DNA of 64,000 nucleotides from a phage: sequence record PZ452598.1; one strand, written 5' to 3'. The notes under the pieces are model-generated. The model searched no databases, was not told the DNA's origin, and saw only the letters and a list, made by a program, of their open reading frames with translations. Shown piece after piece: positions 1-64,000 of the stretch; position 1 is the stretch's first letter; the number at the start of each line of letters is the position of its first letter. A program made the position numbers and the translations under genes.

Positions 1-2618
1 ACAAACGATTTTTGGAACAAAGTTGAGTGGTCAATCCAAGATAGCACATCAGAACGAATTTCTTTTGGAAGTTCTGTACCCGATGGCCAAGCAATGCACT
101 TGTCACCAAATGGATTTCCTTCACGTAATGGAAGAACCATTACTTTATTTCCATCCAAAATTGGAGCTACACCTAAACCGCTAACAGCTCGACGATAAGT
201 TAGCACACCACGAATATGGAACGGGCATTTAAATCCTGGCCAACCTTTATCATCATATTTCGCTATATCGTTCGCAGTTTTTACTTCAGCAATAACTTTA
301 TAGTCAAGTTGACGATATTCTTTCTCGAAGTTCTTGTAGTATTCTTGGACAGACTCTTCACCTTCCTGAAGAATACGACGAATACTTTCTTCGAGAGCTT
401 CTTGCACTGCTTTTGGTGTTGAACTCTGCTGAGTTTCCATACCCATGATTTTTAGATGCGGTTCAGCAAATCGCTTATCTTCCATATCATAAACGTTCAG
501 AGCATAACGCTTTTTCGCTTTCCAAAATCCACCAACGCCCTTTGAACCAAGCGGAGGGCAAGAAATAGCTTCACGGTCCATATGCATCAGATGCTCGCGG
601 TTATTCATATAATCACATAACTCACGATATGCAGCATCAATCATAGGTTCCATCTTTTTCTTACCGAACTGATTCATGAATTCAACCAAATCGTTCTGCT
701 CTTTGAATCGGTCAAGACCAACTTTTTCAATAACTTTATCTACGCAAACATATACCGAATCAGTATCACCTGCTGCAATGAAATCTTCATCATTAGTTCC
801 GCATACTTTATTCAGATATTCATTAATTTTACGAGCAATCCACTGAATACCGACTTGGCCGAAAATTGTGATAGCAGTAGCATTTCGCAAATCATAGTAA
901 CGGAAATGAATATTACCAAGAGCACCATAAAGACTGTTAATGAGAATTTTACGGTTCAGCTGATTTGTATTAGCAAGTGTAGCTGCTTTTTCACATTCTT
1001 CAATCAGACTATTGAGAACAGATTCGGTGTAATTCGATAGTTCATTTAAGAAATCATCACTGAACTTAACATATCGTTCAACTTCTGGTTTAGTTGAACA
1101 AGACCCTGCGCCTTTCATAATAATCTTTTTAATAGCTTCGGCATTCATTTCTTCAGCGAACATTTTCTTTTTCCAGTCTTTACGCTGGAAAAATACTTTA
1201 GCGATTTCCTTTGGAATGATACCTTCTTGATGTTTATCATACATCCATCCATTCGGAGAACAAGAATATTCATCACTCGGTTTAGGAGCTGTTCCTGCGA
1301 TATATTCATGAATTGGATGAACTTTAAACTGACCACGAATAGTTTCAGGACTAATGTTAACCTGGCGAATAATGCTCGGATACAGAGACGTCAAGTCAAA
1401 ACTCATAATGTATCGACGTGCAATTGGTTTAGGTTCAAACACAAATGCACCCGGAAAACTCTGTTTAACGTGCGAACCTTGTTGAGGAATAACCTTATGT
1501 TCACCTTTCAATGAGTTAAAAATAATAGCATCCCAAGTTTTAATAGGACTCATTACACCAGAAAAAGGCATTTTAGCGTAATAAGACATACTTAAAACTA
1601 GATCGATAAACCCACGAATTTTATCGATTGCTTGAACTGATTCTACGTCAATGATGTTATAACTAATGTATCGTTGATGATTAGTCTCACGAAGTTTATT
1701 AATAGGACCGTCGTATGGTAATTTACCTTTTTTGGTTTCATGTTGAGCAACTGATTCCAAAGAGAATGACGGCAAATTAGTAAAAGCGAATTTCTTGTAC
1801 AAATCTAAATAATCAAGAATAGATACGCCATCAATAGAATAAATTTCTTTGCTACCGTACATATTTTGAATTAGTTTAGATTTTACCCGACCGATTGGAG
1901 AGAAACGTTTCATACTACGTTCACCCAGAATCATTTTAACACGATTCATGATATACGGAACGTCAAACCCCTCAATATTCCAACCAGTAAAAATAGCAGG
2001 TCGTTTCTGTTCCCAAAGATTGATATATTCCATGAGCATATCACGCTCATTATCGAATGGCATATAAATTACTCGGTCAAGAATTTCTTGAGGAACTTCA
2101 TCACCACCTTCACAGTCAAGCTTAGCAGCTAACTTTGCATCCCATTTTGATACTGAACCGTACATTGAATTCAAAAGGTCGAAAACATAAAAACGATCGT
2201 CAATTGAATCGTAATGAGTGATAGCATCAATTTCATATTCTGCTTTCATTGGGTCAGGAAATTTATCACCAGTAACCTCAATGTCACAGTTAGCTACACG
2301 AACAAATTTTCGGTCATAAACAATTTCTGAACCATATGTATCACTTATATAAGCGAGTTTAAAATCGTTCATACCGAGAGCTTCGAGACCGATGTCTTCC
2401 ATTCGCTTCATCCAATCTCGAGCATCTTTCATTGATGGAAATTTTTGAGGAGCGCAGTTTTTACCATAGATGTCTTTGTATTTTGACTCTTCCTTACAAT
2501 GCCTAAACATAGTTGGAAGATATTCTACTTCACGGGTACGTTCCTTTCCATTTTCATCAATATAACGTTCAACAATGTTATTTCCGACTGTTTCAATAGA
2601 GATATAAAATTCTTTCAT
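1..2618 (-). CDS. 43: DNA polymerase (family B), 3' end beyond window start
   Basis: Minus-strand ATG at 2616-2618 (rc ATGAAAGAATTT = MKEF) lies just downstream of regA as in T4. No long ORF on either strand is listed across 1-2600, consistent with one frame open to the edge, which was not translated in full. Confidence 0.88.
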   Translation of the reverse strand, partial: MKEFYISIETVGNNIVERYIDENGKERTREVEYLPTMFRHCKEESKYKDIYGKNCAPQKFPSMKDARDWMKRMEDIGLEALGMNDFKLAYISDTYGSEIVYDRKFVRVANCDIEVTGDKFPDPMKAEYEIDAITHYDSIDDRFYVFDLLNSMYGSVSKWDAKLAAKLDCEGGDEVPQEILDRVIYMPFDNERDMLMEYINLWEQKRPAIFTGWNIEGFDVPYIMNRVKMILGERSMKRFSPIGRVKSKLIQNMYGSKEIYSIDGVSILDYLDLYKKFAFTNLPSFSLESVAQHETKKGKLPYDGPINKLRETNHQRYISYNIIDVESVQAIDKIRGFIDLVLSMSYYAKMPFSGVMSPIKTWDAIIFNSLKGEHKVIPQQGSHVKQSFPGAFVFEPKPIARRYIMSFDLTSLYPSIIRQVNISPETIRGQFKVHPIHEYIAGTAPKPSDEYSCSPNGWMYDKHQEGIIPKEIAKVFFQRKDWKKKMFAEEMNAEAIKKIIMKGAGSCSTKPEVERYVKFSDDFLNELSNYTESVLNSLIEECEKAATLANTNQLNRKILINSLYGALGNIHFRYYDLRNATAITIFGQVGIQWIARKINEYLNKVCGTNDEDFIAAGDTDSVYVCVDKVIEKVGLDRFKEQNDLVEFMNQFGKKKMEPMIDAAYRELCDYMNNREHLMHMDREAISCPPLGSKGVGGFWKAKKRYALNVYDMEDKRFAEPHLKIMGMETQQSSTPKAVQEALEESIRRILQEGEESVQEYYKNFEKEYRQLDYKVIAEVKTANDIAKYDDKGWPGFKCPFHIRGVLTYRRAVSGLGVAPILDGNKVMVLPLREGNPFGDKCIAWPSGTELPKEIRSDVLSWIDHSTLFQKSF

Positions 2619-2660
2619 AGATATTCCTTAGTTTATAGCCCGAGTTATTAGGCTCTTGAT
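2619..2660 (-). promoter_or_regulatory. gene 43 translation initiation region; candidate autogenous translational operator
   Basis: Leader just 5' of the gene 43 ATG reads (mRNA sense) CAAGAGCCUAAUAACUCGGGCUAUAAACUAAGGAAUAUCUAUG with SD AAGGAA. T4 gp43 is known to repress its own translation at an operator here. Exact operator bounds not resolved. Confidence 0.45.
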
Positions 2661-2678
2661 ATATTATACTCCAAATAA

Positions 2679-2692
2679 GGGGCCGAAGCCCC
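2679..2692 (-). terminator. GC-rich hairpin with UUCG tetraloop (GGGGC-UUCG-GCCCC in mRNA) between regA and 43
   Basis: Plus-strand ggggccgaagcccc. On the minus transcript the loop is UUCG. Terminator versus stability/processing role not distinguishable. Confidence 0.5.
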
Positions 2693-2696
2693 TTGC

Positions 2697-3065
2697 TTAA
2701 TTACCAATCGTATATTTAGGAACGAGCTTCCATTCATGTTTTTGTTTAAAAGAAATAACTCGGAAGTTATTAGTTAAATCTTTCATAAAAGTTCTTTGAC
2801 CAGGAACGATTTCAATTAGTCCCCAATCTTCTAATAGCCATGCAATCGAATCACGACGAACTTCATCTTCTTCTGTCATTTCAACTTGACGACCATCCAT
2901 ACGAAGCATTTCTTTAAAATGAACGATATAGTATAGTCCTTTTTTCTGAAGAATATGACAGGACTGATATAGAACTTTATCTTTATTATTAGCAATTCCC
3001 ATACGAGTCAAAGTTTCTTTTACTTTCAGAAAATCTTCAGGTTTTTTAAGAGTAATTTCAATCAT
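2697..3065 (-). CDS. regA: translational repressor RegA
   Basis: 122-aa ORF (MIEITLKKPEDFLKVKETLTRMG...) matches T4 RegA in length and sequence from memory. Sits downstream of 62 as in T4. Confidence 0.93.
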   Translation of the reverse strand: MIEITLKKPEDFLKVKETLTRMGIANNKDKVLYQSCHILQKKGLYYIVHFKEMLRMDGRQVEMTEEDEVRRDSIAWLLEDWGLIEIVPGQRTFMKDLTNNFRVISFKQKHEWKLVPKYTIGN

Positions 3066-3066
3066 T

Positions 3067-3630
3067 TTACCATTCCAATGCTAGTTTTTTGAGTTGTTTC
3101 TGTTCTTTTACGTTCTTAGTCACTTCTTTCAAAAAATCATCCGTGACTAAACCTTTTAGTTCTTTTAATACTAAAGGAAGTTTTCCATTTTTAGTAAGAA
3201 TTGATTTATAGTTAATTGCATCATTTGTATTAACTTGATACCGCTTAGCAAGTAACTTAATAATCAATACTTCGGTGGAATCTTCAACCAGTTTTGCCCA
3301 TTTACCATATCTTTTACCACGAGGAACTGCAGCCATTAGATAATTAAAATGAGCTTCATCACTTAAGCCTGATCCAATTAAATTCATAGCATATACAGCT
3401 GGCATACACTCTGGAAATTGTGATAATGCATTTTCAACCATGAATTTTGAATAATCTTTTTGAGCAATAGAGCATTTAGTTTTATTATTAATAGCTCCAA
3501 TTATTTCAAAAAATTCATTTTCTGCTTTTTCTTTAAAAGAATCAGCAGCGGATTGGACAGCTGTCCAATCTTTTGAATACCAAGCAACTTGATGCTCGTT
3601 TAATTGAATATCATCTTTAAATAAGCTCAT
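3067..3630 (-). CDS. 62: clamp loader small subunit gp62
   Basis: 187-aa ORF immediately 3' of gene 44. Length and position match T4 gp62. Confidence 0.92.
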
Positions 3631-3631
3631 A

Positions 3632-4591
3632 TCACTTCCACTGCATTTCGCATGCTAATTGAATGAAAAGATAAGCTAAATGCAATTCAGTATTAGCTGC
3701 AATACCATGATACTGATTATTTTCGCCGACAATTTCGTACATACGAATAATACTTTGTGGAGTTACACGTGAATAGATTTCTTCGGCAAGTTTACCCACG
3801 AACCACGAATAATCAGCCGCATATTTTGGTGCTAAAGCTCTGAGTTGTTTAACATCTTTATTTTTGAGAGACTCAAGAACATCATCAATAGCACCACGAT
3901 CGTTAGTAACCAGTGATAAAATACCAGCATCCAAAACACCTTTAGACGAATAACTATCGAGCTCGCCAATAGTTTTACGAAAATCAGGAAAATTCTTTTT
4001 AACCAAAGCTGCTACAACTTTCATATCAGCTATAGCAATTCCTTCATGCTTGCAGATTTCAGTCAATCGACGAATCATCTGCTTCATCATTTCAATTTTA
4101 TCTTCATCAGTTGGTTGACCGAATGTAATAACTCGGCAGCGTGACTGAAGCGGTTTAATAATACCATCAATATTATTAGCAGTAATAATAATACTACAGT
4201 TTGAACTATAAGCTTCCATAAAGGAACGAAGATGTCGCTGAGACTCTGCTAACCCTGAACGGTCAAATTCATCAATAACGATTACTTTTTGACGACCATC
4301 AAATGAAGCGGCGCTGGCAAAATTAGTCAAAGGACCACGAACGAAATCAATTTTACAATCTGACCCATTCACAAACATCATATCAGCATTTACATCATGA
4401 CATAATGCTTTTGCTACAGTTGTTTTACCTGTTCCTGGAGAAGGAGAATGAAGAATAATATGTGGAATCTTACCTTTACTTGTAATAGATTTAAAGGTTT
4501 CTTTATCAAAGGCGGGAAGAATACATTCATCGATAGTAGATGGACGATATTTCTGTTCAAGAATGTGTTCTTTTTCATTTACAGTAATCAT
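3632..4591 (-). CDS. 44: clamp loader ATPase gp44
   Basis: Track ORF is 324 aa; start trimmed to MITVNEKEH (319 aa). Walker [11 protein letters not shown] and Walker B VIVIDEFD present. Confidence 0.9.
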
Positions 4592-4625
4592 AATTTCCTC
4601 ATTCAAGTTTTAGTGTAAATTATAA

Positions 4626-4639
4626 AGGGCCGAAGCCCT
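4626..4639 (-). promoter_or_regulatory. UUCG-tetraloop hairpin in 45-44 intercistronic region
   Basis: Plus-strand agggccgaagccct between the gene 45 stop and the gene 44 SD (GAGGAAAUUAUG). Confidence 0.45.
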
Positions 4640-4642
4640 CTA

Positions 4643-5329
4643 TTAAAAATCGTGGGTAGAATCAGCTTCAAGAGCTACCACATAATTCGCGTGTTCACCT
4701 TCAAATTTAGCAGCACCTTGTTTACCTTTTGCCCAAAGCAGAAGTTTATAATTTCCTGGTTGCATTTTCATATTTGCCATATTGATAATGAAATTAAATG
4801 TATTTTCACCATCATAATCACCAAGAGTCAAAGAATATTTAACACGGGTCAGAGCAGAATCTTCTACTTTATTAAAACCGTTAATTACGATTTTACCTTC
4901 TTTTACCGTGATAGCAATTGTATCAATTTGCAGACCACGAGATACACGCAACAGCTGTTGAAGGTCTTCAGCTTTAATTTCAGTAACAGCAGATGCTACC
5001 GGGAATGGAATTGGTTTATTAGGAGCAACTACTGTACTCGGATCGGCTGCTGGCCAAAAAATTGTTGAGCGGGCATCAGCAATTTTAATATTTCCATCTT
5101 CTGACTGGGAAATTTCTGCATCATCATTAACTAAAGACAGAATACCGAGAAAACCGTTCAAATCGTAAATTGCTACATCAAAATCAATAACGTCAGAAAT
5201 ATTTGCTTCCGCATAAGTTGTACCATTAACTGCGCGAGTCATAATAAATTGACCGGATTTAAGCATAATACCAGAGTTAATAGTAGCGAAATTTTTAAGC
5301 AGAGCAGTAGTATCTTTAGACAGTTTCAT
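4643..5329 (-). CDS. 45: DNA polymerase sliding clamp gp45
   Basis: 228-aa ORF (MKLSKDTTALLKNFATINSGIMLKSGQFIMTRAVNGTTYAEANISD...). Length and sequence match T4 gp45. Confidence 0.95.
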   Translation of the reverse strand: MKLSKDTTALLKNFATINSGIMLKSGQFIMTRAVNGTTYAEANISDVIDFDVAIYDLNGFLGILSLVNDDAEISQSEDGNIKIADARSTIFWPAADPSTVVAPNKPIPFPVASAVTEIKAEDLQQLLRVSRGLQIDTIAITVKEGKIVINGFNKVEDSALTRVKYSLTLGDYDGENTFNFIINMANMKMQPGNYKLLLWAKGKQGAAKFEGEHANYVVALEADSTHDF

Positions 5330-5384
5330 GTAATTTCCTTCAATTCAAATGAGATTTAATTTTATAACTAATTTAATAAAGCAA

Positions 5385-5774
5385 TTAACGATTAAAATCA
5401 GCCGCAATTGTTTCCGCAACAATTTGAGCAGCAACAATTAGACGTTCATCTGCATTACCGCAATAATCATCTTCAAGGCGTTCACCACATGAAGTCATAA
5501 TAAATTTAGCACCGGCGTTTAGGGATTCTGTAGTATGTTTGCGCATTAGTTCAATCCATTTATTACTTACTTCACGATCGATAGCTTCATAATACGCATG
5601 ACGAGCAGGTGCAGATTTAATTTTGTTCTGAATAACTTCCATTGCGTTATCAGAAAGAGACAAAACCCATGCTCGACGAATTTTATTTTGGTTTTGTGGA
5701 TTTGATTCAGAACGCACGTGTTTTGGCTGAATATCTTTTACATCAACAGTATAATTCACAGTAATTTTAGTCAT
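5385..5774 (-). CDS. rpbA: RNA polymerase-binding protein RpbA
   Basis: 129-aa ORF downstream of 45.2 and upstream of 45, the T4 rpbA position. Confidence 0.8.
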
Positions 5775-5783
5775 AATACACCT

Positions 5784-5972
5784 TTAGTCATAATAATCAG
5801 TAACAGTCCAAGCTTCATTTCTATTGGACATTATTTTTGTATATTCTGCTTTAAATGCATTCCTAAGCATAGATTCAGTAACTATATGCTCTTCATTAGA
5901 AAAATTATTTCTCAGAATATATCGTTTTATTTCAGGAATAGTTAATAGATGCTGTCCAGTTGAATATTCCAT
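5784..5972 (-). CDS. hypothetical protein (T4 45.2 position)
   Basis: 62-aa ORF between gene 46 and rpbA. Confidence 0.55.
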   Translation of the reverse strand: MEYSTGQHLLTIPEIKRYILRNNFSNEEHIVTESMLRNAFKAEYTKIMSNRNEAWTVTDYYD

Positions 5973-6027
5973 GTTTTTCCTCCATAGAGATTATACTCTA
6001 ATAAATTAAAGCATAATCTCTTATAAA

Positions 6028-7710
6028 TTAAACCATTACAGTAAATCGACCAACTTTCTTCATTTGAAGATGCTGACCATATTCTTGCGGGTCATGGTCT
6101 TTATGCGAAATTATAAAAACGTTAGTGTTTTTCATTGAATTTATAATATTAGCTACACCTTTAATACCTTCGGCATCAAATGACCCATCAAACACTTCAT
6201 CAAGAATTAATGTACTAATACTAACACCAGATACGATAGAAGCAATATCACGCCAAGTAAATAAAAGAGCAATATCGATTCGTGCCTTTTCACCTTCACT
6301 AAATGAAGCATAACTAAAATCTTCACGACCACGGGATTTAATTGTCTCATTAAATTCTTCATCTAATGTAAACACATAATCCGCTTCCATTATTTTAAGA
6401 TAATGGTTAATCTGCTTATTAAATAATGGAATGTACTTTTTAATAATAGCACCTTTAATACCAGAATCTTTGAGCATATCAGTCAAAATTCCTCGGTGGT
6501 ATTTTTCCATTACTAAATTAGTTTTTGTCTTAACAATTTTATCAAGTTCTTCTTGAAGCAGTGCTATTTCATCAGCATGGTCAATAAACTCAGAAGATGC
6601 TTTTTCTATAGCCGCTTTAACTTTTTTAGCTTTATCTACTGCTGCGATCAGAGATTGCTTTTTATTGCGAATATCATTTGCCAACGACTGCTGGGTTTTA
6701 ATATTATCTCGGTATTCATCAACAAGAACTTTTAAATTATCACGATGTGTTGAAAGCTGTTCAAACGAATGTGTGCATTCAGAAACTTTATCTTTAATTT
6801 TAGAAACAACTTTATCACCGGAACTCAATTGTGACAAACAGGTTGGACATAATCCACCTTCGTGATACATATTAATGACTTTATTATACGAGTCAATTTT
6901 TGATTTAATTAAAAATGCTTCTTGACCGATTTTATTAAATGCATCAGTCGGGTCTTCGTCCAAAACAATATTAACTAATCTTTCGTTAGCTTCTTCTATT
7001 TCCGATTTTAGCGTTCTAGCTTCTTTTGCCAAATCATCATACATATTTTGTAGACGAGTAAGGTTGTCACCCGTTAATTTTTTCTGGCGTTCAACATTAT
7101 CATTATATATTTTAATTTGTTGGATAATACTATCTTTTTTAACATCAAGCACTTGGTTCTGCGAATTTAATTCACGTATTAGTGCTTTATTAAGCTTATC
7201 CATTTCAGCTAATGTTCCTACCTCAAGCAGGTCTTCCACAAGCTTTCTTCGCGCAGGGGTCGACAAACCCATGAAAGGGGTATACCCTGCTGTACCAAGG
7301 ACAACAATCTGCTTGAAACTGGCATATGACATTCCGATAAGCTGTTCAAATTCTGCTTGGAAATCTTTACTGCTGGCAGATTCATTAAGACGTGTACCGT
7401 TAACGGTGATTTCGAAAACGTTTGGTTTTTGTCCTCTTTTGATATAGTACTTTTTCTCATCATATTCCATCCACAGTTCAACTAAAAGTTCTTTCTTATT
7501 TGTGCTGTTTATTAATTGACCTTTCTTTACATCGCGAAATGGCTTACCAAAAAGCCCAAATGTGATGGCTTCTAGCATAGTAGACTTACCACCGCCATTT
7601 CGTCCAGTAATAAGAGTTTTTTGAACCTTATCTAATTGAATGTCAATCCCATTTTGACCAACTGACATTATATTTTTATATTTTACTCTATTAAGTTTAA
7701 AATTCTTCAC
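6028..7710 (-). CDS. 46: recombination nuclease subunit gp46 (Rad50/SbcC-like ATPase)
   Basis: 560-aa ORF with Walker A GRNGGGKST and long central coiled coil containing a CPTC hook-like motif. Length matches T4 gp46. Confidence 0.95.
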   Translation of the reverse strand: MKNFKLNRVKYKNIMSVGQNGIDIQLDKVQKTLITGRNGGGKSTMLEAITFGLFGKPFRDVKKGQLINSTNKKELLVELWMEYDEKKYYIKRGQKPNVFEITVNGTRLNESASSKDFQAEFEQLIGMSYASFKQIVVLGTAGYTPFMGLSTPARRKLVEDLLEVGTLAEMDKLNKALIRELNSQNQVLDVKKDSIIQQIKIYNDNVERQKKLTGDNLTRLQNMYDDLAKEARTLKSEIEEANERLVNIVLDEDPTDAFNKIGQEAFLIKSKIDSYNKVINMYHEGGLCPTCLSQLSSGDKVVSKIKDKVSECTHSFEQLSTHRDNLKVLVDEYRDNIKTQQSLANDIRNKKQSLIAAVDKAKKVKAAIEKASSEFIDHADEIALLQEELDKIVKTKTNLVMEKYHRGILTDMLKDSGIKGAIIKKYIPLFNKQINHYLKIMEADYVFTLDEEFNETIKSRGREDFSYASFSEGEKARIDIALLFTWRDIASIVSGVSISTLILDEVFDGSFDAEGIKGVANIINSMKNTNVFIISHKDHDPQEYGQHLQMKKVGRFTVMV

Positions 7711-7970
7711 AAAAGATTCCTTTTAATGTATCTTTTAGACCATTCTATCATATCATCATAATCTAAAAAGTATTCATCAAATTCAGCCATGCAAACAACG
7801 CCTTGTGCTGTTTTTGATGTGATATAAATTATTCCAACATATCTAGAATCTTCTTCGGTATAATCAATATTTGCTATGAATTCATCATTAATGTCAAATG
7901 TCGAAAACTTCACAGTATGCATCCTTAATACAAGATACAGCCATATCTCGTAATGATTTAGGTGTGTCAT
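7707..7970 (-). CDS. hypothetical protein (T4 46.1 position); start uncertain
   Basis: 87-aa track ORF whose 5' part overlaps the 3' end of the upstream ORF. An internal ATG at 7922 is an alternative start. Confidence 0.5.
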   Translation of the reverse strand: MTHLNHYEIWLYLVLRMHTVKFSTFDINDEFIANIDYTEEDSRYVGIIYITSKTAQGVVCMAEFDEYFLDYDDMIEWSKRYIKRNLL

Positions 7971-8157
7971 TATCTAAAATGTTGAAGTTAAAAGATACAG
8001 CCCAGTCAGTGCAGACAGTAACCTTTTTAATACAATTATCTTCAACCTCTAACGGTTCAAACCAGTATTCAATAATTTCTTTATGACCAATATCATCTTT
8101 TACTTCACATTTAAAATGCTGACTCATCATAACATTTTTAAATTCATCAAAAGTCAT
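7894..8157 (-). CDS. hypothetical protein (T4 46.2 position)
   Basis: 87-aa ORF. Its stop overlaps the next gene and its start abuts the gene 47 stop. Confidence 0.55.
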   Translation of the reverse strand: MTFDEFKNVMMSQHFKCEVKDDIGHKEIIEYWFEPLEVEDNCIKKVTVCTDWAVSFNFNILDNDTPKSLRDMAVSCIKDAYCEVFDI

Positions 8158-9173
8158 TGTGTTGCCTCTACATATAGCTGATTTGCATATTGAATAAGTG
8201 CTTCACGGTCAGAATCAGTGATGTCTGGAATTGCATTAATATACTCTTCCATTAATGTCTGAAGCGATTGAACTTCAACTTCTTCACTGTCATCTGACTC
8301 GACAGAGTTATCAATCTTTGACACAACTCGTAATGAATGCACAACTTTTTCTAGTTCAGATTCGAACTTCGTCAGATTTTTGTCTACTTCAGTTACTATA
8401 ACACGTACTGATAGATTTGTAAAATCTTTATAGTCAATTTTTCCTTTAAATGGATAATGAATTCTACGATGCCAGGTAGTATTGTTTGGAATAAATTCCG
8501 TTCGTTCTGTTTCTGTATCAAACATCCAGAACCCACGAGGGTCATTCTCGTCACCTGCGGTTAGTGTCCATGGTGTCCCAATATATCTGACGTTTGCAGC
8601 CTCAGAAATAGTATGGAAGTGACCAGACCACACTTCTTTATAAGTCTTAAGGAAATCGGGTTCAAGACCATGAGATTTCATTCCTTTATAAAAATAAAAT
8701 CCATTCAGTTCCCAGTGACCAACACAAAAAGAAGCAGATGAAGTTTTGATATGCTCAAGAATTTCACCAGTATTTTCTTCGCACATCCAAGGAATCAAAT
8801 CAATCAAACACCCGTCAAAATCTACTGTAGTAGGCTTATCATACACTTTAACATTAGGATATTTAGCCAAAAGCTCAGTAGAAGCATTTGGATGCATTAC
8901 ATTTTTATAGTGGAGATCGTGATTTCCTACAATAGTGTGTAATGTAATTCCAGCATCATCAAGCGTTTGAACTATTTCACGGGCAAACTCCATAGTTTTA
9001 TGTGTGATCGCTTTTCGCACATCAAAAATATCACCGTATTGAATCCAGGTAGTAATTCCATTTTTCTTAGAATATTCTATCGCTTGCTTAATTCCATCAA
9101 TTTGAATACCGCGAATCCACTCATCATCAGCTTTAACGCCTAAATGCCAATCACCTAAATTTAAAATTTTCAT
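8154..9173 (-). CDS. 47: recombination nuclease subunit gp47 (Mre11-like phosphoesterase)
   Basis: 339-aa ORF with calcineurin-like motifs (LGDWHLG, GDIFD, GNHD). Length matches T4 gp47. Confidence 0.95.
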   Translation of the reverse strand: MKILNLGDWHLGVKADDEWIRGIQIDGIKQAIEYSKKNGITTWIQYGDIFDVRKAITHKTMEFAREIVQTLDDAGITLHTIVGNHDLHYKNVMHPNASTELLAKYPNVKVYDKPTTVDFDGCLIDLIPWMCEENTGEILEHIKTSSASFCVGHWELNGFYFYKGMKSHGLEPDFLKTYKEVWSGHFHTISEAANVRYIGTPWTLTAGDENDPRGFWMFDTETERTEFIPNNTTWHRRIHYPFKGKIDYKDFTNLSVRVIVTEVDKNLTKFESELEKVVHSLRVVSKIDNSVESDDSEEVEVQSLQTLMEEYINAIPDITDSDREALIQYANQLYVEATQ

Positions 9174-9310
9174 ATATCAAGAACCGTCATTGAAATGCAA
9201 AATAAAATTATTGAAATAAATCCATCTGGAGTGCTAAAGAACCCAATCCAACATGCTCTAGTGAATAGATAAAATGCAAGAAAAAGTATCACATATCCAA
9301 GAAATATCAT
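9170..9310 (-). CDS. small hydrophobic peptide (46 aa), below ORF-track length cutoff
   Basis: Hand-read minus-strand ORF MIFLGYVILFLAFYLFTRACWIGFFSTPDGFISIILFCISMTVLDI. Its stop overlaps the gene 47 ATG (ATGA). Confidence 0.35.
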   Translation of the reverse strand: MIFLGYVILFLAFYLFTRACWIGFFSTPDGFISIILFCISMTVLDI

Positions 9311-9335
9311 TATATCAAACTCCGTATAAAGCTAA

Positions 9336-9349
9336 AGGGCCGAAGCCCT
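9336..9349 (-). terminator. UUCG-tetraloop hairpin immediately 3' of a-gt stop, followed by a U-rich tract
   Basis: Plus-strand agggccgaagccct abutting the a-gt stop codon at 9350-9352. Confidence 0.5.
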
Positions 9350-10552
9350 TTATTTTGTAATAATGTCAAACTGTTCTTTAAAGCAGAAGCTTGAATCTTG
9401 ATGCTGATACAAAAATTCATATGCTTTTTCTCGCTCACGGTCATAAAGAGCTCGGTCAGATGACAGTTCTTTAATACGTTCAAATGTTGATTCCATATCA
9501 TTTTCATCAAACCAAATGATACCGCTATCATGCGAGGTCAAAGGAGTATTATCAACACGGAATTTTAAATTTTCGCCAGTAGATTTCCAAAATACCGGAA
9601 TTGTTCCACATGCACCAAGCTCGAGATGAGTATATTCGAGTGAGCGTTGTAAGTATTTCTGGTTAAGTTTACTCAACTGATATCCAAAGCCAGATTTACT
9701 CATTCGTTCAAGCATTTCACTATTAATATAACAATCTAGGATTTGTGCCGGTTGATTCGGCGCGAGATTCATTTTATCAATCTCACGATTACCGTAATAT
9801 TCATACGGAATACCTTTTTCCTTAATTGCAATAAAAGCAGGGGAACGTTCCAGACCTTCCATTACAGTGGATTTACCAGCAGGTTTTAAGAATTTTTCAT
9901 GAAAATCAAACATCTGGTAAAAACCTTTCCATGTAGTCGTACGACCAATCCAACGGTTGATATTCATGTTAATTTCAGAAACATCTTTCCAATAAGTTGA
10001 CCGAACCTTCACAATATCCATAGGAGGCTGAAAATTATATACTGTCGGTGCTTCTTCAATATCATCAAACAGAGAAACAGTTTCTGGATACCATTCTTTC
10101 ATCAGAACTTTATTAAAATCACCATTATCAGAATGGCTAAAAATAACATCAGCTCGACGAACAGTTTCTTCTAATCCCAAATTTCGACGCAAAGAAAGAA
10201 CAGAATGATCATGCTGATAAACTACAACACGAATAGAAGGTTTAATATTATCTAAAAGTTTTTTATAGTTATTAATCGTAGCTTCTTGAACGGAAGTAGC
10301 AGGAACAGAATTAATAATTAGAATATCACAATCATTTACTAGCTTAAGTGCTTTATCGTATTCTTTAGCTAAAATAACTGGAATTGAAAATGATTTGTGG
10401 TCATGAGAACTTGTACGAGTAAATGATTTATCTTTAGCATAAACCAAAGTTACTTCATGACCATTTTTAATAAACCAATCACGTTGCTCGAGTGAGAATT
10501 TTGTTACACCACAACCTTCAAGACCTCGAGCCATAAAAATGCAAATACGCAT
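9350..10552 (-). CDS. a-gt: DNA alpha-glucosyltransferase (glucosylation of hydroxymethylcytosine)
   Basis: 400-aa ORF (MRICIFMARGLEGCGVTKFSLEQRDWFIKNGHEVTLVYAKDK...) with GT-B-like N-terminus. Length and position match T4 alpha-gt. Confidence 0.9.
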   Translation of the reverse strand: MRICIFMARGLEGCGVTKFSLEQRDWFIKNGHEVTLVYAKDKSFTRTSSHDHKSFSIPVILAKEYDKALKLVNDCDILIINSVPATSVQEATINNYKKLLDNIKPSIRVVVYQHDHSVLSLRRNLGLEETVRRADVIFSHSDNGDFNKVLMKEWYPETVSLFDDIEEAPTVYNFQPPMDIVKVRSTYWKDVSEINMNINRWIGRTTTWKGFYQMFDFHEKFLKPAGKSTVMEGLERSPAFIAIKEKGIPYEYYGNREIDKMNLAPNQPAQILDCYINSEMLERMSKSGFGYQLSKLNQKYLQRSLEYTHLELGACGTIPVFWKSTGENLKFRVDNTPLTSHDSGIIWFDENDMESTFERIKELSSDRALYDREREKAYEFLYQHQDSSFCFKEQFDIITK

Positions 10553-10610
10553 AGTTTTCCTCTTTTCATTTAATAAATCATGTAAATAATATTTTATTTT
10601 CTATAAAACG

Positions 10611-11405
10611 CTACGAATAGGCCCAAACATATCCATAAGCAATTTTGCTTTTTCCAGATATGCACTTTTTAATATTAGACATGCATCCTTTAACGGATAC
10701 AGCTGCGTCTTTAATTCTAGGAAATACTCGTAATAATTTTCCAGTAGTATCATATTGAAATACTGGCACATTTCTTTTCTGAGTTATCCCACGTTTAGAT
10801 TTAGACATTTTTTGTTTAGTTGCATTAGACATCCTAGAGGGCTTTCCTATGTTATCAGAATAATAATATTTCCATTGAAATCCTCCAGCGGTTTTCCTTT
10901 TACCATCTACACATTGTTTAATTGAAGTTGAACAGCTATATGACATATCTTCTGCAGCATCTGTAATACATCTATATTTGCGAATAAAATTTCCATTTAA
11001 ATCATATTGATAAATTGGTTTTCCAGCATTTCGTCTAGCGTTAGACATGTATTTTTTATTATCATCATCTTTCCAGAACTCTTTCATGCTTTCCGATATT
11101 GAAGAAGATACAGCTGTTTTAATCCATCCATACATTTTATTATTTAGTCTTGTTCCGTCAGAACTATAACACATCATACGAATAGCTAAAGCCAATTTAG
11201 GAAGTCTATAAATTTTAAATAATAATAAATGCGCGGTAAAATGTTCTTCTGGTGTCAAAAGAACTAAATTAGTTTTATCATCTGTACCACCCATACATCT
11301 AGGAATTATATGATGTGTTTCAGTATAGTATGTCAAAAGACTTTTATCATTGCCTCTGTTTAGTCCTTTTTCGATCAGTAAATTATATATGTTTAAATAA
11401 TTCAT
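10611..11405 (-). CDS. mobB: HNH-family putative homing endonuclease
   Basis: 264-aa ORF with HNH motif (THHIIPRCMGGTDDKTNLVLLTPEEHFTAH) and basic C-terminal repeats. Sits between a-gt and 55 like T4 mobB. Confidence 0.8.
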   Translation of the reverse strand: MNYLNIYNLLIEKGLNRGNDKSLLTYYTETHHIIPRCMGGTDDKTNLVLLTPEEHFTAHLLLFKIYRLPKLALAIRMMCYSSDGTRLNNKMYGWIKTAVSSSISESMKEFWKDDDNKKYMSNARRNAGKPIYQYDLNGNFIRKYRCITDAAEDMSYSCSTSIKQCVDGKRKTAGGFQWKYYYSDNIGKPSRMSNATKQKMSKSKRGITQKRNVPVFQYDTTGKLLRVFPRIKDAAVSVKGCMSNIKKCISGKSKIAYGYVWAYS

Positions 11406-11441
11406 TTTAGTTTATTTTACCAAAAAATTTATAAAGCAATA

Positions 11442-11459
11442 TAGGAGCCGAAGCTCCTA
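11442..11459 (-). promoter_or_regulatory. UUCG-tetraloop hairpin (GGAGC-UUCG-GCUCC) upstream of mobB
   Basis: Plus-strand taggagccgaagctccta. Confidence 0.4.
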
Positions 11460-11648
11460 TCCACATAATACGCCATACAGAGGCTCGTTAGAACTTTTAA
11501 ATTTTATGCGCTTATATGTTATAGTTCCTTCTGCTTTAGCTTTATCATGAGCCTCTTTAAAGCGTCTCATCATTTCCTCTCTAGAGGAACGAATTTTATT
11601 ATAATCTATTTCAGAAGTCGGATGTTCATCTTTCACAGTTGCCACCAT
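11457..11648 (-). CDS. hypothetical protein
   Basis: 63-aa basic ORF. Its stop lies inside the hairpin. Confidence 0.45.
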   Translation of the reverse strand: MVATVKDEHPTSEIDYNKIRSSREEMMRRFKEAHDKAKAEGTITYKRIKFKSSNEPLYGVLCG

Positions 11649-11839
11649 TTTTTGACTTGATAAGAATCAACCCACACTTTCATATTAGGGTCTGCTCTTA
11701 CAATAGGAGGATTAACTTCTTTGATTGAACTATCACGGTATTCTTTTTCAGAAATTTTCACGCAAAGATGACCATTCAAAGATTCAGTAAATCCTGCATT
11801 AATTTTAAGACGCTTGAATTTTACGTGTGTAAGCATCAA
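11633..11839 (-). CDS. hypothetical protein
   Basis: 68-aa ORF in the a-gt to 55 interval. Confidence 0.45.
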   Translation of the reverse strand: MMLTHVKFKRLKINAGFTESLNGHLCVKISEKEYRDSSIKEVNPPIVRADPNMKVWVDSYQVKKWWQL

Positions 11840-12122
11840 TCATATCCTCAATCTGCGATCTAGTAGTCTTCCAAAGAATACTGATGAGTTCATCGTTATA
11901 TGGCTGTTTTAGAATATCCCGACTTTTCTTGATAGCATATTCGTATTGAGCAAAATTATTATTTTCAGCTGCGATCTGAGCGTGCTTATAAAGACGATTC
12001 AGTTCGCGTTTGTTTTTAGACAATAACTTATTTGCTTTTCTTTCTGCTTCAAGACGGTTCTTTTCTTCAATAGAAGAAATAAGCTTTTCCACTTCATCAT
12101 TAATTTCGGGTTTATCAGTCAT
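11805..12122 (-). CDS. hypothetical coiled-coil protein
   Basis: 105-aa ORF rich in charged heptad-like sequence. Confidence 0.5.
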   Translation of the reverse strand: MTDKPEINDEVEKLISSIEEKNRLEAERKANKLLSKNKRELNRLYKHAQIAAENNNFAQYEYAIKKSRDILKQPYNDELISILWKTTRSQIEDMIDAYTRKIQAS

Positions 12123-12123
12123 A

Positions 12124-12342
12124 TTATTTCTCTAATATAAAATAAAAATCATCATCTGTTAAATGATACCGATAGTTTAATTCTACACCATTAGATTTAA
12201 AAGCGGTATCATACGGATTTTCTGGATCAATATCAATGTCAAGAGCTAAAACTTCCCTGAGATACATTTTAAGTAAATAGGGAATAGCTTCAACTTCAGG
12301 TATTTCTTCCAAGAATCCGGAGAGGTTAATCGTTAGCCTCAT
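12124..12342 (-). CDS. hypothetical protein; start uncertain
   Basis: Track ORF 12124-12369 overlaps the gene 55 3' end. Trimmed to the internal Met at [10 protein letters not shown]. Confidence 0.4.
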
Positions 12343-12883
12343 ATAAAAAATCCAAACTAGGAGAATCATCTACAACACTTTTCTTTTCAGCCCCCGGTGT
12401 TCTATAGGTTGATTCTTCGTAATGCGTCATTTTATCATAGATGTCTTGAATAAAAGTTTCATCTACTAACGCAACCATATCGTCGTCACGGCTGTCATAG
12501 ACATTGTGAACGAAGTAACTATATTTCTTTGCAACTTCCTTACGTTCTTTTTTAATACGTTGGACGAATGCATTAAAACAAGCTTGAGTTATATACGCAT
12601 GTGGGTTTTTATATTTCGTTTCATCAAAATTGTGAAGCCCCTTAATAGAAGCTTCTATACCATCTGCAATCATTTCTTGTTTCCAAGACTGGGTGTATCC
12701 TGAAAAGTTGAAACGTTTAGATAAGCCTTCTGCAATAAGCATAATGGCTAATCCGATAGTATCATTCTGACGAACTACTTTATTTGGGTCTTTATTATTT
12801 GCTAATTCTGTTTTCCAATCAATAATAGCTTGTAAAAGCTCTTTATTGTTTACGTAATTATATTTAGGCTTAGTTTCTGACAT
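12326..12883 (-). CDS. 55: late-transcription sigma factor gp55
   Basis: Track ORF 187 aa; start trimmed to [23 protein letters not shown] (185 aa), matching T4 gp55. Confidence 0.9.
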
Positions 12884-12965
12884 TTTCACCTCTTAGCTCA
12901 ATTCATAGATCTATTATATCATAATATTTGAAGACCTATCTTAAAGCATAGAGGATGAATCAATT

Positions 12966-13181
12966 TCAAGCATTCATCAGATTAGCCGCTCCAAGAGCTG
13001 CATCTAGTGAATCAAATTGGTCAACATATTCAATTAATTCGCCGTAATTAGCGTATAACCACCATTGGCTAAATTCATACTCAAGGATGAATCCATTTCC
13101 TTCAATTTGAGTTAAACCAATGCCATTTGTATTTACTTCATACCCAGCGAGACGTAAATCGTTAATAAGAGCTTCGTTCAT
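12966..13181 (-). CDS. hypothetical protein (55.x region)
   Basis: 71-aa ORF. Confidence 0.5.
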   Translation of the reverse strand: MNEALINDLRLAGYEVNTNGIGLTQIEGNGFILEYEFSQWWLYANYGELIEYVDQFDSLDAALGAANLMNA

Positions 13182-13183
13182 AA

Positions 13184-13510
13184 TTATACCTTAGTAATTT
13201 TCAGGTCTGCAAATTTTTTCTTGCGTTGATTTTTCATGCGACGAATAGTTTTATCGGAAATTTCATGCTTTTGATAAGCTTTAGATTCTACACCAAAAGC
13301 TTTAACATCAAATTCTGACAAGATATATTGAACCAACAATTCACGGACAGTATTGCGTCCAATCTTCTGATCATTCTGTTTCATCGTTTGATGAAGCTCT
13401 TTTTCCCATTTATCCAAAATTTGAGGAGTTACAATATCGCCTTTTTCTAGCAAAGAAACTACTTTATCATATGCGTAAGAATTGATGGCGTTTTTAATTT
13501 GAATAGTCAT
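13184..13510 (-). CDS. hypothetical protein (55.x region)
   Basis: 108-aa ORF with basic C-terminus. Confidence 0.5.
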   Translation of the reverse strand: MTIQIKNAINSYAYDKVVSLLEKGDIVTPQILDKWEKELHQTMKQNDQKIGRNTVRELLVQYILSEFDVKAFGVESKAYQKHEISDKTIRRMKNQRKKKFADLKITKV

Positions 13511-13549
13511 ACATTATCCTCAATTACGTTAAAATTTTATTATCCAAAA

Positions 13550-13563
13550 AGGGCCGAAGCCCT
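13550..13563 (-). promoter_or_regulatory. UUCG-tetraloop hairpin between ORFs
   Basis: Plus-strand agggccgaagccct directly 3' of the 13563-13763 ORF stop. Confidence 0.45.
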
Positions 13564-13763
13564 TAGCTAAACTTTTTGGCACCCTTCCAGCCTTCGTACA
13601 TCATTGCGACTGACAATGACAAAGCTCCTTCACATGCTGCATACTTATTATTCCAGAACCAATTTAGAAAAACTTCATCCTCAATACCGTTGTGTTTCAT
13701 GTTCTGGAAAAATTTGGCGCGTTCTTCAGCAATTCGCTGCGATAATTTAGATTCAGGATTCAT
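13563..13763 (-). CDS. hypothetical protein (55.x region)
   Basis: 66-aa ORF. Confidence 0.5.
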   Translation of the reverse strand: MNPESKLSQRIAEERAKFFQNMKHNGIEDEVFLNWFWNNKYAACEGALSLSVAMMYEGWKGAKKFS

Positions 13764-13979
13764 TTAAATTTCCCAATTGCCATTTTCATCAATAAATTTA
13801 ATCCAGTCATTTACTGACCACTTGGTCGTATCGCCTTTTGGAGTAACATTTAAAGTGTATAGCCCTTGCTTAAAAAGCATGCGTTTGATATTCATATTTT
13901 CCTCAGCTGTAACGATAACACTCGTTTGATTTACGTTTAGCAACTCGTTGAGAAGTATTATAATCAAAATCATCATCAA
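13764..13979 (-). CDS. hypothetical protein (55.x region)
   Basis: 71-aa ORF with hydrophobic N-terminus. Confidence 0.5.
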   Translation of the reverse strand: MMMILIIILLNELLNVNQTSVIVTAEENMNIKRMLFKQGLYTLNVTPKGDTTKWSVNDWIKFIDENGNWEI

Positions 13980-14196
13980 TGTAAACTGATTTTTTCAACT
14001 TTCTTACTTCACCGCGTAATTGACGATTTAACTCATCTTTAACTTCTGAATCAATACCTTTCATTCTACGCCATTTATCTGAGCGAAAAATGTTTTCAAC
14101 CATATCTTTATGACTTACCCCATCAGGAGCTTTACGCTTTCCGAAATAGTCATAATCACGCACTTTTAAGTCTTTACGACGATACGTTTTACCCAT
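13903..14196 (-). CDS. hypothetical basic protein; start trimmed
   Basis: Track ORF 13903-14241. Start moved to ATG at 14196 (MGKTYRR), which has SD AAGGAAAT and sits just after the upstream stop. Confidence 0.5.
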   Translation of the reverse strand: MGKTYRRKDLKVRDYDYFGKRKAPDGVSHKDMVENIFRSDKWRRMKGIDSEVKDELNRQLRGEVRKLKKSVYIDDDFDYNTSQRVAKRKSNECYRYS

Positions 14197-14371
14197 GGAG
14201 TTTAATTTCCTTAGCAACTGAACTAAATACAGCACGATCACAAATCATACGTTTATGTAACTTGAGTATAAGATAGTAAACATCAAAACCATTTACATAA
14301 GTAACACGAACAACATTACCATTCACGAGATAATACTGTCCCTTTTTAATCTCTTTATCAACCACAACCAT
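14189..14371 (-). CDS. hypothetical protein, first gene of an early transcription unit
   Basis: 60-aa ORF (MVVVDKEIKKGQYYLV...) with SD GAGGAA, directly downstream of an early promoter. Confidence 0.55.
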   Translation of the reverse strand: MVVVDKEIKKGQYYLVNGNVVRVTYVNGFDVYYLILKLHKRMICDRAVFSSVAKEIKLHG

Positions 14372-14391
14372 ATCAATTCCTCAAAGGTAAT

Positions 14392-14433
14392 TCATATGTT
14401 AATAATACCACGGTTTGAACTTGTTGTAAACAA
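14392..14433 (-). promoter_or_regulatory. T4-type early promoter (GTTTAC at -35, extended -10 TGGTATTAT)
   Basis: Minus strand reads GTTTACAACAAGTTCAAACCGTGGTATTAT in the 160-bp noncoding gap after nrdH. Confidence 0.55.
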
Positions 14434-14512
14434 CTTTGTGAAAAATATTTTAGGGAATGATAAGAAAGGAACGATAGCTTAGAATGGTAATATACAGAAT
14501 GTGAGAAAGAAA

Positions 14513-14525
14513 GGCCCAGAGGGCC
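14513..14525 (-). terminator. rho-independent terminator-like hairpin 3' of nrdH
   Basis: Plus-strand ggcccagagggcc. On the minus transcript it is followed by UUUCUUUCU. Confidence 0.55.
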
Positions 14526-14529
14526 CGTC

Positions 14530-14838
14530 TTAATCTTCTATGATATCTCTATCATATCCAAGTGAAATGAGAGTTTCTTTGAAGTGTTTAATGTTCTTTT
14601 GTCTAGAATCATTAATGAAAATGACTGGATAACGAATGTTAAGAGATGTGAATCCAGCGCGTTTAGCAAGAGATACAATCAGCGGACGATCATACTCAAT
14701 CTTACCATTATTTGTAAGAACTTTATAGAAAGTAAAAGGAGCATTGAGCTCCTTTAGAAGTTTTGTAACTGATTGACATCCAGGACAACGACCTACTTCA
14801 TCTGGAATTCCATAGACTTCAATCTTATTTTGTTTCAC
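14530..14838 (-). CDS. nrdH: glutaredoxin-like protein NrdH
   Basis: 102-aa ORF with CPGC redox motif (GRCPGCQS) in a thioredoxin-fold context, adjacent to nrdG. Confidence 0.8.
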   Translation of the reverse strand: MKQNKIEVYGIPDEVGRCPGCQSVTKLLKELNAPFTFYKVLTNNGKIEYDRPLIVSLAKRAGFTSLNIRYPVIFINDSRQKNIKHFKETLISLGYDRDIIED

Positions 14839-14840
14839 AA

Positions 14841-15053
14841 CTATTCCTTACTAAGAGCAGCATTCAGCTTGTTAGTAATTTTATCCAGACGCTCATTGAA
14901 TTCACTAGAAGATAAGCCCTTTTCTGGAGAAATCAAACTAATCACGAAAAATATAGCAATAAAAGGAATAAGGAAAATAGCTCCAACTGCCATAAACAGA
15001 AAGAATGTTACAGTTGTAAGAAAATCAGCTAAACCTTTACGAAATTTATACAT
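14841..15053 (-). CDS. small membrane protein
   Basis: 70-aa ORF with one strongly hydrophobic segment (FLTTVTFFLFMAVGAIFLIPFIAIFFVISLI). Confidence 0.55.
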   Translation of the reverse strand: MYKFRKGLADFLTTVTFFLFMAVGAIFLIPFIAIFFVISLISPEKGLSSSEFNERLDKITNKLNAALSKE

Positions 15054-15171
15054 TTACATTTACCTTTAATTGATTAACCAAGCATTGATAAGCACTAAAC
15101 TATACTGCGAATAAAATTCTGGACCAAAATGAAAAATCATATCATTTATAGTATCCATAATGTAATTCAAT

Positions 15172-15642
15172 TTAATCATGTTTCCACACCCCATCGGTAT
15201 TTGACCAAAGTCGCTGATTATCTGATCCTCGCCACAGCTTTTTGGTCGGAAGATTTTTCTCATACTTCCCATCAATAATAACATCAACATATTTAAGCAT
15301 TTCTAGTTGTTTAATATCTTCAAACTTATATCCTGTCCACAACCAGATATCTTTCTCCGGAAATCTTGCTTTAACCCAAGAAACTAAATTTGAAATCTCT
15401 TCTCGGTTCTGTGGATAAAGTGGGTCACCGCCGGTTAAGGTAAGGCCTTGGATATACGATTTGCTTAAATGGGACGCAAGTTCTTTAACGGTATTCATAG
15501 TGAATAACTGTCCGTTACGAGCATTCCAAGTACTACGATTATAACAACCTTCGCATTTATGCAAACATCCAGTGACGAAGAGAACGACCCTACATCCAGG
15601 GCCGTTAACGAAATCGCATGGATAAATTCTATCATAATTCAT
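15172..15642 (-). CDS. nrdG: anaerobic ribonucleotide reductase activase (radical SAM)
   Basis: Track ORF 184 aa; start trimmed to MNYDRIYPCDF (156 aa). Contains CLHKCEGC cluster motif. Sits 3' of nrdD/mobC. Confidence 0.9.
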   Translation of the reverse strand: MNYDRIYPCDFVNGPGCRVVLFVTGCLHKCEGCYNRSTWNARNGQLFTMNTVKELASHLSKSYIQGLTLTGGDPLYPQNREEISNLVSWVKARFPEKDIWLWTGYKFEDIKQLEMLKYVDVIIDGKYEKNLPTKKLWRGSDNQRLWSNTDGVWKHD

Positions 15643-16264
15643 CTTTATATTTCCAAGTATATCCCTTATGAATAGATTGAATTCCTTTGCAACATTTATA
15701 AACAGCAGAATGAAAAAATCCTGCATTTCTTATTTCAGTTGCTCCAGTTAGTTCTATTGTATTTCCGTCTGGTGAATAGCCAATAACCGTTTTGGTGTTA
15801 AAGCGATTTCTAGAACTATTTTTGATATGCTCTTTATGATTAGTAGACAAAGTTCTTCCTGTTAGCCCATCAGATATCCTTTTTCCAAAATCATCAGGAA
15901 GAGTTACTTTAGACCTAGCTATGCTCATTAGCTTCTTAGTTTTATCGCTTCTTTTTGCGCCACGCTGATTTTCAAATTTCTTAGCTTTTGCATACGCGTA
16001 TTGTGAAGAAGTAACTTTTCTATGCTTACTATTACTCATTATCCAATATGCATCATACATCTTTCCACCATATATTTTAGCCAATAAATGGTGAGCAGTA
16101 TAGTGGGCCTTATAAGTTAAAAATACTAAGTTGTCTAAATCATCTGAACCACCCATACTTCTTGGAATTATATGATGAAGTTCATACCCGGCTTTAGTTT
16201 GACGGGGCTTAGATGGGTGTTCAGCAGAATTAACTAGATTTGAATAGATTCTGTCATAATTCAT
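15632..16264 (-). CDS. mobC: HNH-family putative homing endonuclease inserted between nrdD and nrdG
   Basis: 210-aa ORF with HNH motif (HHIIPRSMGGSDDLDNLVFLTYKAHYTAHH). Its ATG overlaps the nrdD stop (ATGA) and its first 7 codons (MNYDRIY) repeat the nrdG start. Confidence 0.8.
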   Translation of the reverse strand: MNYDRIYSNLVNSAEHPSKPRQTKAGYELHHIIPRSMGGSDDLDNLVFLTYKAHYTAHHLLAKIYGGKMYDAYWIMSNSKHRKVTSSQYAYAKAKKFENQRGAKRSDKTKKLMSIARSKVTLPDDFGKRISDGLTGRTLSTNHKEHIKNSSRNRFNTKTVIGYSPDGNTIELTGATEIRNAGFFHSAVYKCCKGIQSIHKGYTWKYKDEL

Positions 16265-17540
16265 TGGTGCTTAACCCTATGCATGATTTCTTTATTTTTA
16301 CCGAGATTAAATCCGCGTTCGTTCGGATTTCCCAAATAACCACATGTTCTTCTTATGGTATTCATCTTTTTAGGATCAGTTTCTCCACAAATAGAACAAA
16401 CAAATCCGTTTTCAGTAGGAGTCATTTCATGGGTACTTCCACATGTAAAACATTTATCTACTGGCATATTAACACCAAAATAATCTAAATGCTGTGCAGC
16501 ATAATCCCACACGGCCTCAAGACCTTTTAAGTTATTTTTCATATCAGGAAGTTCAACATAAGAAATGTGACCACCTGTCGCAATGAAATGATATGGCGCT
16601 TCACGAGAAATCTTTTCAAACGGAGTAATATTTTCTTCTACTGAAACATGGAAACTGTTAGTGTACCAGCCTTTATCGGTAACATCTTTTACGCTTCCAT
16701 ATTTTTCTGTATCGAGTTTACAGAAGCGATAACACAGGTTTTCAGCAGGAGTCGAATATAAACTAAAAGCAAATCCGGTTCTTTCAGTCCACTGTTTAAG
16801 ATGAGCATTCATTTTAGTTAAAATTTCTCGTCCAATATCACGACCGACAAGAATATTCAATTCGTGAATACCAATGTATCCTAAAGACACTGAACTTCTA
16901 CCGTTTTTAAATAACTCAATTATGTCGTCATCAGGTTTAAGACGAACCCCGAATGCACCTTCTTGGTAAAGAATAGGAGCAACAGTAGCTTTAACTCCTT
17001 TTAAGGAACTAATTCTACACATCAAAGCTTCAAAACATAAATCCATTCGTTCATTAAATAGCTCAACAAATTTCTGTTCATTGAACTGTGTTCCAATATA
17101 AGAATCTAACGCGATGCGAGGAAGATTCAGTGTTACAACACCAAGATTATTGCGTCCATCAAGAATTTCATTGCCAGTCGAATCTTTCCATACGCTCAAG
17201 AAACTACGGCAACCCATCGGAGAAACAGGAACAGATGAACCAGTGATAGCTTTATTGTTCTTAGCTGAAATAATATCAGGATACATCCTTTTGCTTGCGC
17301 ACTCTAGAGCAAGCTGTTTAATATCATAGTTCGGATCGTCTTTATAAAGATTAACACCTTCTTCAACGAACATAACAAGCTTAGGGAAAATAGGAGTTAT
17401 CCCATCACGACCAAGACCTTTAATACGATTTTTCAGAATTGCTTTCTGAATCATTCGTTCAGTCCAGTCAGTTCCCGTACCAAATGTAATTGTTACAAAA
17501 GGAGTCTGTCCGTTTGAACTGAATAACGTGTTCACTTCAT
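16261..17540 (-). CDS. nrdD: anaerobic ribonucleoside-triphosphate reductase NrdD, exon 2
   Basis: C-terminal glycyl-radical motif RRTCGYLG and Zn-ribbon cysteines (CFTCGS...CSICGE). Exon 1 plus exon 2 give 1818 nt, i.e. 605 aa, after removing a 1033-nt intron. Confidence 0.88.
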
Positions 17541-17561
17541 CAATGTGTTCAGTAGAGTTCG

Positions 17562-18338
17562 CTACTTCTCTACCCGTTTATATGAAACAATGTAATTTGG
17601 ATAATTGTCATCTAAACACAAATCTTTAATACGACTTGGGTGGAGTTTTAAATCTTTAGCAGCATCCACAAATGATTTATAGATATTGTCATTTATTTTA
17701 ACATATTCTGGGACGGGATGAATTGTTATTTTTATATCTATAACATTTGGATGATTACTAACCTGTTCTTCAGAGCATTTAAGAAATTTTGCAGCTGATT
17801 TAAAACTTCTAAATTTATTTCCGGATTTTAAAGCTATAGAAACAGTCTTTTTAGCCGTTCTACTACCAATATTATTTTTAACATGAGCTTCACTTCTACT
17901 ATTATTTTTATAATGCTCAATCAATTTCTCTCGTATCTTATCTTTATGTTTTAAAGATAAGATTTTACCTTTATGGGCATTACTAAGTTTTTGCTTATGT
18001 TCTTCTGAATCCGGATATTTGTTAAATTTATATCCACCTATAGATTTATTAAGAATAAATTCGTTATTAAAATATTTCCTAATAAGCATTTCTTCATGTT
18101 TAAGGGCCGATTCATAAGAATCAAAAACTTGAAGAATTATCCACTTAGCTTTATAATCTTTAAGCTTTTCTTTAACAAGCTTAGATGACGAATTGTATTC
18201 TTTCCAATTTGTATCTTTACCATATATAGTTTTGAATTTTTTAAAACCTATATAAAAAGACTTATCAGGAAATCTTACCATATAGGTAAATGCTACAGAA
18301 TTGGCAATTTTTAAGCTTTTTCTTAATTTCCATTTCAT
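17562..18338 (-). CDS. I-TevII: intron-encoded homing endonuclease I-TevII (GIY-YIG-like)
   Basis: 258-aa ORF (MKWKLRKSLKIANSVAFTYMVRFPDKSFYIGFKK...) lying wholly inside the nrdD intron. Length matches T4 I-TevII. Confidence 0.85.
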   Translation of the reverse strand: MKWKLRKSLKIANSVAFTYMVRFPDKSFYIGFKKFKTIYGKDTNWKEYNSSSKLVKEKLKDYKAKWIILQVFDSYESALKHEEMLIRKYFNNEFILNKSIGGYKFNKYPDSEEHKQKLSNAHKGKILSLKHKDKIREKLIEHYKNNSRSEAHVKNNIGSRTAKKTVSIALKSGNKFRSFKSAAKFLKCSEEQVSNHPNVIDIKITIHPVPEYVKINDNIYKSFVDAAKDLKLHPSRIKDLCLDDNYPNYIVSYKRVEK

Positions 18339-18356
18339 CGTTTCACCTCGTATTCA

Positions 18357-18364
18357 TATTTATA
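18357..18364 (-). promoter_or_regulatory. late promoter core TATAAATA inside the intron, embedded in a hairpin upstream of I-TevII
   Basis: Minus strand reads CCUCGUAUAAAUAUGAAUACGAGGUGAAACGAUGAAAUGG. The hairpin arms flank the TATAAATA and its 3' arm covers the SD. Confidence 0.5.
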
Positions 18365-18573
18365 CGAGGATAAACAGCTGCATGTCACCATGCAGTTCAG
18401 ACTATATCTTCAACTCTTAGAGTTGTCTGCCGTTTCGGGTCGCTTGACCCTACTCCCTTACATTCATCAGGGATAGTCGTTGGGCATTTACAGCTACTGC
18501 TGATTTAGCAACGGATTGTCTCAGTGAGAGTTTCCCGTTTTAGGCAGATTTTACATGAGCTTGACTTACGTTA

Positions 18574-19111
18574 ACTCATAAGCTTGGAATGCATCGTATA
18601 CGTCTTTTTCTGTTTTAGATTGAGCATAATTCAACGCATCAGCGATTTGCCATTTTTCTGCATCCTCAATATGTTTTGCATAGGTGCGTTTAACATAAGG
18701 AGAAAGTACTTTATCTACATTCGCAAAAGTCGTTCCGCCGTATTGGTGAGAAGCAACTTGCGCAGTAATTTGTGCCATAATTGCAGTAGCAACTCCAATT
18801 GATTTAGGAGTTTCAATCTGCGCATTACCAAGCTTAAATCCGTTTTCAAGCATTCCTTTTAAATCTACTAAACAGCAATTAGTAAATGGAAGAGCAGGGG
18901 AATAATCAATATCATGCACGTGAATAATTCCGCTTTCATGCGCTTTCATAATAAAAGACGGGACCATATTTTTGGCAATGTGTTTAGACACAATACCAGC
19001 CATAAGGTCCCGTTGAGTTGGAAAAACACGAGAATCTTTATTAGCATTCTCGTTTAAAAGGTCTTTATTAGTTTTATGAATTAATCCTTCAATTTCTTTT
19101 TCAATTGTCAT
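18574..19111 (-). CDS. nrdD: anaerobic ribonucleoside-triphosphate reductase NrdD, exon 1
   Basis: N-terminal 179 codons (MTIEKEIEGLIHKTNKDLL...). The track ORF runs 8 nt into the intron before its stop. Confidence 0.88.
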
Positions 19112-19581
19112 TTTAAACTCTTTCTAAGCTGCTTCTTGAATGAAGCTATTAATTGTGTTTTGGTGTCAGATTCATTATATTCAAATCCTCTTTGAAGCAT
19201 CTCGGCCATCATTTCCTCTTTTCCTAAACGAGAAAATTCCTTTGATTTATCTCCAACAAAGTTAGGGTGAATATTATTTTGGGTGTAATCGGATTTTAAA
19301 TAAGTAAGTAAATTTTCTAACCATTCAAGATAATCAACACCTTGTCCCTTTAAGCCAGAACGATTAAATTTATGCTTCATTTGACCTTCTGCAGCATTGC
19401 ATAGATTACAAAGCAATCCACGCACCTTTCCTGCTTTTGGTCCATTTAATTCATGGTCATGGTCGAGGTGATTAGCTTGAACATCAGGATTTAGTTCTCG
19501 TTGGCAAATTAAGCATTTACCGTTTTGTGCATCATAAAATTTCTGTTTTTCTTCTTTGTATAATTTGCCAGTCAATAACAT
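19108..19581 (-). CDS. 49: endonuclease VII (Holliday junction resolvase)
   Basis: 157-aa ORF with zinc-binding CLICQ...CNLCN. Matches T4 gp49 in length and sequence. Confidence 0.95.
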   Translation of the reverse strand: MLLTGKLYKEEKQKFYDAQNGKCLICQRELNPDVQANHLDHDHELNGPKAGKVRGLLCNLCNAAEGQMKHKFNRSGLKGQGVDYLEWLENLLTYLKSDYTQNNIHPNFVGDKSKEFSRLGKEEMMAEMLQRGFEYNESDTKTQLIASFKKQLRKSLK

Positions 19582-19622
19582 AATAAACCCTTACCTTAAA
19601 TAGATAAGGGTATTTATTATTT

Positions 19623-20108
19623 TCAAGTATTGTAAAACATTTGATGCAATCGCTTATATTGCTGAATCATTCGGTCAGAAAAAGAAATTTGAGTTTCAAG
19701 CCATTCAATGTACTCTGCGGCAGCTTGCATTAAATTTCCTTCATAGCCATCGTTATTTTCTTGTGCAGCTAATTTAGCTAATGCGTATGAAATACGTTCA
19801 CCTTGAAAATCGGCTTTAGGCTTCTGAACAACTTGATTAGTTCGCTCTACAACTTCTTCAATTTCGCCATTTTCTACTGATTCAGTATTCCACAAACACC
19901 AATACGTAATTGGCTTATCGTAGATGTTAATAATCTTTCCATCAGAAAGTTCAATTTCAATAATTCCAGTGTCAGGCTCTATATCATCTTCACATTCTTT
20001 TACAAGTTCACGAACTTTAAAGACAGTACCTGCACTAAGTTCCGGCCAGTAATTACACAGCCCTGTATCAGCACGATTAATTCTAAACCATTTATCTACT
20101 GTAATCAT
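19623..20108 (-). CDS. pin: protease inhibitor Pin (inhibitor of host Lon protease)
   Basis: Track ORF 167 aa; likely start at MITVDKWFRINRADTG (161 aa). Position 3' of gene 49 as in T4. Confidence 0.65.
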   Translation of the reverse strand: MITVDKWFRINRADTGLCNYWPELSAGTVFKVRELVKECEDDIEPDTGIIEIELSDGKIINIYDKPITYWCLWNTESVENGEIEEVVERTNQVVQKPKADFQGERISYALAKLAAQENNDGYEGNLMQAAAEYIEWLETQISFSDRMIQQYKRLHQMFYNT

Positions 20109-20231
20109 GTCCCATCTCCATATCAATTAAGTCATTTATCGTTGGTTCATTATACACCGTTTCTTCATCAGTGTAAACCGGTTCTTCCGGCTCTGGCTCT
20201 ACAGTTTCCCATCTAGCCGCCCACCAAGGTT

Positions 20232-20552
20232 TTATAGCGTAATCCATTCTCGTACTGTCTGAGTTACTACACGTTCTCGAAGCTCAACCAGTTCAACAGT
20301 AGGAACTGCATAATACCAGTCAGAATGGTAAGAACCTGAGCGAGATTCATTTACAGCCACATGTACATTATGTTTTGGACTAAAATAAACACACTGACGA
20401 TATTGGCATTTACCATCTTGCACCCAGTCTTCTATTTCGATAGGTTTAAGATAGTCGGAAAAATCGAAATCATAGTTTTCCGAAAATGCATCATGGTCTT
20501 CAATGATTTCGCTCAGAACTGCATCAACATCTAATTTATTTTCAATATTCAT
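20232..20552 (-). CDS. hypothetical acidic protein (49.x region)
   Basis: 106-aa ORF. Confidence 0.55.
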   Translation of the reverse strand: MNIENKLDVDAVLSEIIEDHDAFSENYDFDFSDYLKPIEIEDWVQDGKCQYRQCVYFSPKHNVHVAVNESRSGSYHSDWYYAVPTVELVELRERVVTQTVREWITL

Positions 20553-20857
20553 TTTTCACACCACCAACTGCTTACTTCAAAATCGGGTTCGCCATGTTCC
20601 CAGAACCAGGGGCCGATAGGAATCCACTTACCTTCATCGGTGACGTCATATTCTTCGGATTTAAGCCCAACGTATCGCCATTCGACTTCATAAGCGGTAC
20701 CACCGATTACAACTGTGTTCTCGCCATACGGGTTAGACACAACAAAGTCTATACCTTCTGCTTTAGCTAACCAAATCATGTATTCATAGAGTTTATATTC
20801 CAGGTCGCCTTCTGTTCCATCGCCTAGAAAAATAATTTGTTCATTTAATTCTATCAT
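20549..20857 (-). CDS. hypothetical protein (49.x region)
   Basis: 102-aa ORF. ATGA-type overlaps with both neighbours. Confidence 0.55.
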   Translation of the reverse strand: MIELNEQIIFLGDGTEGDLEYKLYEYMIWLAKAEGIDFVVSNPYGENTVVIGGTAYEVEWRYVGLKSEEYDVTDEGKWIPIGPWFWEHGEPDFEVSSWWCEK

Positions 20858-21117
20858 TTAAAGTATTCCCGCAATTGGTCAAATCCACCAATATGACTTC
20901 CATCAGGAGCAAATACCTGAGGCATTGTTAAGCCGATTTGAGTATCACGACCTAGTTTAGTCAGAAGCTCAGCAATTTTCTCATCATCAAAAACACCTTT
21001 TTCCGGCATAATGTTGATAAATTCAAACGGCTGTTTCTTCACAGTCAAAAGACGTTTTGCATTATCGCAATACACACATTTATGAATGTTGCTATCATAA
21101 CCATATACTTTAAACAT
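20854..21117 (-). CDS. nrdC: glutaredoxin/thioredoxin NrdC
   Basis: 87-aa ORF with CVYC active site (MFKVYGYDSNIHKCVYCDNAKRLL...). Matches T4 glutaredoxin. Confidence 0.92.
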   Translation of the reverse strand: MFKVYGYDSNIHKCVYCDNAKRLLTVKKQPFEFINIMPEKGVFDDEKIAELLTKLGRDTQIGLTMPQVFAPDGSHIGGFDQLREYFK

Positions 21118-21118
21118 A

Positions 21119-21361
21119 TTATTCCTTAATTCCTAGTACTTGTTTAAAAGTCTCGTCGTAATCAAGACTTTGGCCCGTTTGTTCTTTATGCTTGTATATA
21201 ATATCACTTACTTCTGATAGCATATTTTTATATGAACGAGTTAAAGCAGATTTAAGCACGCTGTATCTATCAGGAAATTTACCGTGTTCATTATAATAAG
21301 CTATTGCTAATTCACGGACTGCCTTTTCAGCAGTCTCCATATATTCTTTACGCTTTGTCAT
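21119..21361 (-). CDS. hypothetical protein; start trimmed
   Basis: Track ORF 127 aa has an N-terminus overlapping the upstream gene. Plausible start is [15 protein letters not shown] (80 aa). Confidence 0.5.
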
Positions 21362-21662
21362 TTTCTTCTCGGTCAAATCGGTGTTTACAATGGCGACATT
21401 TATAACGAAGATTATTAGTCTGCCAATGGACCAATTGCACCTGTTCAGTTCCACATTCAGGGCAATTAGGAACGTTTTTAGAAGCCCTTTCGCGACGTTC
21501 AACCATGACCATTACAGAATCCCAATTAACAGGAGGGCTATAATCATCACAACCATAAATCTTTCCACGCATTTCCAGATCGTCTTCTTCACCAGCCATA
21601 ATAATTTTAATTAGACTAGAATTACTTGAAGCTGCAATGTCTTCTAATAGACGCTTTTTCAT
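21348..21662 (-). CDS. small zinc-ribbon protein
   Basis: 104-aa ORF with CPECG...CRHCKH cysteine pairs. Confidence 0.55.
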
Positions 21663-22585
21663 TTCAATACCTCAATAGCATTACGTAAACCATTTGCTTT
21701 GGCGGTTAAATCCTTAAGAACTTTAGTATGCTCTTCAATCTGTTTTTCAACTTCAATCAAACGGGTACTGAGATATTCGCGTTCTTCTTTCATAGTATCA
21801 TTCCCATGATTGGGCTTTGGCGTAGGTTTAAATTTATTAGGGTCCTTTAACTTAATAACAACTTTAGTTTCAAACAGTGAAAGACCATAATTCGTATTAT
21901 CATCAAAGGATTCAACTACGTCCATTTTAGACAATAACGTACGAAGATTATAAGTCAAAGAACGAATCGTTTTATTATGTTTATTAGCTTCACATGGTTT
22001 CATATATGGAAGATTTTTATATATTTCATGCGGAGCACAAACAATAATTAACAATTCAAATGGTCCATTCTGTGATGATGGAATGAATTTAGCCGTAACC
22101 CAATCTTTTACATTTACATTAATAGTACGATCATCGCCATGACAAAACAGTCTACGAGAATGCTTAAAAAGCATATTCACATTATTATTAAATTCGTGTG
22201 AAAACTCACTGGCAAATTTTTCTTTACTATCTTTAGAAAACCATTCTTCTAAATAAGTTCTTTTCACGTCGTTAATAATATTAAATGTAACAACATTATC
22301 ATTTGATACATTAGTCTCAATGTAGCTTGGATACATAAATTTTTTAACATTATTAACAGCTATCACAGAAGATAGTAATCGGGAACGTTTGAACCACTCG
22401 AGCAAAGAACCAAGAGAATGTGAATACGCATTTTGTGTATCTTTACAAATATGGTTTTCCCATCCAATATAGTCTAAAAAATCACGAAGAATATTATTGA
22501 TTACTTCTCTATGTCCTTTCTGATAATCACGATGTTTAGTAATAAGACTGTCAAAATAATCAATATAATGTTTACGAGTTTTCAT
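21659..22585 (-). CDS. paralog 1 of a 4-member tandem family; C-terminal coiled coil
   Basis: 308 aa. N-terminus MKTRKHYIDYF and a C-terminal roughly 40-aa heptad region shared with the three following ORFs. Confidence 0.7.
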   Translation of the reverse strand: MKTRKHYIDYFDSLITKHRDYQKGHREVINNILRDFLDYIGWENHICKDTQNAYSHSLGSLLEWFKRSRLLSSVIAVNNVKKFMYPSYIETNVSNDNVVTFNIINDVKRTYLEEWFSKDSKEKFASEFSHEFNNNVNMLFKHSRRLFCHGDDRTINVNVKDWVTAKFIPSSQNGPFELLIIVCAPHEIYKNLPYMKPCEANKHNKTIRSLTYNLRTLLSKMDVVESFDDNTNYGLSLFETKVVIKLKDPNKFKPTPKPNHGNDTMKEEREYLSTRLIEVEKQIEEHTKVLKDLTAKANGLRNAIEVLK

Positions 22586-22639
22586 GTTCTTCTCACTTGG
22601 TTAATGATTTATACTCCGAGCCATCCTTGGCTTTAAATT

Positions 22640-23641
22640 TTACTTAATTAACTGCAAAGCTTGTTCTAGACGATCAAGACGATTAACGGATTCTTCCCAA
22701 ATCTTTTTAGCCTGCTCATATTCTTTCTGCGCTTTATTAGAAATTTCTAGAACTTCTTTATAAGCTTTTTCTAGTGCAATAACTTCTGGACGAATTTCTA
22801 TCGGTTCAGGTGAATCATCAAGACATTCCATTAGTTCCTCAAGGGTAGTTTCTTCTTTAGGAGTATTCACAATTTCATCACATTTTTGTTGGTAAATTTC
22901 TTTACTAGTAGGTGAATAAGCACATTTCACTTCACGAAGGCTAATTACGAGTTTATATCCTTCCCAACCGCATATATTCTTAAAAGGATATGTATGAATA
23001 TTTTCTACTGTTTCCATACAAAGTAATGCGGTCTCTAATTGACGAGTTATAGTGCTAGCAATTGAGAAAAATTTATTAATATTCTTTTGGTTAGTTTCTG
23101 GTGTAAAAAATCCATAATTCACAAAAATAGATACTTTATTTTTATCAAGTTCATATTCTTTTATGATAATCATATCAGAAGCCAAAGGATGAATTTGACG
23201 ATAATCGCCATAACATAATTTAGAAGCTGATTTTAGAATTTGCTTCTTGAAAAGTCTGAAATTACTAATCCAACGACGAGTAAAAATATTCTCAGGGTCT
23301 TCTTTATTATTGAGATGATAAGAATTAACATCACCGAACCAATTATATCCTACTACATCTTTAGTTCGTTTAATTTCTTTCCCAAAATTACCAAGAATAT
23401 CCCGATTAACCAAATATGAAAGAAGACGAGACTCTTTAAAGGTTTTCTTGATAACATCTTTATCTACACGGCTAGAAATTTTACGAATTTCATGAATAAA
23501 TTTAGTAGAAGAAACAATACTTGCATCAACACTATTGAGCCACTGATTGATAATAGAAAGAACGCTATTTTGGCCAAACATCGGTATAGCTTTATCATCA
23601 ATAACGCTATTGAATGATTTGATATATTCGTTACGAGTCAT
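22640..23641 (-). CDS. paralog 2 of the tandem family; start trimmed
   Basis: Track ORF 350 aa reads through the promoter. Likely start MTRNEYIKSF with SD GAGGAG. Shares the motif FRLFKKQILKSASKL with paralog 3. Confidence 0.7.
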   Translation of the reverse strand: MTRNEYIKSFNSVIDDKAIPMFGQNSVLSIINQWLNSVDASIVSSTKFIHEIRKISSRVDKDVIKKTFKESRLLSYLVNRDILGNFGKEIKRTKDVVGYNWFGDVNSYHLNNKEDPENIFTRRWISNFRLFKKQILKSASKLCYGDYRQIHPLASDMIIIKEYELDKNKVSIFVNYGFFTPETNQKNINKFFSIASTITRQLETALLCMETVENIHTYPFKNICGWEGYKLVISLREVKCAYSPTSKEIYQQKCDEIVNTPKEETTLEELMECLDDSPEPIEIRPEVIALEKAYKEVLEISNKAQKEYEQAKKIWEESVNRLDRLEQALQLIK

Positions 23642-23659
23642 ATTAATCTCCTCAGTAGA

Positions 23660-23699
23660 AAGTAAGAACATTATACCACATCCTTGTGGCAAAGTAAAC
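23660..23699 (-). promoter_or_regulatory. T4-type early promoter
   Basis: Minus strand reads GTTTACTTTGCCACAAGGATGTGGTATAAT (-35 GTTTAC, extended -10 TGGTATAAT). Confidence 0.55.
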
Positions 23700-24721
23700 T
23701 AGTTCAGTGCATTTAGTGCATTGTTCAGTTTAGAACGTTGCTTTGTCAGATTTTGAACCCTTGACTGAGCTTGTTCTAACGCCTTTTCAGCTTCTAGCAC
23801 TTCATTGGTCGCTTTAACTAATTCAGCATCTACTGCCTTAAGAGACTTCTCAATCGCATCCGCGTGCCATTTTTCAACAGGTTTAAGACTTGGATTTTCA
23901 ACAGGAAGAAAATTCACTTTATTGAATTTCCATGCATCTTTATTACCTGAGCTATACATCCAAAATTTAGGATCGTTTGATAAGTAATTAGATAAATTTA
24001 AGTTATCTTGCACTTCTTGCTTTTTCTCTTGTGTGACTTCGTCCTTTCTCAAAAATTCATATTTAAATGAAACGATCATATCAAGTTCATATGATGTTGT
24101 ATCTAACTTAAATCGTTCAAAACGAGGTAAAATCTTAGATTGAACAGCAGCAACAACATCCATATACTTAAATGCTTCTGTCAACTGCGATTTAAGGCAT
24201 TCGCAAATTGAAAGAGAATTTTTTGTATTAGGTTTAAAGCTAATTCGTGCAGTTCTATTATTTTCTTTTAACGGTCTTACTTCCATCTGAAGAGTATAAC
24301 CATCAAATTTCAGATTCTTTAAGTTAATGTCAGAGCCTTTTAATCGACTAGCAGTAGACAAAATTTGCTTTAATTGTCTACGGAACAGAGCAATAAATCT
24401 CCATTCAATACGATAATGATTTGGATTGAAAAATCCAGATGATAAATCGACCTTACTTTGACCAACGCCTTGAACAAATAGAGGATTTTTATAATCAATA
24501 GTTTTACAGAAATCGGTGAGCTGTTCACGAGCAGTCATTTGAGTAATATACCCTGCTTTACTAAAATTACGCACCCATTCACTGCTATTCGTATACTTAA
24601 AGTGATGAATAACACGATTAACTTTATCAGGGTCTAAATTATTTTCACACAAAAATGTCATAACATCACGAGTATAGCTGGCATTACGAACCATATCTTC
24701 AATTTGAGAACGAGTTTTCAT
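23699..24721 (-). CDS. paralog 3 of the tandem family
   Basis: 340 aa. N-terminus MKTRSQIEDM, internal FRRQLKQILSTASRLKG, C-terminal coiled coil. Confidence 0.7.
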   Translation of the reverse strand: MKTRSQIEDMVRNASYTRDVMTFLCENNLDPDKVNRVIHHFKYTNSSEWVRNFSKAGYITQMTAREQLTDFCKTIDYKNPLFVQGVGQSKVDLSSGFFNPNHYRIEWRFIALFRRQLKQILSTASRLKGSDINLKNLKFDGYTLQMEVRPLKENNRTARISFKPNTKNSLSICECLKSQLTEAFKYMDVVAAVQSKILPRFERFKLDTTSYELDMIVSFKYEFLRKDEVTQEKKQEVQDNLNLSNYLSNDPKFWMYSSGNKDAWKFNKVNFLPVENPSLKPVEKWHADAIEKSLKAVDAELVKATNEVLEAEKALEQAQSRVQNLTKQRSKLNNALNALN

Positions 24722-24729
24722 GGTGTTCC

Positions 24730-25620
24730 TTAAGATTTAAGTAAATCAACAATTTTAATTAACTTTTCACGCTCAGATTTAGCTTTACTACTCAATCCAG
24801 ATAGTCTGAAAATTTCATCATCATATTGTTGAATAGAAATATTCAGCTCTTCAATTTGCTTATTAAAATAATCAATTTGTTCAGAATGTTTTTCGTTACT
24901 ACGAACTGGTACAGGTTTTGTAGGCAATTTAGTTGAACTGGATTCATTCGGGCGATAAATTAAAATGCAATTTGAACCAATCGGGCATTTAGCACCAGAT
25001 GAATATTCTAACGTTCCAGCTTCTTTTAAAACTTCAAAAGCTAAACAGAGATGATGCCCCATATTAACATAATCAGTAGAGCGAGCTCTGATGTAATAAT
25101 CATCTCCACGAGTGCTAAATTTAAAGCATTTAAGGTCTTCTGTATTATTAGTTTTAAAAATCATTTGTTTATCTAGACCTTTAGCCAATCGAGCACCTAA
25201 TGCTAATAATCGTCGTTGATTTTCCCACAAATCTGCGATCATTTGGTCAAATGATAATTTCGGCATTAGCCGACCATAAAGGTCATATCCTTTATTATAA
25301 TTGCGAAGGATTTCACTCGCATTAATACGAGACAACGCTCCAATTTTATTAAGGGCTTTCATAATACGATTAGATAAACTCATTCCAGACCCGTTTGTTC
25401 GCTGTAAATGTTTTTCTAATCCAAATCCAATATCAACTTTAAATTTATCTAAAATTTCAGCATGAACATCTCTGTCAATAACATTCAAATCCAAAGTTGG
25501 GTTAAATCTATGAAAAAATTTATCTGGCTCTCCACGACGTAAAACAGTCCATTCATTCATCATTTTTTTATTAACTAAAGATTTAATTACTGCGTTGACA
25601 TTATTAATTACTACTGACAT
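24730..25620 (-). CDS. paralog 4 of the tandem family; start trimmed
   Basis: Track ORF 304 aa uses a GTG start. ATG at 25620 (MSVVINNVN) has SD AGGAAAAT. Shares QRRLLALGARLAKG and a C-terminal coiled coil. Confidence 0.65.
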   Translation of the reverse strand: MSVVINNVNAVIKSLVNKKMMNEWTVLRRGEPDKFFHRFNPTLDLNVIDRDVHAEILDKFKVDIGFGLEKHLQRTNGSGMSLSNRIMKALNKIGALSRINASEILRNYNKGYDLYGRLMPKLSFDQMIADLWENQRRLLALGARLAKGLDKQMIFKTNNTEDLKCFKFSTRGDDYYIRARSTDYVNMGHHLCLAFEVLKEAGTLEYSSGAKCPIGSNCILIYRPNESSSTKLPTKPVPVRSNEKHSEQIDYFNKQIEELNISIQQYDDEIFRLSGLSSKAKSEREKLIKIVDLLKS

Positions 25621-25627
25621 ATTTTCC

Positions 25628-26029
25628 TCACTCAATTTTACCAATTACGCGGAATAAGATTGAACAGACTATATAAGTACCACATATAGATTGAACTAAT
25701 GCCATTCCAAAGAACCAAACAATATTATCAAACCATGTCTGTTTTACGTCGAAAGGACGTAAACTTACAGTAATATTATCACCTTTTTCTATTGAAGAAT
25801 ACATCTCTGGGGAAATATATTCACTAAATCTATAACCGTCTTTGAGTTCATATACAGCAATAAACGATAAACTAGACCCCTTTCCTTGAGTTCCTGTAAG
25901 GGTATTAACTACAGTAACATCATAATCTTTATAATGCATATAATCATTAATTGCGTAATAACCATATGCAATTACTATACATAAACAACATATCAATAAA
26001 TTCAATCTTTTAATTATCAACTGTTTCAT
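25628..26029 (-). CDS. membrane protein
   Basis: 133-aa ORF with N-terminal and C-terminal hydrophobic helices. Confidence 0.6.
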   Translation of the reverse strand: MKQLIIKRLNLLICCLCIVIAYGYYAINDYMHYKDYDVTVVNTLTGTQGKGSSLSFIAVYELKDGYRFSEYISPEMYSSIEKGDNITVSLRPFDVKQTWFDNIVWFFGMALVQSICGTYIVCSILFRVIGKIE

Positions 26030-26084
26030 AATAATCTCAATTAAAAGGGCTTAGAACCATTATACCATCCTTGGTATAAAGCGG

Positions 26085-26612
26085 TTATGCGAGTACCGTA
26101 TTTAACCGTTCTTCAAACTTCCGAAGAGTGTTCTGGCGTTCAGCTCTTTGCTTTTTGTAAGTTTCAATACGCTCTGAAATGAGAGTGTATCGTTCATTTA
26201 CTGATTCTTTCATAAAATCAGGAATTTCACGAGAAGCTTTAATCTCGTCAAATTTATCAATAACAGCTTGCTCTTCAGCAATTAAGTTATCATACATCAA
26301 AATATCTTTCTTGATGAACTCAATATCTTCTTGAGTTACACGAGATAATTTAGATGCTTTATCCTTTTTGTACTGTTCGTTAGTATCACGAGACCAGTGT
26401 AATGTACGATTTTTATTCGTATTCTTGTAAATTTCTACAATACCAATCTCATCGATAATAACGATCCAATTCCAACGGGATTTGTAAATTTGTCCTCCAT
26501 TAACAGTGATTTCACCTCCGATTGAGATGTCATTAAAGAACTTGCTTTGTGCTTCTGATTTAAATTTACCATCGTTGTAATTTACCAGGTTGAAAATATC
26601 TTTAGCGTTCAT
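26085..26612 (-). CDS. hypothetical protein; start trimmed
   Basis: Track ORF 190 aa reads through the promoter/leader. ATG MNAKDIFNLV follows SD GGAGGAA. Confidence 0.6.
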   Translation of the reverse strand: MNAKDIFNLVNYNDGKFKSEAQSKFFNDISIGGEITVNGGQIYKSRWNWIVIIDEIGIVEIYKNTNKNRTLHWSRDTNEQYKKDKASKLSRVTQEDIEFIKKDILMYDNLIAEEQAVIDKFDEIKASREIPDFMKESVNERYTLISERIETYKKQRAERQNTLRKFEERLNTVLA

Positions 26613-26629
26613 TTTGTGTTCCTCCGTAG

Positions 26630-26672
26630 TTGATAGTTGTATAGTACCACAGCTCAAACGGAAAGTAAACCG
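26630..26672 (-). promoter_or_regulatory. T4-type early promoter with conserved leader
   Basis: Minus strand reads GTTTACTTTCCGTTTGAGCTGTGGTACTATACAACTATCAACTACGGAGGAA. Confidence 0.55.
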
Positions 26673-26708
26673 GTAAAATGAAAAAAAGTCTCCCGAAGGA
26701 GACTAATG

Positions 26709-27095
26709 TTATTCGAGGGAAAGAAGATACTTACTCTGGTAAAACATTCCAGTAATATCATCTATCGTGCTTTGGATGGCTGGAGGCATTTCTTTATAAA
26801 TGCTGTTAGATTGGTCTAGTATGCGATCAATCATTTTAATTGTGTCGGTAGGAAGTTTACTGGCATCTGGAATTGAAGGCGTGTATTTTCGACCAGAATA
26901 CCCCAAATATTGCTCACCAAATTTATCAATCAAATCTGGCAACTCGGAAAAAATAAAATCGTATGCTTTGTGTCTAGCATAACTTTTAGTTTCAAAATGT
27001 GCAGAATGAAAATAAGCTTGTGCAGCCATTAATAAACCTAAGTATTCATCTGCCTTTGAAGGTTTTCCACTTTGTGAAAAGTCGCTGAATTTCAT
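26709..27095 (-). CDS. hypothetical protein (T4 rI.-1 position)
   Basis: 128-aa ORF immediately 3' of rI. Confidence 0.6.
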   Translation of the reverse strand: MKFSDFSQSGKPSKADEYLGLLMAAQAYFHSAHFETKSYARHKAYDFIFSELPDLIDKFGEQYLGYSGRKYTPSIPDASKLPTDTIKMIDRILDQSNSIYKEMPPAIQSTIDDITGMFYQSKYLLSLE

Positions 27096-27385
27096 TCAGT
27101 CTCCAATTTAATGTTCATAATTCTAGCGTATGATTGTGCCATCTCCGCGCCTCGCTCTATACATTCAAAATCAGAAGAGCACGGGTCATTTTTATAGGTC
27201 GTTCTCATAAAACTATAGAATTGTTCAGACGATTCTACGCTTTTATTTTCAAAAAGCATATAAACGTGCCTAATACCAGATTCCATAAATTTATCAAAAT
27301 GAGGATCGACATTCGCTTCAATCGATGGAGATAAAACAAATGACAATCCTAGCATGGCAAAAAGTGCTGTTGCTTTTAAGGCCAT
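27092..27385 (-). CDS. rI: lysis-inhibition regulator RI (antiholin)
   Basis: 97-aa ORF with signal-anchor N-terminus (MALKATALFAMLGLSFVLSPSIEA). Length and sequence as remembered for T4 RI. Confidence 0.85.
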   Translation of the reverse strand: MALKATALFAMLGLSFVLSPSIEANVDPHFDKFMESGIRHVYMLFENKSVESSEQFYSFMRTTYKNDPCSSDFECIERGAEMAQSYARIMNIKLETE

Positions 27386-27397
27386 AAAGGCCTCCTA

Positions 27398-27610
27398 TCA
27401 TTTTTGTCCTGTATTTACTTTGTGCCGATGCACGGCCTTAACTTTATCAAGGTATTTTTCAAAATTTCGCAATCTAGTATAGTCTGCCGGAGATTGGTTG
27501 AGTGATACTTCTCGACGCAAAGCTGAAATGATATTTCCAACTTCCCTACGAATTTCATCTAATTGAAGAACAGTAAGATTGCGAAGTTGCTTTTCAGTTA
27601 ATTGTAGCAT
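27398..27610 (-). CDS. hypothetical protein (T4 rI.1 position)
   Basis: 70-aa ORF between tk and rI. Confidence 0.55.
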
Positions 27611-27652
27611 ATATACCCCTTTAGTTAGATAAACCTATTTATAACTTTTGCA

Positions 27653-28234
27653 CTAACCGAGCTTTTTAGTTAATTCATTCCAATGTTTTCTACACAAAGA
27701 AACATAAATTTCATCACCAATACAAATTTGATTACCTTCTTTAACTGGTGTTCCATCTTCCATTAATCGAGCTGTCATAATCGCTTTTTTACCACAATGA
27801 CAAACTGCTTTTAGTTCAATAAGTTTATCTGCAATCGCTAAAAGTTCTTTAGAACCTTCAAATAATTTTCCAGCGAAATCAGTCCTTAGCCCATAAGCCA
27901 TAACAGGAACATTATATGTATCAACAATTCGGCTCAATTGATGCACCTGTTCAGTTTTTAAAAACTGAGCTTCATCTACAAATACGCAATGAATATCTTT
28001 TTGTGCTTCAGCCCATTTATAGAACTCGAAAATATCCATATCATCTGTAATAATATTCGCTTCCTGCTTAATTCCAATGCGAGAAACGACTTCACAGACA
28101 GAATCGCGAGTATCAATAGCAGGCTTAAGAACTAATACACTCATTCCACGTTCTTTATAATTATGTGCAGCAGTCAAAAGAGAAGCAGATTTTCCAGCAT
28201 TCATTGCTGCATAAGTAAAAATTAAACTCGCCAT
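27653..28234 (-). CDS. tk: thymidine kinase
   Basis: 193-aa ORF with P-loop (AAMNAGKSASLL) and Zn-finger cysteines (CHCGKK...CRKHW). Length matches T4 Tk. Confidence 0.95.
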   Translation of the reverse strand: MASLIFTYAAMNAGKSASLLTAAHNYKERGMSVLVLKPAIDTRDSVCEVVSRIGIKQEANIITDDMDIFEFYKWAEAQKDIHCVFVDEAQFLKTEQVHQLSRIVDTYNVPVMAYGLRTDFAGKLFEGSKELLAIADKLIELKAVCHCGKKAIMTARLMEDGTPVKEGNQICIGDEIYVSLCRKHWNELTKKLG

Positions 28235-28235
28235 C

Positions 28236-28424
28236 TTAGTCCTTAGTTAAATTTTCTAAATATGTTTCTAAATCATTTTCAGCTTTATCGATAGATTTTA
28301 CTAATTCGTAATATGTTTCGGCATCTCCATATTCAGAAGATATTTCAAAAGACAAATCCTTTTCTAAACTAATAATTTCACCAACTAAAAATAATATTTC
28401 GTTCTTTTGTTCGCGAGTAATCAT
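28236..28424 (-). CDS. small acidic protein (T4 tk.1 position)
   Basis: 62 aa. Paralogous to the next ORF (shared TREQKNEILFLVGEI / SKEQKDTLFSLIHEV pattern). Confidence 0.55.
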   Translation of the reverse strand: MITREQKNEILFLVGEIISLEKDLSFEISSEYGDAETYYELVKSIDKAENDLETYLENLTKD

Positions 28425-28612
28425 AAGGAATTTATATAATCAATGAGTTCTTGTTCTTTATTATCGAATTCTTTAGAAAGTTCTTCGTACTCGTTTGCGC
28501 TAAAAGGACCGCATTCATTACAAACTTTTTCCAATTCACTATTTTTATCCATAACTTCGTGGATAAGAGAAAAGAGTGTGTCTTTTTGTTCTTTGCTTAA
28601 ACTCATAACCAT
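28421..28612 (-). CDS. small acidic protein (T4 tk.2 position)
   Basis: 63 aa. Paralog of the preceding ORF. Confidence 0.55.
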   Translation of the reverse strand: MVMSLSKEQKDTLFSLIHEVMDKNSELEKVCNECGPFSANEYEELSKEFDNKEQELIDYINSL

Positions 28613-28830
28613 GTCACCTTTAAGCAGTATTCTTCTACATGCTGTTTACGACCTTTCTTATCAATAAAGGTATATTCAACGAATGTTCCAATGTAGTCTT
28701 TATCTACATCATGTGGACTATTAATTGGACATTTAGTGCGACAAATGCGTTCCCATTGACGAATAATTACTGCCTTATTCTTTGGGTCATATGGATGTGG
28801 ATAATGTATATTCATAATAATGGTTCCCAA
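28603..28830 (-). CDS. hypothetical protein (T4 tk.3 position)
   Basis: 75-aa ORF. Confidence 0.5.
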   Translation of the reverse strand: MGTIIMNIHYPHPYDPKNKAVIIRQWERICRTKCPINSPHDVDKDYIGTFVEYTFIDKKGRKQHVEEYCLKVTWL

Positions 28831-29279
28831 TCAACAATCACAATTTCTAATTTAGAGGAATATGTATCTAAAATCCCCTCAATAATATCCCAGTTCCCTT
28901 TACCTATGCCTGCACCAATCCTAGGCATATAGATTGTAGGTTTAATCAGTTTATTTTCACCAAACTCATTTAATTCTAACATACAATTCATTAAAGCGGA
29001 ATACTCAAAATTTGGCCCTGGTTGAAATTGAGTATAAAGATTGAAGCAGTAAGCTTTATGAGTCCTAAAGTATTTTTCATAGACTGAGTAAGAACCGAGT
29101 TTAGTTACATCACCCCATTCAGTCTGTAATTTATCAGCTTCCAAAATTTTAGGGAAAGCTTTGGTTAATTGACCCGCTACGCCTGAACCCATAGTATGAA
29201 AACAATTACATCCATGTGCAATATTTTTACCTTCAGCGAAAAGGGCGACAATATCGCCCTTGATATATTTTACAATCAT
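28812..29279 (-). CDS. macro-domain-like protein (DarG/TARG1-type candidate ADP-ribosyl hydrolase); T4 tk.4 position
   Basis: 155 aa. N-terminal KGDI...IAHGCNCFHTMGSGVAGQL and distal PRIGAGIGKGNWD resemble macro-domain phosphate-binding loops. No search was run. Confidence 0.55.
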   Translation of the reverse strand: MIVKYIKGDIVALFAEGKNIAHGCNCFHTMGSGVAGQLTKAFPKILEADKLQTEWGDVTKLGSYSVYEKYFRTHKAYCFNLYTQFQPGPNFEYSALMNCMLELNEFGENKLIKPTIYMPRIGAGIGKGNWDIIEGILDTYSSKLEIVIVDWEPLL

Positions 29280-29623
29280 CTAGTACTCAATCCTCGATTA
29301 TAAGAATCTACCAAACGGTCAACCATTGAATGACAAGCGGCTTTATCTTTCTCCTCCGCAACTGAACATTCTAAGGTATTCCACTTTTTAGCATATCGTT
29401 TTAACAATGTATCGTTTTTGTATCTGCTTGATTTATCTCTTTCTCCGTCTTTATATGCATATATTAATTTCTGTGCAAATTCAGCTTGGCATGCCTTATT
29501 TTTCCCACAATAATCTGCCGCAGTGCGGTTTACATATTCTCTAATTTCAGTATATGATGTATCTGCTGACGCAGAAGCAGAAAATGAAATTAATCCTATA
29601 CATAAAACCAAAATTTTAGTCAT
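29276..29623 (-). CDS. vs: valyl-tRNA synthetase modifier Vs (secreted, signal peptide)
   Basis: 115-aa ORF with signal peptide (MTKILVLCIGLISFSASASA). Position between tk.4 and regB as in T4. Confidence 0.7.
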   Translation of the reverse strand: MTKILVLCIGLISFSASASADTSYTEIREYVNRTAADYCGKNKACQAEFAQKLIYAYKDGERDKSSRYKNDTLLKRYAKKWNTLECSVAEEKDKAACHSMVDRLVDSYNRGLSTR

Positions 29624-30161
29624 TTACTATTTCCAAAAGTTTATTATTTTTAAGGTAATTAGCCTTTTCTAGGACTTCAGAAGCATATTTAGAACCTGCT
29701 TTAACATTCCATCCCGAATTATAAGAGGATATTGCTTTTCTTATATCGCCCTTATGTATATTTAACCAATAAGAAAGTTCAATGTACGCCCAGGAAGCTG
29801 AATTGGATCGTTTATTCAACATTCTTTTTATTTCAGCATCGGTCATATTATAACCAAGTTCCTTAACTCTTGCTCGCATAGTAGGCAAATAATTTTGGAA
29901 CATTCCGTAGGCGTGATGCTTTGGTTTAGATTTTAAATTAACTCCGCCAGAGCTTTCTTGCCATAAAATGGCAGCCATTATATGACCTAATCCGCTCTTG
30001 TGGATATTTTTGTGTGTTTTATATTTTCCATCCTTAGAAAATTGTTCCCCGAATTGATACGCGTAACGCATGTTATCGAGTTGGACATTACTGAAAGTAT
30101 GCTCGGAGCTATGTGCCATCATTGAAATGGCCAATAGACCAGCGAGTAGTGCTTTTCTCAT
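29616..30161 (-). CDS. secreted lytic-transglycosylase-like protein (T4 vs.1 position)
   Basis: 181 aa with signal peptide and SLT-like motifs (ILWQESSGG, YGMFQ). Confidence 0.65.
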   Translation of the reverse strand: MRKALLAGLLAISMMAHSSEHTFSNVQLDNMRYAYQFGEQFSKDGKYKTHKNIHKSGLGHIMAAILWQESSGGVNLKSKPKHHAYGMFQNYLPTMRARVKELGYNMTDAEIKRMLNKRSNSASWAYIELSYWLNIHKGDIRKAISSYNSGWNVKAGSKYASEVLEKANYLKNNKLLEIVND

Positions 30162-30168
30162 GCTTACC

Positions 30169-30630
30169 TCATTGAGTTTTAATTACTGCTTTAGAAGCCT
30201 TTCCTGGTAAACGACGACTGTTGATAATTGCCATCCTACATTGAAGTGACGGGTCTTTGAACTTCTCGTTAGGTTTACAAACTGTAAATCCAAGCCAAAG
30301 ATTTCCATCTGTGATTTCTAAACGTCCAGGACGATATTCAACCCCATCAATAAAATCCTCGTCAATGTCAGGACGCGGAGGCATACTCAGGAATTCATTA
30401 ACTTCTAAAACATGGTCTTTTATTTTATGGAATAATTCAAAAACGTATGTCTCATCAATCTCCCGTTGAATTGCGCGATCAAGAAGATGTTGAGAATATT
30501 TTAGATGAAACGATGAGACTCCTGCTGCTTTTGATGCCTCACGAATCTCATTGTTAATTTGACGAAACTCCGACTCAAAGTGACGACGAAGCTTATTTCG
30601 ACGGATAAAAACTTCTGTATTGATAGTCAT
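30169..30630 (-). CDS. regB: sequence-specific endoribonuclease RegB (cleaves GGAG in early mRNA)
   Basis: 153-aa ORF preceded by its own early promoter. Length matches T4 RegB. Confidence 0.85.
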   Translation of the reverse strand: MTINTEVFIRRNKLRRHFESEFRQINNEIREASKAAGVSSFHLKYSQHLLDRAIQREIDETYVFELFHKIKDHVLEVNEFLSMPPRPDIDEDFIDGVEYRPGRLEITDGNLWLGFTVCKPNEKFKDPSLQCRMAIINSRRLPGKASKAVIKTQ

Positions 30631-30649
30631 GTTATTCTCCTCTTAACTG

Positions 30650-30690
30650 ATAGAAAAATTATACCACAGTCAAGAGGAAAAGTAAACAGT
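30650..30690 (-). promoter_or_regulatory. T4-type early promoter for regB
   Basis: Minus strand reads GTTTACTTTTCCTCTTGACTGTGGTATAAT. Confidence 0.55.
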
Positions 30691-30968
30691 TATTCTTTAA
30701 ATCTAATCAATTTATTCATAGACTTTGAAACTTCGGCACGAACCTCATGTAGATTTTTGAGCTGTTCAAGACGCTGCGTATAGTAAGCAATTTCATCTTC
30801 TTCGAGACAGTCCTGCGAATCTTCTTTAAGATAACGTGCATAGTCCTGGAAAGCGTTACGGACTACTTCCTGGAAGTCATCAAGACTTTGAATTTTCTTA
30901 GGAGCAACAGATACACGACGAGGGGCAGTATAATACTCATAACCAAACCCTGCGCTTAATTGAGCCAT
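30690..30968 (-). CDS. hypothetical protein (T4 vs.3 position); start trimmed
   Basis: Track ORF 106 aa. Likely start [13 protein letters not shown], whose ATG overlaps the upstream stop (TAATG). Confidence 0.5.
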
Positions 30969-31270
30969 TAGTATTTTTCCTCTGGTTGGAACACTGCACG
31001 ACAAGCCCACATACTGGCTTCTTTGAGTTTCGTTTTAGCAATAGTTAACTGATCGAGACTTTCAGCATAATTCTTCGCGAATTCACAGTCTTCGCAATTA
31101 TCTAGTGCTTCCCAGAATTCATCATATAAAGCATCAAAGATAAGTCCTAAACGAACTTCAGCGTCTTTAATAGCATTTACTTTACCGATTTTCTCTTCAG
31201 TATGTGGTTTATAACCCTTAATATCTTCAATCATATTTGACTTCCTCACCAGTACATAAATCGTATTCAA
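30968..31270 (-). CDS. candidate anti-CBASS cyclic-oligonucleotide sponge (Acb2-like; T4 vs.4 position)
   Basis: 100-aa track ORF with a TTG start; first ATG is at codon 13. Identity rests on position (second ORF after regB) and size. The sequence itself was not recognised. Confidence 0.45.
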
Positions 31271-31448
31271 CTAAACGAATAGGTTCATGAATGCCATAGC
31301 CTTGAACAGAAATTTCTGTCGTAGGATAAATTCCATCAATATCACCCATATTCCACGCTTCATTAAATTGCTGTTCGCCTGAGTTACTAAACCACTCGGC
31401 GAAAGCATTTAGCACATCTTCAGAACCTTCAATAATTATCTTTGCCAT
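31227..31448 (-). CDS. hypothetical acidic protein (T4 vs.5 position)
   Basis: 73-aa ORF. Confidence 0.5.
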   Translation of the reverse strand: MAKIIIEGSEDVLNAFAEWFSNSGEQQFNEAWNMGDIDGIYPTTEISVQGYGIHEPIRLVEYDLCTGEEVKYD

Positions 31449-31810
31449 TACAAACTTTCAGTAAAGGTACGAGCGATAACGTCGCGCTGCTGTTCCGGAG
31501 TCAGAGAGTTAAAGCGAACTGCATAACCGGATACACGGATGGTCAGCTGCGGATATTTTTCCGGATGCTTAACTGCATCTTCCAGAGTTTCACGACGCAG
31601 AACGTTAACGTTCAGGTGTTGACCACCTTCAATTTTAACTGTAGGTTGTGGCTCAATTTCAATTTCACGGGCATGCAAACCATAGAAAATTTCTGGGTCT
31701 ACAAAAGAGTCCTCTTTAAAGGTTTTAGAGACAATAATTCGTGCTTGAATACCATCTTCAAAATAAATAGTACCTTTATGTGTGCCTTCAAGAATTTGAT
31801 ATGCTTTCAT
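31448..31810 (-). CDS. autonomous glycyl-radical cofactor (GrcA/YfiD homolog; T4 Y06I)
   Basis: 120 aa. C-terminal half ([63 protein letters not shown]) is essentially the E. coli YfiD/PFL C-terminus with glycyl-radical motif RVSGY. Confidence 0.85.
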
Positions 31811-31817
31811 ATAAACC

Positions 31818-32147
31818 TCAATTAGAAAATAAATTTATCCAAGATTGTTCTTTAATTAAAAATGGCTCAGAATCATATGCCATTAAACTTTGCGTAATTA
31901 ATCCTTTAAAAGGTCCATCAATAAATTCCATGGTAAAATATGGAATTTTATTCATTAGCCGTGCATTAGGAGCAGTGCACAAAACTCTGCATCCTTTGAA
32001 TACGCCTTTTTGTAATTTGTATTGCTTGGGATAAAATTCGCTCAAAATGTTATTTTTTGCCAAAATTTCAAAATGATTCACCAATTTATTTTTAATAGTT
32101 TTTGGCGAAAAATAAAGATATTCGAAAAGCTGAGTGTCTGTCATCAT
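31818..32147 (-). CDS. hypothetical protein (T4 vs.7 position); start trimmed
   Basis: Track ORF 126 aa. Likely start [10 protein letters not shown] with ATGA-type overlap of the upstream stop. Confidence 0.5.
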
Positions 32148-32794
32148 TGCATTCCGATTACGAAAAACTGTGGACGAGTAATACCACCAATGCAACATTT
32201 ACTATTACAGCAGTAGTGTACGGTGTCAATATGGACACTATAAATCTTATCCATATCAGGAGATTTGACAGGCTCATCAATTATATACAAAATTCGCGAA
32301 AGCTTTAAACCTCTGAACTTGCTTCCTTTATTACCAATAAAACTGCGTACAGAATCAGTAAATAAACGAAAACGTATATCATCATTAGAATAACGCGAAA
32401 ATTCCTTTTTGATGTTATTTGCAGAAATTTTAGCATAAGCTGAAGTATTAGAAAGAACAATAACTGTTCCGCCATCATACAACCAATTAGCAGCAAAGTT
32501 AGTCACAGCAATTGATTTACCGGATTGACGTCCACCATCTAGTCGAAGTGTACAATACTGTTTAAGTAAGTCTTCAAATGGCGGGATATATTCGTTTTTA
32601 CAAATTTCTTCTACTCTAGCATCAGAATGGTGTGTAAAAGCATTCATCAGGGATAGATAAGGACCAGTTAAAAATGTTCTCATTTCTTCTCTATAAGTTT
32701 GGGCCATTCCGTGGCGCATGAATTGTCCATTTCTGTATTTACCCATTACCGCGCTTGGGCTCGACCTTATTACAGGTTGGCGGGAATCCCTCAT
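32144..32794 (-). CDS. P-loop NTPase-like protein (T4 vs.8 position)
   Basis: 216 aa with Walker A-like GGRQSGKS and Walker B-like ILYIIDEP. Cysteine-rich C-terminus (HYCCNSKCC). Confidence 0.55.
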   Translation of the reverse strand: MRDSRQPVIRSSPSAVMGKYRNGQFMRHGMAQTYREEMRTFLTGPYLSLMNAFTHHSDARVEEICKNEYIPPFEDLLKQYCTLRLDGGRQSGKSIAVTNFAANWLYDGGTVIVLSNTSAYAKISANNIKKEFSRYSNDDIRFRLFTDSVRSFIGNKGSKFRGLKLSRILYIIDEPVKSPDMDKIYSVHIDTVHYCCNSKCCIGGITRPQFFVIGMQ

Positions 32795-32820
32795 ATAATC
32801 ATGAGGTCCAGGTTGTTCCC

Positions 32821-33237
32821 TTATGCATAAATCGCCTTACCGTAGTATTTGTACCAAGTAGGACGTTGTGCAATTTTTTCATCTAAACGAGCTTGTGATA
32901 TAGCAATAGAAGCTTCATGGGGAATATAATCACCACGGAATTCCTGAGGAATATCACTAATATCCTGGACTGTAGTATCCTTGATATTAAAACCACGTTT
33001 TAAACATTCAGCTATAAGCTCAATTTGACGTTTACGTAAGAACTCGAGCTTATCGTAAAAGAATGTAACATGACCTGCGCCAAGGATAAAAGTAGGACTG
33101 ATTTTAAAATCACGAACACGTTTACCGTTAGCAACATGCTTACGAACTGCACCAAAAACACGCGGCAATTCACGATATTCAGCCATTAAGTGTTGGTCAG
33201 CCAATTCAGATACTAAAGTAAGGTTGATACGAGTCAT
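32821..33237 (-). CDS. denV: endonuclease V (pyrimidine-dimer DNA glycosylase/AP lyase)
   Basis: 138-aa ORF ([34 protein letters not shown]...). Matches T4 DenV in length and sequence. Confidence 0.95.
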
Positions 33238-33297
33238 TTTAGTGTTCTCCTGTAGTTGATAGGTCTATAGTATCATACCTACAGGAGATGTAAACTG

Positions 33298-33600
33298 TTA
33301 TTTATCTTTAATTGCTTTAGCTGCTTCGATAGCCGCTTGCTGAAGGTCATCCATAGACATGCCGAACTTAGAAGCAAAGTTATCAATTTTCTTTTCGACG
33401 GCATTCAAAGGCTTGGCCTGTTTACCTTCATTAGCGCCAGGAAGAGCGAGAATACGCTCTCTGTCAATATAAAGGCTTACAAGTTTCTTACGGTCTTTAT
33501 CGGGCAAATCATGAAATGAATGGGCCTTTTTATTTACAGCGGCTTCTAATTTACCTGCGCCCACTCGCGCTTCGGCAATAAATTCTTGATATGTTTTCAT
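33298..33600 (-). CDS. ipII: internal protein II
   Basis: 100 aa with capsid-targeting N-terminus MKTYQEFIAEA shared with ipIII. Lysine-rich. Confidence 0.85.
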   Translation of the reverse strand: MKTYQEFIAEARVGAGKLEAAVNKKAHSFHDLPDKDRKKLVSLYIDRERILALPGANEGKQAKPLNAVEKKIDNFASKFGMSMDDLQQAAIEAAKAIKDK

Positions 33601-33615
33601 ATGTTTCCTTTAAAT
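33569..33615 (-). repeat. 47-nt exact direct repeat, copy 1 (ipII 5' end plus leader)
   Basis: gcttcggcaataaattcttgatatgttttcatatgtttcctttaaat is identical at 34266-34312. Covers the SD and first 10 codons. Confidence 0.9.
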
Positions 33616-33639
33616 GTAAATATTTTTATTATTCTATCC

Positions 33640-33683
33640 TAGAATTGTGATAATATATTCACAATTCTAGGAGTTGTAAACTG
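33640..33683 (-). promoter_or_regulatory. T4-type early promoter upstream of ipII
   Basis: Minus strand has GTTTAC (-35) and an AT-rich -10 (TATATTAT) at appropriate spacing. Confidence 0.5.
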
Positions 33684-33715
33684 CTTTTATTTAAGCGTCC
33701 CAAGTATAAGCTTTA

Positions 33716-34297
33716 TTAAGAATTACCACGGGCTGCATTAGCAACGGCGTAAGCGTACTGAATATTAGCGTCTTTAAACTTACCTTTAGAGGTATCTATT
33801 TCTGCCTTAAAGCCGCCTTTAGTCATAACATCGGCAAATTCTTTACGGAAAGCCATTGCATCAAGACCTTTCCATGATGATTTATGCTTGGCAAATTCAA
33901 GACCTGCGAAGTTGACAGCTTTAGCCAATTTATTATCAATGACCCATTTACCGGCTTTAGGCACAAACTTCGGGCCTTTCTGTTTAGAGAACAGTTTTAA
34001 ATTCCAGCGGCGAAGGTCTGCATCAGCTTTAACAAATTCTGAGTCTAAGTTACTAGCAACAACATCTTCAATATGAGCAAATTTAAGTCCGTCAACTTCA
34101 ATATTTAAATCGGTACGCCAGCGAAGTCCTTCCCAAGCGAAGGCTTTAAAGTCGGAAGCCTTTGTAGCTAAGTACCGTTCAATAGGAGCTGTTTTAGGGT
34201 CAAAGCCGTTTCCTGATCGGTAGGTCCACTCATCTTTGTTAATGCCTTTGGCCTTTACTACAGAAGCTTCGGCAATAAATTCTTGATATGTTTTCAT
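33716..34297 (-). CDS. ipIII: internal protein III
   Basis: 193 aa, N-terminus MKTYQEFIAEASVVKAKG. Length matches T4 IPIII. Confidence 0.85.
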   Translation of the reverse strand: MKTYQEFIAEASVVKAKGINKDEWTYRSGNGFDPKTAPIERYLATKASDFKAFAWEGLRWRTDLNIEVDGLKFAHIEDVVASNLDSEFVKADADLRRWNLKLFSKQKGPKFVPKAGKWVIDNKLAKAVNFAGLEFAKHKSSWKGLDAMAFRKEFADVMTKGGFKAEIDTSKGKFKDANIQYAYAVANAARGNS

Positions 34298-34312
34298 ATG
34301 TTTCCTTTAAAT
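34266..34312 (-). repeat. 47-nt exact direct repeat, copy 2 (ipIII 5' end plus leader)
   Basis: Identical to 33569-33615. Confidence 0.9.
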
Positions 34313-34334
34313 ATTTTAATTAGTAATTGTCTAT

Positions 34335-34382
34335 TCAAGTAATTGTGAATATACTATCACAATTCCAAGAGAAAGTAAACAG
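34335..34382 (-). promoter_or_regulatory. T4-type early promoter upstream of ipIII
   Basis: Minus strand reads GTTTACTTTCTCTTGGAATTGTGATAGTATATTCAC. Confidence 0.5.
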
Positions 34383-34384
34383 CT

Positions 34385-35353
<969 letters not shown>

Positions 35354-35372
<19 letters not shown>

Positions 35373-35545
35373 TCAGTGATAAAGTTATTTAAATTTTGAG
35401 CATATTTCTTTTCATCAAAAATCTTTTGCTGTCTGCGTAACCGCCATGGCATTTCAATGAACATACGCCATATTCCTGATAATACTGCTGCTGTAAAAAT
35501 ATTAACAAGTATAGTTAAAAGAATCCAATCGCCTATTCTGTCCAT
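35354..35545 (-). CDS. small membrane protein, tandem family member
   Basis: 63 aa with N-terminal TM helix. C-terminus NFITECRKLK is encoded by the junction cassette tgcaggaaa. Confidence 0.55.
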
Positions 35546-35841
35546 TGGATTTTTATAAAAAAGTAAAATACGAATGATGATATAGGAAGACTAATGATAT
35601 ACCACAGAAGAACCTTCTTATCTGTGAACCAATCAGCATTCGTTAACTTAGCGCGACCATTTTGAATACACACGAATTTATCATCTGTTACAGTAAATGG
35701 CTTAGCTGCTTGATATCCCATTCTAAACTCCCTAATTAATCGTTTCTTTGTATCTTCGGAACAACCATTCCAATCAACTCTATCAACTGGAATGCCATCA
35801 TCCCCATCATCTAAATCATACCAGCGAGTTTTTAAAATCAT
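35533..35841 (-). CDS. small protein with C-terminal TM helix
   Basis: 102-aa ORF. ATGA overlap with the upstream gene. Confidence 0.55.
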   Translation of the reverse strand: MILKTRWYDLDDGDDGIPVDRVDWNGCSEDTKKRLIREFRMGYQAAKPFTVTDDKFVCIQNGRAKLTNADWFTDKKVLLWYIISLPISSFVFYFFIKIQWTE

Positions 35842-36200
35842 TTAATTTTCCTGCAATCAATCACAAACTCTTTCATTGATTCATTTTCAATATAAGACAT
35901 GTAGCTATTATATTCTTTTAATTGTATTTTGTAATCCTTTTTTCTTTGCCAATTTATTTTAAAATTATCATAATGAAAATATAAAATGATACCAAAGAAT
36001 GAAAACAATGAAATAATTTTAGTATAACAAAGCTCGCTCCAAACTTCTATTATATCTACTGTACCACTGATTTTTAAAATAAAACAGTCAATTAATAGTC
36101 CAATAAGACTACCTGTAAGAGCTGCAGCCAACGCCACAGCAAAAATTAAAAATGACTCAGAAAACGAATATTTGACTTTATTTAGCTTTGGCTTTTGCAT
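35838..36200 (-). CDS. two-TM membrane protein, tandem family member
   Basis: 120 aa, starts MQKPKL. C-terminus EFVIDCRKIK. Confidence 0.6.
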   Translation of the reverse strand: MQKPKLNKVKYSFSESFLIFAVALAAALTGSLIGLLIDCFILKISGTVDIIEVWSELCYTKIISLFSFFGIILYFHYDNFKINWQRKKDYKIQLKEYNSYMSYIENESMKEFVIDCRKIK

Positions 36201-36574
36201 CGTGATTCCTTAACAAATTTCATAATTTCATTAAATTCATACTCAGCAAGTTTAAGCTGGTGTTCCTTTTTAATCTTTTTGCACTGGGCTTTCCAATCAC
36301 GTACGCGTTTACGATAATGTCTTCCTTGATACCAGTATCCTATCCAATTTACGGGTACTAATAAAAATGGAACTACCAATGGAAGAGTTAGCATTAACAT
36401 AATTATTACGCCAGAATCAATATCAGTCATAACATCTAAAACACCTCCAATAATCAATAGAATTACAAATGATATAGCTATCACAGGACCTATTAATACA
36501 TCAGTAGAAATTATCTGGCGCTTTAATTCATACTTCAAAGGTTTACTTGGAAGGTATAGTGATGGCTTTGACAT
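36182..36574 (-). CDS. two-TM membrane protein, tandem family member; start trimmed
   Basis: Track ORF starts at TTG. ATG at MSKPSLYL has SD AAGGAA. C-terminus MKFVKESRCKS. Confidence 0.6.
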   Translation of the reverse strand: MSKPSLYLPSKPLKYELKRQIISTDVLIGPVIAISFVILLIIGGVLDVMTDIDSGVIIMLMLTLPLVVPFLLVPVNWIGYWYQGRHYRKRVRDWKAQCKKIKKEHQLKLAEYEFNEIMKFVKESRCKSQS

Positions 36575-37151
36575 ATTCTCTACATTCCTTAACAAATTTT
36601 TCTAGTAATAAATCACTTTCAAAATTAGGATTTTCCACTAATTTATCAAAAAGATCATCAACAATATTCAAGATATTTCTTTTACTAAGAATACGTTTAT
36701 TTTCATGCTTCGTTTCAGAATCAACTATAAGAGTAAAGAAATATTTCTTTCCCTGAAATTTTACCGTAGTATCAATATAAAATAAATTTGACTTTTGTAA
36801 ATTACGTTTAAACCATGCGTCACTTAAACTATAAACACCGAGATAATCAAAATCGTCGTTTAAATAACAAACTGACCATTCAGGAGAAATGAAATCAGTA
36901 AATTCAACATCAAAATCACATGTCAATGAATGAATTGATTCAATACTGTTAATAAGTATTCCAGGACGTATTAAAGACTTTTTACCTCTGGAAAATCTTC
37001 CAGAAAGACTTTCATCAGTTTCATATGAAGAACCCCAATAATAATTACGTCCTTTTGCCATATGTTTAAGAGCATTTAGTAATTGGTCTGGAACATCAAC
37101 GTGTCTTTGGAACTCTTCAAACATTGAATTGAAATCACTTTGCATTTTCAT
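36543..37151 (-). CDS. hypothetical protein
   Basis: 202 aa. C-terminus EKFVKECREY is encoded by the same junction cassette as the membrane paralogs. Confidence 0.6.
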   Translation of the reverse strand: MKMQSDFNSMFEEFQRHVDVPDQLLNALKHMAKGRNYYWGSSYETDESLSGRFSRGKKSLIRPGILINSIESIHSLTCDFDVEFTDFISPEWSVCYLNDDFDYLGVYSLSDAWFKRNLQKSNLFYIDTTVKFQGKKYFFTLIVDSETKHENKRILSKRNILNIVDDLFDKLVENPNFESDLLLEKFVKECREYVKAITIPSK

Positions 37152-37173
37152 TCCTATTTACTCCAAGTAATAG

Positions 37174-37187
37174 GGGGCCGAAGCCCC
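37174..37187 (-). promoter_or_regulatory. UUCG-tetraloop hairpin between ORFs
   Basis: Plus-strand ggggccgaagcccc directly 3' of the 37194-37787 ORF stop. Confidence 0.45.
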
Positions 37188-37193
37188 TTATCA

Positions 37194-37787
37194 TTATTTC
37201 AGAGAATTAATATATTCCTGAACATCGGCAGAGGTAGTTTCAACCCCAGAAATATTACCATTAAAGGTTTCAACTCGAGCAAGAGTATCTTCAATATCAA
37301 CCTTAGTCAGTGCTGCAATTTCAACTACATCATCAGCAGTACTAATTCCAAGGGCATTTGCTGCACGAGTTTCACGGATATATTCCAATTTAACTGCAAG
37401 TTCTTGGCGAGCATCATCTAACTCAACTACTTTCTTGGCGATTTCAATTCGCATTTCAGCATAACCATCAGCTTTAGTAGTCAGCTGTTCAGCTGTTCGA
37501 CGATATAGCAAGCCGAGTTTAGCATGCATTGTTACATCTTGACCTTCGGAAAGAAGCTTGCGAATTTCACGCTCTTTTGATTCGGCCTGTTTATTCTTTT
37601 CAACAATAAGTTCACGAATACGTTTTTCTTCATTAATAGATTTAACAGAAGCAGTTTTTAGGTCTTTAATTTTATCAAGTAGTTTTGCTGCTGCAGCAGT
37701 ATACTGTTCTTCAACAGATAGATTTTTAGCCATTGCAGAACCAAGTTTAGTGCGAATAAACTCAACAATTTTCTTCAGTGTGTTCAT
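37194..37787 (-). CDS. hypothetical coiled-coil protein
   Basis: 197 aa, largely heptad/charged sequence. Confidence 0.6.
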
Positions 37788-37809
37788 AGTATTTCCTTAG
37801 GTTGGTATA

Positions 37810-37851
37810 ATTAGATAATATAATATCACGTTTCTAATAGATTGTAAACTT
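37810..37851 (-). promoter_or_regulatory. T4-type early promoter
   Basis: Minus strand reads GTTTACAATCTATTAGAAACGTGATATTAT. Confidence 0.5.
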
Positions 37852-38185
37852 ATTCTTCGTCTAGCTCGTCGATAAAGGCGTTGATGGCCTCGATAATGGC
37901 ATCATTGATAGCCAATAAAATAAAATCATCGTCAGTACCTTTAGAAGATTCTAAAGCATTGATATATGCTTGGTTGACGAGTTCCCAAGCCTTTTTAAAA
38001 TAAGGAGCTTCATCATCAGGACAAATATCCCGCACGCCTTCAAAGATACGTTTGGCATAATCTAACACCCATTGTACAGGCATGTTTTGAGAACGTTCGT
38101 TAAACTCTTTAAAGTCCTTAGATTCAAAAAGCTCTTCAGGATAATTATTTCTATTACAAAAAGCTTTACTAAAGTTACGTTTCAT
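37850..38185 (-). CDS. hypothetical protein
   Basis: 111-aa ORF with SD GAGGAAAA. Confidence 0.55.
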   Translation of the reverse strand: MKRNFSKAFCNRNNYPEELFESKDFKEFNERSQNMPVQWVLDYAKRIFEGVRDICPDDEAPYFKKAWELVNQAYINALESSKGTDDDFILLAINDAIIEAINAFIDELDEE

Positions 38186-38199
38186 AATGTTTTCCTCAT

Positions 38200-38243
38200 T
38201 TGTATAGGCTCATAATATCTCAATCATGAGCCTATGTAAACTT
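38200..38243 (-). promoter_or_regulatory. T4-type early promoter
   Basis: Minus strand reads GTTTACATAGGCTCATGATTGAGATATTAT. Confidence 0.5.
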
Positions 38244-38505
38244 ATTTCATATTATTGAAATATTCTTCTGCGATTTCGTCGTTATCATGGTAAACTTTAG
38301 AAGACAGTTTAACATAACTTTCAGCAGTGAACATGTTAATCACAACCTTTACAGTATACCACTGACCGTCTTCATTACCCATTACTGCGTAAGTTTCAAA
38401 CATCGGATGGTCAGGACCGATAACTTTAATATCATTCACCGTACGACCGAAATCTTCTGAAACACATTTCATAAAGAAGTTGAAAAGTTCACCGTAATTA
38501 TCCAT
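38242..38505 (-). CDS. hypothetical protein; start trimmed
   Basis: Track ORF 108 aa reads through the promoter/leader. ATG MDNYGELF follows SD GGAGAA. Confidence 0.5.
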   Translation of the reverse strand: MDNYGELFNFFMKCVSEDFGRTVNDIKVIGPDHPMFETYAVMGNEDGQWYTVKVVINMFTAESYVKLSSKVYHDNDEIAEEYFNNMK

Positions 38506-38539
38506 TTTATTCTCCAAGTTATTTTCTGTATCAGTAGTT

Positions 38540-38580
38540 GATAGTTGTATAGTACCATGGAAGAACAAGGATGTAAACAG
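38540..38580 (-). promoter_or_regulatory. T4-type early promoter with conserved leader
   Basis: Minus strand reads GTTTACATCCTTGTTCTTCCATGGTACTATACAACTATCAACTACTGA. Confidence 0.55.
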
Positions 38581-38704
38581 TTTTGTGAAAAAATTTTTAA
38601 AAAGTTTTAGGGAATTCTAGGGCGGAGAGGGGCAATTAAAAGATAGGATAATATATTATAAAGGGTATAAACTAAATGATGCCTAGAGAGGTCTGGAAAG
38701 GCTT

Positions 38705-39050
38705 AGATACCAAAAAGCCCCAACCTTTCGGTCGGGGCTAAGCCTTGCGGCAACCTTGTCGGGGTTCCACCTGCCAAGGCAAGTGTTTGTACGAAACGCC
38801 GGGATTCGAACCCGGTTATTAAGTAGTTGACGCTACTCAATATTTTTAAAAGGCCATATCTCAACCATATCCGAACGTTCCGTCAAAAACGCTACTCGGC
38901 TTACGGCAAAGATATTTCCTCGAATCGATAATTTGGTGCGCCGTTTCTGCTGTGATGTAAGAGGGCATCAATAAACGCAAAGATTATTAACGCAATTCCT
39001 TACTCAGGGAACATCAGTCCGACGACTTACCGGTAGCGACCCGGTTTCTC
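38705..39050 (-). ncRNA. region expected to encode two small stable RNAs (T4 species 1/2, rnaC/rnaD-like) ending in a terminator hairpin
   Basis: About 350 nt with no ORF, 3' of tRNA-Arg. Contains a tRNA-like T-arm (GGGUUCGAAUCCCGG) and a terminal hairpin plus U-run near 38709-38737. Boundaries not resolved. Confidence 0.4.
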
Positions 39051-39052
39051 AT

Positions 39053-39127
39053 TTGGTATCCCGCCCTGGGATCGAACCAGGACCGCAAACTTAGAAGGAT
39101 CGTATGCTATCCATTACACCAGCGGGA
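39053..39127 (-). tRNA. tRNA-Arg (anticodon UCU), CCA encoded
   Basis: Hand-folded: acceptor GUCCCGC/GCGGGAU, T-arm GGUUCGAUCC, anticodon loop CUUCUAA, 3' ACCA. Confidence 0.8.
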
Positions 39128-39133
39128 CGTAAT

Positions 39134-39799
39134 TTAAAATTTCATTTTTCGACCTTTAAACCATCCTTCTGGAATTGGGTCAGTTTTCTTAATACGTTTA
39201 GAAACTTTTTCATCTAATGAATGAATCCACATCATACCGAATTGGGAATTCTTTTCACCTTTCTGGTGATTATTTTTGGCGTGAGATTCTTTCATTTTAT
39301 TAATAGTTTCAGGAGTATGATGCTTATTTAGAAATCTGCTATTATTTAAAAATTTTTCCCTGTATTCAGGAGTTGACCACAAACGTTTAAATACATTTGA
39401 ACCAATTTTACGATATTTTTCTTGAAGTAAAATATCATTTTCAAAACGTGACTTAAACGATTTAGCTCCTTTTAAGCTAGCATCTTTCTTCTGGTTTAGC
39501 ATTCCAGGAATATTTACATGATCCCATCCACCTTCACCGCCAAGTTTTAAATTATACACATCTGGTCTATTTAAAAACTCTTCTGTGACAATATTTTTCT
39601 CGGCTTCAAGCATAGATTCTTTATCGTCAAAATACTCTAATATTTCTTTAGAAAAATTTTCTATACCATATTTATCTTGGGCTCTTTTTAATAATTTACC
39701 AGAACCCATATATCCATCATCTAAATTTTCGGTAGAATGCACACCAATATAAATTTTATTATTAATTTTATTTGTTATTTTATAAGTGTAATAGAACAT
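39134..39799 (-). CDS. segB: GIY-YIG homing endonuclease within the tRNA cluster
   Basis: 221 aa with GIY-YIG motif ([32 protein letters not shown]). Position and length match T4 SegB. Confidence 0.85.
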   Translation of the reverse strand: MFYYTYKITNKINNKIYIGVHSTENLDDGYMGSGKLLKRAQDKYGIENFSKEILEYFDDKESMLEAEKNIVTEEFLNRPDVYNLKLGGEGGWDHVNIPGMLNQKKDASLKGAKSFKSRFENDILLQEKYRKIGSNVFKRLWSTPEYREKFLNNSRFLNKHHTPETINKMKESHAKNNHQKGEKNSQFGMMWIHSLDEKVSKRIKKTDPIPEGWFKGRKMKF

Positions 39800-39840
39800 A
39801 AATATCTCCTATTTCTAAGAGTATTTATGTTCTCAAAATA

Positions 39841-39914
39841 TGACCCAGACCAGATTTGAACTGGTAACCTTTCCCTTATGAGGGGACTGCTGCTAACCAT
39901 TGAGCTACAGGGCC
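39841..39914 (-). tRNA. tRNA with anticodon CAU (Ile in T4; Met by anticodon alone)
   Basis: Hand-folded: T-loop UUCAAAU, anticodon loop CUCAUAA, no encoded CCA. One acceptor-stem mismatch, so ends approximate. Confidence 0.7.
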
Positions 39915-39915
39915 T

Positions 39916-39991
39916 TGGTGCTGATTGACGGAATCGAACCGCCGACATCCTCATTACAAGTGAGGTGCTCTACCTACTGAGCTAAATCAGC
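39916..39991 (-). tRNA. tRNA-Thr (UGU), CCA encoded
   Basis: Acceptor GCUGAUU/AAUCAGC, D-arm AGCUCAGUAGGUAGAGC, anticodon loop CUUGUAA, T-arm GGUUCGAUUCC. Confidence 0.8.
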
Positions 39992-39998
39992 AAAATTA

Positions 39999-40085
39999 CG
40001 GAGGCGATAGGATTTGAACCTATGAGTCGCCGGAGCGACTGCCGGTTTTCAAGACCGGTGCATTAAACCACTCTGCCACGCCTCC
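39999..40085 (-). tRNA. tRNA-Ser (UGA), long variable arm
   Basis: 87 nt. Anticodon loop CUUGAAA, T-arm GGUUCAAAUCC, extended variable arm, no encoded CCA. Confidence 0.8.
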
Positions 40086-40087
40086 AG

Positions 40088-40161
40088 TCTCCATACAAGG
40101 ATTTGAACCTTGGACCTCCTGATCCCAAATCAGGCGCTCTACCAAACTGAGCTACACGGAG
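40088..40161 (-). tRNA. tRNA-Pro (UGG)
   Basis: Anticodon loop UUUGGGA, T-arm GGUUCAAAUCC, D-arm AGCUCAGUUUGGUAGAGC. Confidence 0.8.
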
Positions 40162-40171
40162 TAAATTAAAT

Positions 40172-40245
<74 letters not shown>

Positions 40246-40250
40246 AAATT

Positions 40251-40339
40251 TGGTGCGAGAAGTGGGACTCGAACCCACAAGGAAATCATTCCGCAGCATT
40301 TTAAGTGCTGTGCCTTTACCAATTTGACCATTCTCGCGC
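40251..40339 (-). tRNA. tRNA-Leu (UAA), long variable arm, CCA encoded
   Basis: 89 nt. Acceptor GCGAGAA/UUCUCGC, anticodon loop CUUAAAA, T-arm GGUUCGAGUCC. Confidence 0.8.
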
Positions 40340-40411
40340 TGGGAATAAAGGACTCGAACCTTTGCATCTAGCAGTCAAAGTGCTATGCCTTACCAACTTG
40401 GCTAATTCCCA
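40340..40411 (-). tRNA. tRNA-Gln (UUG), abuts tRNA-Leu
   Basis: Acceptor UGGGAAU/AUUCCCA, anticodon loop CUUUGAC, T-arm GGUUCGAGUCC. Directly adjacent to Leu. Confidence 0.75.
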
Positions 40412-40508
40412 ATTATTAACAAAGGCTCTCTAACAAGAACCCTTGATGATAGAGGGTATTAATCAGTGCGGTATGAGTTAATAATAACAAATAATTCTTA
40501 AAGCATAT

Positions 40509-40802
40509 TTACCATTTATGATGATACGTATTTACGATACATTCAAGACCCAAAGGATTCTTGAAAATATCATATTCAAGAGGACCTTTTTCTGTTTCAA
40601 TAAAGAAATCAAAATTTACTGTATTAAATTTACGGTCTTCCTTTACTAATTTAACTTGAGAAGATGAACGATCAATGTAAACCTTTTCAACTTCAAAACA
40701 CGTTAAAATGCCATAATCATCAATCAAGGCTTTAGCTGCTTCTTGATCATATTTATATCCATTTTCAACGGATGATACTTTCGCATAAAGAATCATCATC
40801 AA
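40509..40802 (-). CDS. hypothetical protein
   Basis: 97-aa ORF upstream of the tRNA cluster. Confidence 0.5.
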   Translation of the reverse strand: MMMILYAKVSSVENGYKYDQEAAKALIDDYGILTCFEVEKVYIDRSSSQVKLVKEDRKFNTVNFDFFIETEKGPLEYDIFKNPLGLECIVNTYHHKW

Positions 40803-41209
40803 CCTCTATCAACAATAGCATGAGTATGGGCATTTACGATTTGCCACCAGTCGAAACGATTGGAACCATAATCTGGTTTATTTTCATTTTCTTTAATGAT
40901 ATCACGCAGTTTATCTTCTGTTTCAGCATACGCAATTAAATCATCATATCCACCACAAGGATAATAATTATCACCTGCGAATAAAAGAAAATTTACCTTA
41001 GATGGATTTACGTAATAATGGTCTTTAGGATATTTAGTTCCTCTCCAATCAGTTACTTCAACATAACGGTAAGAAAATCCATTTTTACTTTCAATCCAAC
41101 TCCACGCTTCAAAAGGAGTATTAAAAACTTTATCAGGTATTAAATTACCTTCAAAATGAGAAGGATTTGCATAATCCCCGGCATAAACATAATATTCGTT
41201 AATACTCAT
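40799..41209 (-). CDS. hypothetical protein
   Basis: 136-aa ORF, Trp/Tyr-rich. ATGA overlap with the downstream gene. Confidence 0.55.
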   Translation of the reverse strand: MSINEYYVYAGDYANPSHFEGNLIPDKVFNTPFEAWSWIESKNGFSYRYVEVTDWRGTKYPKDHYYVNPSKVNFLLFAGDNYYPCGGYDDLIAYAETEDKLRDIIKENENKPDYGSNRFDWWQIVNAHTHAIVDRG

Positions 41210-41395
41210 TTATTCACCTTTAGAAATTTTATCCATAACGATAGCAATTAAACCAATTAAAAATGCTACTACAAGTGAAAACACATTTTCTGCTGTAGTT
41301 AATAATCCGCATATAAATCCAACAAACATTGAAAAACTAAAAGCAGAAGCAGAAATTGCAATAGCAACATTTCGAATTAATTCACAGCGTTTCAT
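41210..41395 (-). CDS. small two-TM membrane protein
   Basis: 61 aa, almost entirely hydrophobic. Directly downstream of an early promoter/leader cassette. Confidence 0.5.
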   Translation of the reverse strand: MKRCELIRNVAIAISASAFSFSMFVGFICGLLTTAENVFSLVVAFLIGLIAIVMDKISKGE

Positions 41396-41414
41396 TTTAT
41401 TCTCCTCAGTAGTT

Positions 41415-41456
41415 GATAGGGTAATAGTATCACAGCTAAAACCCTATGTAAACAAC
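41415..41456 (-). promoter_or_regulatory. T4-type early promoter with conserved leader
   Basis: Minus strand reads GTTTACATAGGGTTTTAGCTGTGATACTATTACCCTATCAACTACTGAGGAG. Confidence 0.55.
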
Positions 41457-41471
41457 TTTGTGAAATATTTA

Positions 41472-41759
41472 TTACAAAAGATTTTTAGCAATAATCTTGA
41501 GATGTGCCGCAGAAATGTGTTTAGCTTTAAACAACGCAGTTTCTTCAGCAGGAGAGATAACGATTGTAGCACCATCCTTTTTAGCAGACCACCCATCACC
41601 TAGGTAAACAGTACCTTTGATTTCTTCGCCATCAACCAGACTAATCATTGGTTTACCTTCTCGTCCTTTATTTGCTTTAATAACTTCAGAAGTAAGAGTA
41701 GCTTCGGTAATGGTAGAAACCGGGGTAGTTGTAGAAGTAAATTCTTTAAATGTTTTCAT
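41472..41759 (-). CDS. ipI: internal protein I (injected; anti-restriction in T4)
   Basis: 95 aa, N-terminus MKTFKEFTSTT related to the ipII/ipIII targeting sequence. Position upstream of 57B as in T4. Confidence 0.8.
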   Translation of the reverse strand: MKTFKEFTSTTTPVSTITEATLTSEVIKANKGREGKPMISLVDGEEIKGTVYLGDGWSAKKDGATIVISPAEETALFKAKHISAAHLKIIAKNLL

Positions 41760-41779
41760 TTTTATTTTCCTAATTAATT

Positions 41780-41822
41780 TTGATGAGGTAATAGTATCAC
41801 TACCTCATCAGTATGTAAACAA
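41780..41822 (-). promoter_or_regulatory. T4-type early promoter upstream of ipI
   Basis: Minus strand has GTTTAC then an extended -10 (TGATAC..TATTAC) within the ipI leader. Confidence 0.5.
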
Positions 41823-41832
41823 CTTTGTGAAA

Positions 41833-42529
<697 letters not shown>

Positions 42530-42530
<1 letters not shown>

Positions 42531-43255
42531 TATAGTACCTTTAGTGTATTTTTAATTTTAGAAAAAAGTTCTTCAAGAGAACCATCGTTTGTAATTACTA
42601 AATCGCCATCACGAATTGGCAATCCAGCTTCTGTAATATGTGTATCATTGGATTTTTGACCAGGACGAACTACATGAATTACTGTAGCACCCATCGCCCT
42701 AGCCGCATCCATTTCATGATCTTGACGGGTATCAGGAACGATATAATAATCATAACCTGAGTTAAATTTATCAAGATAATCTAAAGCAAATAATTTTACC
42801 CAGTACATGCGGTCGAAGTTATTAACAATCAAATCCGTACCTAGGGCTTGCATCAGACGACGGACTGACCATTGATCTTCAATATTATTTATAACGTCAG
42901 TAATCTTATTAAATGCTACGAAATTAACTGATTCTTTTCCTTCGTCATCAAAAACAAACACACCTTTAATTGGGCTTTTACCATTAAGATAACAAAATGC
43001 TTGTTCCATAATCGTGATTACTTCTAATTTAGTCAGATTTAAATTAGTCTCACGATCATAGTCAATTCCTTCAAACTCTTTACGAGTTAAGCAAGGATAG
43101 TCAGTGTTTGCTGCAAATACTCCCCATGCATAAGCCAATGCATCCTTAATAGGACCAGCAAGTTGGTATTTAACTGCAGAATAATTGCTCATGATAAAAT
43201 CAGCAGTAGTATCTTTTCCACTACGCTTTACACCGCTTAAAAAGATTAGTTTCAT
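42530..43255 (-). CDS. 1: deoxynucleoside monophosphate kinase
   Basis: Track ORF 254 aa; start trimmed to MKLIFLSGVKRSGKDTT (241 aa) with P-loop. Matches T4 gp1. Confidence 0.9.
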
Positions 43256-43304
43256 GTGTTTCTCCTCAAATTTAATTAAGATTATAACACACAAAACTGA
43301 AGCA

Positions 43305-43835
43305 TTAAACTTCTGCTATAATTTTACCATCTTTTTCTACTTGAAAATAGGTGTAAGGAATTGTTGCAGTACATACTAAAGCCGGGTCTGAATCTTCCGT
43401 GTAGCTAAATTCTACTTCAGATAGGTCAGAAACCCAAGGCTTATAAAAATTTATTGACATCACGATTTCAGTTTTGCTATTATCTAAGATGTAAAGCGTA
43501 ATGTACTCAGGACCTGTTTTTTGGGCAGTATTTTCACCTGTAAGATAGTTGCTAGTTCCTAGCATCCATTCATACATTCCTATCCACGACTTAAGTTCTT
43601 CATCAACTATAAATCTCACAATGAGTGGATCATACTCAAATGTAACACCTGGACGTTGTGCTCGGCCCAGTCCAAACGGCCCAGTCACGGTATCAGTAAC
43701 AGGTATTCTAATTCCTGGAATAGGAACTGACTGAGCATTTAAAGTAAAAGCAGATGTAGTATTACTATGTGGTATTGATACTACAAAGTTAGTTGTATTT
43801 GCTTGGTTAAAAATTTGTTGCAGAGCTTGCGACAT
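43305..43835 (-). CDS. 3: tail completion / tail tube terminator protein gp3
   Basis: Track ORF 203 aa; start trimmed to MSQALQQIFNQ giving 176 aa, the T4 gp3 length. Position between genes 2 and 1. Confidence 0.75.
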   Translation of the reverse strand: MSQALQQIFNQANTTNFVVSIPHSNTTSAFTLNAQSVPIPGIRIPVTDTVTGPFGLGRAQRPGVTFEYDPLIVRFIVDEELKSWIGMYEWMLGTSNYLTGENTAQKTGPEYITLYILDNSKTEIVMSINFYKPWVSDLSEVEFSYTEDSDPALVCTATIPYTYFQVEKDGKIIAEV

Positions 43836-43941
43836 ATATTCCTCATAATGCTTTATAACTGTTGGTGGTATAATGGGTCTAAGTCCCTTCCATTCAATTC
43901 CATTTAGAACAAACAACAGAAAAGAATGGAAGATAATAGAA

Positions 43942-44766
43942 TTAGATATTTGACCAGACTTTGTTTGCAGAGAAACGTTTTCCTTTTGAAACGAACTGCT
44001 GAAGTGGCATCAACACAACGTTCGCCCAGTCTTTCGGGGCGATTTCAACAAGGCTACCCATAATATTACCAGGTATATATGCCTTAATCATTTGGTCTGC
44101 ACCCCTAAATCCTTTCACTTGACTCCAATCAATTTTTAATTTCGTTTTATTAGTAATAGTAGGTGTATTTGCATATTGCTTTAAAAGCTCTTCTAGGAAT
44201 TGCTGACGAGCTTTAGGTGGAATATAGTGCAAGTTTAATCCGTACATTAAATTATGCTTACCTAAACCAAGGTAAATTATCAAAGGAAATTTATCCCAGT
44301 AAGGAAGAGTTTCCTTGTGTTTAGCATCATAAGCAAAAGCATATATTCGTCCCGGCTGCGGGCGAACAACTTTATGTCCTTTTACTTGCTTAATAGTTTC
44401 AGCAAACCACTTTCTGGTTTTATTATTAATTGCTGCGCCTTCATTACGAATTTTATCACGCAATGTTTGTCTGAATGAATTTATCATAAGCAGTTGTCTT
44501 TCTTGCTTATTGAGTTTATTCATTGGTTTTGATTCAAGTTTTTGAATCTTTTCAGCCGTTTTAATTCCTGAAGCATATTTTGACATTGCTGAAGTAAACG
44601 TAGAGTATTTGATTCCTCTTTCTTCAGCAAATTGCTTTCCTGTCATTCCTTTTGCTTTGGCCTTTTTATATTCAAGACCTATCTGAATCCATTTCTTTTC
44701 GTTTAATGATTGCTTAACCTTTGGAACTTGGGGAGTGCTTTCATTAATTATTTGAAAAATAGCCAT
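43942..44766 (-). CDS. 2: DNA end-protector protein gp2
   Basis: 274-aa basic ORF. Length and position match T4 gp2. Confidence 0.88.
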
Positions 44767-45218
44767 TATGCCCCCTTAAAGCCAAGAGCTCGTAATCCAT
44801 CTTCTGTTAGAATTCTAAATTTTATTCCACGCTTTTCAGCTAAAGATTGTGCTGCTTTCCATTTGTCAGTGTTCACAGACCAGGTATAAATTTCATTCAT
44901 AAATCTTTTCTTCGCTGCGGTCGTTAGATGTGCTGGTTTAACTGGTGGTTGTGTTTCTTTTTTAGGTTTTATTTCAATAAAAAATTCTTGTCCAGAAGAA
45001 TCTTTCATCCAAATATCCATGAAGTATCTACGTTTTTTCCCTTCTGCATTACAAAAATAAGGAATTACTGCTGTTTCACTACCCCATGCAATAATTTCTG
45101 GATTTTTATCTAACCATTCAAAAAAGAATTTTTCCCAATTTGATCTATACGTAATTTTTTTAGGGTCACCTCTATACTTTGATATATTTTTAGGAACCCA
45201 TTTTCCAGAATATGCCAT
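44766..45218 (-). CDS. 4: head completion protein gp4
   Basis: 150-aa ORF. First gene of the minus-strand block, driven from a late promoter in the 4/53 gap. Confidence 0.88.
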
Positions 45219-45229
45219 TGGATTCTCCT

Positions 45230-45237
45230 TATAAATA
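45230..45237 (+). promoter_or_regulatory. late promoter core TATAAATA for gene 53
   Basis: Plus-strand tataaata about 28 nt upstream of the gene 53 ATG. Confidence 0.6.
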
Positions 45238-45244
45238 GATAATA

Positions 45245-45252
45245 TATTTATA
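45245..45252 (-). promoter_or_regulatory. late promoter core TATAAATA for gene 4 (divergent)
   Basis: Minus-strand TATAAATA about 27 nt upstream of the gene 4 ATG. Confidence 0.6.
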
Positions 45253-45265
45253 AACAGGAGGGCCC

Positions 45266-45856
45266 ATGCTCTTTACATTTTTTGATCCGATTGAATATGC
45301 GGCCAAAACGGTGAATAAAAACGCGCCGACTATTCCTATGACAGATATTTTTAGAAACTATAAAGACTATTTTAAACGCGCTCTTGCGGGATACCGCTTA
45401 CGTACTTATTATATTAAAGGTTCACCACGCCCGGAAGAATTAGCAAATGCTATATATGGAAATCCACAGCTGTATTGGGTTTTATTGATGTGTAATGATA
45501 ATTATGACCCGTATTATGGATGGATTACTTCGCAAGAAGCTGCTTATCAAGCATCTATACAAAAATACAAAAACGTAGGTGGAGACCAAATAGTATATCA
45601 TGTGAATGAGAACGGTGAAAAATTTTATAATTTAATATCATACGATGATAATCCATATGTTTGGTATGATAAAGGCGATAAAGCTAGAAAATATCCTCAA
45701 TATGAAGGAGCGCTTGCTGCGGTCGATACGTATGAAGCTGCTGTTCTTGAAAATGAAAAACTTCGTCAAATAAAAATAATAGCAAAATCAGACATCAATT
45801 CATTTATGAACGACCTTATACGTATAATGGAGAAATCTTATGGAAATGATAAGTAA
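45266..45856 (+). CDS. 53: baseplate wedge protein gp53
   Basis: 196-aa ORF. Length and position match T4 gp53. Confidence 0.9.
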   Translation: MLFTFFDPIEYAAKTVNKNAPTIPMTDIFRNYKDYFKRALAGYRLRTYYIKGSPRPEELANAIYGNPQLYWVLLMCNDNYDPYYGWITSQEAAYQASIQKYKNVGGDQIVYHVNENGEKFYNLISYDDNPYVWYDKGDKARKYPQYEGALAAVDTYEAAVLENEKLRQIKIIAKSDINSFMNDLIRIMEKSYGNDK

Positions 45857-47567
45857 TAACCTTAATTGGTTTGTCGGTGTTGTTGAAGATAGAATGGACC
45901 CATTAAAATTAGGTCGTGTTCGTGTTCGTGTGGTTGGTCTGCATCCACCTCAAAGAGCACAAGGTGATGTAATGGGTATTCCAACTGAAAAATTACCATG
46001 GATGTCAGTTATTCAACCTATAACTTCTGCAGCAATGTCTGGAATTGGAGGTTCTGTTACTGGACCAGTAGAAGGAACTAGAGTTTATGGTCATTTTTTA
46101 GACAAATGGAAAACTAATGGAATTGTCCTTGGCACGTATGGTGGAATAGTTCGCGAAAAACCGAATAGACTTGAAGGATTTTCTGACCCAACTGGGCAGT
46201 ATCCTAGACGTTTAGGAAATGATACTAACGTACTAAACCAAGGTGGAGAAGTAGGATATGATTCGTCTTCTAACGTTATCCAAGATAGTAACTTAGACAC
46301 CGCAATAAATCCCGATGATAGACCGCTATCAGAGATTCCAACCGATGATAATCCAAATATGTCAATGGCTGAAATGCTTCGCCGTGATGAAGGATTAAGA
46401 TTAAAAGTTTATTGGGATACCGAAGGATATCCGACAATTGGTATTGGTCATCTTATCATGAAGCAGCCAGTTCGTGATATGGCTCAAATTAATAAAGTTT
46501 TATCAAAACAAGTTGGTCGTGAAATTACAGGAAATCCAGGTTCTATTACAATGGAAGAGGCGACGACTTTATTTGAGCGTGATTTGGCTGATATGCAACG
46601 GGACATTAAATCACATTCTAAAGTAGGACCAGTCTGGCAAGCTGTCAACCGTTCTCGTCAAATGGCGTTAGAAAATATGGCATTTCAGATGGGTGTTGGT
46701 GGTGTAGCTAAATTTAACACAATGTTAACTGCTATGTTAGCAGGAGATTGGGAAAAAGCGTATAAAGCCGGTCGTGATTCATTGTGGTATCAACAAACAA
46801 AAGGCCGTGCATCCCGTGTTACCATGATTATTCTTACGGGGAATTTGGAATCATATGGTGTTGAAGTGAAAACCCCAGCTAGGTCTCTATCAGCAATGGC
46901 TGCTACTGTAGCTAAATCTTCTGACCCTGCTGACCCTCCTATTCCAAATGACTCGAGAATTTTATTCAAAGAACCAGTTTCTTCATATAAAGGTGAATAT
47001 CCTTATGTGCATACAATGGAAACTGAAAGCGGACATATTCAGGAATTTGATGATACCCCTGGGCAAGAACGATATAGATTAGTTCATCCAACTGGAACTT
47101 ATGAAGAAGTATCACCATCAGGAAGAAGAACAAGAAAAACTGTTGATAATTTGTATGATATAACCAATGCTGATGGTAATTTTTTGGTAGCCGGTGATAA
47201 AAAGACTAACGTCGGTGGTTCAGAAATTTATTATAACATGGATAATCGTTTACATCAAATCGATGGAAGCAATACAATATTTGTACGTGGAGACGAAACG
47301 AAAACTGTTGAAGGTAATGGAACTATCCTAGTTAAAGGTAATGTTACTATTATAGTTGAAGGTAATGCTGACATTACAGTTAAAGGAGATGCTACCACTT
47401 TAGTTGAAGGAAATCAAACTAACACAGTAAATGGAAATCTTTCTTGGAAAGTTGCCGGGACAGTTGATTGGGATGTCGGTGGTGATTGGACAGAAAAAAT
47501 GGCATCTATGAGTTCTATTTCATCTGGTCAATACACAATTGATGGATCGAGGATTGACATTGGCTAA
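45840..47567 (+). CDS. 5: baseplate central spike with lysozyme domain gp5
   Basis: 575 aa. Lysozyme domain (MAEMLRRDEGLRLKVYWDTEGYPTIGIGHLI) is paralogous to gene e. C-terminal VxGxxxxx beta-helix repeats. Confidence 0.97.
   Translation: MEMISNNLNWFVGVVEDRMDPLKLGRVRVRVVGLHPPQRAQGDVMGIPTEKLPWMSVIQPITSAAMSGIGGSVTGPVEGTRVYGHFLDKWKTNGIVLGTYGGIVREKPNRLEGFSDPTGQYPRRLGNDTNVLNQGGEVGYDSSSNVIQDSNLDTAINPDDRPLSEIPTDDNPNMSMAEMLRRDEGLRLKVYWDTEGYPTIGIGHLIMKQPVRDMAQINKVLSKQVGREITGNPGSITMEEATTLFERDLADMQRDIKSHSKVGPVWQAVNRSRQMALENMAFQMGVGGVAKFNTMLTAMLAGDWEKAYKAGRDSLWYQQTKGRASRVTMIILTGNLESYGVEVKTPARSLSAMAATVAKSSDPADPPIPNDSRILFKEPVSSYKGEYPYVHTMETESGHIQEFDDTPGQERYRLVHPTGTYEEVSPSGRRTRKTVDNLYDITNADGNFLVAGDKKTNVGGSEIYYNMDNRLHQIDGSNTIFVRGDETKTVEGNGTILVKGNVTIIVEGNADITVKGDATTLVEGNQTNTVNGNLSWKVAGTVDWDVGGDWTEKMASMSSISSGQYTIDGSRIDIG
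47290..47460 (+). repeat. tandem octapeptide-coding repeats (gp5 C-terminal beta-helix)
   Basis: Repeated ggtaatg/gttaaaggt/gttgaaggt units encoding VEGNGTIL VKGNVTII VEGNADIT VKGDATTL VEGNQTNT. Confidence 0.6.
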
Positions 47568-47577
47568 TATACTTCCA

Positions 47578-48096
47578 ATGAGCGCTGATTTAGGAGAATC
47601 CATGGAAGGTTCTTCTATCGACGTCACCTTTACCGCTCAATTAGAAACAGGTGAAACGTTAGTATCTATAAATATAACTAGTTACGAAGAAACTCCTGGG
47701 GTTTTAGTAGAAGAAAATCGCTTATATGGAACATATGAATCTGTATTTGGTTTCGGAAATGACGCGTTGAAATATCGTTTAGGCGATGAATTTAAAACTG
47801 CTGCTTCATGGGAAGAACTTCCTACTGATTCTGATACTCAGTTGTATTTGTGGAAAGCTCCTCAAAACCTCCAGAAGACATTCACTTACGAAGTAACATT
47901 AATATATGACTACCAAGAACAAAGTGAATCTGGGGGTTCTGGCAGTAATTCTAGGTCATCTTCTGATACTACTGAACCGACAGATCCTCCTGCTCCAGTA
48001 AGAAAAACTCTAGTTAAAAATTATACTAAAACTATAGTTGGAAATTGGAGTCGTTGGGCTAATAAACTGAGAAAATATGCCTATGCAAGACCATAA
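47578..48096 (+). CDS. hypothetical acidic protein (T4 5.1 position); start uncertain
   Basis: Track ORF 47539-48096 begins at TTG inside the gene 5 3' end. First ATG after the gene 5 stop is at 47578 (MSADLGES). Confidence 0.5.
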   Translation: MSADLGESMEGSSIDVTFTAQLETGETLVSINITSYEETPGVLVEENRLYGTYESVFGFGNDALKYRLGDEFKTAASWEELPTDSDTQLYLWKAPQNLQKTFTYEVTLIYDYQEQSESGGSGSNSRSSSDTTEPTDPPAPVRKTLVKNYTKTIVGNWSRWANKLRKYAYARP

Positions 48097-48673
48097 ATAT
48101 TTTTATTTGTATTCAATAACTAATAAAACAACAGAAAAAATTTATGTAGGCGTCCACAAAACTTCAAATTTGGATGATGGGTATATGGGTTCTGGCGTTG
48201 CCATTAAAAATGCCATTAAAAAATATGGCATAGATAATTTTTATAAGCATATTATAAAATTCTTTGAATCTGAAAAAGCTATGTATGACGCAGAGGCAGA
48301 AATAGTCACAGAGGAATTTGTTAAATCTAAGAAAACTTATAATATGAAACTAGGCGGTATCGGTGGCTTCCCAAAACATAACACAGCGGGTGCTAAAAAT
48401 GGATTTTACGGTAAATCTCATTCGCGTGAAACTAGATTGAAAATTAGCATTAAATCGTCTAGAAAAAGAGGGCCTAGAGGGCCTAGAGGTAAAACTCTGA
48501 AGATGTGTGGCGCCAATAACCCAAGGTATGGCAAAATAGCCCCTAATGCTAAATCTGTTATTATCAACGGCGTTTTATATAAAAGTATTAAAATCGCAGC
48601 TAAAGCTCTTAATATAAATTATAGTACCTTAAAGGGGCGAGTTAAAGCGGGGTATTATAAATGTCAGGATTAA
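48077..48673 (+). CDS. segC: GIY-YIG homing endonuclease
   Basis: 198 aa with GIY-YIG motif ([32 protein letters not shown]) closely resembling segB. Position near gene 5 as in T4. Confidence 0.8.
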
Positions 48674-48954
48674 GTTATGATAAGTGTGTTACTGCTGGCC
48701 ATGAAGCGTGGCCTCCAACAGTTGTGAATGCTACACAAAGTAAAGTATTCACTGGAGGAATTGCTGTTCTCGTAGCAGGCGATCCAATTACAGAACATAC
48801 AGAAATTAAAAAGCCGTATGAAACACATGGCGGAGTGACACAACCTAGAACTTCTAAGGTATATGTCACTGGAAAGAAAGCTGTTCAAATGGCTGATCCA
48901 ATATCATGCGGTGATACTGTGGCTCAGGCATCATCTAAAGTATTCATTAAATAG
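48661..48954 (+). CDS. 5.4: PAAR-repeat spike tip protein gp5.4
   Basis: 97-aa ORF. Length and position match T4 gp5.4. Confidence 0.85.
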
Positions 48955-48962
48955 GATTTAAA

Positions 48963-50945
48963 ATGGCAAATACCCCTGTAAATTATCAATTAACAAGAAC
49001 AGCAAATGCTATTCCCGAGATATTCGTCGGGGGTACATTTGCTGAAATAAAACAAAACCTCATTGAATGGCTTAATGGCCAAAATGAATTTTTGGATTAT
49101 GATTTTGAAGGCTCAAGATTAAACGTTCTGTGTGACCTTTTAGCTTATAATACATTATACATTCAGCAGTTTGGTAATGCTGCTGTGTATGAAAGCTTTA
49201 TGCGTACTGCTAACTTACGAAGTTCAGTTGTTCAAGCTGCACAAGATAACGGATATTTACCTACTTCAAAATCCGCTGCGCAGACCGAAATTATGTTAAC
49301 ATGCACTGACGCATTGAATAGGAATTACATTACTATTCCTCGCGGAACTCGCTTTTTAGCATATGCAAAAGATACTTCTGTTAATCCATATAACTTCGTT
49401 TCTACCGAAGACGTTATTGCTATTCGTGATAAAAATAACCAATATTTTCCGCGTTTAAAATTGGCCCAGGGACGTATAGTAAGAACTGAAATCATTTATG
49501 ATAAATTAACACCTATTATCATTTATGATAAAAATATTGATAGAAACCAGGTTAAATTATACGTTGATGGAGCGGAATGGATTAACTGGACGAGAAAGTC
49601 AATGGTTCATGCTGGTTCAACATCAACGATTTACTATATGCGTGAAACTATTGATGGAAACACTGAATTCTATTTTGGTGAAGGTGAAATTTCTGTTAAT
49701 GCTTCTGAAGGAGCTTTGACCGCTAATTATATCGGAGGTCTTAAACCTACTCAGAACTCTACGATTGTTATTGAGTACATTAGTACTAATGGTGCTGACG
49801 CGAACGGAGCAGTCGGATTTTCATACGCAGATACATTAACAAATATAACTGTCATCAATATTAATGAAAATCCAAACGATGATCCAGATTTTGTTGGGGC
49901 AGATGGAGGCGGTGATCCAGAAGATATTGAGCGTATTCGCGAATTGGGTACTATTAAACGCGAAACCCAACAACGATGCGTAACTGCGACTGACTATGAT
50001 ACATTCGTTTCAGAGAGATTTGGTTCTATTATTCAAGCTGTTCAGACTTTCACTGATTCTACTAAACCTGGGTATGCATTTATTGCTGCTAAACCTAAAT
50101 CAGGATTGTATTTAACTACCGTACAGCGTGAAGATATTAAAAATTATCTCAAAGACTATAATTTAGCTCCTATTACGCCATCAATTATTTCTCCTAATTA
50201 TCTTTTTATTAAGACTAATTTAAAAGTCACATATGCTTTAAATAAACTGCAAGAATCCGAACAGTGGCTTGAAGGTCAAATAATTGATAAAATTGATCGC
50301 TATTATACCGAAGATGTAGAAATTTTTAACTCGTCTTTCGCTAAATCTAAGATGTTGACATATGTAGATGATGCAGATCATTCTGTCATTGGTTCATCAG
50401 CGACTATTCAAATGGTTCGTGAAGTACAAAACTTCTATAAAACGCCTGAAGCGGGTATTAAATACAATAATCAAATAAAAGATCGTTCTATGGAATCTAA
50501 TACGTTTTCATTTAATTCTGGACGAAAGGTTGTAAATCCTGATACTGGTTTAGAAGAAGATGTATTATATGACGTTCGTATAGTATCAACAGACCGAGAT
50601 TCTAAAGGAATTGGTAAAGTTATTATTGGTCCATTTGCTTCTGGCGATGTTACAGAAAATGAAAACATTCAGCCGTATACAGGCAACGATTTTAACAAAT
50701 TAGCAAATTCTGATGGACGCGACAAATACTATGTTATCGGTGAAATAAATTATCCAGCTGATGTGATTTATTGGAATATCGCTAAAATTAATTTAACATC
50801 TGAAAAATTTGAAGTTCAGACCATTGAATTATATTCTGACCCAACCGATGATGTTATCTTTACTCGCGATGGTTCACTGATTGTATTTGAAAATGACTTA
50901 CGTCCACAATACTTAACTATCGATTTGGAGCCTATATCACAATGA
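48963..50945 (+). CDS. 6: baseplate wedge protein gp6
   Basis: 660-aa ORF. Length and position match T4 gp6. Confidence 0.95.
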   Translation: MANTPVNYQLTRTANAIPEIFVGGTFAEIKQNLIEWLNGQNEFLDYDFEGSRLNVLCDLLAYNTLYIQQFGNAAVYESFMRTANLRSSVVQAAQDNGYLPTSKSAAQTEIMLTCTDALNRNYITIPRGTRFLAYAKDTSVNPYNFVSTEDVIAIRDKNNQYFPRLKLAQGRIVRTEIIYDKLTPIIIYDKNIDRNQVKLYVDGAEWINWTRKSMVHAGSTSTIYYMRETIDGNTEFYFGEGEISVNASEGALTANYIGGLKPTQNSTIVIEYISTNGADANGAVGFSYADTLTNITVININENPNDDPDFVGADGGGDPEDIERIRELGTIKRETQQRCVTATDYDTFVSERFGSIIQAVQTFTDSTKPGYAFIAAKPKSGLYLTTVQREDIKNYLKDYNLAPITPSIISPNYLFIKTNLKVTYALNKLQESEQWLEGQIIDKIDRYYTEDVEIFNSSFAKSKMLTYVDDADHSVIGSSATIQMVREVQNFYKTPEAGIKYNNQIKDRSMESNTFSFNSGRKVVNPDTGLEEDVLYDVRIVSTDRDSKGIGKVIIGPFASGDVTENENIQPYTGNDFNKLANSDGRDKYYVIGEINYPADVIYWNIAKINLTSEKFEVQTIELYSDPTDDVIFTRDGSLIVFENDLRPQYLTIDLEPISQ

Positions 50946-53900
50946 CAGTAAAAGCACCTTCAGTCACTAGTCTCAGAATTTCCAAGTTATCCGCAAATCA
51001 GGTGCAAGTACGCTGGGATGACGTTGGTGCTAATTTCTACTATTTTGTAGAAATCGCTGAGACAAAAACAAACTCGGGGGAAAATCTCCCGAGTAATCAA
51101 TATCGTTGGATTAATTTAGGATATACAGCAAATAATAGTTTCTTTTTTGATGATGCTGATCCATTAACAACATACATTATTAGAGTAGCCACAGCTGCGC
51201 AAGATTTTGAGCAGTCTGATTGGATTTATACCGAAGAGTTTGAAACTTTTGCTACAAATGCTTATACATTTCAAAACATGATTGAAATGCAATTAGCCAA
51301 TAAATTCATTCAGGAAAAATTTACTCTTAATAATTCTGATTATGTTAATTTTAATAATGATACTATAATGGCTGCATTGATGAATGAATCATTCCAATTC
51401 AGCCCATCGTATGTTGATGTTTCATCAATAAGTAATTTTATTATTGGTGAAAATGAGTATCATGAAATACAAGGTTCTATTCAGCAAGTATGTAAGGATA
51501 TTAACCGAGTTTATTTGATGGAATCAGAAGGAATTCTATATCTTTTTGAGCGCTATCAACCTGTAGTTAAAGTATCCAATGATAAAGGACAAACCTGGAA
51601 AGCTGTAAAGCTCTTCAATGACCGTGTAGGATATCCTTTATCTAAGACAGTATATTACCAATCTGCGAACACAACATACGTTCTAGGATACGACAAGATT
51701 TTCTATGGCCGCAAATCTACTGATGTTAGATGGTCAGCCGATGATGTCAGATTTAGTTCTCAGGATATAACATTTGCTAAACTTGGCGACCAATTACATC
51801 TAGGATTTGATGTAGAAATTTTTGCCACTTACGCGACTTTACCAGCGAATGTATACCGCATTGCAGAAGCTATTACTTGCACCGATGATTACATTTACGT
51901 TGTCGCCAGAGACAAAGTTAGATACATAAAAACGAGTAATGCACCTATAGATTCTGATCCATTATCTCCAACATATTCGGAAAGACTTTTTGAACCTGAT
52001 ACCATGACTATAACCGGAAATCCTAAAGCAGTATGCTATAAAATGGATTCTATCTGTGATAAAGTTTTTGCTCTTATTATTGGTGAAGTTGAAACATTAA
52101 ATGCTAATCCTAGAACATCAAAAATAATTGATTCCGCTGATAAAGGAATATATGTTTTAAATCATGACGAAAAAACATGGAAAAGAGTTTTTGGTAATAC
52201 CGAAGAAGAAAGAAGACGTATTCAACCCGGATATGCGAATATGTCAACTGACGGTAAATTAGTTTCTCTGTCTTCGAGTAATTTTAAATTTTTAAGTGAT
52301 AATGTTGTTAATGACCCTGAAACTGCAGCAAAATATCAGTTAATTGGCGCTGTTAAATATGAATTTCCTCGTGAATGGTTAGCTGATAAGCATTATCATA
52401 TGATGGCATTTATAGCGGATGAAACATCTGATTGGGAGACTTTTACTCCTCAACCAATGAAATACTACGCAGAACCATTCTTTAACTGGTCTAAAAAATC
52501 TAACACACGTTGTTGGATAAACAACTCTGATAGAGCTGTGGTAGTTTATGCTGATTTAAAATACACTAAAGTTATAGAAAATATTCCGGAAACATCACCA
52601 GATAGATTAGTTCATGAATACTGGGATGATGGTGATTGCACTATAGTAATGCCAAATGTCAAATTCACTGGATTTAAAAAATACGCATCAGGAATGCTTT
52701 TCTATAAAGCCTCCGGTGAAATAATTTCTTACTATGATTTTAACTATCGTGTGAGAGATACAGTAGAAATTATTTGGAAGCCAACTGAAGTATTTTTAAA
52801 AGCATTTTTACAAAACCAAGAGCATGAGACTCCTTGGTCACCAGAAGAAGAGCGTGGATTAGCTGACCCTGATTTAAGACCATTAATTGGCACAATGATG
52901 CCTGATTCTTATTTGTTACAGGATTCGAATTTTGAGGCATTTTGCGAAGCATATATTCAGTATCTTTCTGATGGATATGGAACTCAATACAATAATTTAC
53001 GAAATTTAATTCGTAACCAATATCCACGAGAAGAGCACGCATGGGAATATTTGTGGTCAGAGATATATAAAAGAAACATTTATTTAAATGCTGATAAACG
53101 CGATGCTGTTGCGAGATTCTTTGAATCACGTAGCTATGATTTTTATTCTACTAAAGGAATTGAAGCATCATACAAGTTTCTTTTTAAAGTTCTTTATAAT
53201 GAAGAAGTTGAAATTGAAATTGAATCTGGGGCTGGTACTGAATATGATATAATCGTTCAATCTGATTCTTTGACTGAAGATTTAGTAGGACAAACGATTT
53301 ATACGGCAACAGGAAGATGTAATGTTACTTATATAGAAAGAAGCTATTCTAATGGTAAATTGCAATGGACCGTAACTATTCATAATCTTTTGGGACGATT
53401 AATTGCTGGTCAAGAAGTTAAAGCAGAAAGACTCCCTAGTTTTGAAGGCGAAATTATTCGTGGGGTTAAAGGAAAGGATTTGCTTCAAAACAATATAGAC
53501 TATATTAATAGAAGTAGATCATACTATGTAATGAAAATTAAATCCAATTTACCTTCTTCCCGCTGGAAATCTGACGTTATTCGTTTTGTTCATCCAGTAG
53601 GATTTGGATTTATAGCAATTACCCTTTTAACAATGTTTATTAATGTTGGTTTAACTCTTAAACATACAGAGACTATAATTAATAAATACAAAAACTATAA
53701 ATGGGATTCTGGATTGCCTACTGAATATGCCGACAGAATAGCTAAATTAACTCCAACCGGTGAAATTGAGCATGATTCAGTAACAGGCGAAGCAATTTAT
53801 GAGCCTGGCCCAATGGCTGGTGTAAAATATCCTCTTCCTGATGACTATAATGCTGAAAATAATAATTCAATATTTCAAGGTCAATTGCCGTCTGAACGAC

Positions 53901-54040
53901 GTAAATTAATGAGTCCTTTATTTGATGCATCTGGAACAACATTTGCGCAATTTAGAGATTTAGTTAATAAACGTCTAAAAGATAATATAGGAAATCCAAG
54001 AGACCCTGAAAATCCAACACAGGTTAAAATAGATGAATGA
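50942..54040 (+). CDS. 7: baseplate wedge protein gp7
   Basis: 1032-aa ORF. Length and position match T4 gp7. Confidence 0.95.
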   Translation: MTVKAPSVTSLRISKLSANQVQVRWDDVGANFYYFVEIAETKTNSGENLPSNQYRWINLGYTANNSFFFDDADPLTTYIIRVATAAQDFEQSDWIYTEEFETFATNAYTFQNMIEMQLANKFIQEKFTLNNSDYVNFNNDTIMAALMNESFQFSPSYVDVSSISNFIIGENEYHEIQGSIQQVCKDINRVYLMESEGILYLFERYQPVVKVSNDKGQTWKAVKLFNDRVGYPLSKTVYYQSANTTYVLGYDKIFYGRKSTDVRWSADDVRFSSQDITFAKLGDQLHLGFDVEIFATYATLPANVYRIAEAITCTDDYIYVVARDKVRYIKTSNAPIDSDPLSPTYSERLFEPDTMTITGNPKAVCYKMDSICDKVFALIIGEVETLNANPRTSKIIDSADKGIYVLNHDEKTWKRVFGNTEEERRRIQPGYANMSTDGKLVSLSSSNFKFLSDNVVNDPETAAKYQLIGAVKYEFPREWLADKHYHMMAFIADETSDWETFTPQPMKYYAEPFFNWSKKSNTRCWINNSDRAVVVYADLKYTKVIENIPETSPDRLVHEYWDDGDCTIVMPNVKFTGFKKYASGMLFYKASGEIISYYDFNYRVRDTVEIIWKPTEVFLKAFLQNQEHETPWSPEEERGLADPDLRPLIGTMMPDSYLLQDSNFEAFCEAYIQYLSDGYGTQYNNLRNLIRNQYPREEHAWEYLWSEIYKRNIYLNADKRDAVARFFESRSYDFYSTKGIEASYKFLFKVLYNEEVEIEIESGAGTEYDIIVQSDSLTEDLVGQTIYTATGRCNVTYIERSYSNGKLQWTVTIHNLLGRLIAGQEVKAERLPSFEGEIIRGVKGKDLLQNNIDYINRSRSYYVMKIKSNLPSSRWKSDVIRFVHPVGFGFIAITLLTMFINVGLTLKHTETIINKYKNYKWDSGLPTEYADRIAKLTPTGEIEHDSVTGEAIYEPGPMAGVKYPLPDDYNAENNNSIFQGQLPSERRKLMSPLFDASGTTFAQFRDLVNKRLKDNIGNPRDPENPTQVKIDE

Positions 54041-55037
54041 TTCAAGTGTTATCTATCGTGCGATAGTTACTTCAAAATTTAGAACAGAAAAAATGTTGAA
54101 TTTTTATAATTCAATTGGAAGTGGTCCGGATAAAAACACTATCTTTATCACATTTGGAAGATCAGAACCGTGGTCATCAAATGAAAATGAGGTGGGCTTT
54201 GCCCCACCTTATCCAACCGATTCTGTATTAGGCGTAACTGACATGTGGACGCATATGATGGGAACAGTAAAAGTTCTTCCATCAATGCTTGATGCTGTTA
54301 TTCCTCGCAGAGATTGGGGAGATACTAGATATCCGGATCCATACACATTTAGAATTAACGATATTGTAGTGTGTAACTCAGCTCCTTACAACGCTACTGA
54401 ATCAGGCGCTGGTTGGTTAGTGTATCGTTGTTTAGATGTTCCTGATACCGGAATGTGTTCAATAGCATCTTTAACTGATAAAGATGAATGCCTTAAGTTA
54501 GGTGGAAAATGGACTCCTTCTGCTAGGTCAATGACTCCGCCTGAAGGTCGAGGAGATGCTGAAGGAACAATTGAACCCGGAGACGGGTATGTGTGGGAAT
54601 ATCTATTTGAGATTCCGCCTGATGTATCTATAAATAGATGCACGAATGAATATATCGTGGTTCCTTGGCCTGAGGAATTAAAAGAAGACCCGACTAGATG
54701 GGGATATGAAGATAATCTCACTTGGCAACAAGATGATTTTGGATTAATTTACCGTGTTAAGGCAAATACTATCCGTTTTAAAGCATATTTAGATTCAGTT
54801 TATTTTCCTGAAGCTGCATTGCCAGGAAATAAAGGATTTAGACAAATATCAATAATCACGAATCCTCTTGAAGCTAAAGCTCATCCAAATGACCCAAACG
54901 TTAAAGCTGAAAAGGATTATTATGACCCAGAAGATTTAATGAGGCATTCGGGTGAAATGATTTATATGGAAAATAGGCCACCTATTATTATGGCAATGGA
55001 TCAAACAGAAGAAATCAATATTCTGTTTACATTTTAA
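54033..55037 (+). CDS. 8: baseplate wedge protein gp8
   Basis: 334-aa ORF. Length and position match T4 gp8. Confidence 0.95.
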   Translation: MNDSSVIYRAIVTSKFRTEKMLNFYNSIGSGPDKNTIFITFGRSEPWSSNENEVGFAPPYPTDSVLGVTDMWTHMMGTVKVLPSMLDAVIPRRDWGDTRYPDPYTFRINDIVVCNSAPYNATESGAGWLVYRCLDVPDTGMCSIASLTDKDECLKLGGKWTPSARSMTPPEGRGDAEGTIEPGDGYVWEYLFEIPPDVSINRCTNEYIVVPWPEELKEDPTRWGYEDNLTWQQDDFGLIYRVKANTIRFKAYLDSVYFPEAALPGNKGFRQISIITNPLEAKAHPNDPNVKAEKDYYDPEDLMRHSGEMIYMENRPPIIMAMDQTEEINILFTF

Positions 55038-55042
55038 ATTAA

Positions 55043-55060
55043 GGGAGCCCATGGGCTCCC
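55043..55060 (+). terminator. rho-independent terminator 3' of gene 8
   Basis: Perfect palindrome gggagcccatgggctccc followed by ttttt. Confidence 0.7.
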
Positions 55061-55068
55061 TTTTTCTT

Positions 55069-55076
55069 TATAAATA
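55069..55076 (+). promoter_or_regulatory. late promoter core TATAAATA for gene 9
   Basis: Plus-strand tataaata 25 nt upstream of the gene 9 ATG, just after the terminator. Confidence 0.65.
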
Positions 55077-55100
55077 CTATAAACTCATAAGGAAACCGCT

Positions 55101-55967
55101 ATGTTCATTCAAGAACCAAAGAAATTGATTGATACCGGCGAAATTGGTAACGCTTCTACTGGTGATATCTTATTCGACGGTGGTAATAAAATTAATAGTG
55201 ATTTTAACGCAATTTATAATGCGTTTGGCGATCAGCGTAAAATGGCAGTAGCAAATGGCACTGGAGCAGATGGTCAAATTATCCATGCTACTGGATATTA
55301 TCAAAAACACTCTATTACAGAGTACGCAACTCCAGTGAAAGTTGGCACTAGACATGATATTGATACCTCTACTGTAGGTGTTAAAGTTATCATTGAAAGA
55401 GGCGAACTCGGCGATTGTGTTGAATTCATTAACTCTAATGGATCAATATCAGTTACTAATCCTTTGACAATTCAAGCTATTGATTCAATTAAAGGTGTTT
55501 CAGGTAATTTAGTAGTAACTAGCCCATATAGTAAAGTTACTTTACGCTGTATTTCATCTGATAATTCTACGTCGGTTTGGAATTATTCTATTGAAAGTAT
55601 GTTTGGACAAAAGGAATCACCAGCTGAAGGTACATGGAATATTTCTACATCTGGATCAGTTGACATTCCATTATTTCATCGTACTGAATACAATATGGCT
55701 AAATTGCTAGTTACGTGCCAATCGGTAGATGGAAGAAAAATTAAAACAGCAGAAATAAATATTCTTGTGGATACTGTTAATTCAGAGGTAATTTCTTCTG
55801 AATATGCTGTCATGCGAGTTGGGAATGAAACCGAAGAAGACGAAATCGCTAATATTGCATTTAGTATTAAAGAAAATTATGTAACGGCGACTATAAGTTC
55901 TTCAACTGTCGGTATGAGAGCAGCAGTTAAAGTTATCGCTACGCAGAAAATCGGGGTGGCTCAATAA
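55101..55967 (+). CDS. 9: baseplate wedge / long-tail-fibre socket protein gp9
   Basis: 288-aa ORF. Length and position match T4 gp9. Confidence 0.95.
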   Translation: MFIQEPKKLIDTGEIGNASTGDILFDGGNKINSDFNAIYNAFGDQRKMAVANGTGADGQIIHATGYYQKHSITEYATPVKVGTRHDIDTSTVGVKVIIERGELGDCVEFINSNGSISVTNPLTIQAIDSIKGVSGNLVVTSPYSKVTLRCISSDNSTSVWNYSIESMFGQKESPAEGTWNISTSGSVDIPLFHRTEYNMAKLLVTCQSVDGRKIKTAEINILVDTVNSEVISSEYAVMRVGNETEEDEIANIAFSIKENYVTATISSSTVGMRAAVKVIATQKIGVAQ

Positions 55968-57775
55968 TGAAACAAAATATTAATATCGGTAATGTTGTAG
56001 ATGATGGTACCGGTGACTACCTGCGTAAAGGTGGTATAAAAATAAATGAAAACTTTGATGAGCTTTATTATGAACTCGGTGATGGTGATGTTCCATATTC
56101 AGCCGGTGCCTGGAAAACTTATAATGCTTCATCAGGACAAACATTAACAGCAGAATGGGGAAAATCATACGCTATTAATACATCTTCTGGAAGAGTGACT
56201 ATAAATCTTCCAAAGGGTACAGTTAATGATTACAACAAGGTAATTAGAGCTAGAGACGTATTTGCTACATGGAACGTCAACCCAGTTACACTAGTAGCTG
56301 CTTCCGGCGATACGATTAAAGGGTCTGCAGTACCAGTTGAAATTAATGTTCAATTCAGCGATTTAGAACTAGTGTATTGTGCCCCAGGACGTTGGGAATA
56401 TGTCAAAAATAAACAAATTGACAAAATTACCAGTTCAGACATTAGTAATGTAGCTCGCAAAGAATTTTTAGTTGAAGTTAAAGGACAAACAGACTTTTTA
56501 GATGTTTTCCGTGGAACTAGTTATAATGTAAATAACATCAGAGTAAAACATCGTGGTAACGAATTGTATTACGGCGATGTGTTTAGCGAAAACAGCGATT
56601 TTGGCTCTCCAGGCGAAAATGAAGGAGAACTGGTTCCTCTTGATGGATTTAACATTCGATTAAGACAGCCTTGTAATATTGGTGACACTGTTCAAATTGA
56701 AACATTTATGGATGGTGTATCACAGTGGAGAAGTTCATATACAAGACGTCAAATTAGATTGTTAGATTCAAAATTAACGTCAAAAACTTCTTTAGAAGGA
56801 AGCATTTACGTTACTGATTTATCAACAATGAAATCAATTCCATTTTCTGCTTTTGGATTAATTCCAGGAGAACCTATTAATCCTAACTCTCTTGAGGTTC
56901 GTTTTAACGGGATTTTACAGGAATTGGCTGGCACAGTTGGAATGCCATTATTTCATTGTGTTGGTGCCGATTCAGACGATGAAGTAGAATGCTCTGTTTT
57001 AGGTGGAACTTGGGAACAATCTCATACCGATTATTCAGTTGAAACTGATGAAAACGGCATACCAGAAATTTTACATTTCGATAGAGTATTTGAGCATGGT
57101 GACATTATCAATATCACCTGGTTTAATAATGATTTGGGTACATTATTAACAAAAGATGAGATTATTGATGAAACTGATAATCTCTATGTATCGCAAGGAC
57201 CTGGAGTAGATATTTCTGGTGATGTAAATTTAACAGACTTCGATAAAATTGGTTGGCCAAATGTAGAAGCAGTTCAATCTTATCAACGCGAATTTAATGC
57301 TGTTTCAAATATCTTTGATACGATTTATCCTATTGGAACTATATATGAAAACGCTGTTAATCCAAATAACCCTGTTACATATATGGGATTCGGCTCATGG
57401 AAATTATTTGGGCAAGGAAAAGTTTTAGTTGGATGGAATGAAGATATTTCGGACCCTAACTTTGCTCTAAATAACAACGATTTAGATTCGGGTGGAAATC
57501 CTTCACATACCGCAGGTGGAACAGGTGGTTCTACTTCTGTTACATTGGAAAATGCTAATCTTCCTGCAACTGAAACAGATGAAGAAGTTCTAATAGTTGA
57601 TGAAAATGGATCAGTCATTGTTGGTGGGTGTCAATACGATCCAGATGAATCCGGTCCAATTTACACTAAATACCGTGAAGCTAAAGCATCTACTAACTCT
57701 ACTCACACTCCGCCAACATCAATAACTAACATTCAACCATATATTACAGTTTATCGTTGGATAAGGATTGCATAA
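55967..57775 (+). CDS. 10: baseplate wedge protein gp10
   Basis: 602-aa ORF. TAATG overlap with gene 9. Confidence 0.95.
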
Positions 57776-58434
57776 TGAGTTTACTTAATAATAAAGCGGG
57801 AGTTATTTCCCGCTTAGCCGATTTTCTTGGTTTTAGACCTAAAACTGGCGACATTGATGTAATGAATCGTCAATCAGTCGGGTCAGTGACAATATCTCAA
57901 TTAGCGAAAGGATTTTATGAACCAAACATAGAATCAGCTATTAATGACGTTCATAATTTTTCTATAAAAGACGTTGGCACAATTATTACTAATAAAACTG
58001 GTGTTTCTCCTGAGGGTGTTTCTCAAACTGATTATTGGGCATTTTCTGGAACTGTAACAGACGATTCTCTTCCTCCGGGTTCTCCTATTACGGTATTAGT
58101 ATTTGGTCTTCCAGTTTCAGCAACAACTGGAATGACGGCAATTGAGTTTGTTGCAAAAGTTCGCGTTGCACTACAAGAAGCTATTGCGTCATTTACTGCT
58201 ATCAATTCATATAAAGACCATCCAACTGATGGTAGTAAATTAGAAGTTACTTATTTAGATAATCAAAAACATGTATTAAGCACATATTCTACATATGGAA
58301 TAACTATTTCCCAAGAAATTATATCTGAGTCTAAGCCTGGCTATGGTACATGGAATTTATTGGGCGCACAAACTGTAACTTTAGATAATCAGCAGACTCC
58401 TACAGTATTTTATCATTTTGAGAGAACAGCATGA
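57775..58434 (+). CDS. 11: baseplate wedge protein gp11
   Basis: Track ORF 225 aa; start trimmed to MSLLNNKAG (219 aa), which overlaps the gene 10 stop. Confidence 0.9.
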
Positions 58435-60014
58435 GTAATAATACATATCAACACGTTTCTAATGAATCTCGTTATGTAAAATTTGATCCTACCGATACGA
58501 ATTTTCCACCGGAGATTACTGATGTTCAGGCTGCTATAGCAGCCATTTCTCCTGCTGGAGTAAATGGAGTTCCTGATGCATCGTCAACAACAAAGGGAAT
58601 TCTATTTCTTGCCACTGAACAGGAAGTTATAGATGGAACTAATAATACCAAAGCAGTTACACCAGCAACGTTGGCAACAAGATTATCTTATCCAAATGCA
58701 ACTGAAACTGTTTACGGATTAACAAGATATTCAACCAATGATGAAGCCATTGCCGGAGTTAATAATGAATCTTCTATAACTCCAGCTAAATTTACTGTCG
58801 CCCTTAATAATGCGTTTGAAACGCGAGTTTCAACTGAATCCTCAAATGGTGTTATTAAAATTTCATCTCTACCGCAAGCATTAGCTGGTGCAGATGATAC
58901 TACTGCAATGACTCCATTAAAAACACAGCAGTTAGCTATTAAATTAATTGCGCAAATTGCTCCTTCTGAAACCACAGCTACCGAATCGGACCAAGGTGTT
59001 GTTCAATTAGCAACAGTAGCGCAGGTTCGTCAGGGAACTTTAAGAGAAGGCTATGCAATTTCTCCTTATACGTTTATGAATTCATCTGCTACTGAAGAAT
59101 ATAAAGGCGTAATTAAATTAGGAACACAATCAGAAGTTAACTCGAATAATGCTTCTGTTGCGGTTACTGGCGCAACTCTTAATGGTCGTGGTTCTACGAC
59201 GTCAATGAGAGGCGTAGTTAAATTAACTACAACCGCCGGTTCACAGAGTGGAGGCGATGCTTCATCAGCCTTAGCTTGGAATGCTGACGTTATCCACCAA
59301 AGAGGTGGTCAAATTATCTATGGAACACTCCGCATTGAAGACACATTTACAATAGCTAATGGTGGAGCAAATATTACGGGTACCGTCAGAATGACTGGCG
59401 GTTATATTCAAGGTAACCGCATCGTAACACAAAATGAAATTGATAGAACTATTCCTGTCGGAGCTATTATGATGTGGGCCGCTGATAGTCTTCCTAGTGA
59501 TGCTTGGCGCTTCTGCCATGGTGGAACTGTTTCAGCGTCAGATTGTCCATTATATGCTTCTAGAATTGGAACAAGATATGGCGGAAACCCATCAAATCCT
59601 GGATTGCCTGACATGCGTGGTCTTTTTGTTCGTGGTTCTGGTCGTGGTTCTCACTTAACAAATCCAAATGTTAATGGTAATGACCAATTTGGTAAACCTA
59701 GATTAGGTGTAGGTTGTACCGGTGGATATGTTGGTGAAGTACAGAAACAACAGATGTCTTATCATAAACATGCTGGCGGATTTGGTGAGCATGATGATTC
59801 TGGGGCATTCGGTAATACCCGTAGATCAAATTTTGTTGGTACACGTAAAGGACTTGACTGGGATAACCGTTCATACTTCACCAATGACGGATATGAAATT
59901 GACCCAGAATCACAACGAAATTCCAAATATACATTAAATCGTCCTGAATTAATTGGAAATGAAACACGTCCATGGAACATTTCTTTAAACTACATAATTA
60001 AGGTAAAAGAATGA
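58431..60014 (+). CDS. 12: short tail fibre protein gp12
   Basis: 527-aa ORF with repetitive Thr/Ala/Gly-rich N-terminal fibre region and C-terminal receptor-binding domain. Confidence 0.95.
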
Positions 60015-61474
60015 CAGATATTGTACTGAATGACTTACCATTCGTTGACGGCCCTCCTGCAGAGGGCCAGAGCCGCATTTCCTGGATTAAAAACGGCGAA
60101 GAAATATTAGGAGCTGACACACAGTATGGAAGTGAAGGCTCAATGAATAGACCTACGGTTTCTGTACTAAGAAATGTTGAAGTTCTTGATAAAAACATTG
60201 GAATACTTAAAACATCTTTAGAAACCGCAAATAGTGATATTAAAACAATTCAGGGCATCTTAGATGTATCTGGTGATATTGAAGCTTTGGCCCAAATAGG
60301 TATCAATAAAAAGGATATTTCTGACCTCAAAACGCTAACCAGTGAACACACAGAAATATTAAATGGAACTAATAATACGGTTGACAGTATTCTTGCCGAT
60401 ATTGGTCCATTTAACGCCGAGGCCAACTCTGTATACAGAACGATCAGAAATGATTTACTGTGGATAAAGCGTGAACTTGGACAATACACTGGTCAAGATA
60501 TTAATGGTCTTCCTGTTGTAGGAAATCCTAGTAGTGGAATGAAGCATCGCATTATTAATAATACTGATGTCATCACTTCGCAGGGAATACGTTTAAGCGA
60601 ATTAGAAACAAAATTTATTGAATCTGATGTAGGTTCTTTGACCATTGAAGTTGGTAATCTTCGTGAAGAGCTTGGACCGAAACCACCATCATTTTCACAG
60701 AACGTTTATAGTCGTTTAAATGAAATTGACACTAAACAGACAACAGTTGAGTCTGACATTAGTGCTATTAAGACCTCAATAGGATATCCAGGAAATAATT
60801 CGATTATCACGAGTGTTAATACAAACACTGATAATATTGCATCTATTAATTTAGAGCTAAATCAAAGTGGAGGTATTAAACAGCGTTTAACCGTTATTGA
60901 AACTTCCATTGGTTCAGATGATATTCCTTCGAGTATTAAAGGTCAAATCAAAGATAATACAACTTCAATCGAATCTCTAAATGGAATCGTCGGTGAAAAC
61001 ACTTCATCTGGCTTAAGAGCGAATGTTTCATGGTTAAACCAAATTGTTGGAACTGATTCTAGCGGTGGACAACCTTCTCCTCCTGGGTCTCTTTTAAACC
61101 GAGTTTCTACAATTGAAACTTCTGTTTCAGGCTTGAATAACGATGTTCAAAACCTACAAGTAGAGATTGGTAATAACAGCACAGGAATTAAAGGGCAAGT
61201 TGTAGCGTTAAATACTTTAGTAAATGGAACTAATCCAAACGGTTCAACTGTTGAAGAGCGCGGATTAACCAATTCAATAAAAGCTAACGAAACTAACATT
61301 GCATCAGTTACACAAGAAGTGAATACAGCTAAAGGCAATATATCTTCTTTACAAGGTGATGTTCAAGCTCTCCAAGAAGCCGGTTATATTCCTGAAGCTC
61401 CAAGAGATGGGCAAGCTTACGTTCGTAAAGATGGCGAATGGGTATTGCTTTCTACCTTTTTATCACCAGCATAA
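60011..61474 (+). CDS. wac: fibritin (whisker antigen control)
   Basis: 487-aa coiled-coil ORF ending in the foldon ([27 protein letters not shown]). Confidence 0.97.
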
Positions 61475-61477
61475 CAT

Positions 61478-61493
61478 GGGGCCGCAAGGCCCC
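61478..61493 (+). terminator. hairpin terminator 3' of wac
   Basis: ggggccgcaaggcccc immediately after the wac stop. Confidence 0.6.
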
Positions 61494-61505
61494 AAAGGAT
61501 TTTAA

Positions 61506-63207
<1,702 letters not shown>

Positions 63208-63248
63208 TAAATATTATAAACTAATTAAAGCCCGGATTAGGAGAAGTC

Positions 63249-64000
63249 ATGTTTGGTTATTTTTATAATTCGTCTTTTAGACGATATGCTACCTTGATGG
63301 GCGATTTGTTTTCAAATATCCAAATCAAACGTCAGTTAGAATCTGGTGATAAGTTTATACGTGTTCCTATTACGTATGCATCAAAGGAACACTTTATGAT
63401 GAAATTGAATAAATGGACATCAATAAATTCACAAGAAGATGTAGCTAAAGTTGAAACTATTCTACCTCGTATAAATTTACATTTAGTTGATTTTAGCTAT
63501 AATGCTCCATTTAAAACAAACATTTTAAATCAGAATTTACTGCAAAAAGGTGCAACTTCTGTAGTATCGCAGTATAATCCATCTCCTATTAAAATGATTT
63601 ATGAATTGAGTATCTTTACTCGCTATGAAGATGATATGTTTCAAATAGTTGAACAGATTCTTCCATATTTTCAACCTCATTTTAATACAACTATGTACGA
63701 GCAGTTTGGAAATGATATTCCATTTAAAAGGGATATTAAAATTGTACTGATGTCTGCTGCTATAGACGAAGCTATAGATGGGGATAATTTATCTCGTCGT
63801 AGAATTGAATGGTCATTAACATTTGAAGTAAATGGATGGATGTATCCTCCAGTAGATGATGCAGAAGGATTAATTCGTACTACTTATACAGATTTTCACG
63901 CCAATACAAGAGATTTGCCTGACGGCGAAGGTGTTTTTGAATCTGTCGATAGCGAAGTTGTTCCTCGAGATATTGACCCAGAAGACTGGGATGGAACAGT
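63249..64000 (+). CDS. 15: tail sheath stabiliser / tail terminator gp15, 3' end beyond window
   Basis: ATG at 63249 with SD AGGAGAAG (MFGYFYNSSFRRYATL...). Frame open to the window end. Confidence 0.85.
   Translation, partial: MFGYFYNSSFRRYATLMGDLFSNIQIKRQLESGDKFIRVPITYASKEHFMMKLNKWTSINSQEDVAKVETILPRINLHLVDFSYNAPFKTNILNQNLLQKGATSVVSQYNPSPIKMIYELSIFTRYEDDMFQIVEQILPYFQPHFNTTMYEQFGNDIPFKRDIKIVLMSAAIDEAIDGDNLSRRRIEWSLTFEVNGWMYPPVDDAEGLIRTTYTDFHANTRDLPDGEGVFESVDSEVVPRDIDPEDWDGT

Follow-up and report, generated by a model that had tools for sequence, protein, structure and literature searches.

A phage T4 spare-part gene, vs.6, whose glycyl-radical half has probably been overwritten by host grcA

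The gene vs.6 of bacteriophage T4 joins two halves of different character: a 5′ half of phage type and a 3′ half, encoding the glycyl-radical domain, that carries a 178-nt run identical to Escherichia coli grcA. On the comparisons presented here, the best reading is that vs.6 is an old phage gene whose radical domain appears to have been recently and repeatedly overwritten by host grcA. Taken as the overall explanation, an old phage gene for a spare part of pyruvate formate-lyase (PFL) with a host-overwritten radical half has, in our estimate, a probability of roughly 0.8. The DNA analysed is a stretch of 64,000 nt, called here the window. Over positions 30000-34000 it matches several T4 records at 100% and the reference NC_000866 at 99.7%, identifying the phage as T4.

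vs.6 (31448..31810, minus strand) is an ATG-to-TAA open reading frame encoding a protein of 120 aa, Vs.6 or Y06I, in a region identical to T4 records. Inspection of the sequence revealed a Shine-Dalgarno GAGG (31816..31819, minus strand) 5 nt upstream of the ATG. The T4 gene order here is denV, vs.8, vs.7, vs.6, vs.5, vs.4, vs.3, regB, and vs.6 lies within the co-directional cluster denV to vs, in which stop and start codons overlap; in particular, the ATG of vs.5 (31227..31448, minus strand) overlaps the vs.6 stop codon (TAATG). A promoter and terminator consensus scan of 30600..33400 gave no excess over shuffled sequences (10 versus 9.4 and 2 versus 1.6, respectively), and since the counts were not above shuffles, no dedicated vs.6 promoter or terminator is claimed. 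The RefSeq product name is autonomous glycyl radical cofactor GrcA. Vs.6 matched Pfam Gly_radical (PF01228) with E=2.8e-18 and 66.8 bits (cutoff 22.2), E. coli GrcA in PDB 6OWR with E=8.6e-42 and, over its full length, PHROG 1209 with E=1e-62, a family listed as 'unknown function'. As a stand-alone protein of ~14 kDa it fits the autonomous glycyl radical cofactor class (GrcA-YfiD, IPR011140), and its C-terminal part has the glycyl-radical domain of PFL type, including the RVSGY glycine motif, expected of this class. With TIGR04365, the NCBIfam bacterial GrcA equivalog, it scored 153.3 bits, under the curated cutoff of 170 bits, and was therefore placed not with the bacterial equivalog but in PHROG 1209, a phage subfamily that has diverged within the functional class.

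That vs.6 encodes a phage spare part of the GrcA type is already known and annotated in reference genomes. Wagner et al. (2001, BBRC 285:456; co-workers of Knappe), in the account given by Andorfer et al. (2021, PMC8683613), described both YfiD and T4 Y06I as spare parts. As relayed there, PFL-activating enzyme installs a glycyl radical on each of them, and each forms a complex with oxygen-cleaved PFL in which activity is restored. These two are the only validated spare-part proteins (PMC8683613). According to the same source, residues 61-127 of YfiD are folded like PFL 693-759; the disordered residues 1-60 are required if YfiD is to bind cleaved PFL tightly and to be activated efficiently. 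In vivo, the radical passes from GrcA G102 to PflB C419 (PMC12338860). Nolan et al. (2006) found vs.6 in 6/6 T4-like genomes compared and listed its Gly_radical match. The gene was not marked as essential by T4 genetics. An earlier note on this DNA, made from the letters alone, had proposed that such a spare part may repair oxygen-damaged host PFL, which matches what Wagner et al. are reported to have found with Y06I (via PMC8683613).

Residues E61-L120 of Vs.6 are identical to GrcA E68-L127 at 60/60 positions; the wording of the earlier note, for which the last 60 residues were 'almost identical' to GrcA, thus understates the case. The shared residues are nearly the whole structured domain (GrcA 61-127), the one which replaces PFL 693-759. 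They include the glycyl-radical motif RVSGYAVRF (residues 92-100, 31511..31537, minus strand, checked by translation) with the radical glycine G95 (codon 31526..31528, minus strand), which corresponds to G102 of GrcA and G734 of PflB (numbered as in PMC12338860). The likeness to the PFL C-terminus, motif included, was likewise recovered, with 63 residues aligned to PflB residues 697-759 (E=5e-26). Like E. coli GrcA (YfiD; UniProt P68066, PDB 6OWR), Vs.6 is a small stand-alone protein, and the two have the same activity in the secondary account, that is, radicalisation by PFL-AE followed by rescue of O2-cleaved PFL. With PflB (PDB 1H16, 2PFL) it shares the fold element and the RVSGYAVRF motif of the C-terminal radical domain, the piece of PflB for which Vs.6 substitutes, whereas the ~700-residue catalytic barrel and the Cys418/Cys419 pair are absent from Vs.6. 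The N-terminal half, in contrast, departs from GrcA: it is 7 residues shorter, HMM and phmmer alignments start at residue 20-22 with 14/38 aa identical, and residues 1-21 are unaligned. The genetic contexts differ as well, grcA being chromosomal next to ung and vs.6 lying in a cluster of T4 genes whose stop and start codons overlap.

At the nucleotide level the change between the two halves is abrupt. Codons 1-59 (31634..31810, minus strand) are of phage type, with low identity to grcA and 34% GC, close to the 0.35 of the whole window; the presumed counterpart of this segment in GrcA is the disordered half that binds cleaved PFL (PMC8683613). Codons 60-119 (31455..31632, minus strand), encoding the structured glycyl-radical domain, form the patch of 178 nt identical to E. 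coli grcA, with a grcA-like GC content of 47%. This patch is an exact substring of an E. coli grcA locus (L001), and one more base on either side breaks the match. It opens at the second base of codon 60 and closes 7 nt ahead of the stop codon, host identity ending 7 nt short of the vs.6/vs.5 junction, and no similarity to grcA was seen 3′ of it. Upstream, over the alignable codons 22-59 only, 56/114 nt (49%) and 14/38 aa are identical to grcA (111 nt counted plus codon 59, which has three mismatches). Nucleotide identity thus goes from 49% upstream to 98% in the 3′ block (Fisher p=6e-22), and third-position matches from 15/37 (codons 22-58) to 60/62 (codons 59-120). The possibility that the likeness to grcA was a short chance match, raised in the earlier note, is set aside by these protein and nucleotide alignments and in particular by the perfect run of 178 nt.

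We compared this identity with that among bacterial genes. A constrained sequence diverging slowly would not account for it, since bacterial grcA genes with equal or nearly equal residues vary widely at synonymous sites. Over a core of 168 nt, T4 and E. coli grcA are identical at 168/168 positions, including 56/56 third positions. Against 85 bacterial grcA genes (80 species representatives and 5 Klebsiella loci) the median for T4 is 143/168, with 34/56 third positions. Over a 186-nt block, E. coli and Salmonella grcA agree at 157/186 positions (29 sites differ, dS 0.98), and E. coli and Citrobacter grcA at 172/186 (dS 0.39). When the 64-kb window was searched by megablast against 5,426 complete E. 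coli genomes, the only match was 31444..31632, which matched grcA in all 5,426 genomes, at up to 98.4%, and pflB at ~79%; the patch itself is ~79% identical to pflB versus 100% to grcA. The gene shows what is expected of a host-phage mosaic made by gene conversion: an abrupt change of identity that includes synonymous sites, a shift in composition, and a donor specific to the host genus, with different hosts giving different tracts. A sequencing artefact was considered and ruled out, the patch being present in independent T4 sequences back to X04567.

One could ask if the nucleotide identity arose by selection or convergence, through protein constraint or mimicry of the host grcA mRNA, rather than by transfer of DNA. 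The radical domain is indeed highly conserved in protein across all lineages, and two phage loci (L019 and L020) carry the Klebsiella-type residues LLDAVEHP on an otherwise native-looking block, a hint of selection for host matching. We nevertheless consider this explanation very improbable. All 56 core third positions equal those of E. coli, whereas bacterial orthologues with the same residues differ at a median of 22/56; GC3 follows the host (0.43 for the E. coli type, 0.66 for the Klebsiella type) against an AT-rich phage background; and phages with native blocks encode the same protein motifs with different codons. The transfer is, as judged from sequence comparison, of host-to-phage direction, because the patch has host composition and the block sits among vertically diverging bacterial orthologues.

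The earlier note took the near-identity to indicate a relatively recent acquisition from the host. This holds for the 3′ half (codons 60-120), which appears to be recent host DNA; it does not hold for the 5′ half, which is old, diverged and of phage type, nor for the gene as a whole, which is conserved across T4-like, T5-like and jumbo phages. By tblastn, homologues of vs.6 were found in 1,589 phage records, and 80 IMG/VR loci were examined as well. The carriers include T4-like phages of Escherichia, Klebsiella, Enterobacter, Cronobacter, Yersinia and Aeromonas, T5-like phages (homologues with ~52% aa identity) and jumbo phages. Their N-terminal halves have a common pattern, MKAYQIL.G..GTIY.ED...AR.IVSK..ED, unlike the bacterial one. 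Among phages the 5′ half (codons 1-59) is under purifying selection, with dN/dS of about 0.15-0.18 (dN 0.071 and dS 0.46 between T4 and Mosigvirus; dN 0.21 and dS 1.19 between T4 and Jiaodavirus).

These data bear directly on a simpler account in which T4 lately took up a complete E. coli grcA. Such a capture would explain the last 60 residues identical to GrcA and the essentially E. coli DNA of that half. It would leave unexplained codons 1-59, which are AT-rich, share only ~49% of nucleotides and 14/38 aa with grcA and are 7 codons shorter. It also conflicts with the phage-type N-terminal half common to hundreds of phages under purifying selection, with the presence of vs.6 in all six T4-like genomes of Nolan et al. 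(2006), and with the fact that identity goes no further than the alignable region on either side, without host flanks. Recent capture of the whole gene was therefore rejected, since the 5′ half is phage-type, old and under purifying selection; we leave it only a marginal chance.

In most lineages of PHROG 1209, the radical domain is also native: AT-rich and 75-83% identical to any bacterial grcA. Native blocks, without a close bacterial match, were found in Karamvirus, Pseudotevenvirus, the 174-180-kb group, T5-like, jumbo and Aeromonas-type phages, as opposed to blocks of Escherichia type in T4, other Tequatrovirus and Mosigvirus and of Klebsiella type in Jiaodavirus. Native radical domains occur in E. 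coli phages too (the T5-like group and a type of 138 aa, L032). The presence of native domains in many lineages implies that an exact match to the host is not required for retention of the gene.

We then considered how the host-type tracts are distributed. In Mosigvirus (E. coli phages ATK47 and mobillu), the 5′ halves are identical to T4 at 155-160/177 positions and the cores to E. coli grcA at 164-166/168. Genes flanking vs.6 are 70-90% identical between T4 and Mosigvirus, and the patch is the most conserved 180 nt of a 2.6-kb comparison of the two. If the patch had been inherited from the T4/Mosigvirus ancestor, T4 should differ from the donor at ~10 synonymous positions (from a per-lineage dS of ~0.23 over ~42 synonymous sites), versus 0 seen. 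Close relatives also differ in where the tract ends on its 3′ side: in T4 the likeness to E. coli continues through ACT GAA AG, and in most other Tequatrovirus and Mosigvirus phage-type codons (TTC ACG GAA AGT TTA) resume 3 to 12 nt earlier.

A parallel situation was found in phages of Klebsiella. In Jiaodavirus (KP179, Nispero and KPV15), the 5′ half is T4-like and AT-rich, and the cores are identical to chromosomal Klebsiella grcA at 154-163/168 positions, with up to 52/56 third positions. Klebsiella grcA alleles differ from one another about as much (162/168). The GC3 of these cores is 0.57-0.66, compared with 0.66 for Klebsiella grcA, and their residues are the Klebsiella-type LLDAVEHP rather than LEDAVKHP. 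The Klebsiella loci used (L169-L173) have the context ung-grcA-DEAD helicase on contigs of up to 1.66 Mb; the closest allele is that of L170 (GCA_021910665.1), in a protein cluster named Klebsiella variicola GrcA. A search of the phage database gave 108 records with 95-99% identity to the Klebsiella block. Among the matches listed, those at >=94.6% are all from Klebsiella or Raoultella phages, and E. coli phages reach 84-88%. A third genus is suggested by an uncultured phage (L023) with a 72-nt tract identical to Haemophilus parainfluenzae grcA at 70/72 positions, versus 59/72 for a relative (L024) whose 5′ half is identical to that of L023 at 176/180.

Not all hosts gave such tracts. No Salmonella-type tract was found in the phage database, the best match being 87.6%, and the phenomenon is therefore not universal. 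Tracts of Enterobacter, Cronobacter or other host type were sought and rejected in Pseudotevenvirus, Karamvirus and the 174-180-kb phages (ECF2, KaAlpha and L009-L020), with cores at most ~86% identical to the 85 sampled grcA genes; because no sampled grcA is closer than ~86%, these blocks look native.

In the Escherichia and Klebsiella cases the tract starts at GAAGG (EGGQHLNV...) and runs almost to the stop codon. It is exactly the segment over which phage and host DNA can be aligned, as expected for homologous or homeologous recombination. Conversion by host DNA in each lineage has an alternative, in that a single conversion may have been followed by spread from phage to phage through recombination. 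The wider reading, in which the radical half evolves with host grcA through independent conversions in at least three genera (Escherichia, Klebsiella and Haemophilus) and this is both real and previously undescribed, seems to us evenly balanced between being right and wrong. As part of this reading, tract ends vary and the tracts appear to be far more recent than their carrier phage lineages; the driver would be either selection for an exact fit to PflA and PflB or a self-reinforcing recombination hot spot.

For the function of Vs.6, the favoured explanation, an old spare-part gene for PFL, would run as follows. Oxygen would cleave PflB at its radical glycine G734 and Vs.6 would bind the cleaved enzyme. 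Host PflA would then put the radical on G95, and the C-terminal domain of Vs.6 would replace the lost PflB C-terminus, restoring the turnover of pyruvate into acetyl-CoA plus formate. The steps of binding, radicalisation and rescue are those reported in vitro for Y06I (Wagner et al. 2001, as summarised in PMC8683613). The phage would benefit, we suppose, from a PFL kept running under micro-oxic gut conditions for acetyl-CoA, ATP and above all formate, which could in turn serve as reductant for phage NrdD. As to the mosaic itself, host DNA fragments produced during infection could be recombined into the phage gene by the T4 recombination machinery, as established T4 biology would allow. Once present, perfect homology over 178 nt would make further conversion easier and let this half track the host allele, with or without selection for the exact match. 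We know of no mutant phenotype for vs.6.

NrdD and NrdG are indeed encoded by the same phage, as the earlier note had stated. nrdG, encoding the radical-SAM enzyme that activates the phage anaerobic ribonucleotide reductase (RNR), lies at 15172..15726 (minus strand; Pfam Fer4_12 3e-50 and Radical_SAM), and exon 2 of nrdD, the formate-dependent class III enzyme, at 16261..17535 (minus strand; Pfam NRDD 2.7e-122, Gly_radical 9e-26). Most characterised class III RNRs use formate as their reductant, and T4 NrdD has been discussed as a formate binder (PMC4493059). Four genomes of large phages (the jumbo phages L027, L029 and L030, and L050) have a vs.6 homologue directly between nrdD and nrdG, and in Aeromonas phages (H98/H99) the homologue abuts nrdG. 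We infer a functional link of vs.6 to nrdD and nrdG.

The same arrangement could mean that Vs.6 serves the phage RNR instead of host PFL, as a spare domain of NrdD or as a radical carrier or substrate of NrdG, and Nolan et al. (2006) proposed a role of vs.6 in nucleotide metabolism. However, the radical domain is of PFL type, being that of host GrcA and close to PflB 697-759 (E=5e-26). BLASTP of Vs.6 against T4 NrdD exon 2 showed no significant similarity (E=1.5, and not at the glycine motif), on which ground the NrdD spare part was rejected. Moreover, the sequence that converted vs.6 is host grcA and not nrdD, which shows the partner that it resembles, and the literature, at least as relayed by PMC8683613, reports rescue of PFL. 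PFL supplying formate to NrdD explains the synteny equally. We regard an RNR partner in place of PFL as unlikely, although it keeps more weight than the other alternatives weighed here. Under the PFL spare-part explanation, the order nrdD-homologue-nrdG supports the idea that phages may keep PFL alive for formate in an oxygen-fluctuating gut.

An opposite role is also conceivable, in which Vs.6 acts as a decoy, sequestering host PflA or cleaved PflB and shutting down host fermentation. It has in its favour only the general point that phages often encode inhibitors mimicking host proteins. A complete host-identical radical domain, glycine included, has however been kept; restoration of PFL activity is reported (in the account of PMC8683613); and phage DNA synthesis that depends on NrdD needs formate (PMC4493059). 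We give the decoy scarcely any credence.

Beyond the known function, the new detail under our preferred reading is that the working half of vs.6 is probably E. coli DNA set in an old phage gene, with parallels in phages of other hosts. No report of a vs.6/grcA mosaic was found in the searchable literature; a mention in older key papers is possible and the novelty is to that extent uncertain. Intragenic recombination between host and phage is known for photosynthesis genes of cyanophages, for example psbA. There, as for vs.6, a virulent phage keeps a host-derived metabolic gene and swaps segments with the host copy, resulting in a mosaic. T4 differs in being an enterobacterial T-even phage with hydroxymethylcytosine DNA which degrades host DNA, and the vs.6 tract differs in covering one complete structural domain with limits that match those of homology at the DNA level.

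The mosaic suggests that even a virulent T-even phage exchanges DNA with the host chromosome where homology exists. If true, it would clearly exemplify continuing homologous exchange between the host chromosome and a strictly virulent phage that degrades host DNA and contains hydroxymethylcytosine. That portion of Vs.6 which has to fit the host's PflA and PflB would follow the host genus, and the residues E/K versus L/E at GrcA positions 85 and 89 would constitute a natural experiment on the host compatibility of the radical domain. vs.6 could also offer a simple assay locus for host-to-phage recombination.

A minor observation concerns annotation. With TIGR01255 (pyruvate formate-lyase), Vs.6 scored 88.9 bits versus a cutoff of 994 and thus falls outside this family; only its residues 56-120 aligned, on model positions 680-744. 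The 'pyruvate formate-lyase' labels carried by several phage records are misnomers.

The final 186 nt of the vs.6-like gene (the 3′ radical-domain block) of L023, an uncultured phage contig, were compared with the grcA gene of Haemophilus parainfluenzae (L143). Over a 72-nt tract, at block positions 97-168, 70 of the 72 nucleotides were identical, while L024, a near-identical relative of L023, matched Haemophilus grcA at 59/72 over this tract. The tract in L023 looks like a short and very recent conversion tract, involving a third host genus.

L019 and L020 are the vs.6 homologues of two 174-kb Klebsiella-type phages. Both encode the Klebsiella-type residues LLDAVEHP, yet with native-looking codons, and only about 150 of the 186 block nucleotides are identical to Klebsiella grcA. 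Either a conversion occurred long ago and the sequence has drifted since, or selection has favoured agreement with the protein variant of the host. In the T4 window (1..64000), no E. coli similarity was detected by megablast against 5,426 complete E. coli genomes outside the grcA tract at 31444..31632.

In several phages the vs.6 homologue lies between nrdD and nrdG or next to nrdG, a placement that points to a functional connection with anaerobic ribonucleotide reduction. The homologue sits directly in the middle, in the order nrdD, vs.6 homologue, nrdG, in three jumbo phages of 345-357 kb (L027, L029 and L030; in L027, nrdD at 5-415, the vs.6-like gene at 1501-1845 and nrdG at 2308-2754), and it is also directly flanked by both genes in a 235-kb phage (L050). 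In the Aeromonas phages PX29 and phiWae14, nrdG adjoins the vs.6 homologue. In the window, the nrdG-nrdD region is flanked and interrupted by homing-endonuclease-like ORFs (HNH; GIY-YIG/NUMOD1) at 10611..11405, 15632..16264 and 17562..18338, all on the minus strand. Such ORFs agree with what is known of T4, which has mobile endonuclease genes and an intron in nrdD.

Some homologues of vs.6 seem to be damaged. An in-frame stop interrupts L037 and L039, a frameshift reduces the ORF to 80 aa in the IMG/VR copy of Klebsiella phage KPV15 (L028), and the 3′ block match in phage RB55 (H126) is 13 nt shorter. Apparently some lineages can do without the gene, unless the sequences themselves contain errors. 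The T4 gene vs.5 (31227..31448, minus strand) differs from the T4 reference NC_000866 by a one-base indel at 31398 and a 2-nt swap at 31260-31261; its ORF has 73 aa in the window vs 58 aa in RefSeq. Either the strains differ here or NC_000866 contains a sequencing error of long standing.

The family containing T4 Vs.6 in PHROGs v4 (phrog_1209) is labelled 'unknown function'. In several GenBank phage records the product of 120 aa is entered as 'pyruvate formate-lyase', '2-ketobutyrate formate-lyase' or 'acetyltransferase'. Such labels are misnomers or gaps in the annotation.
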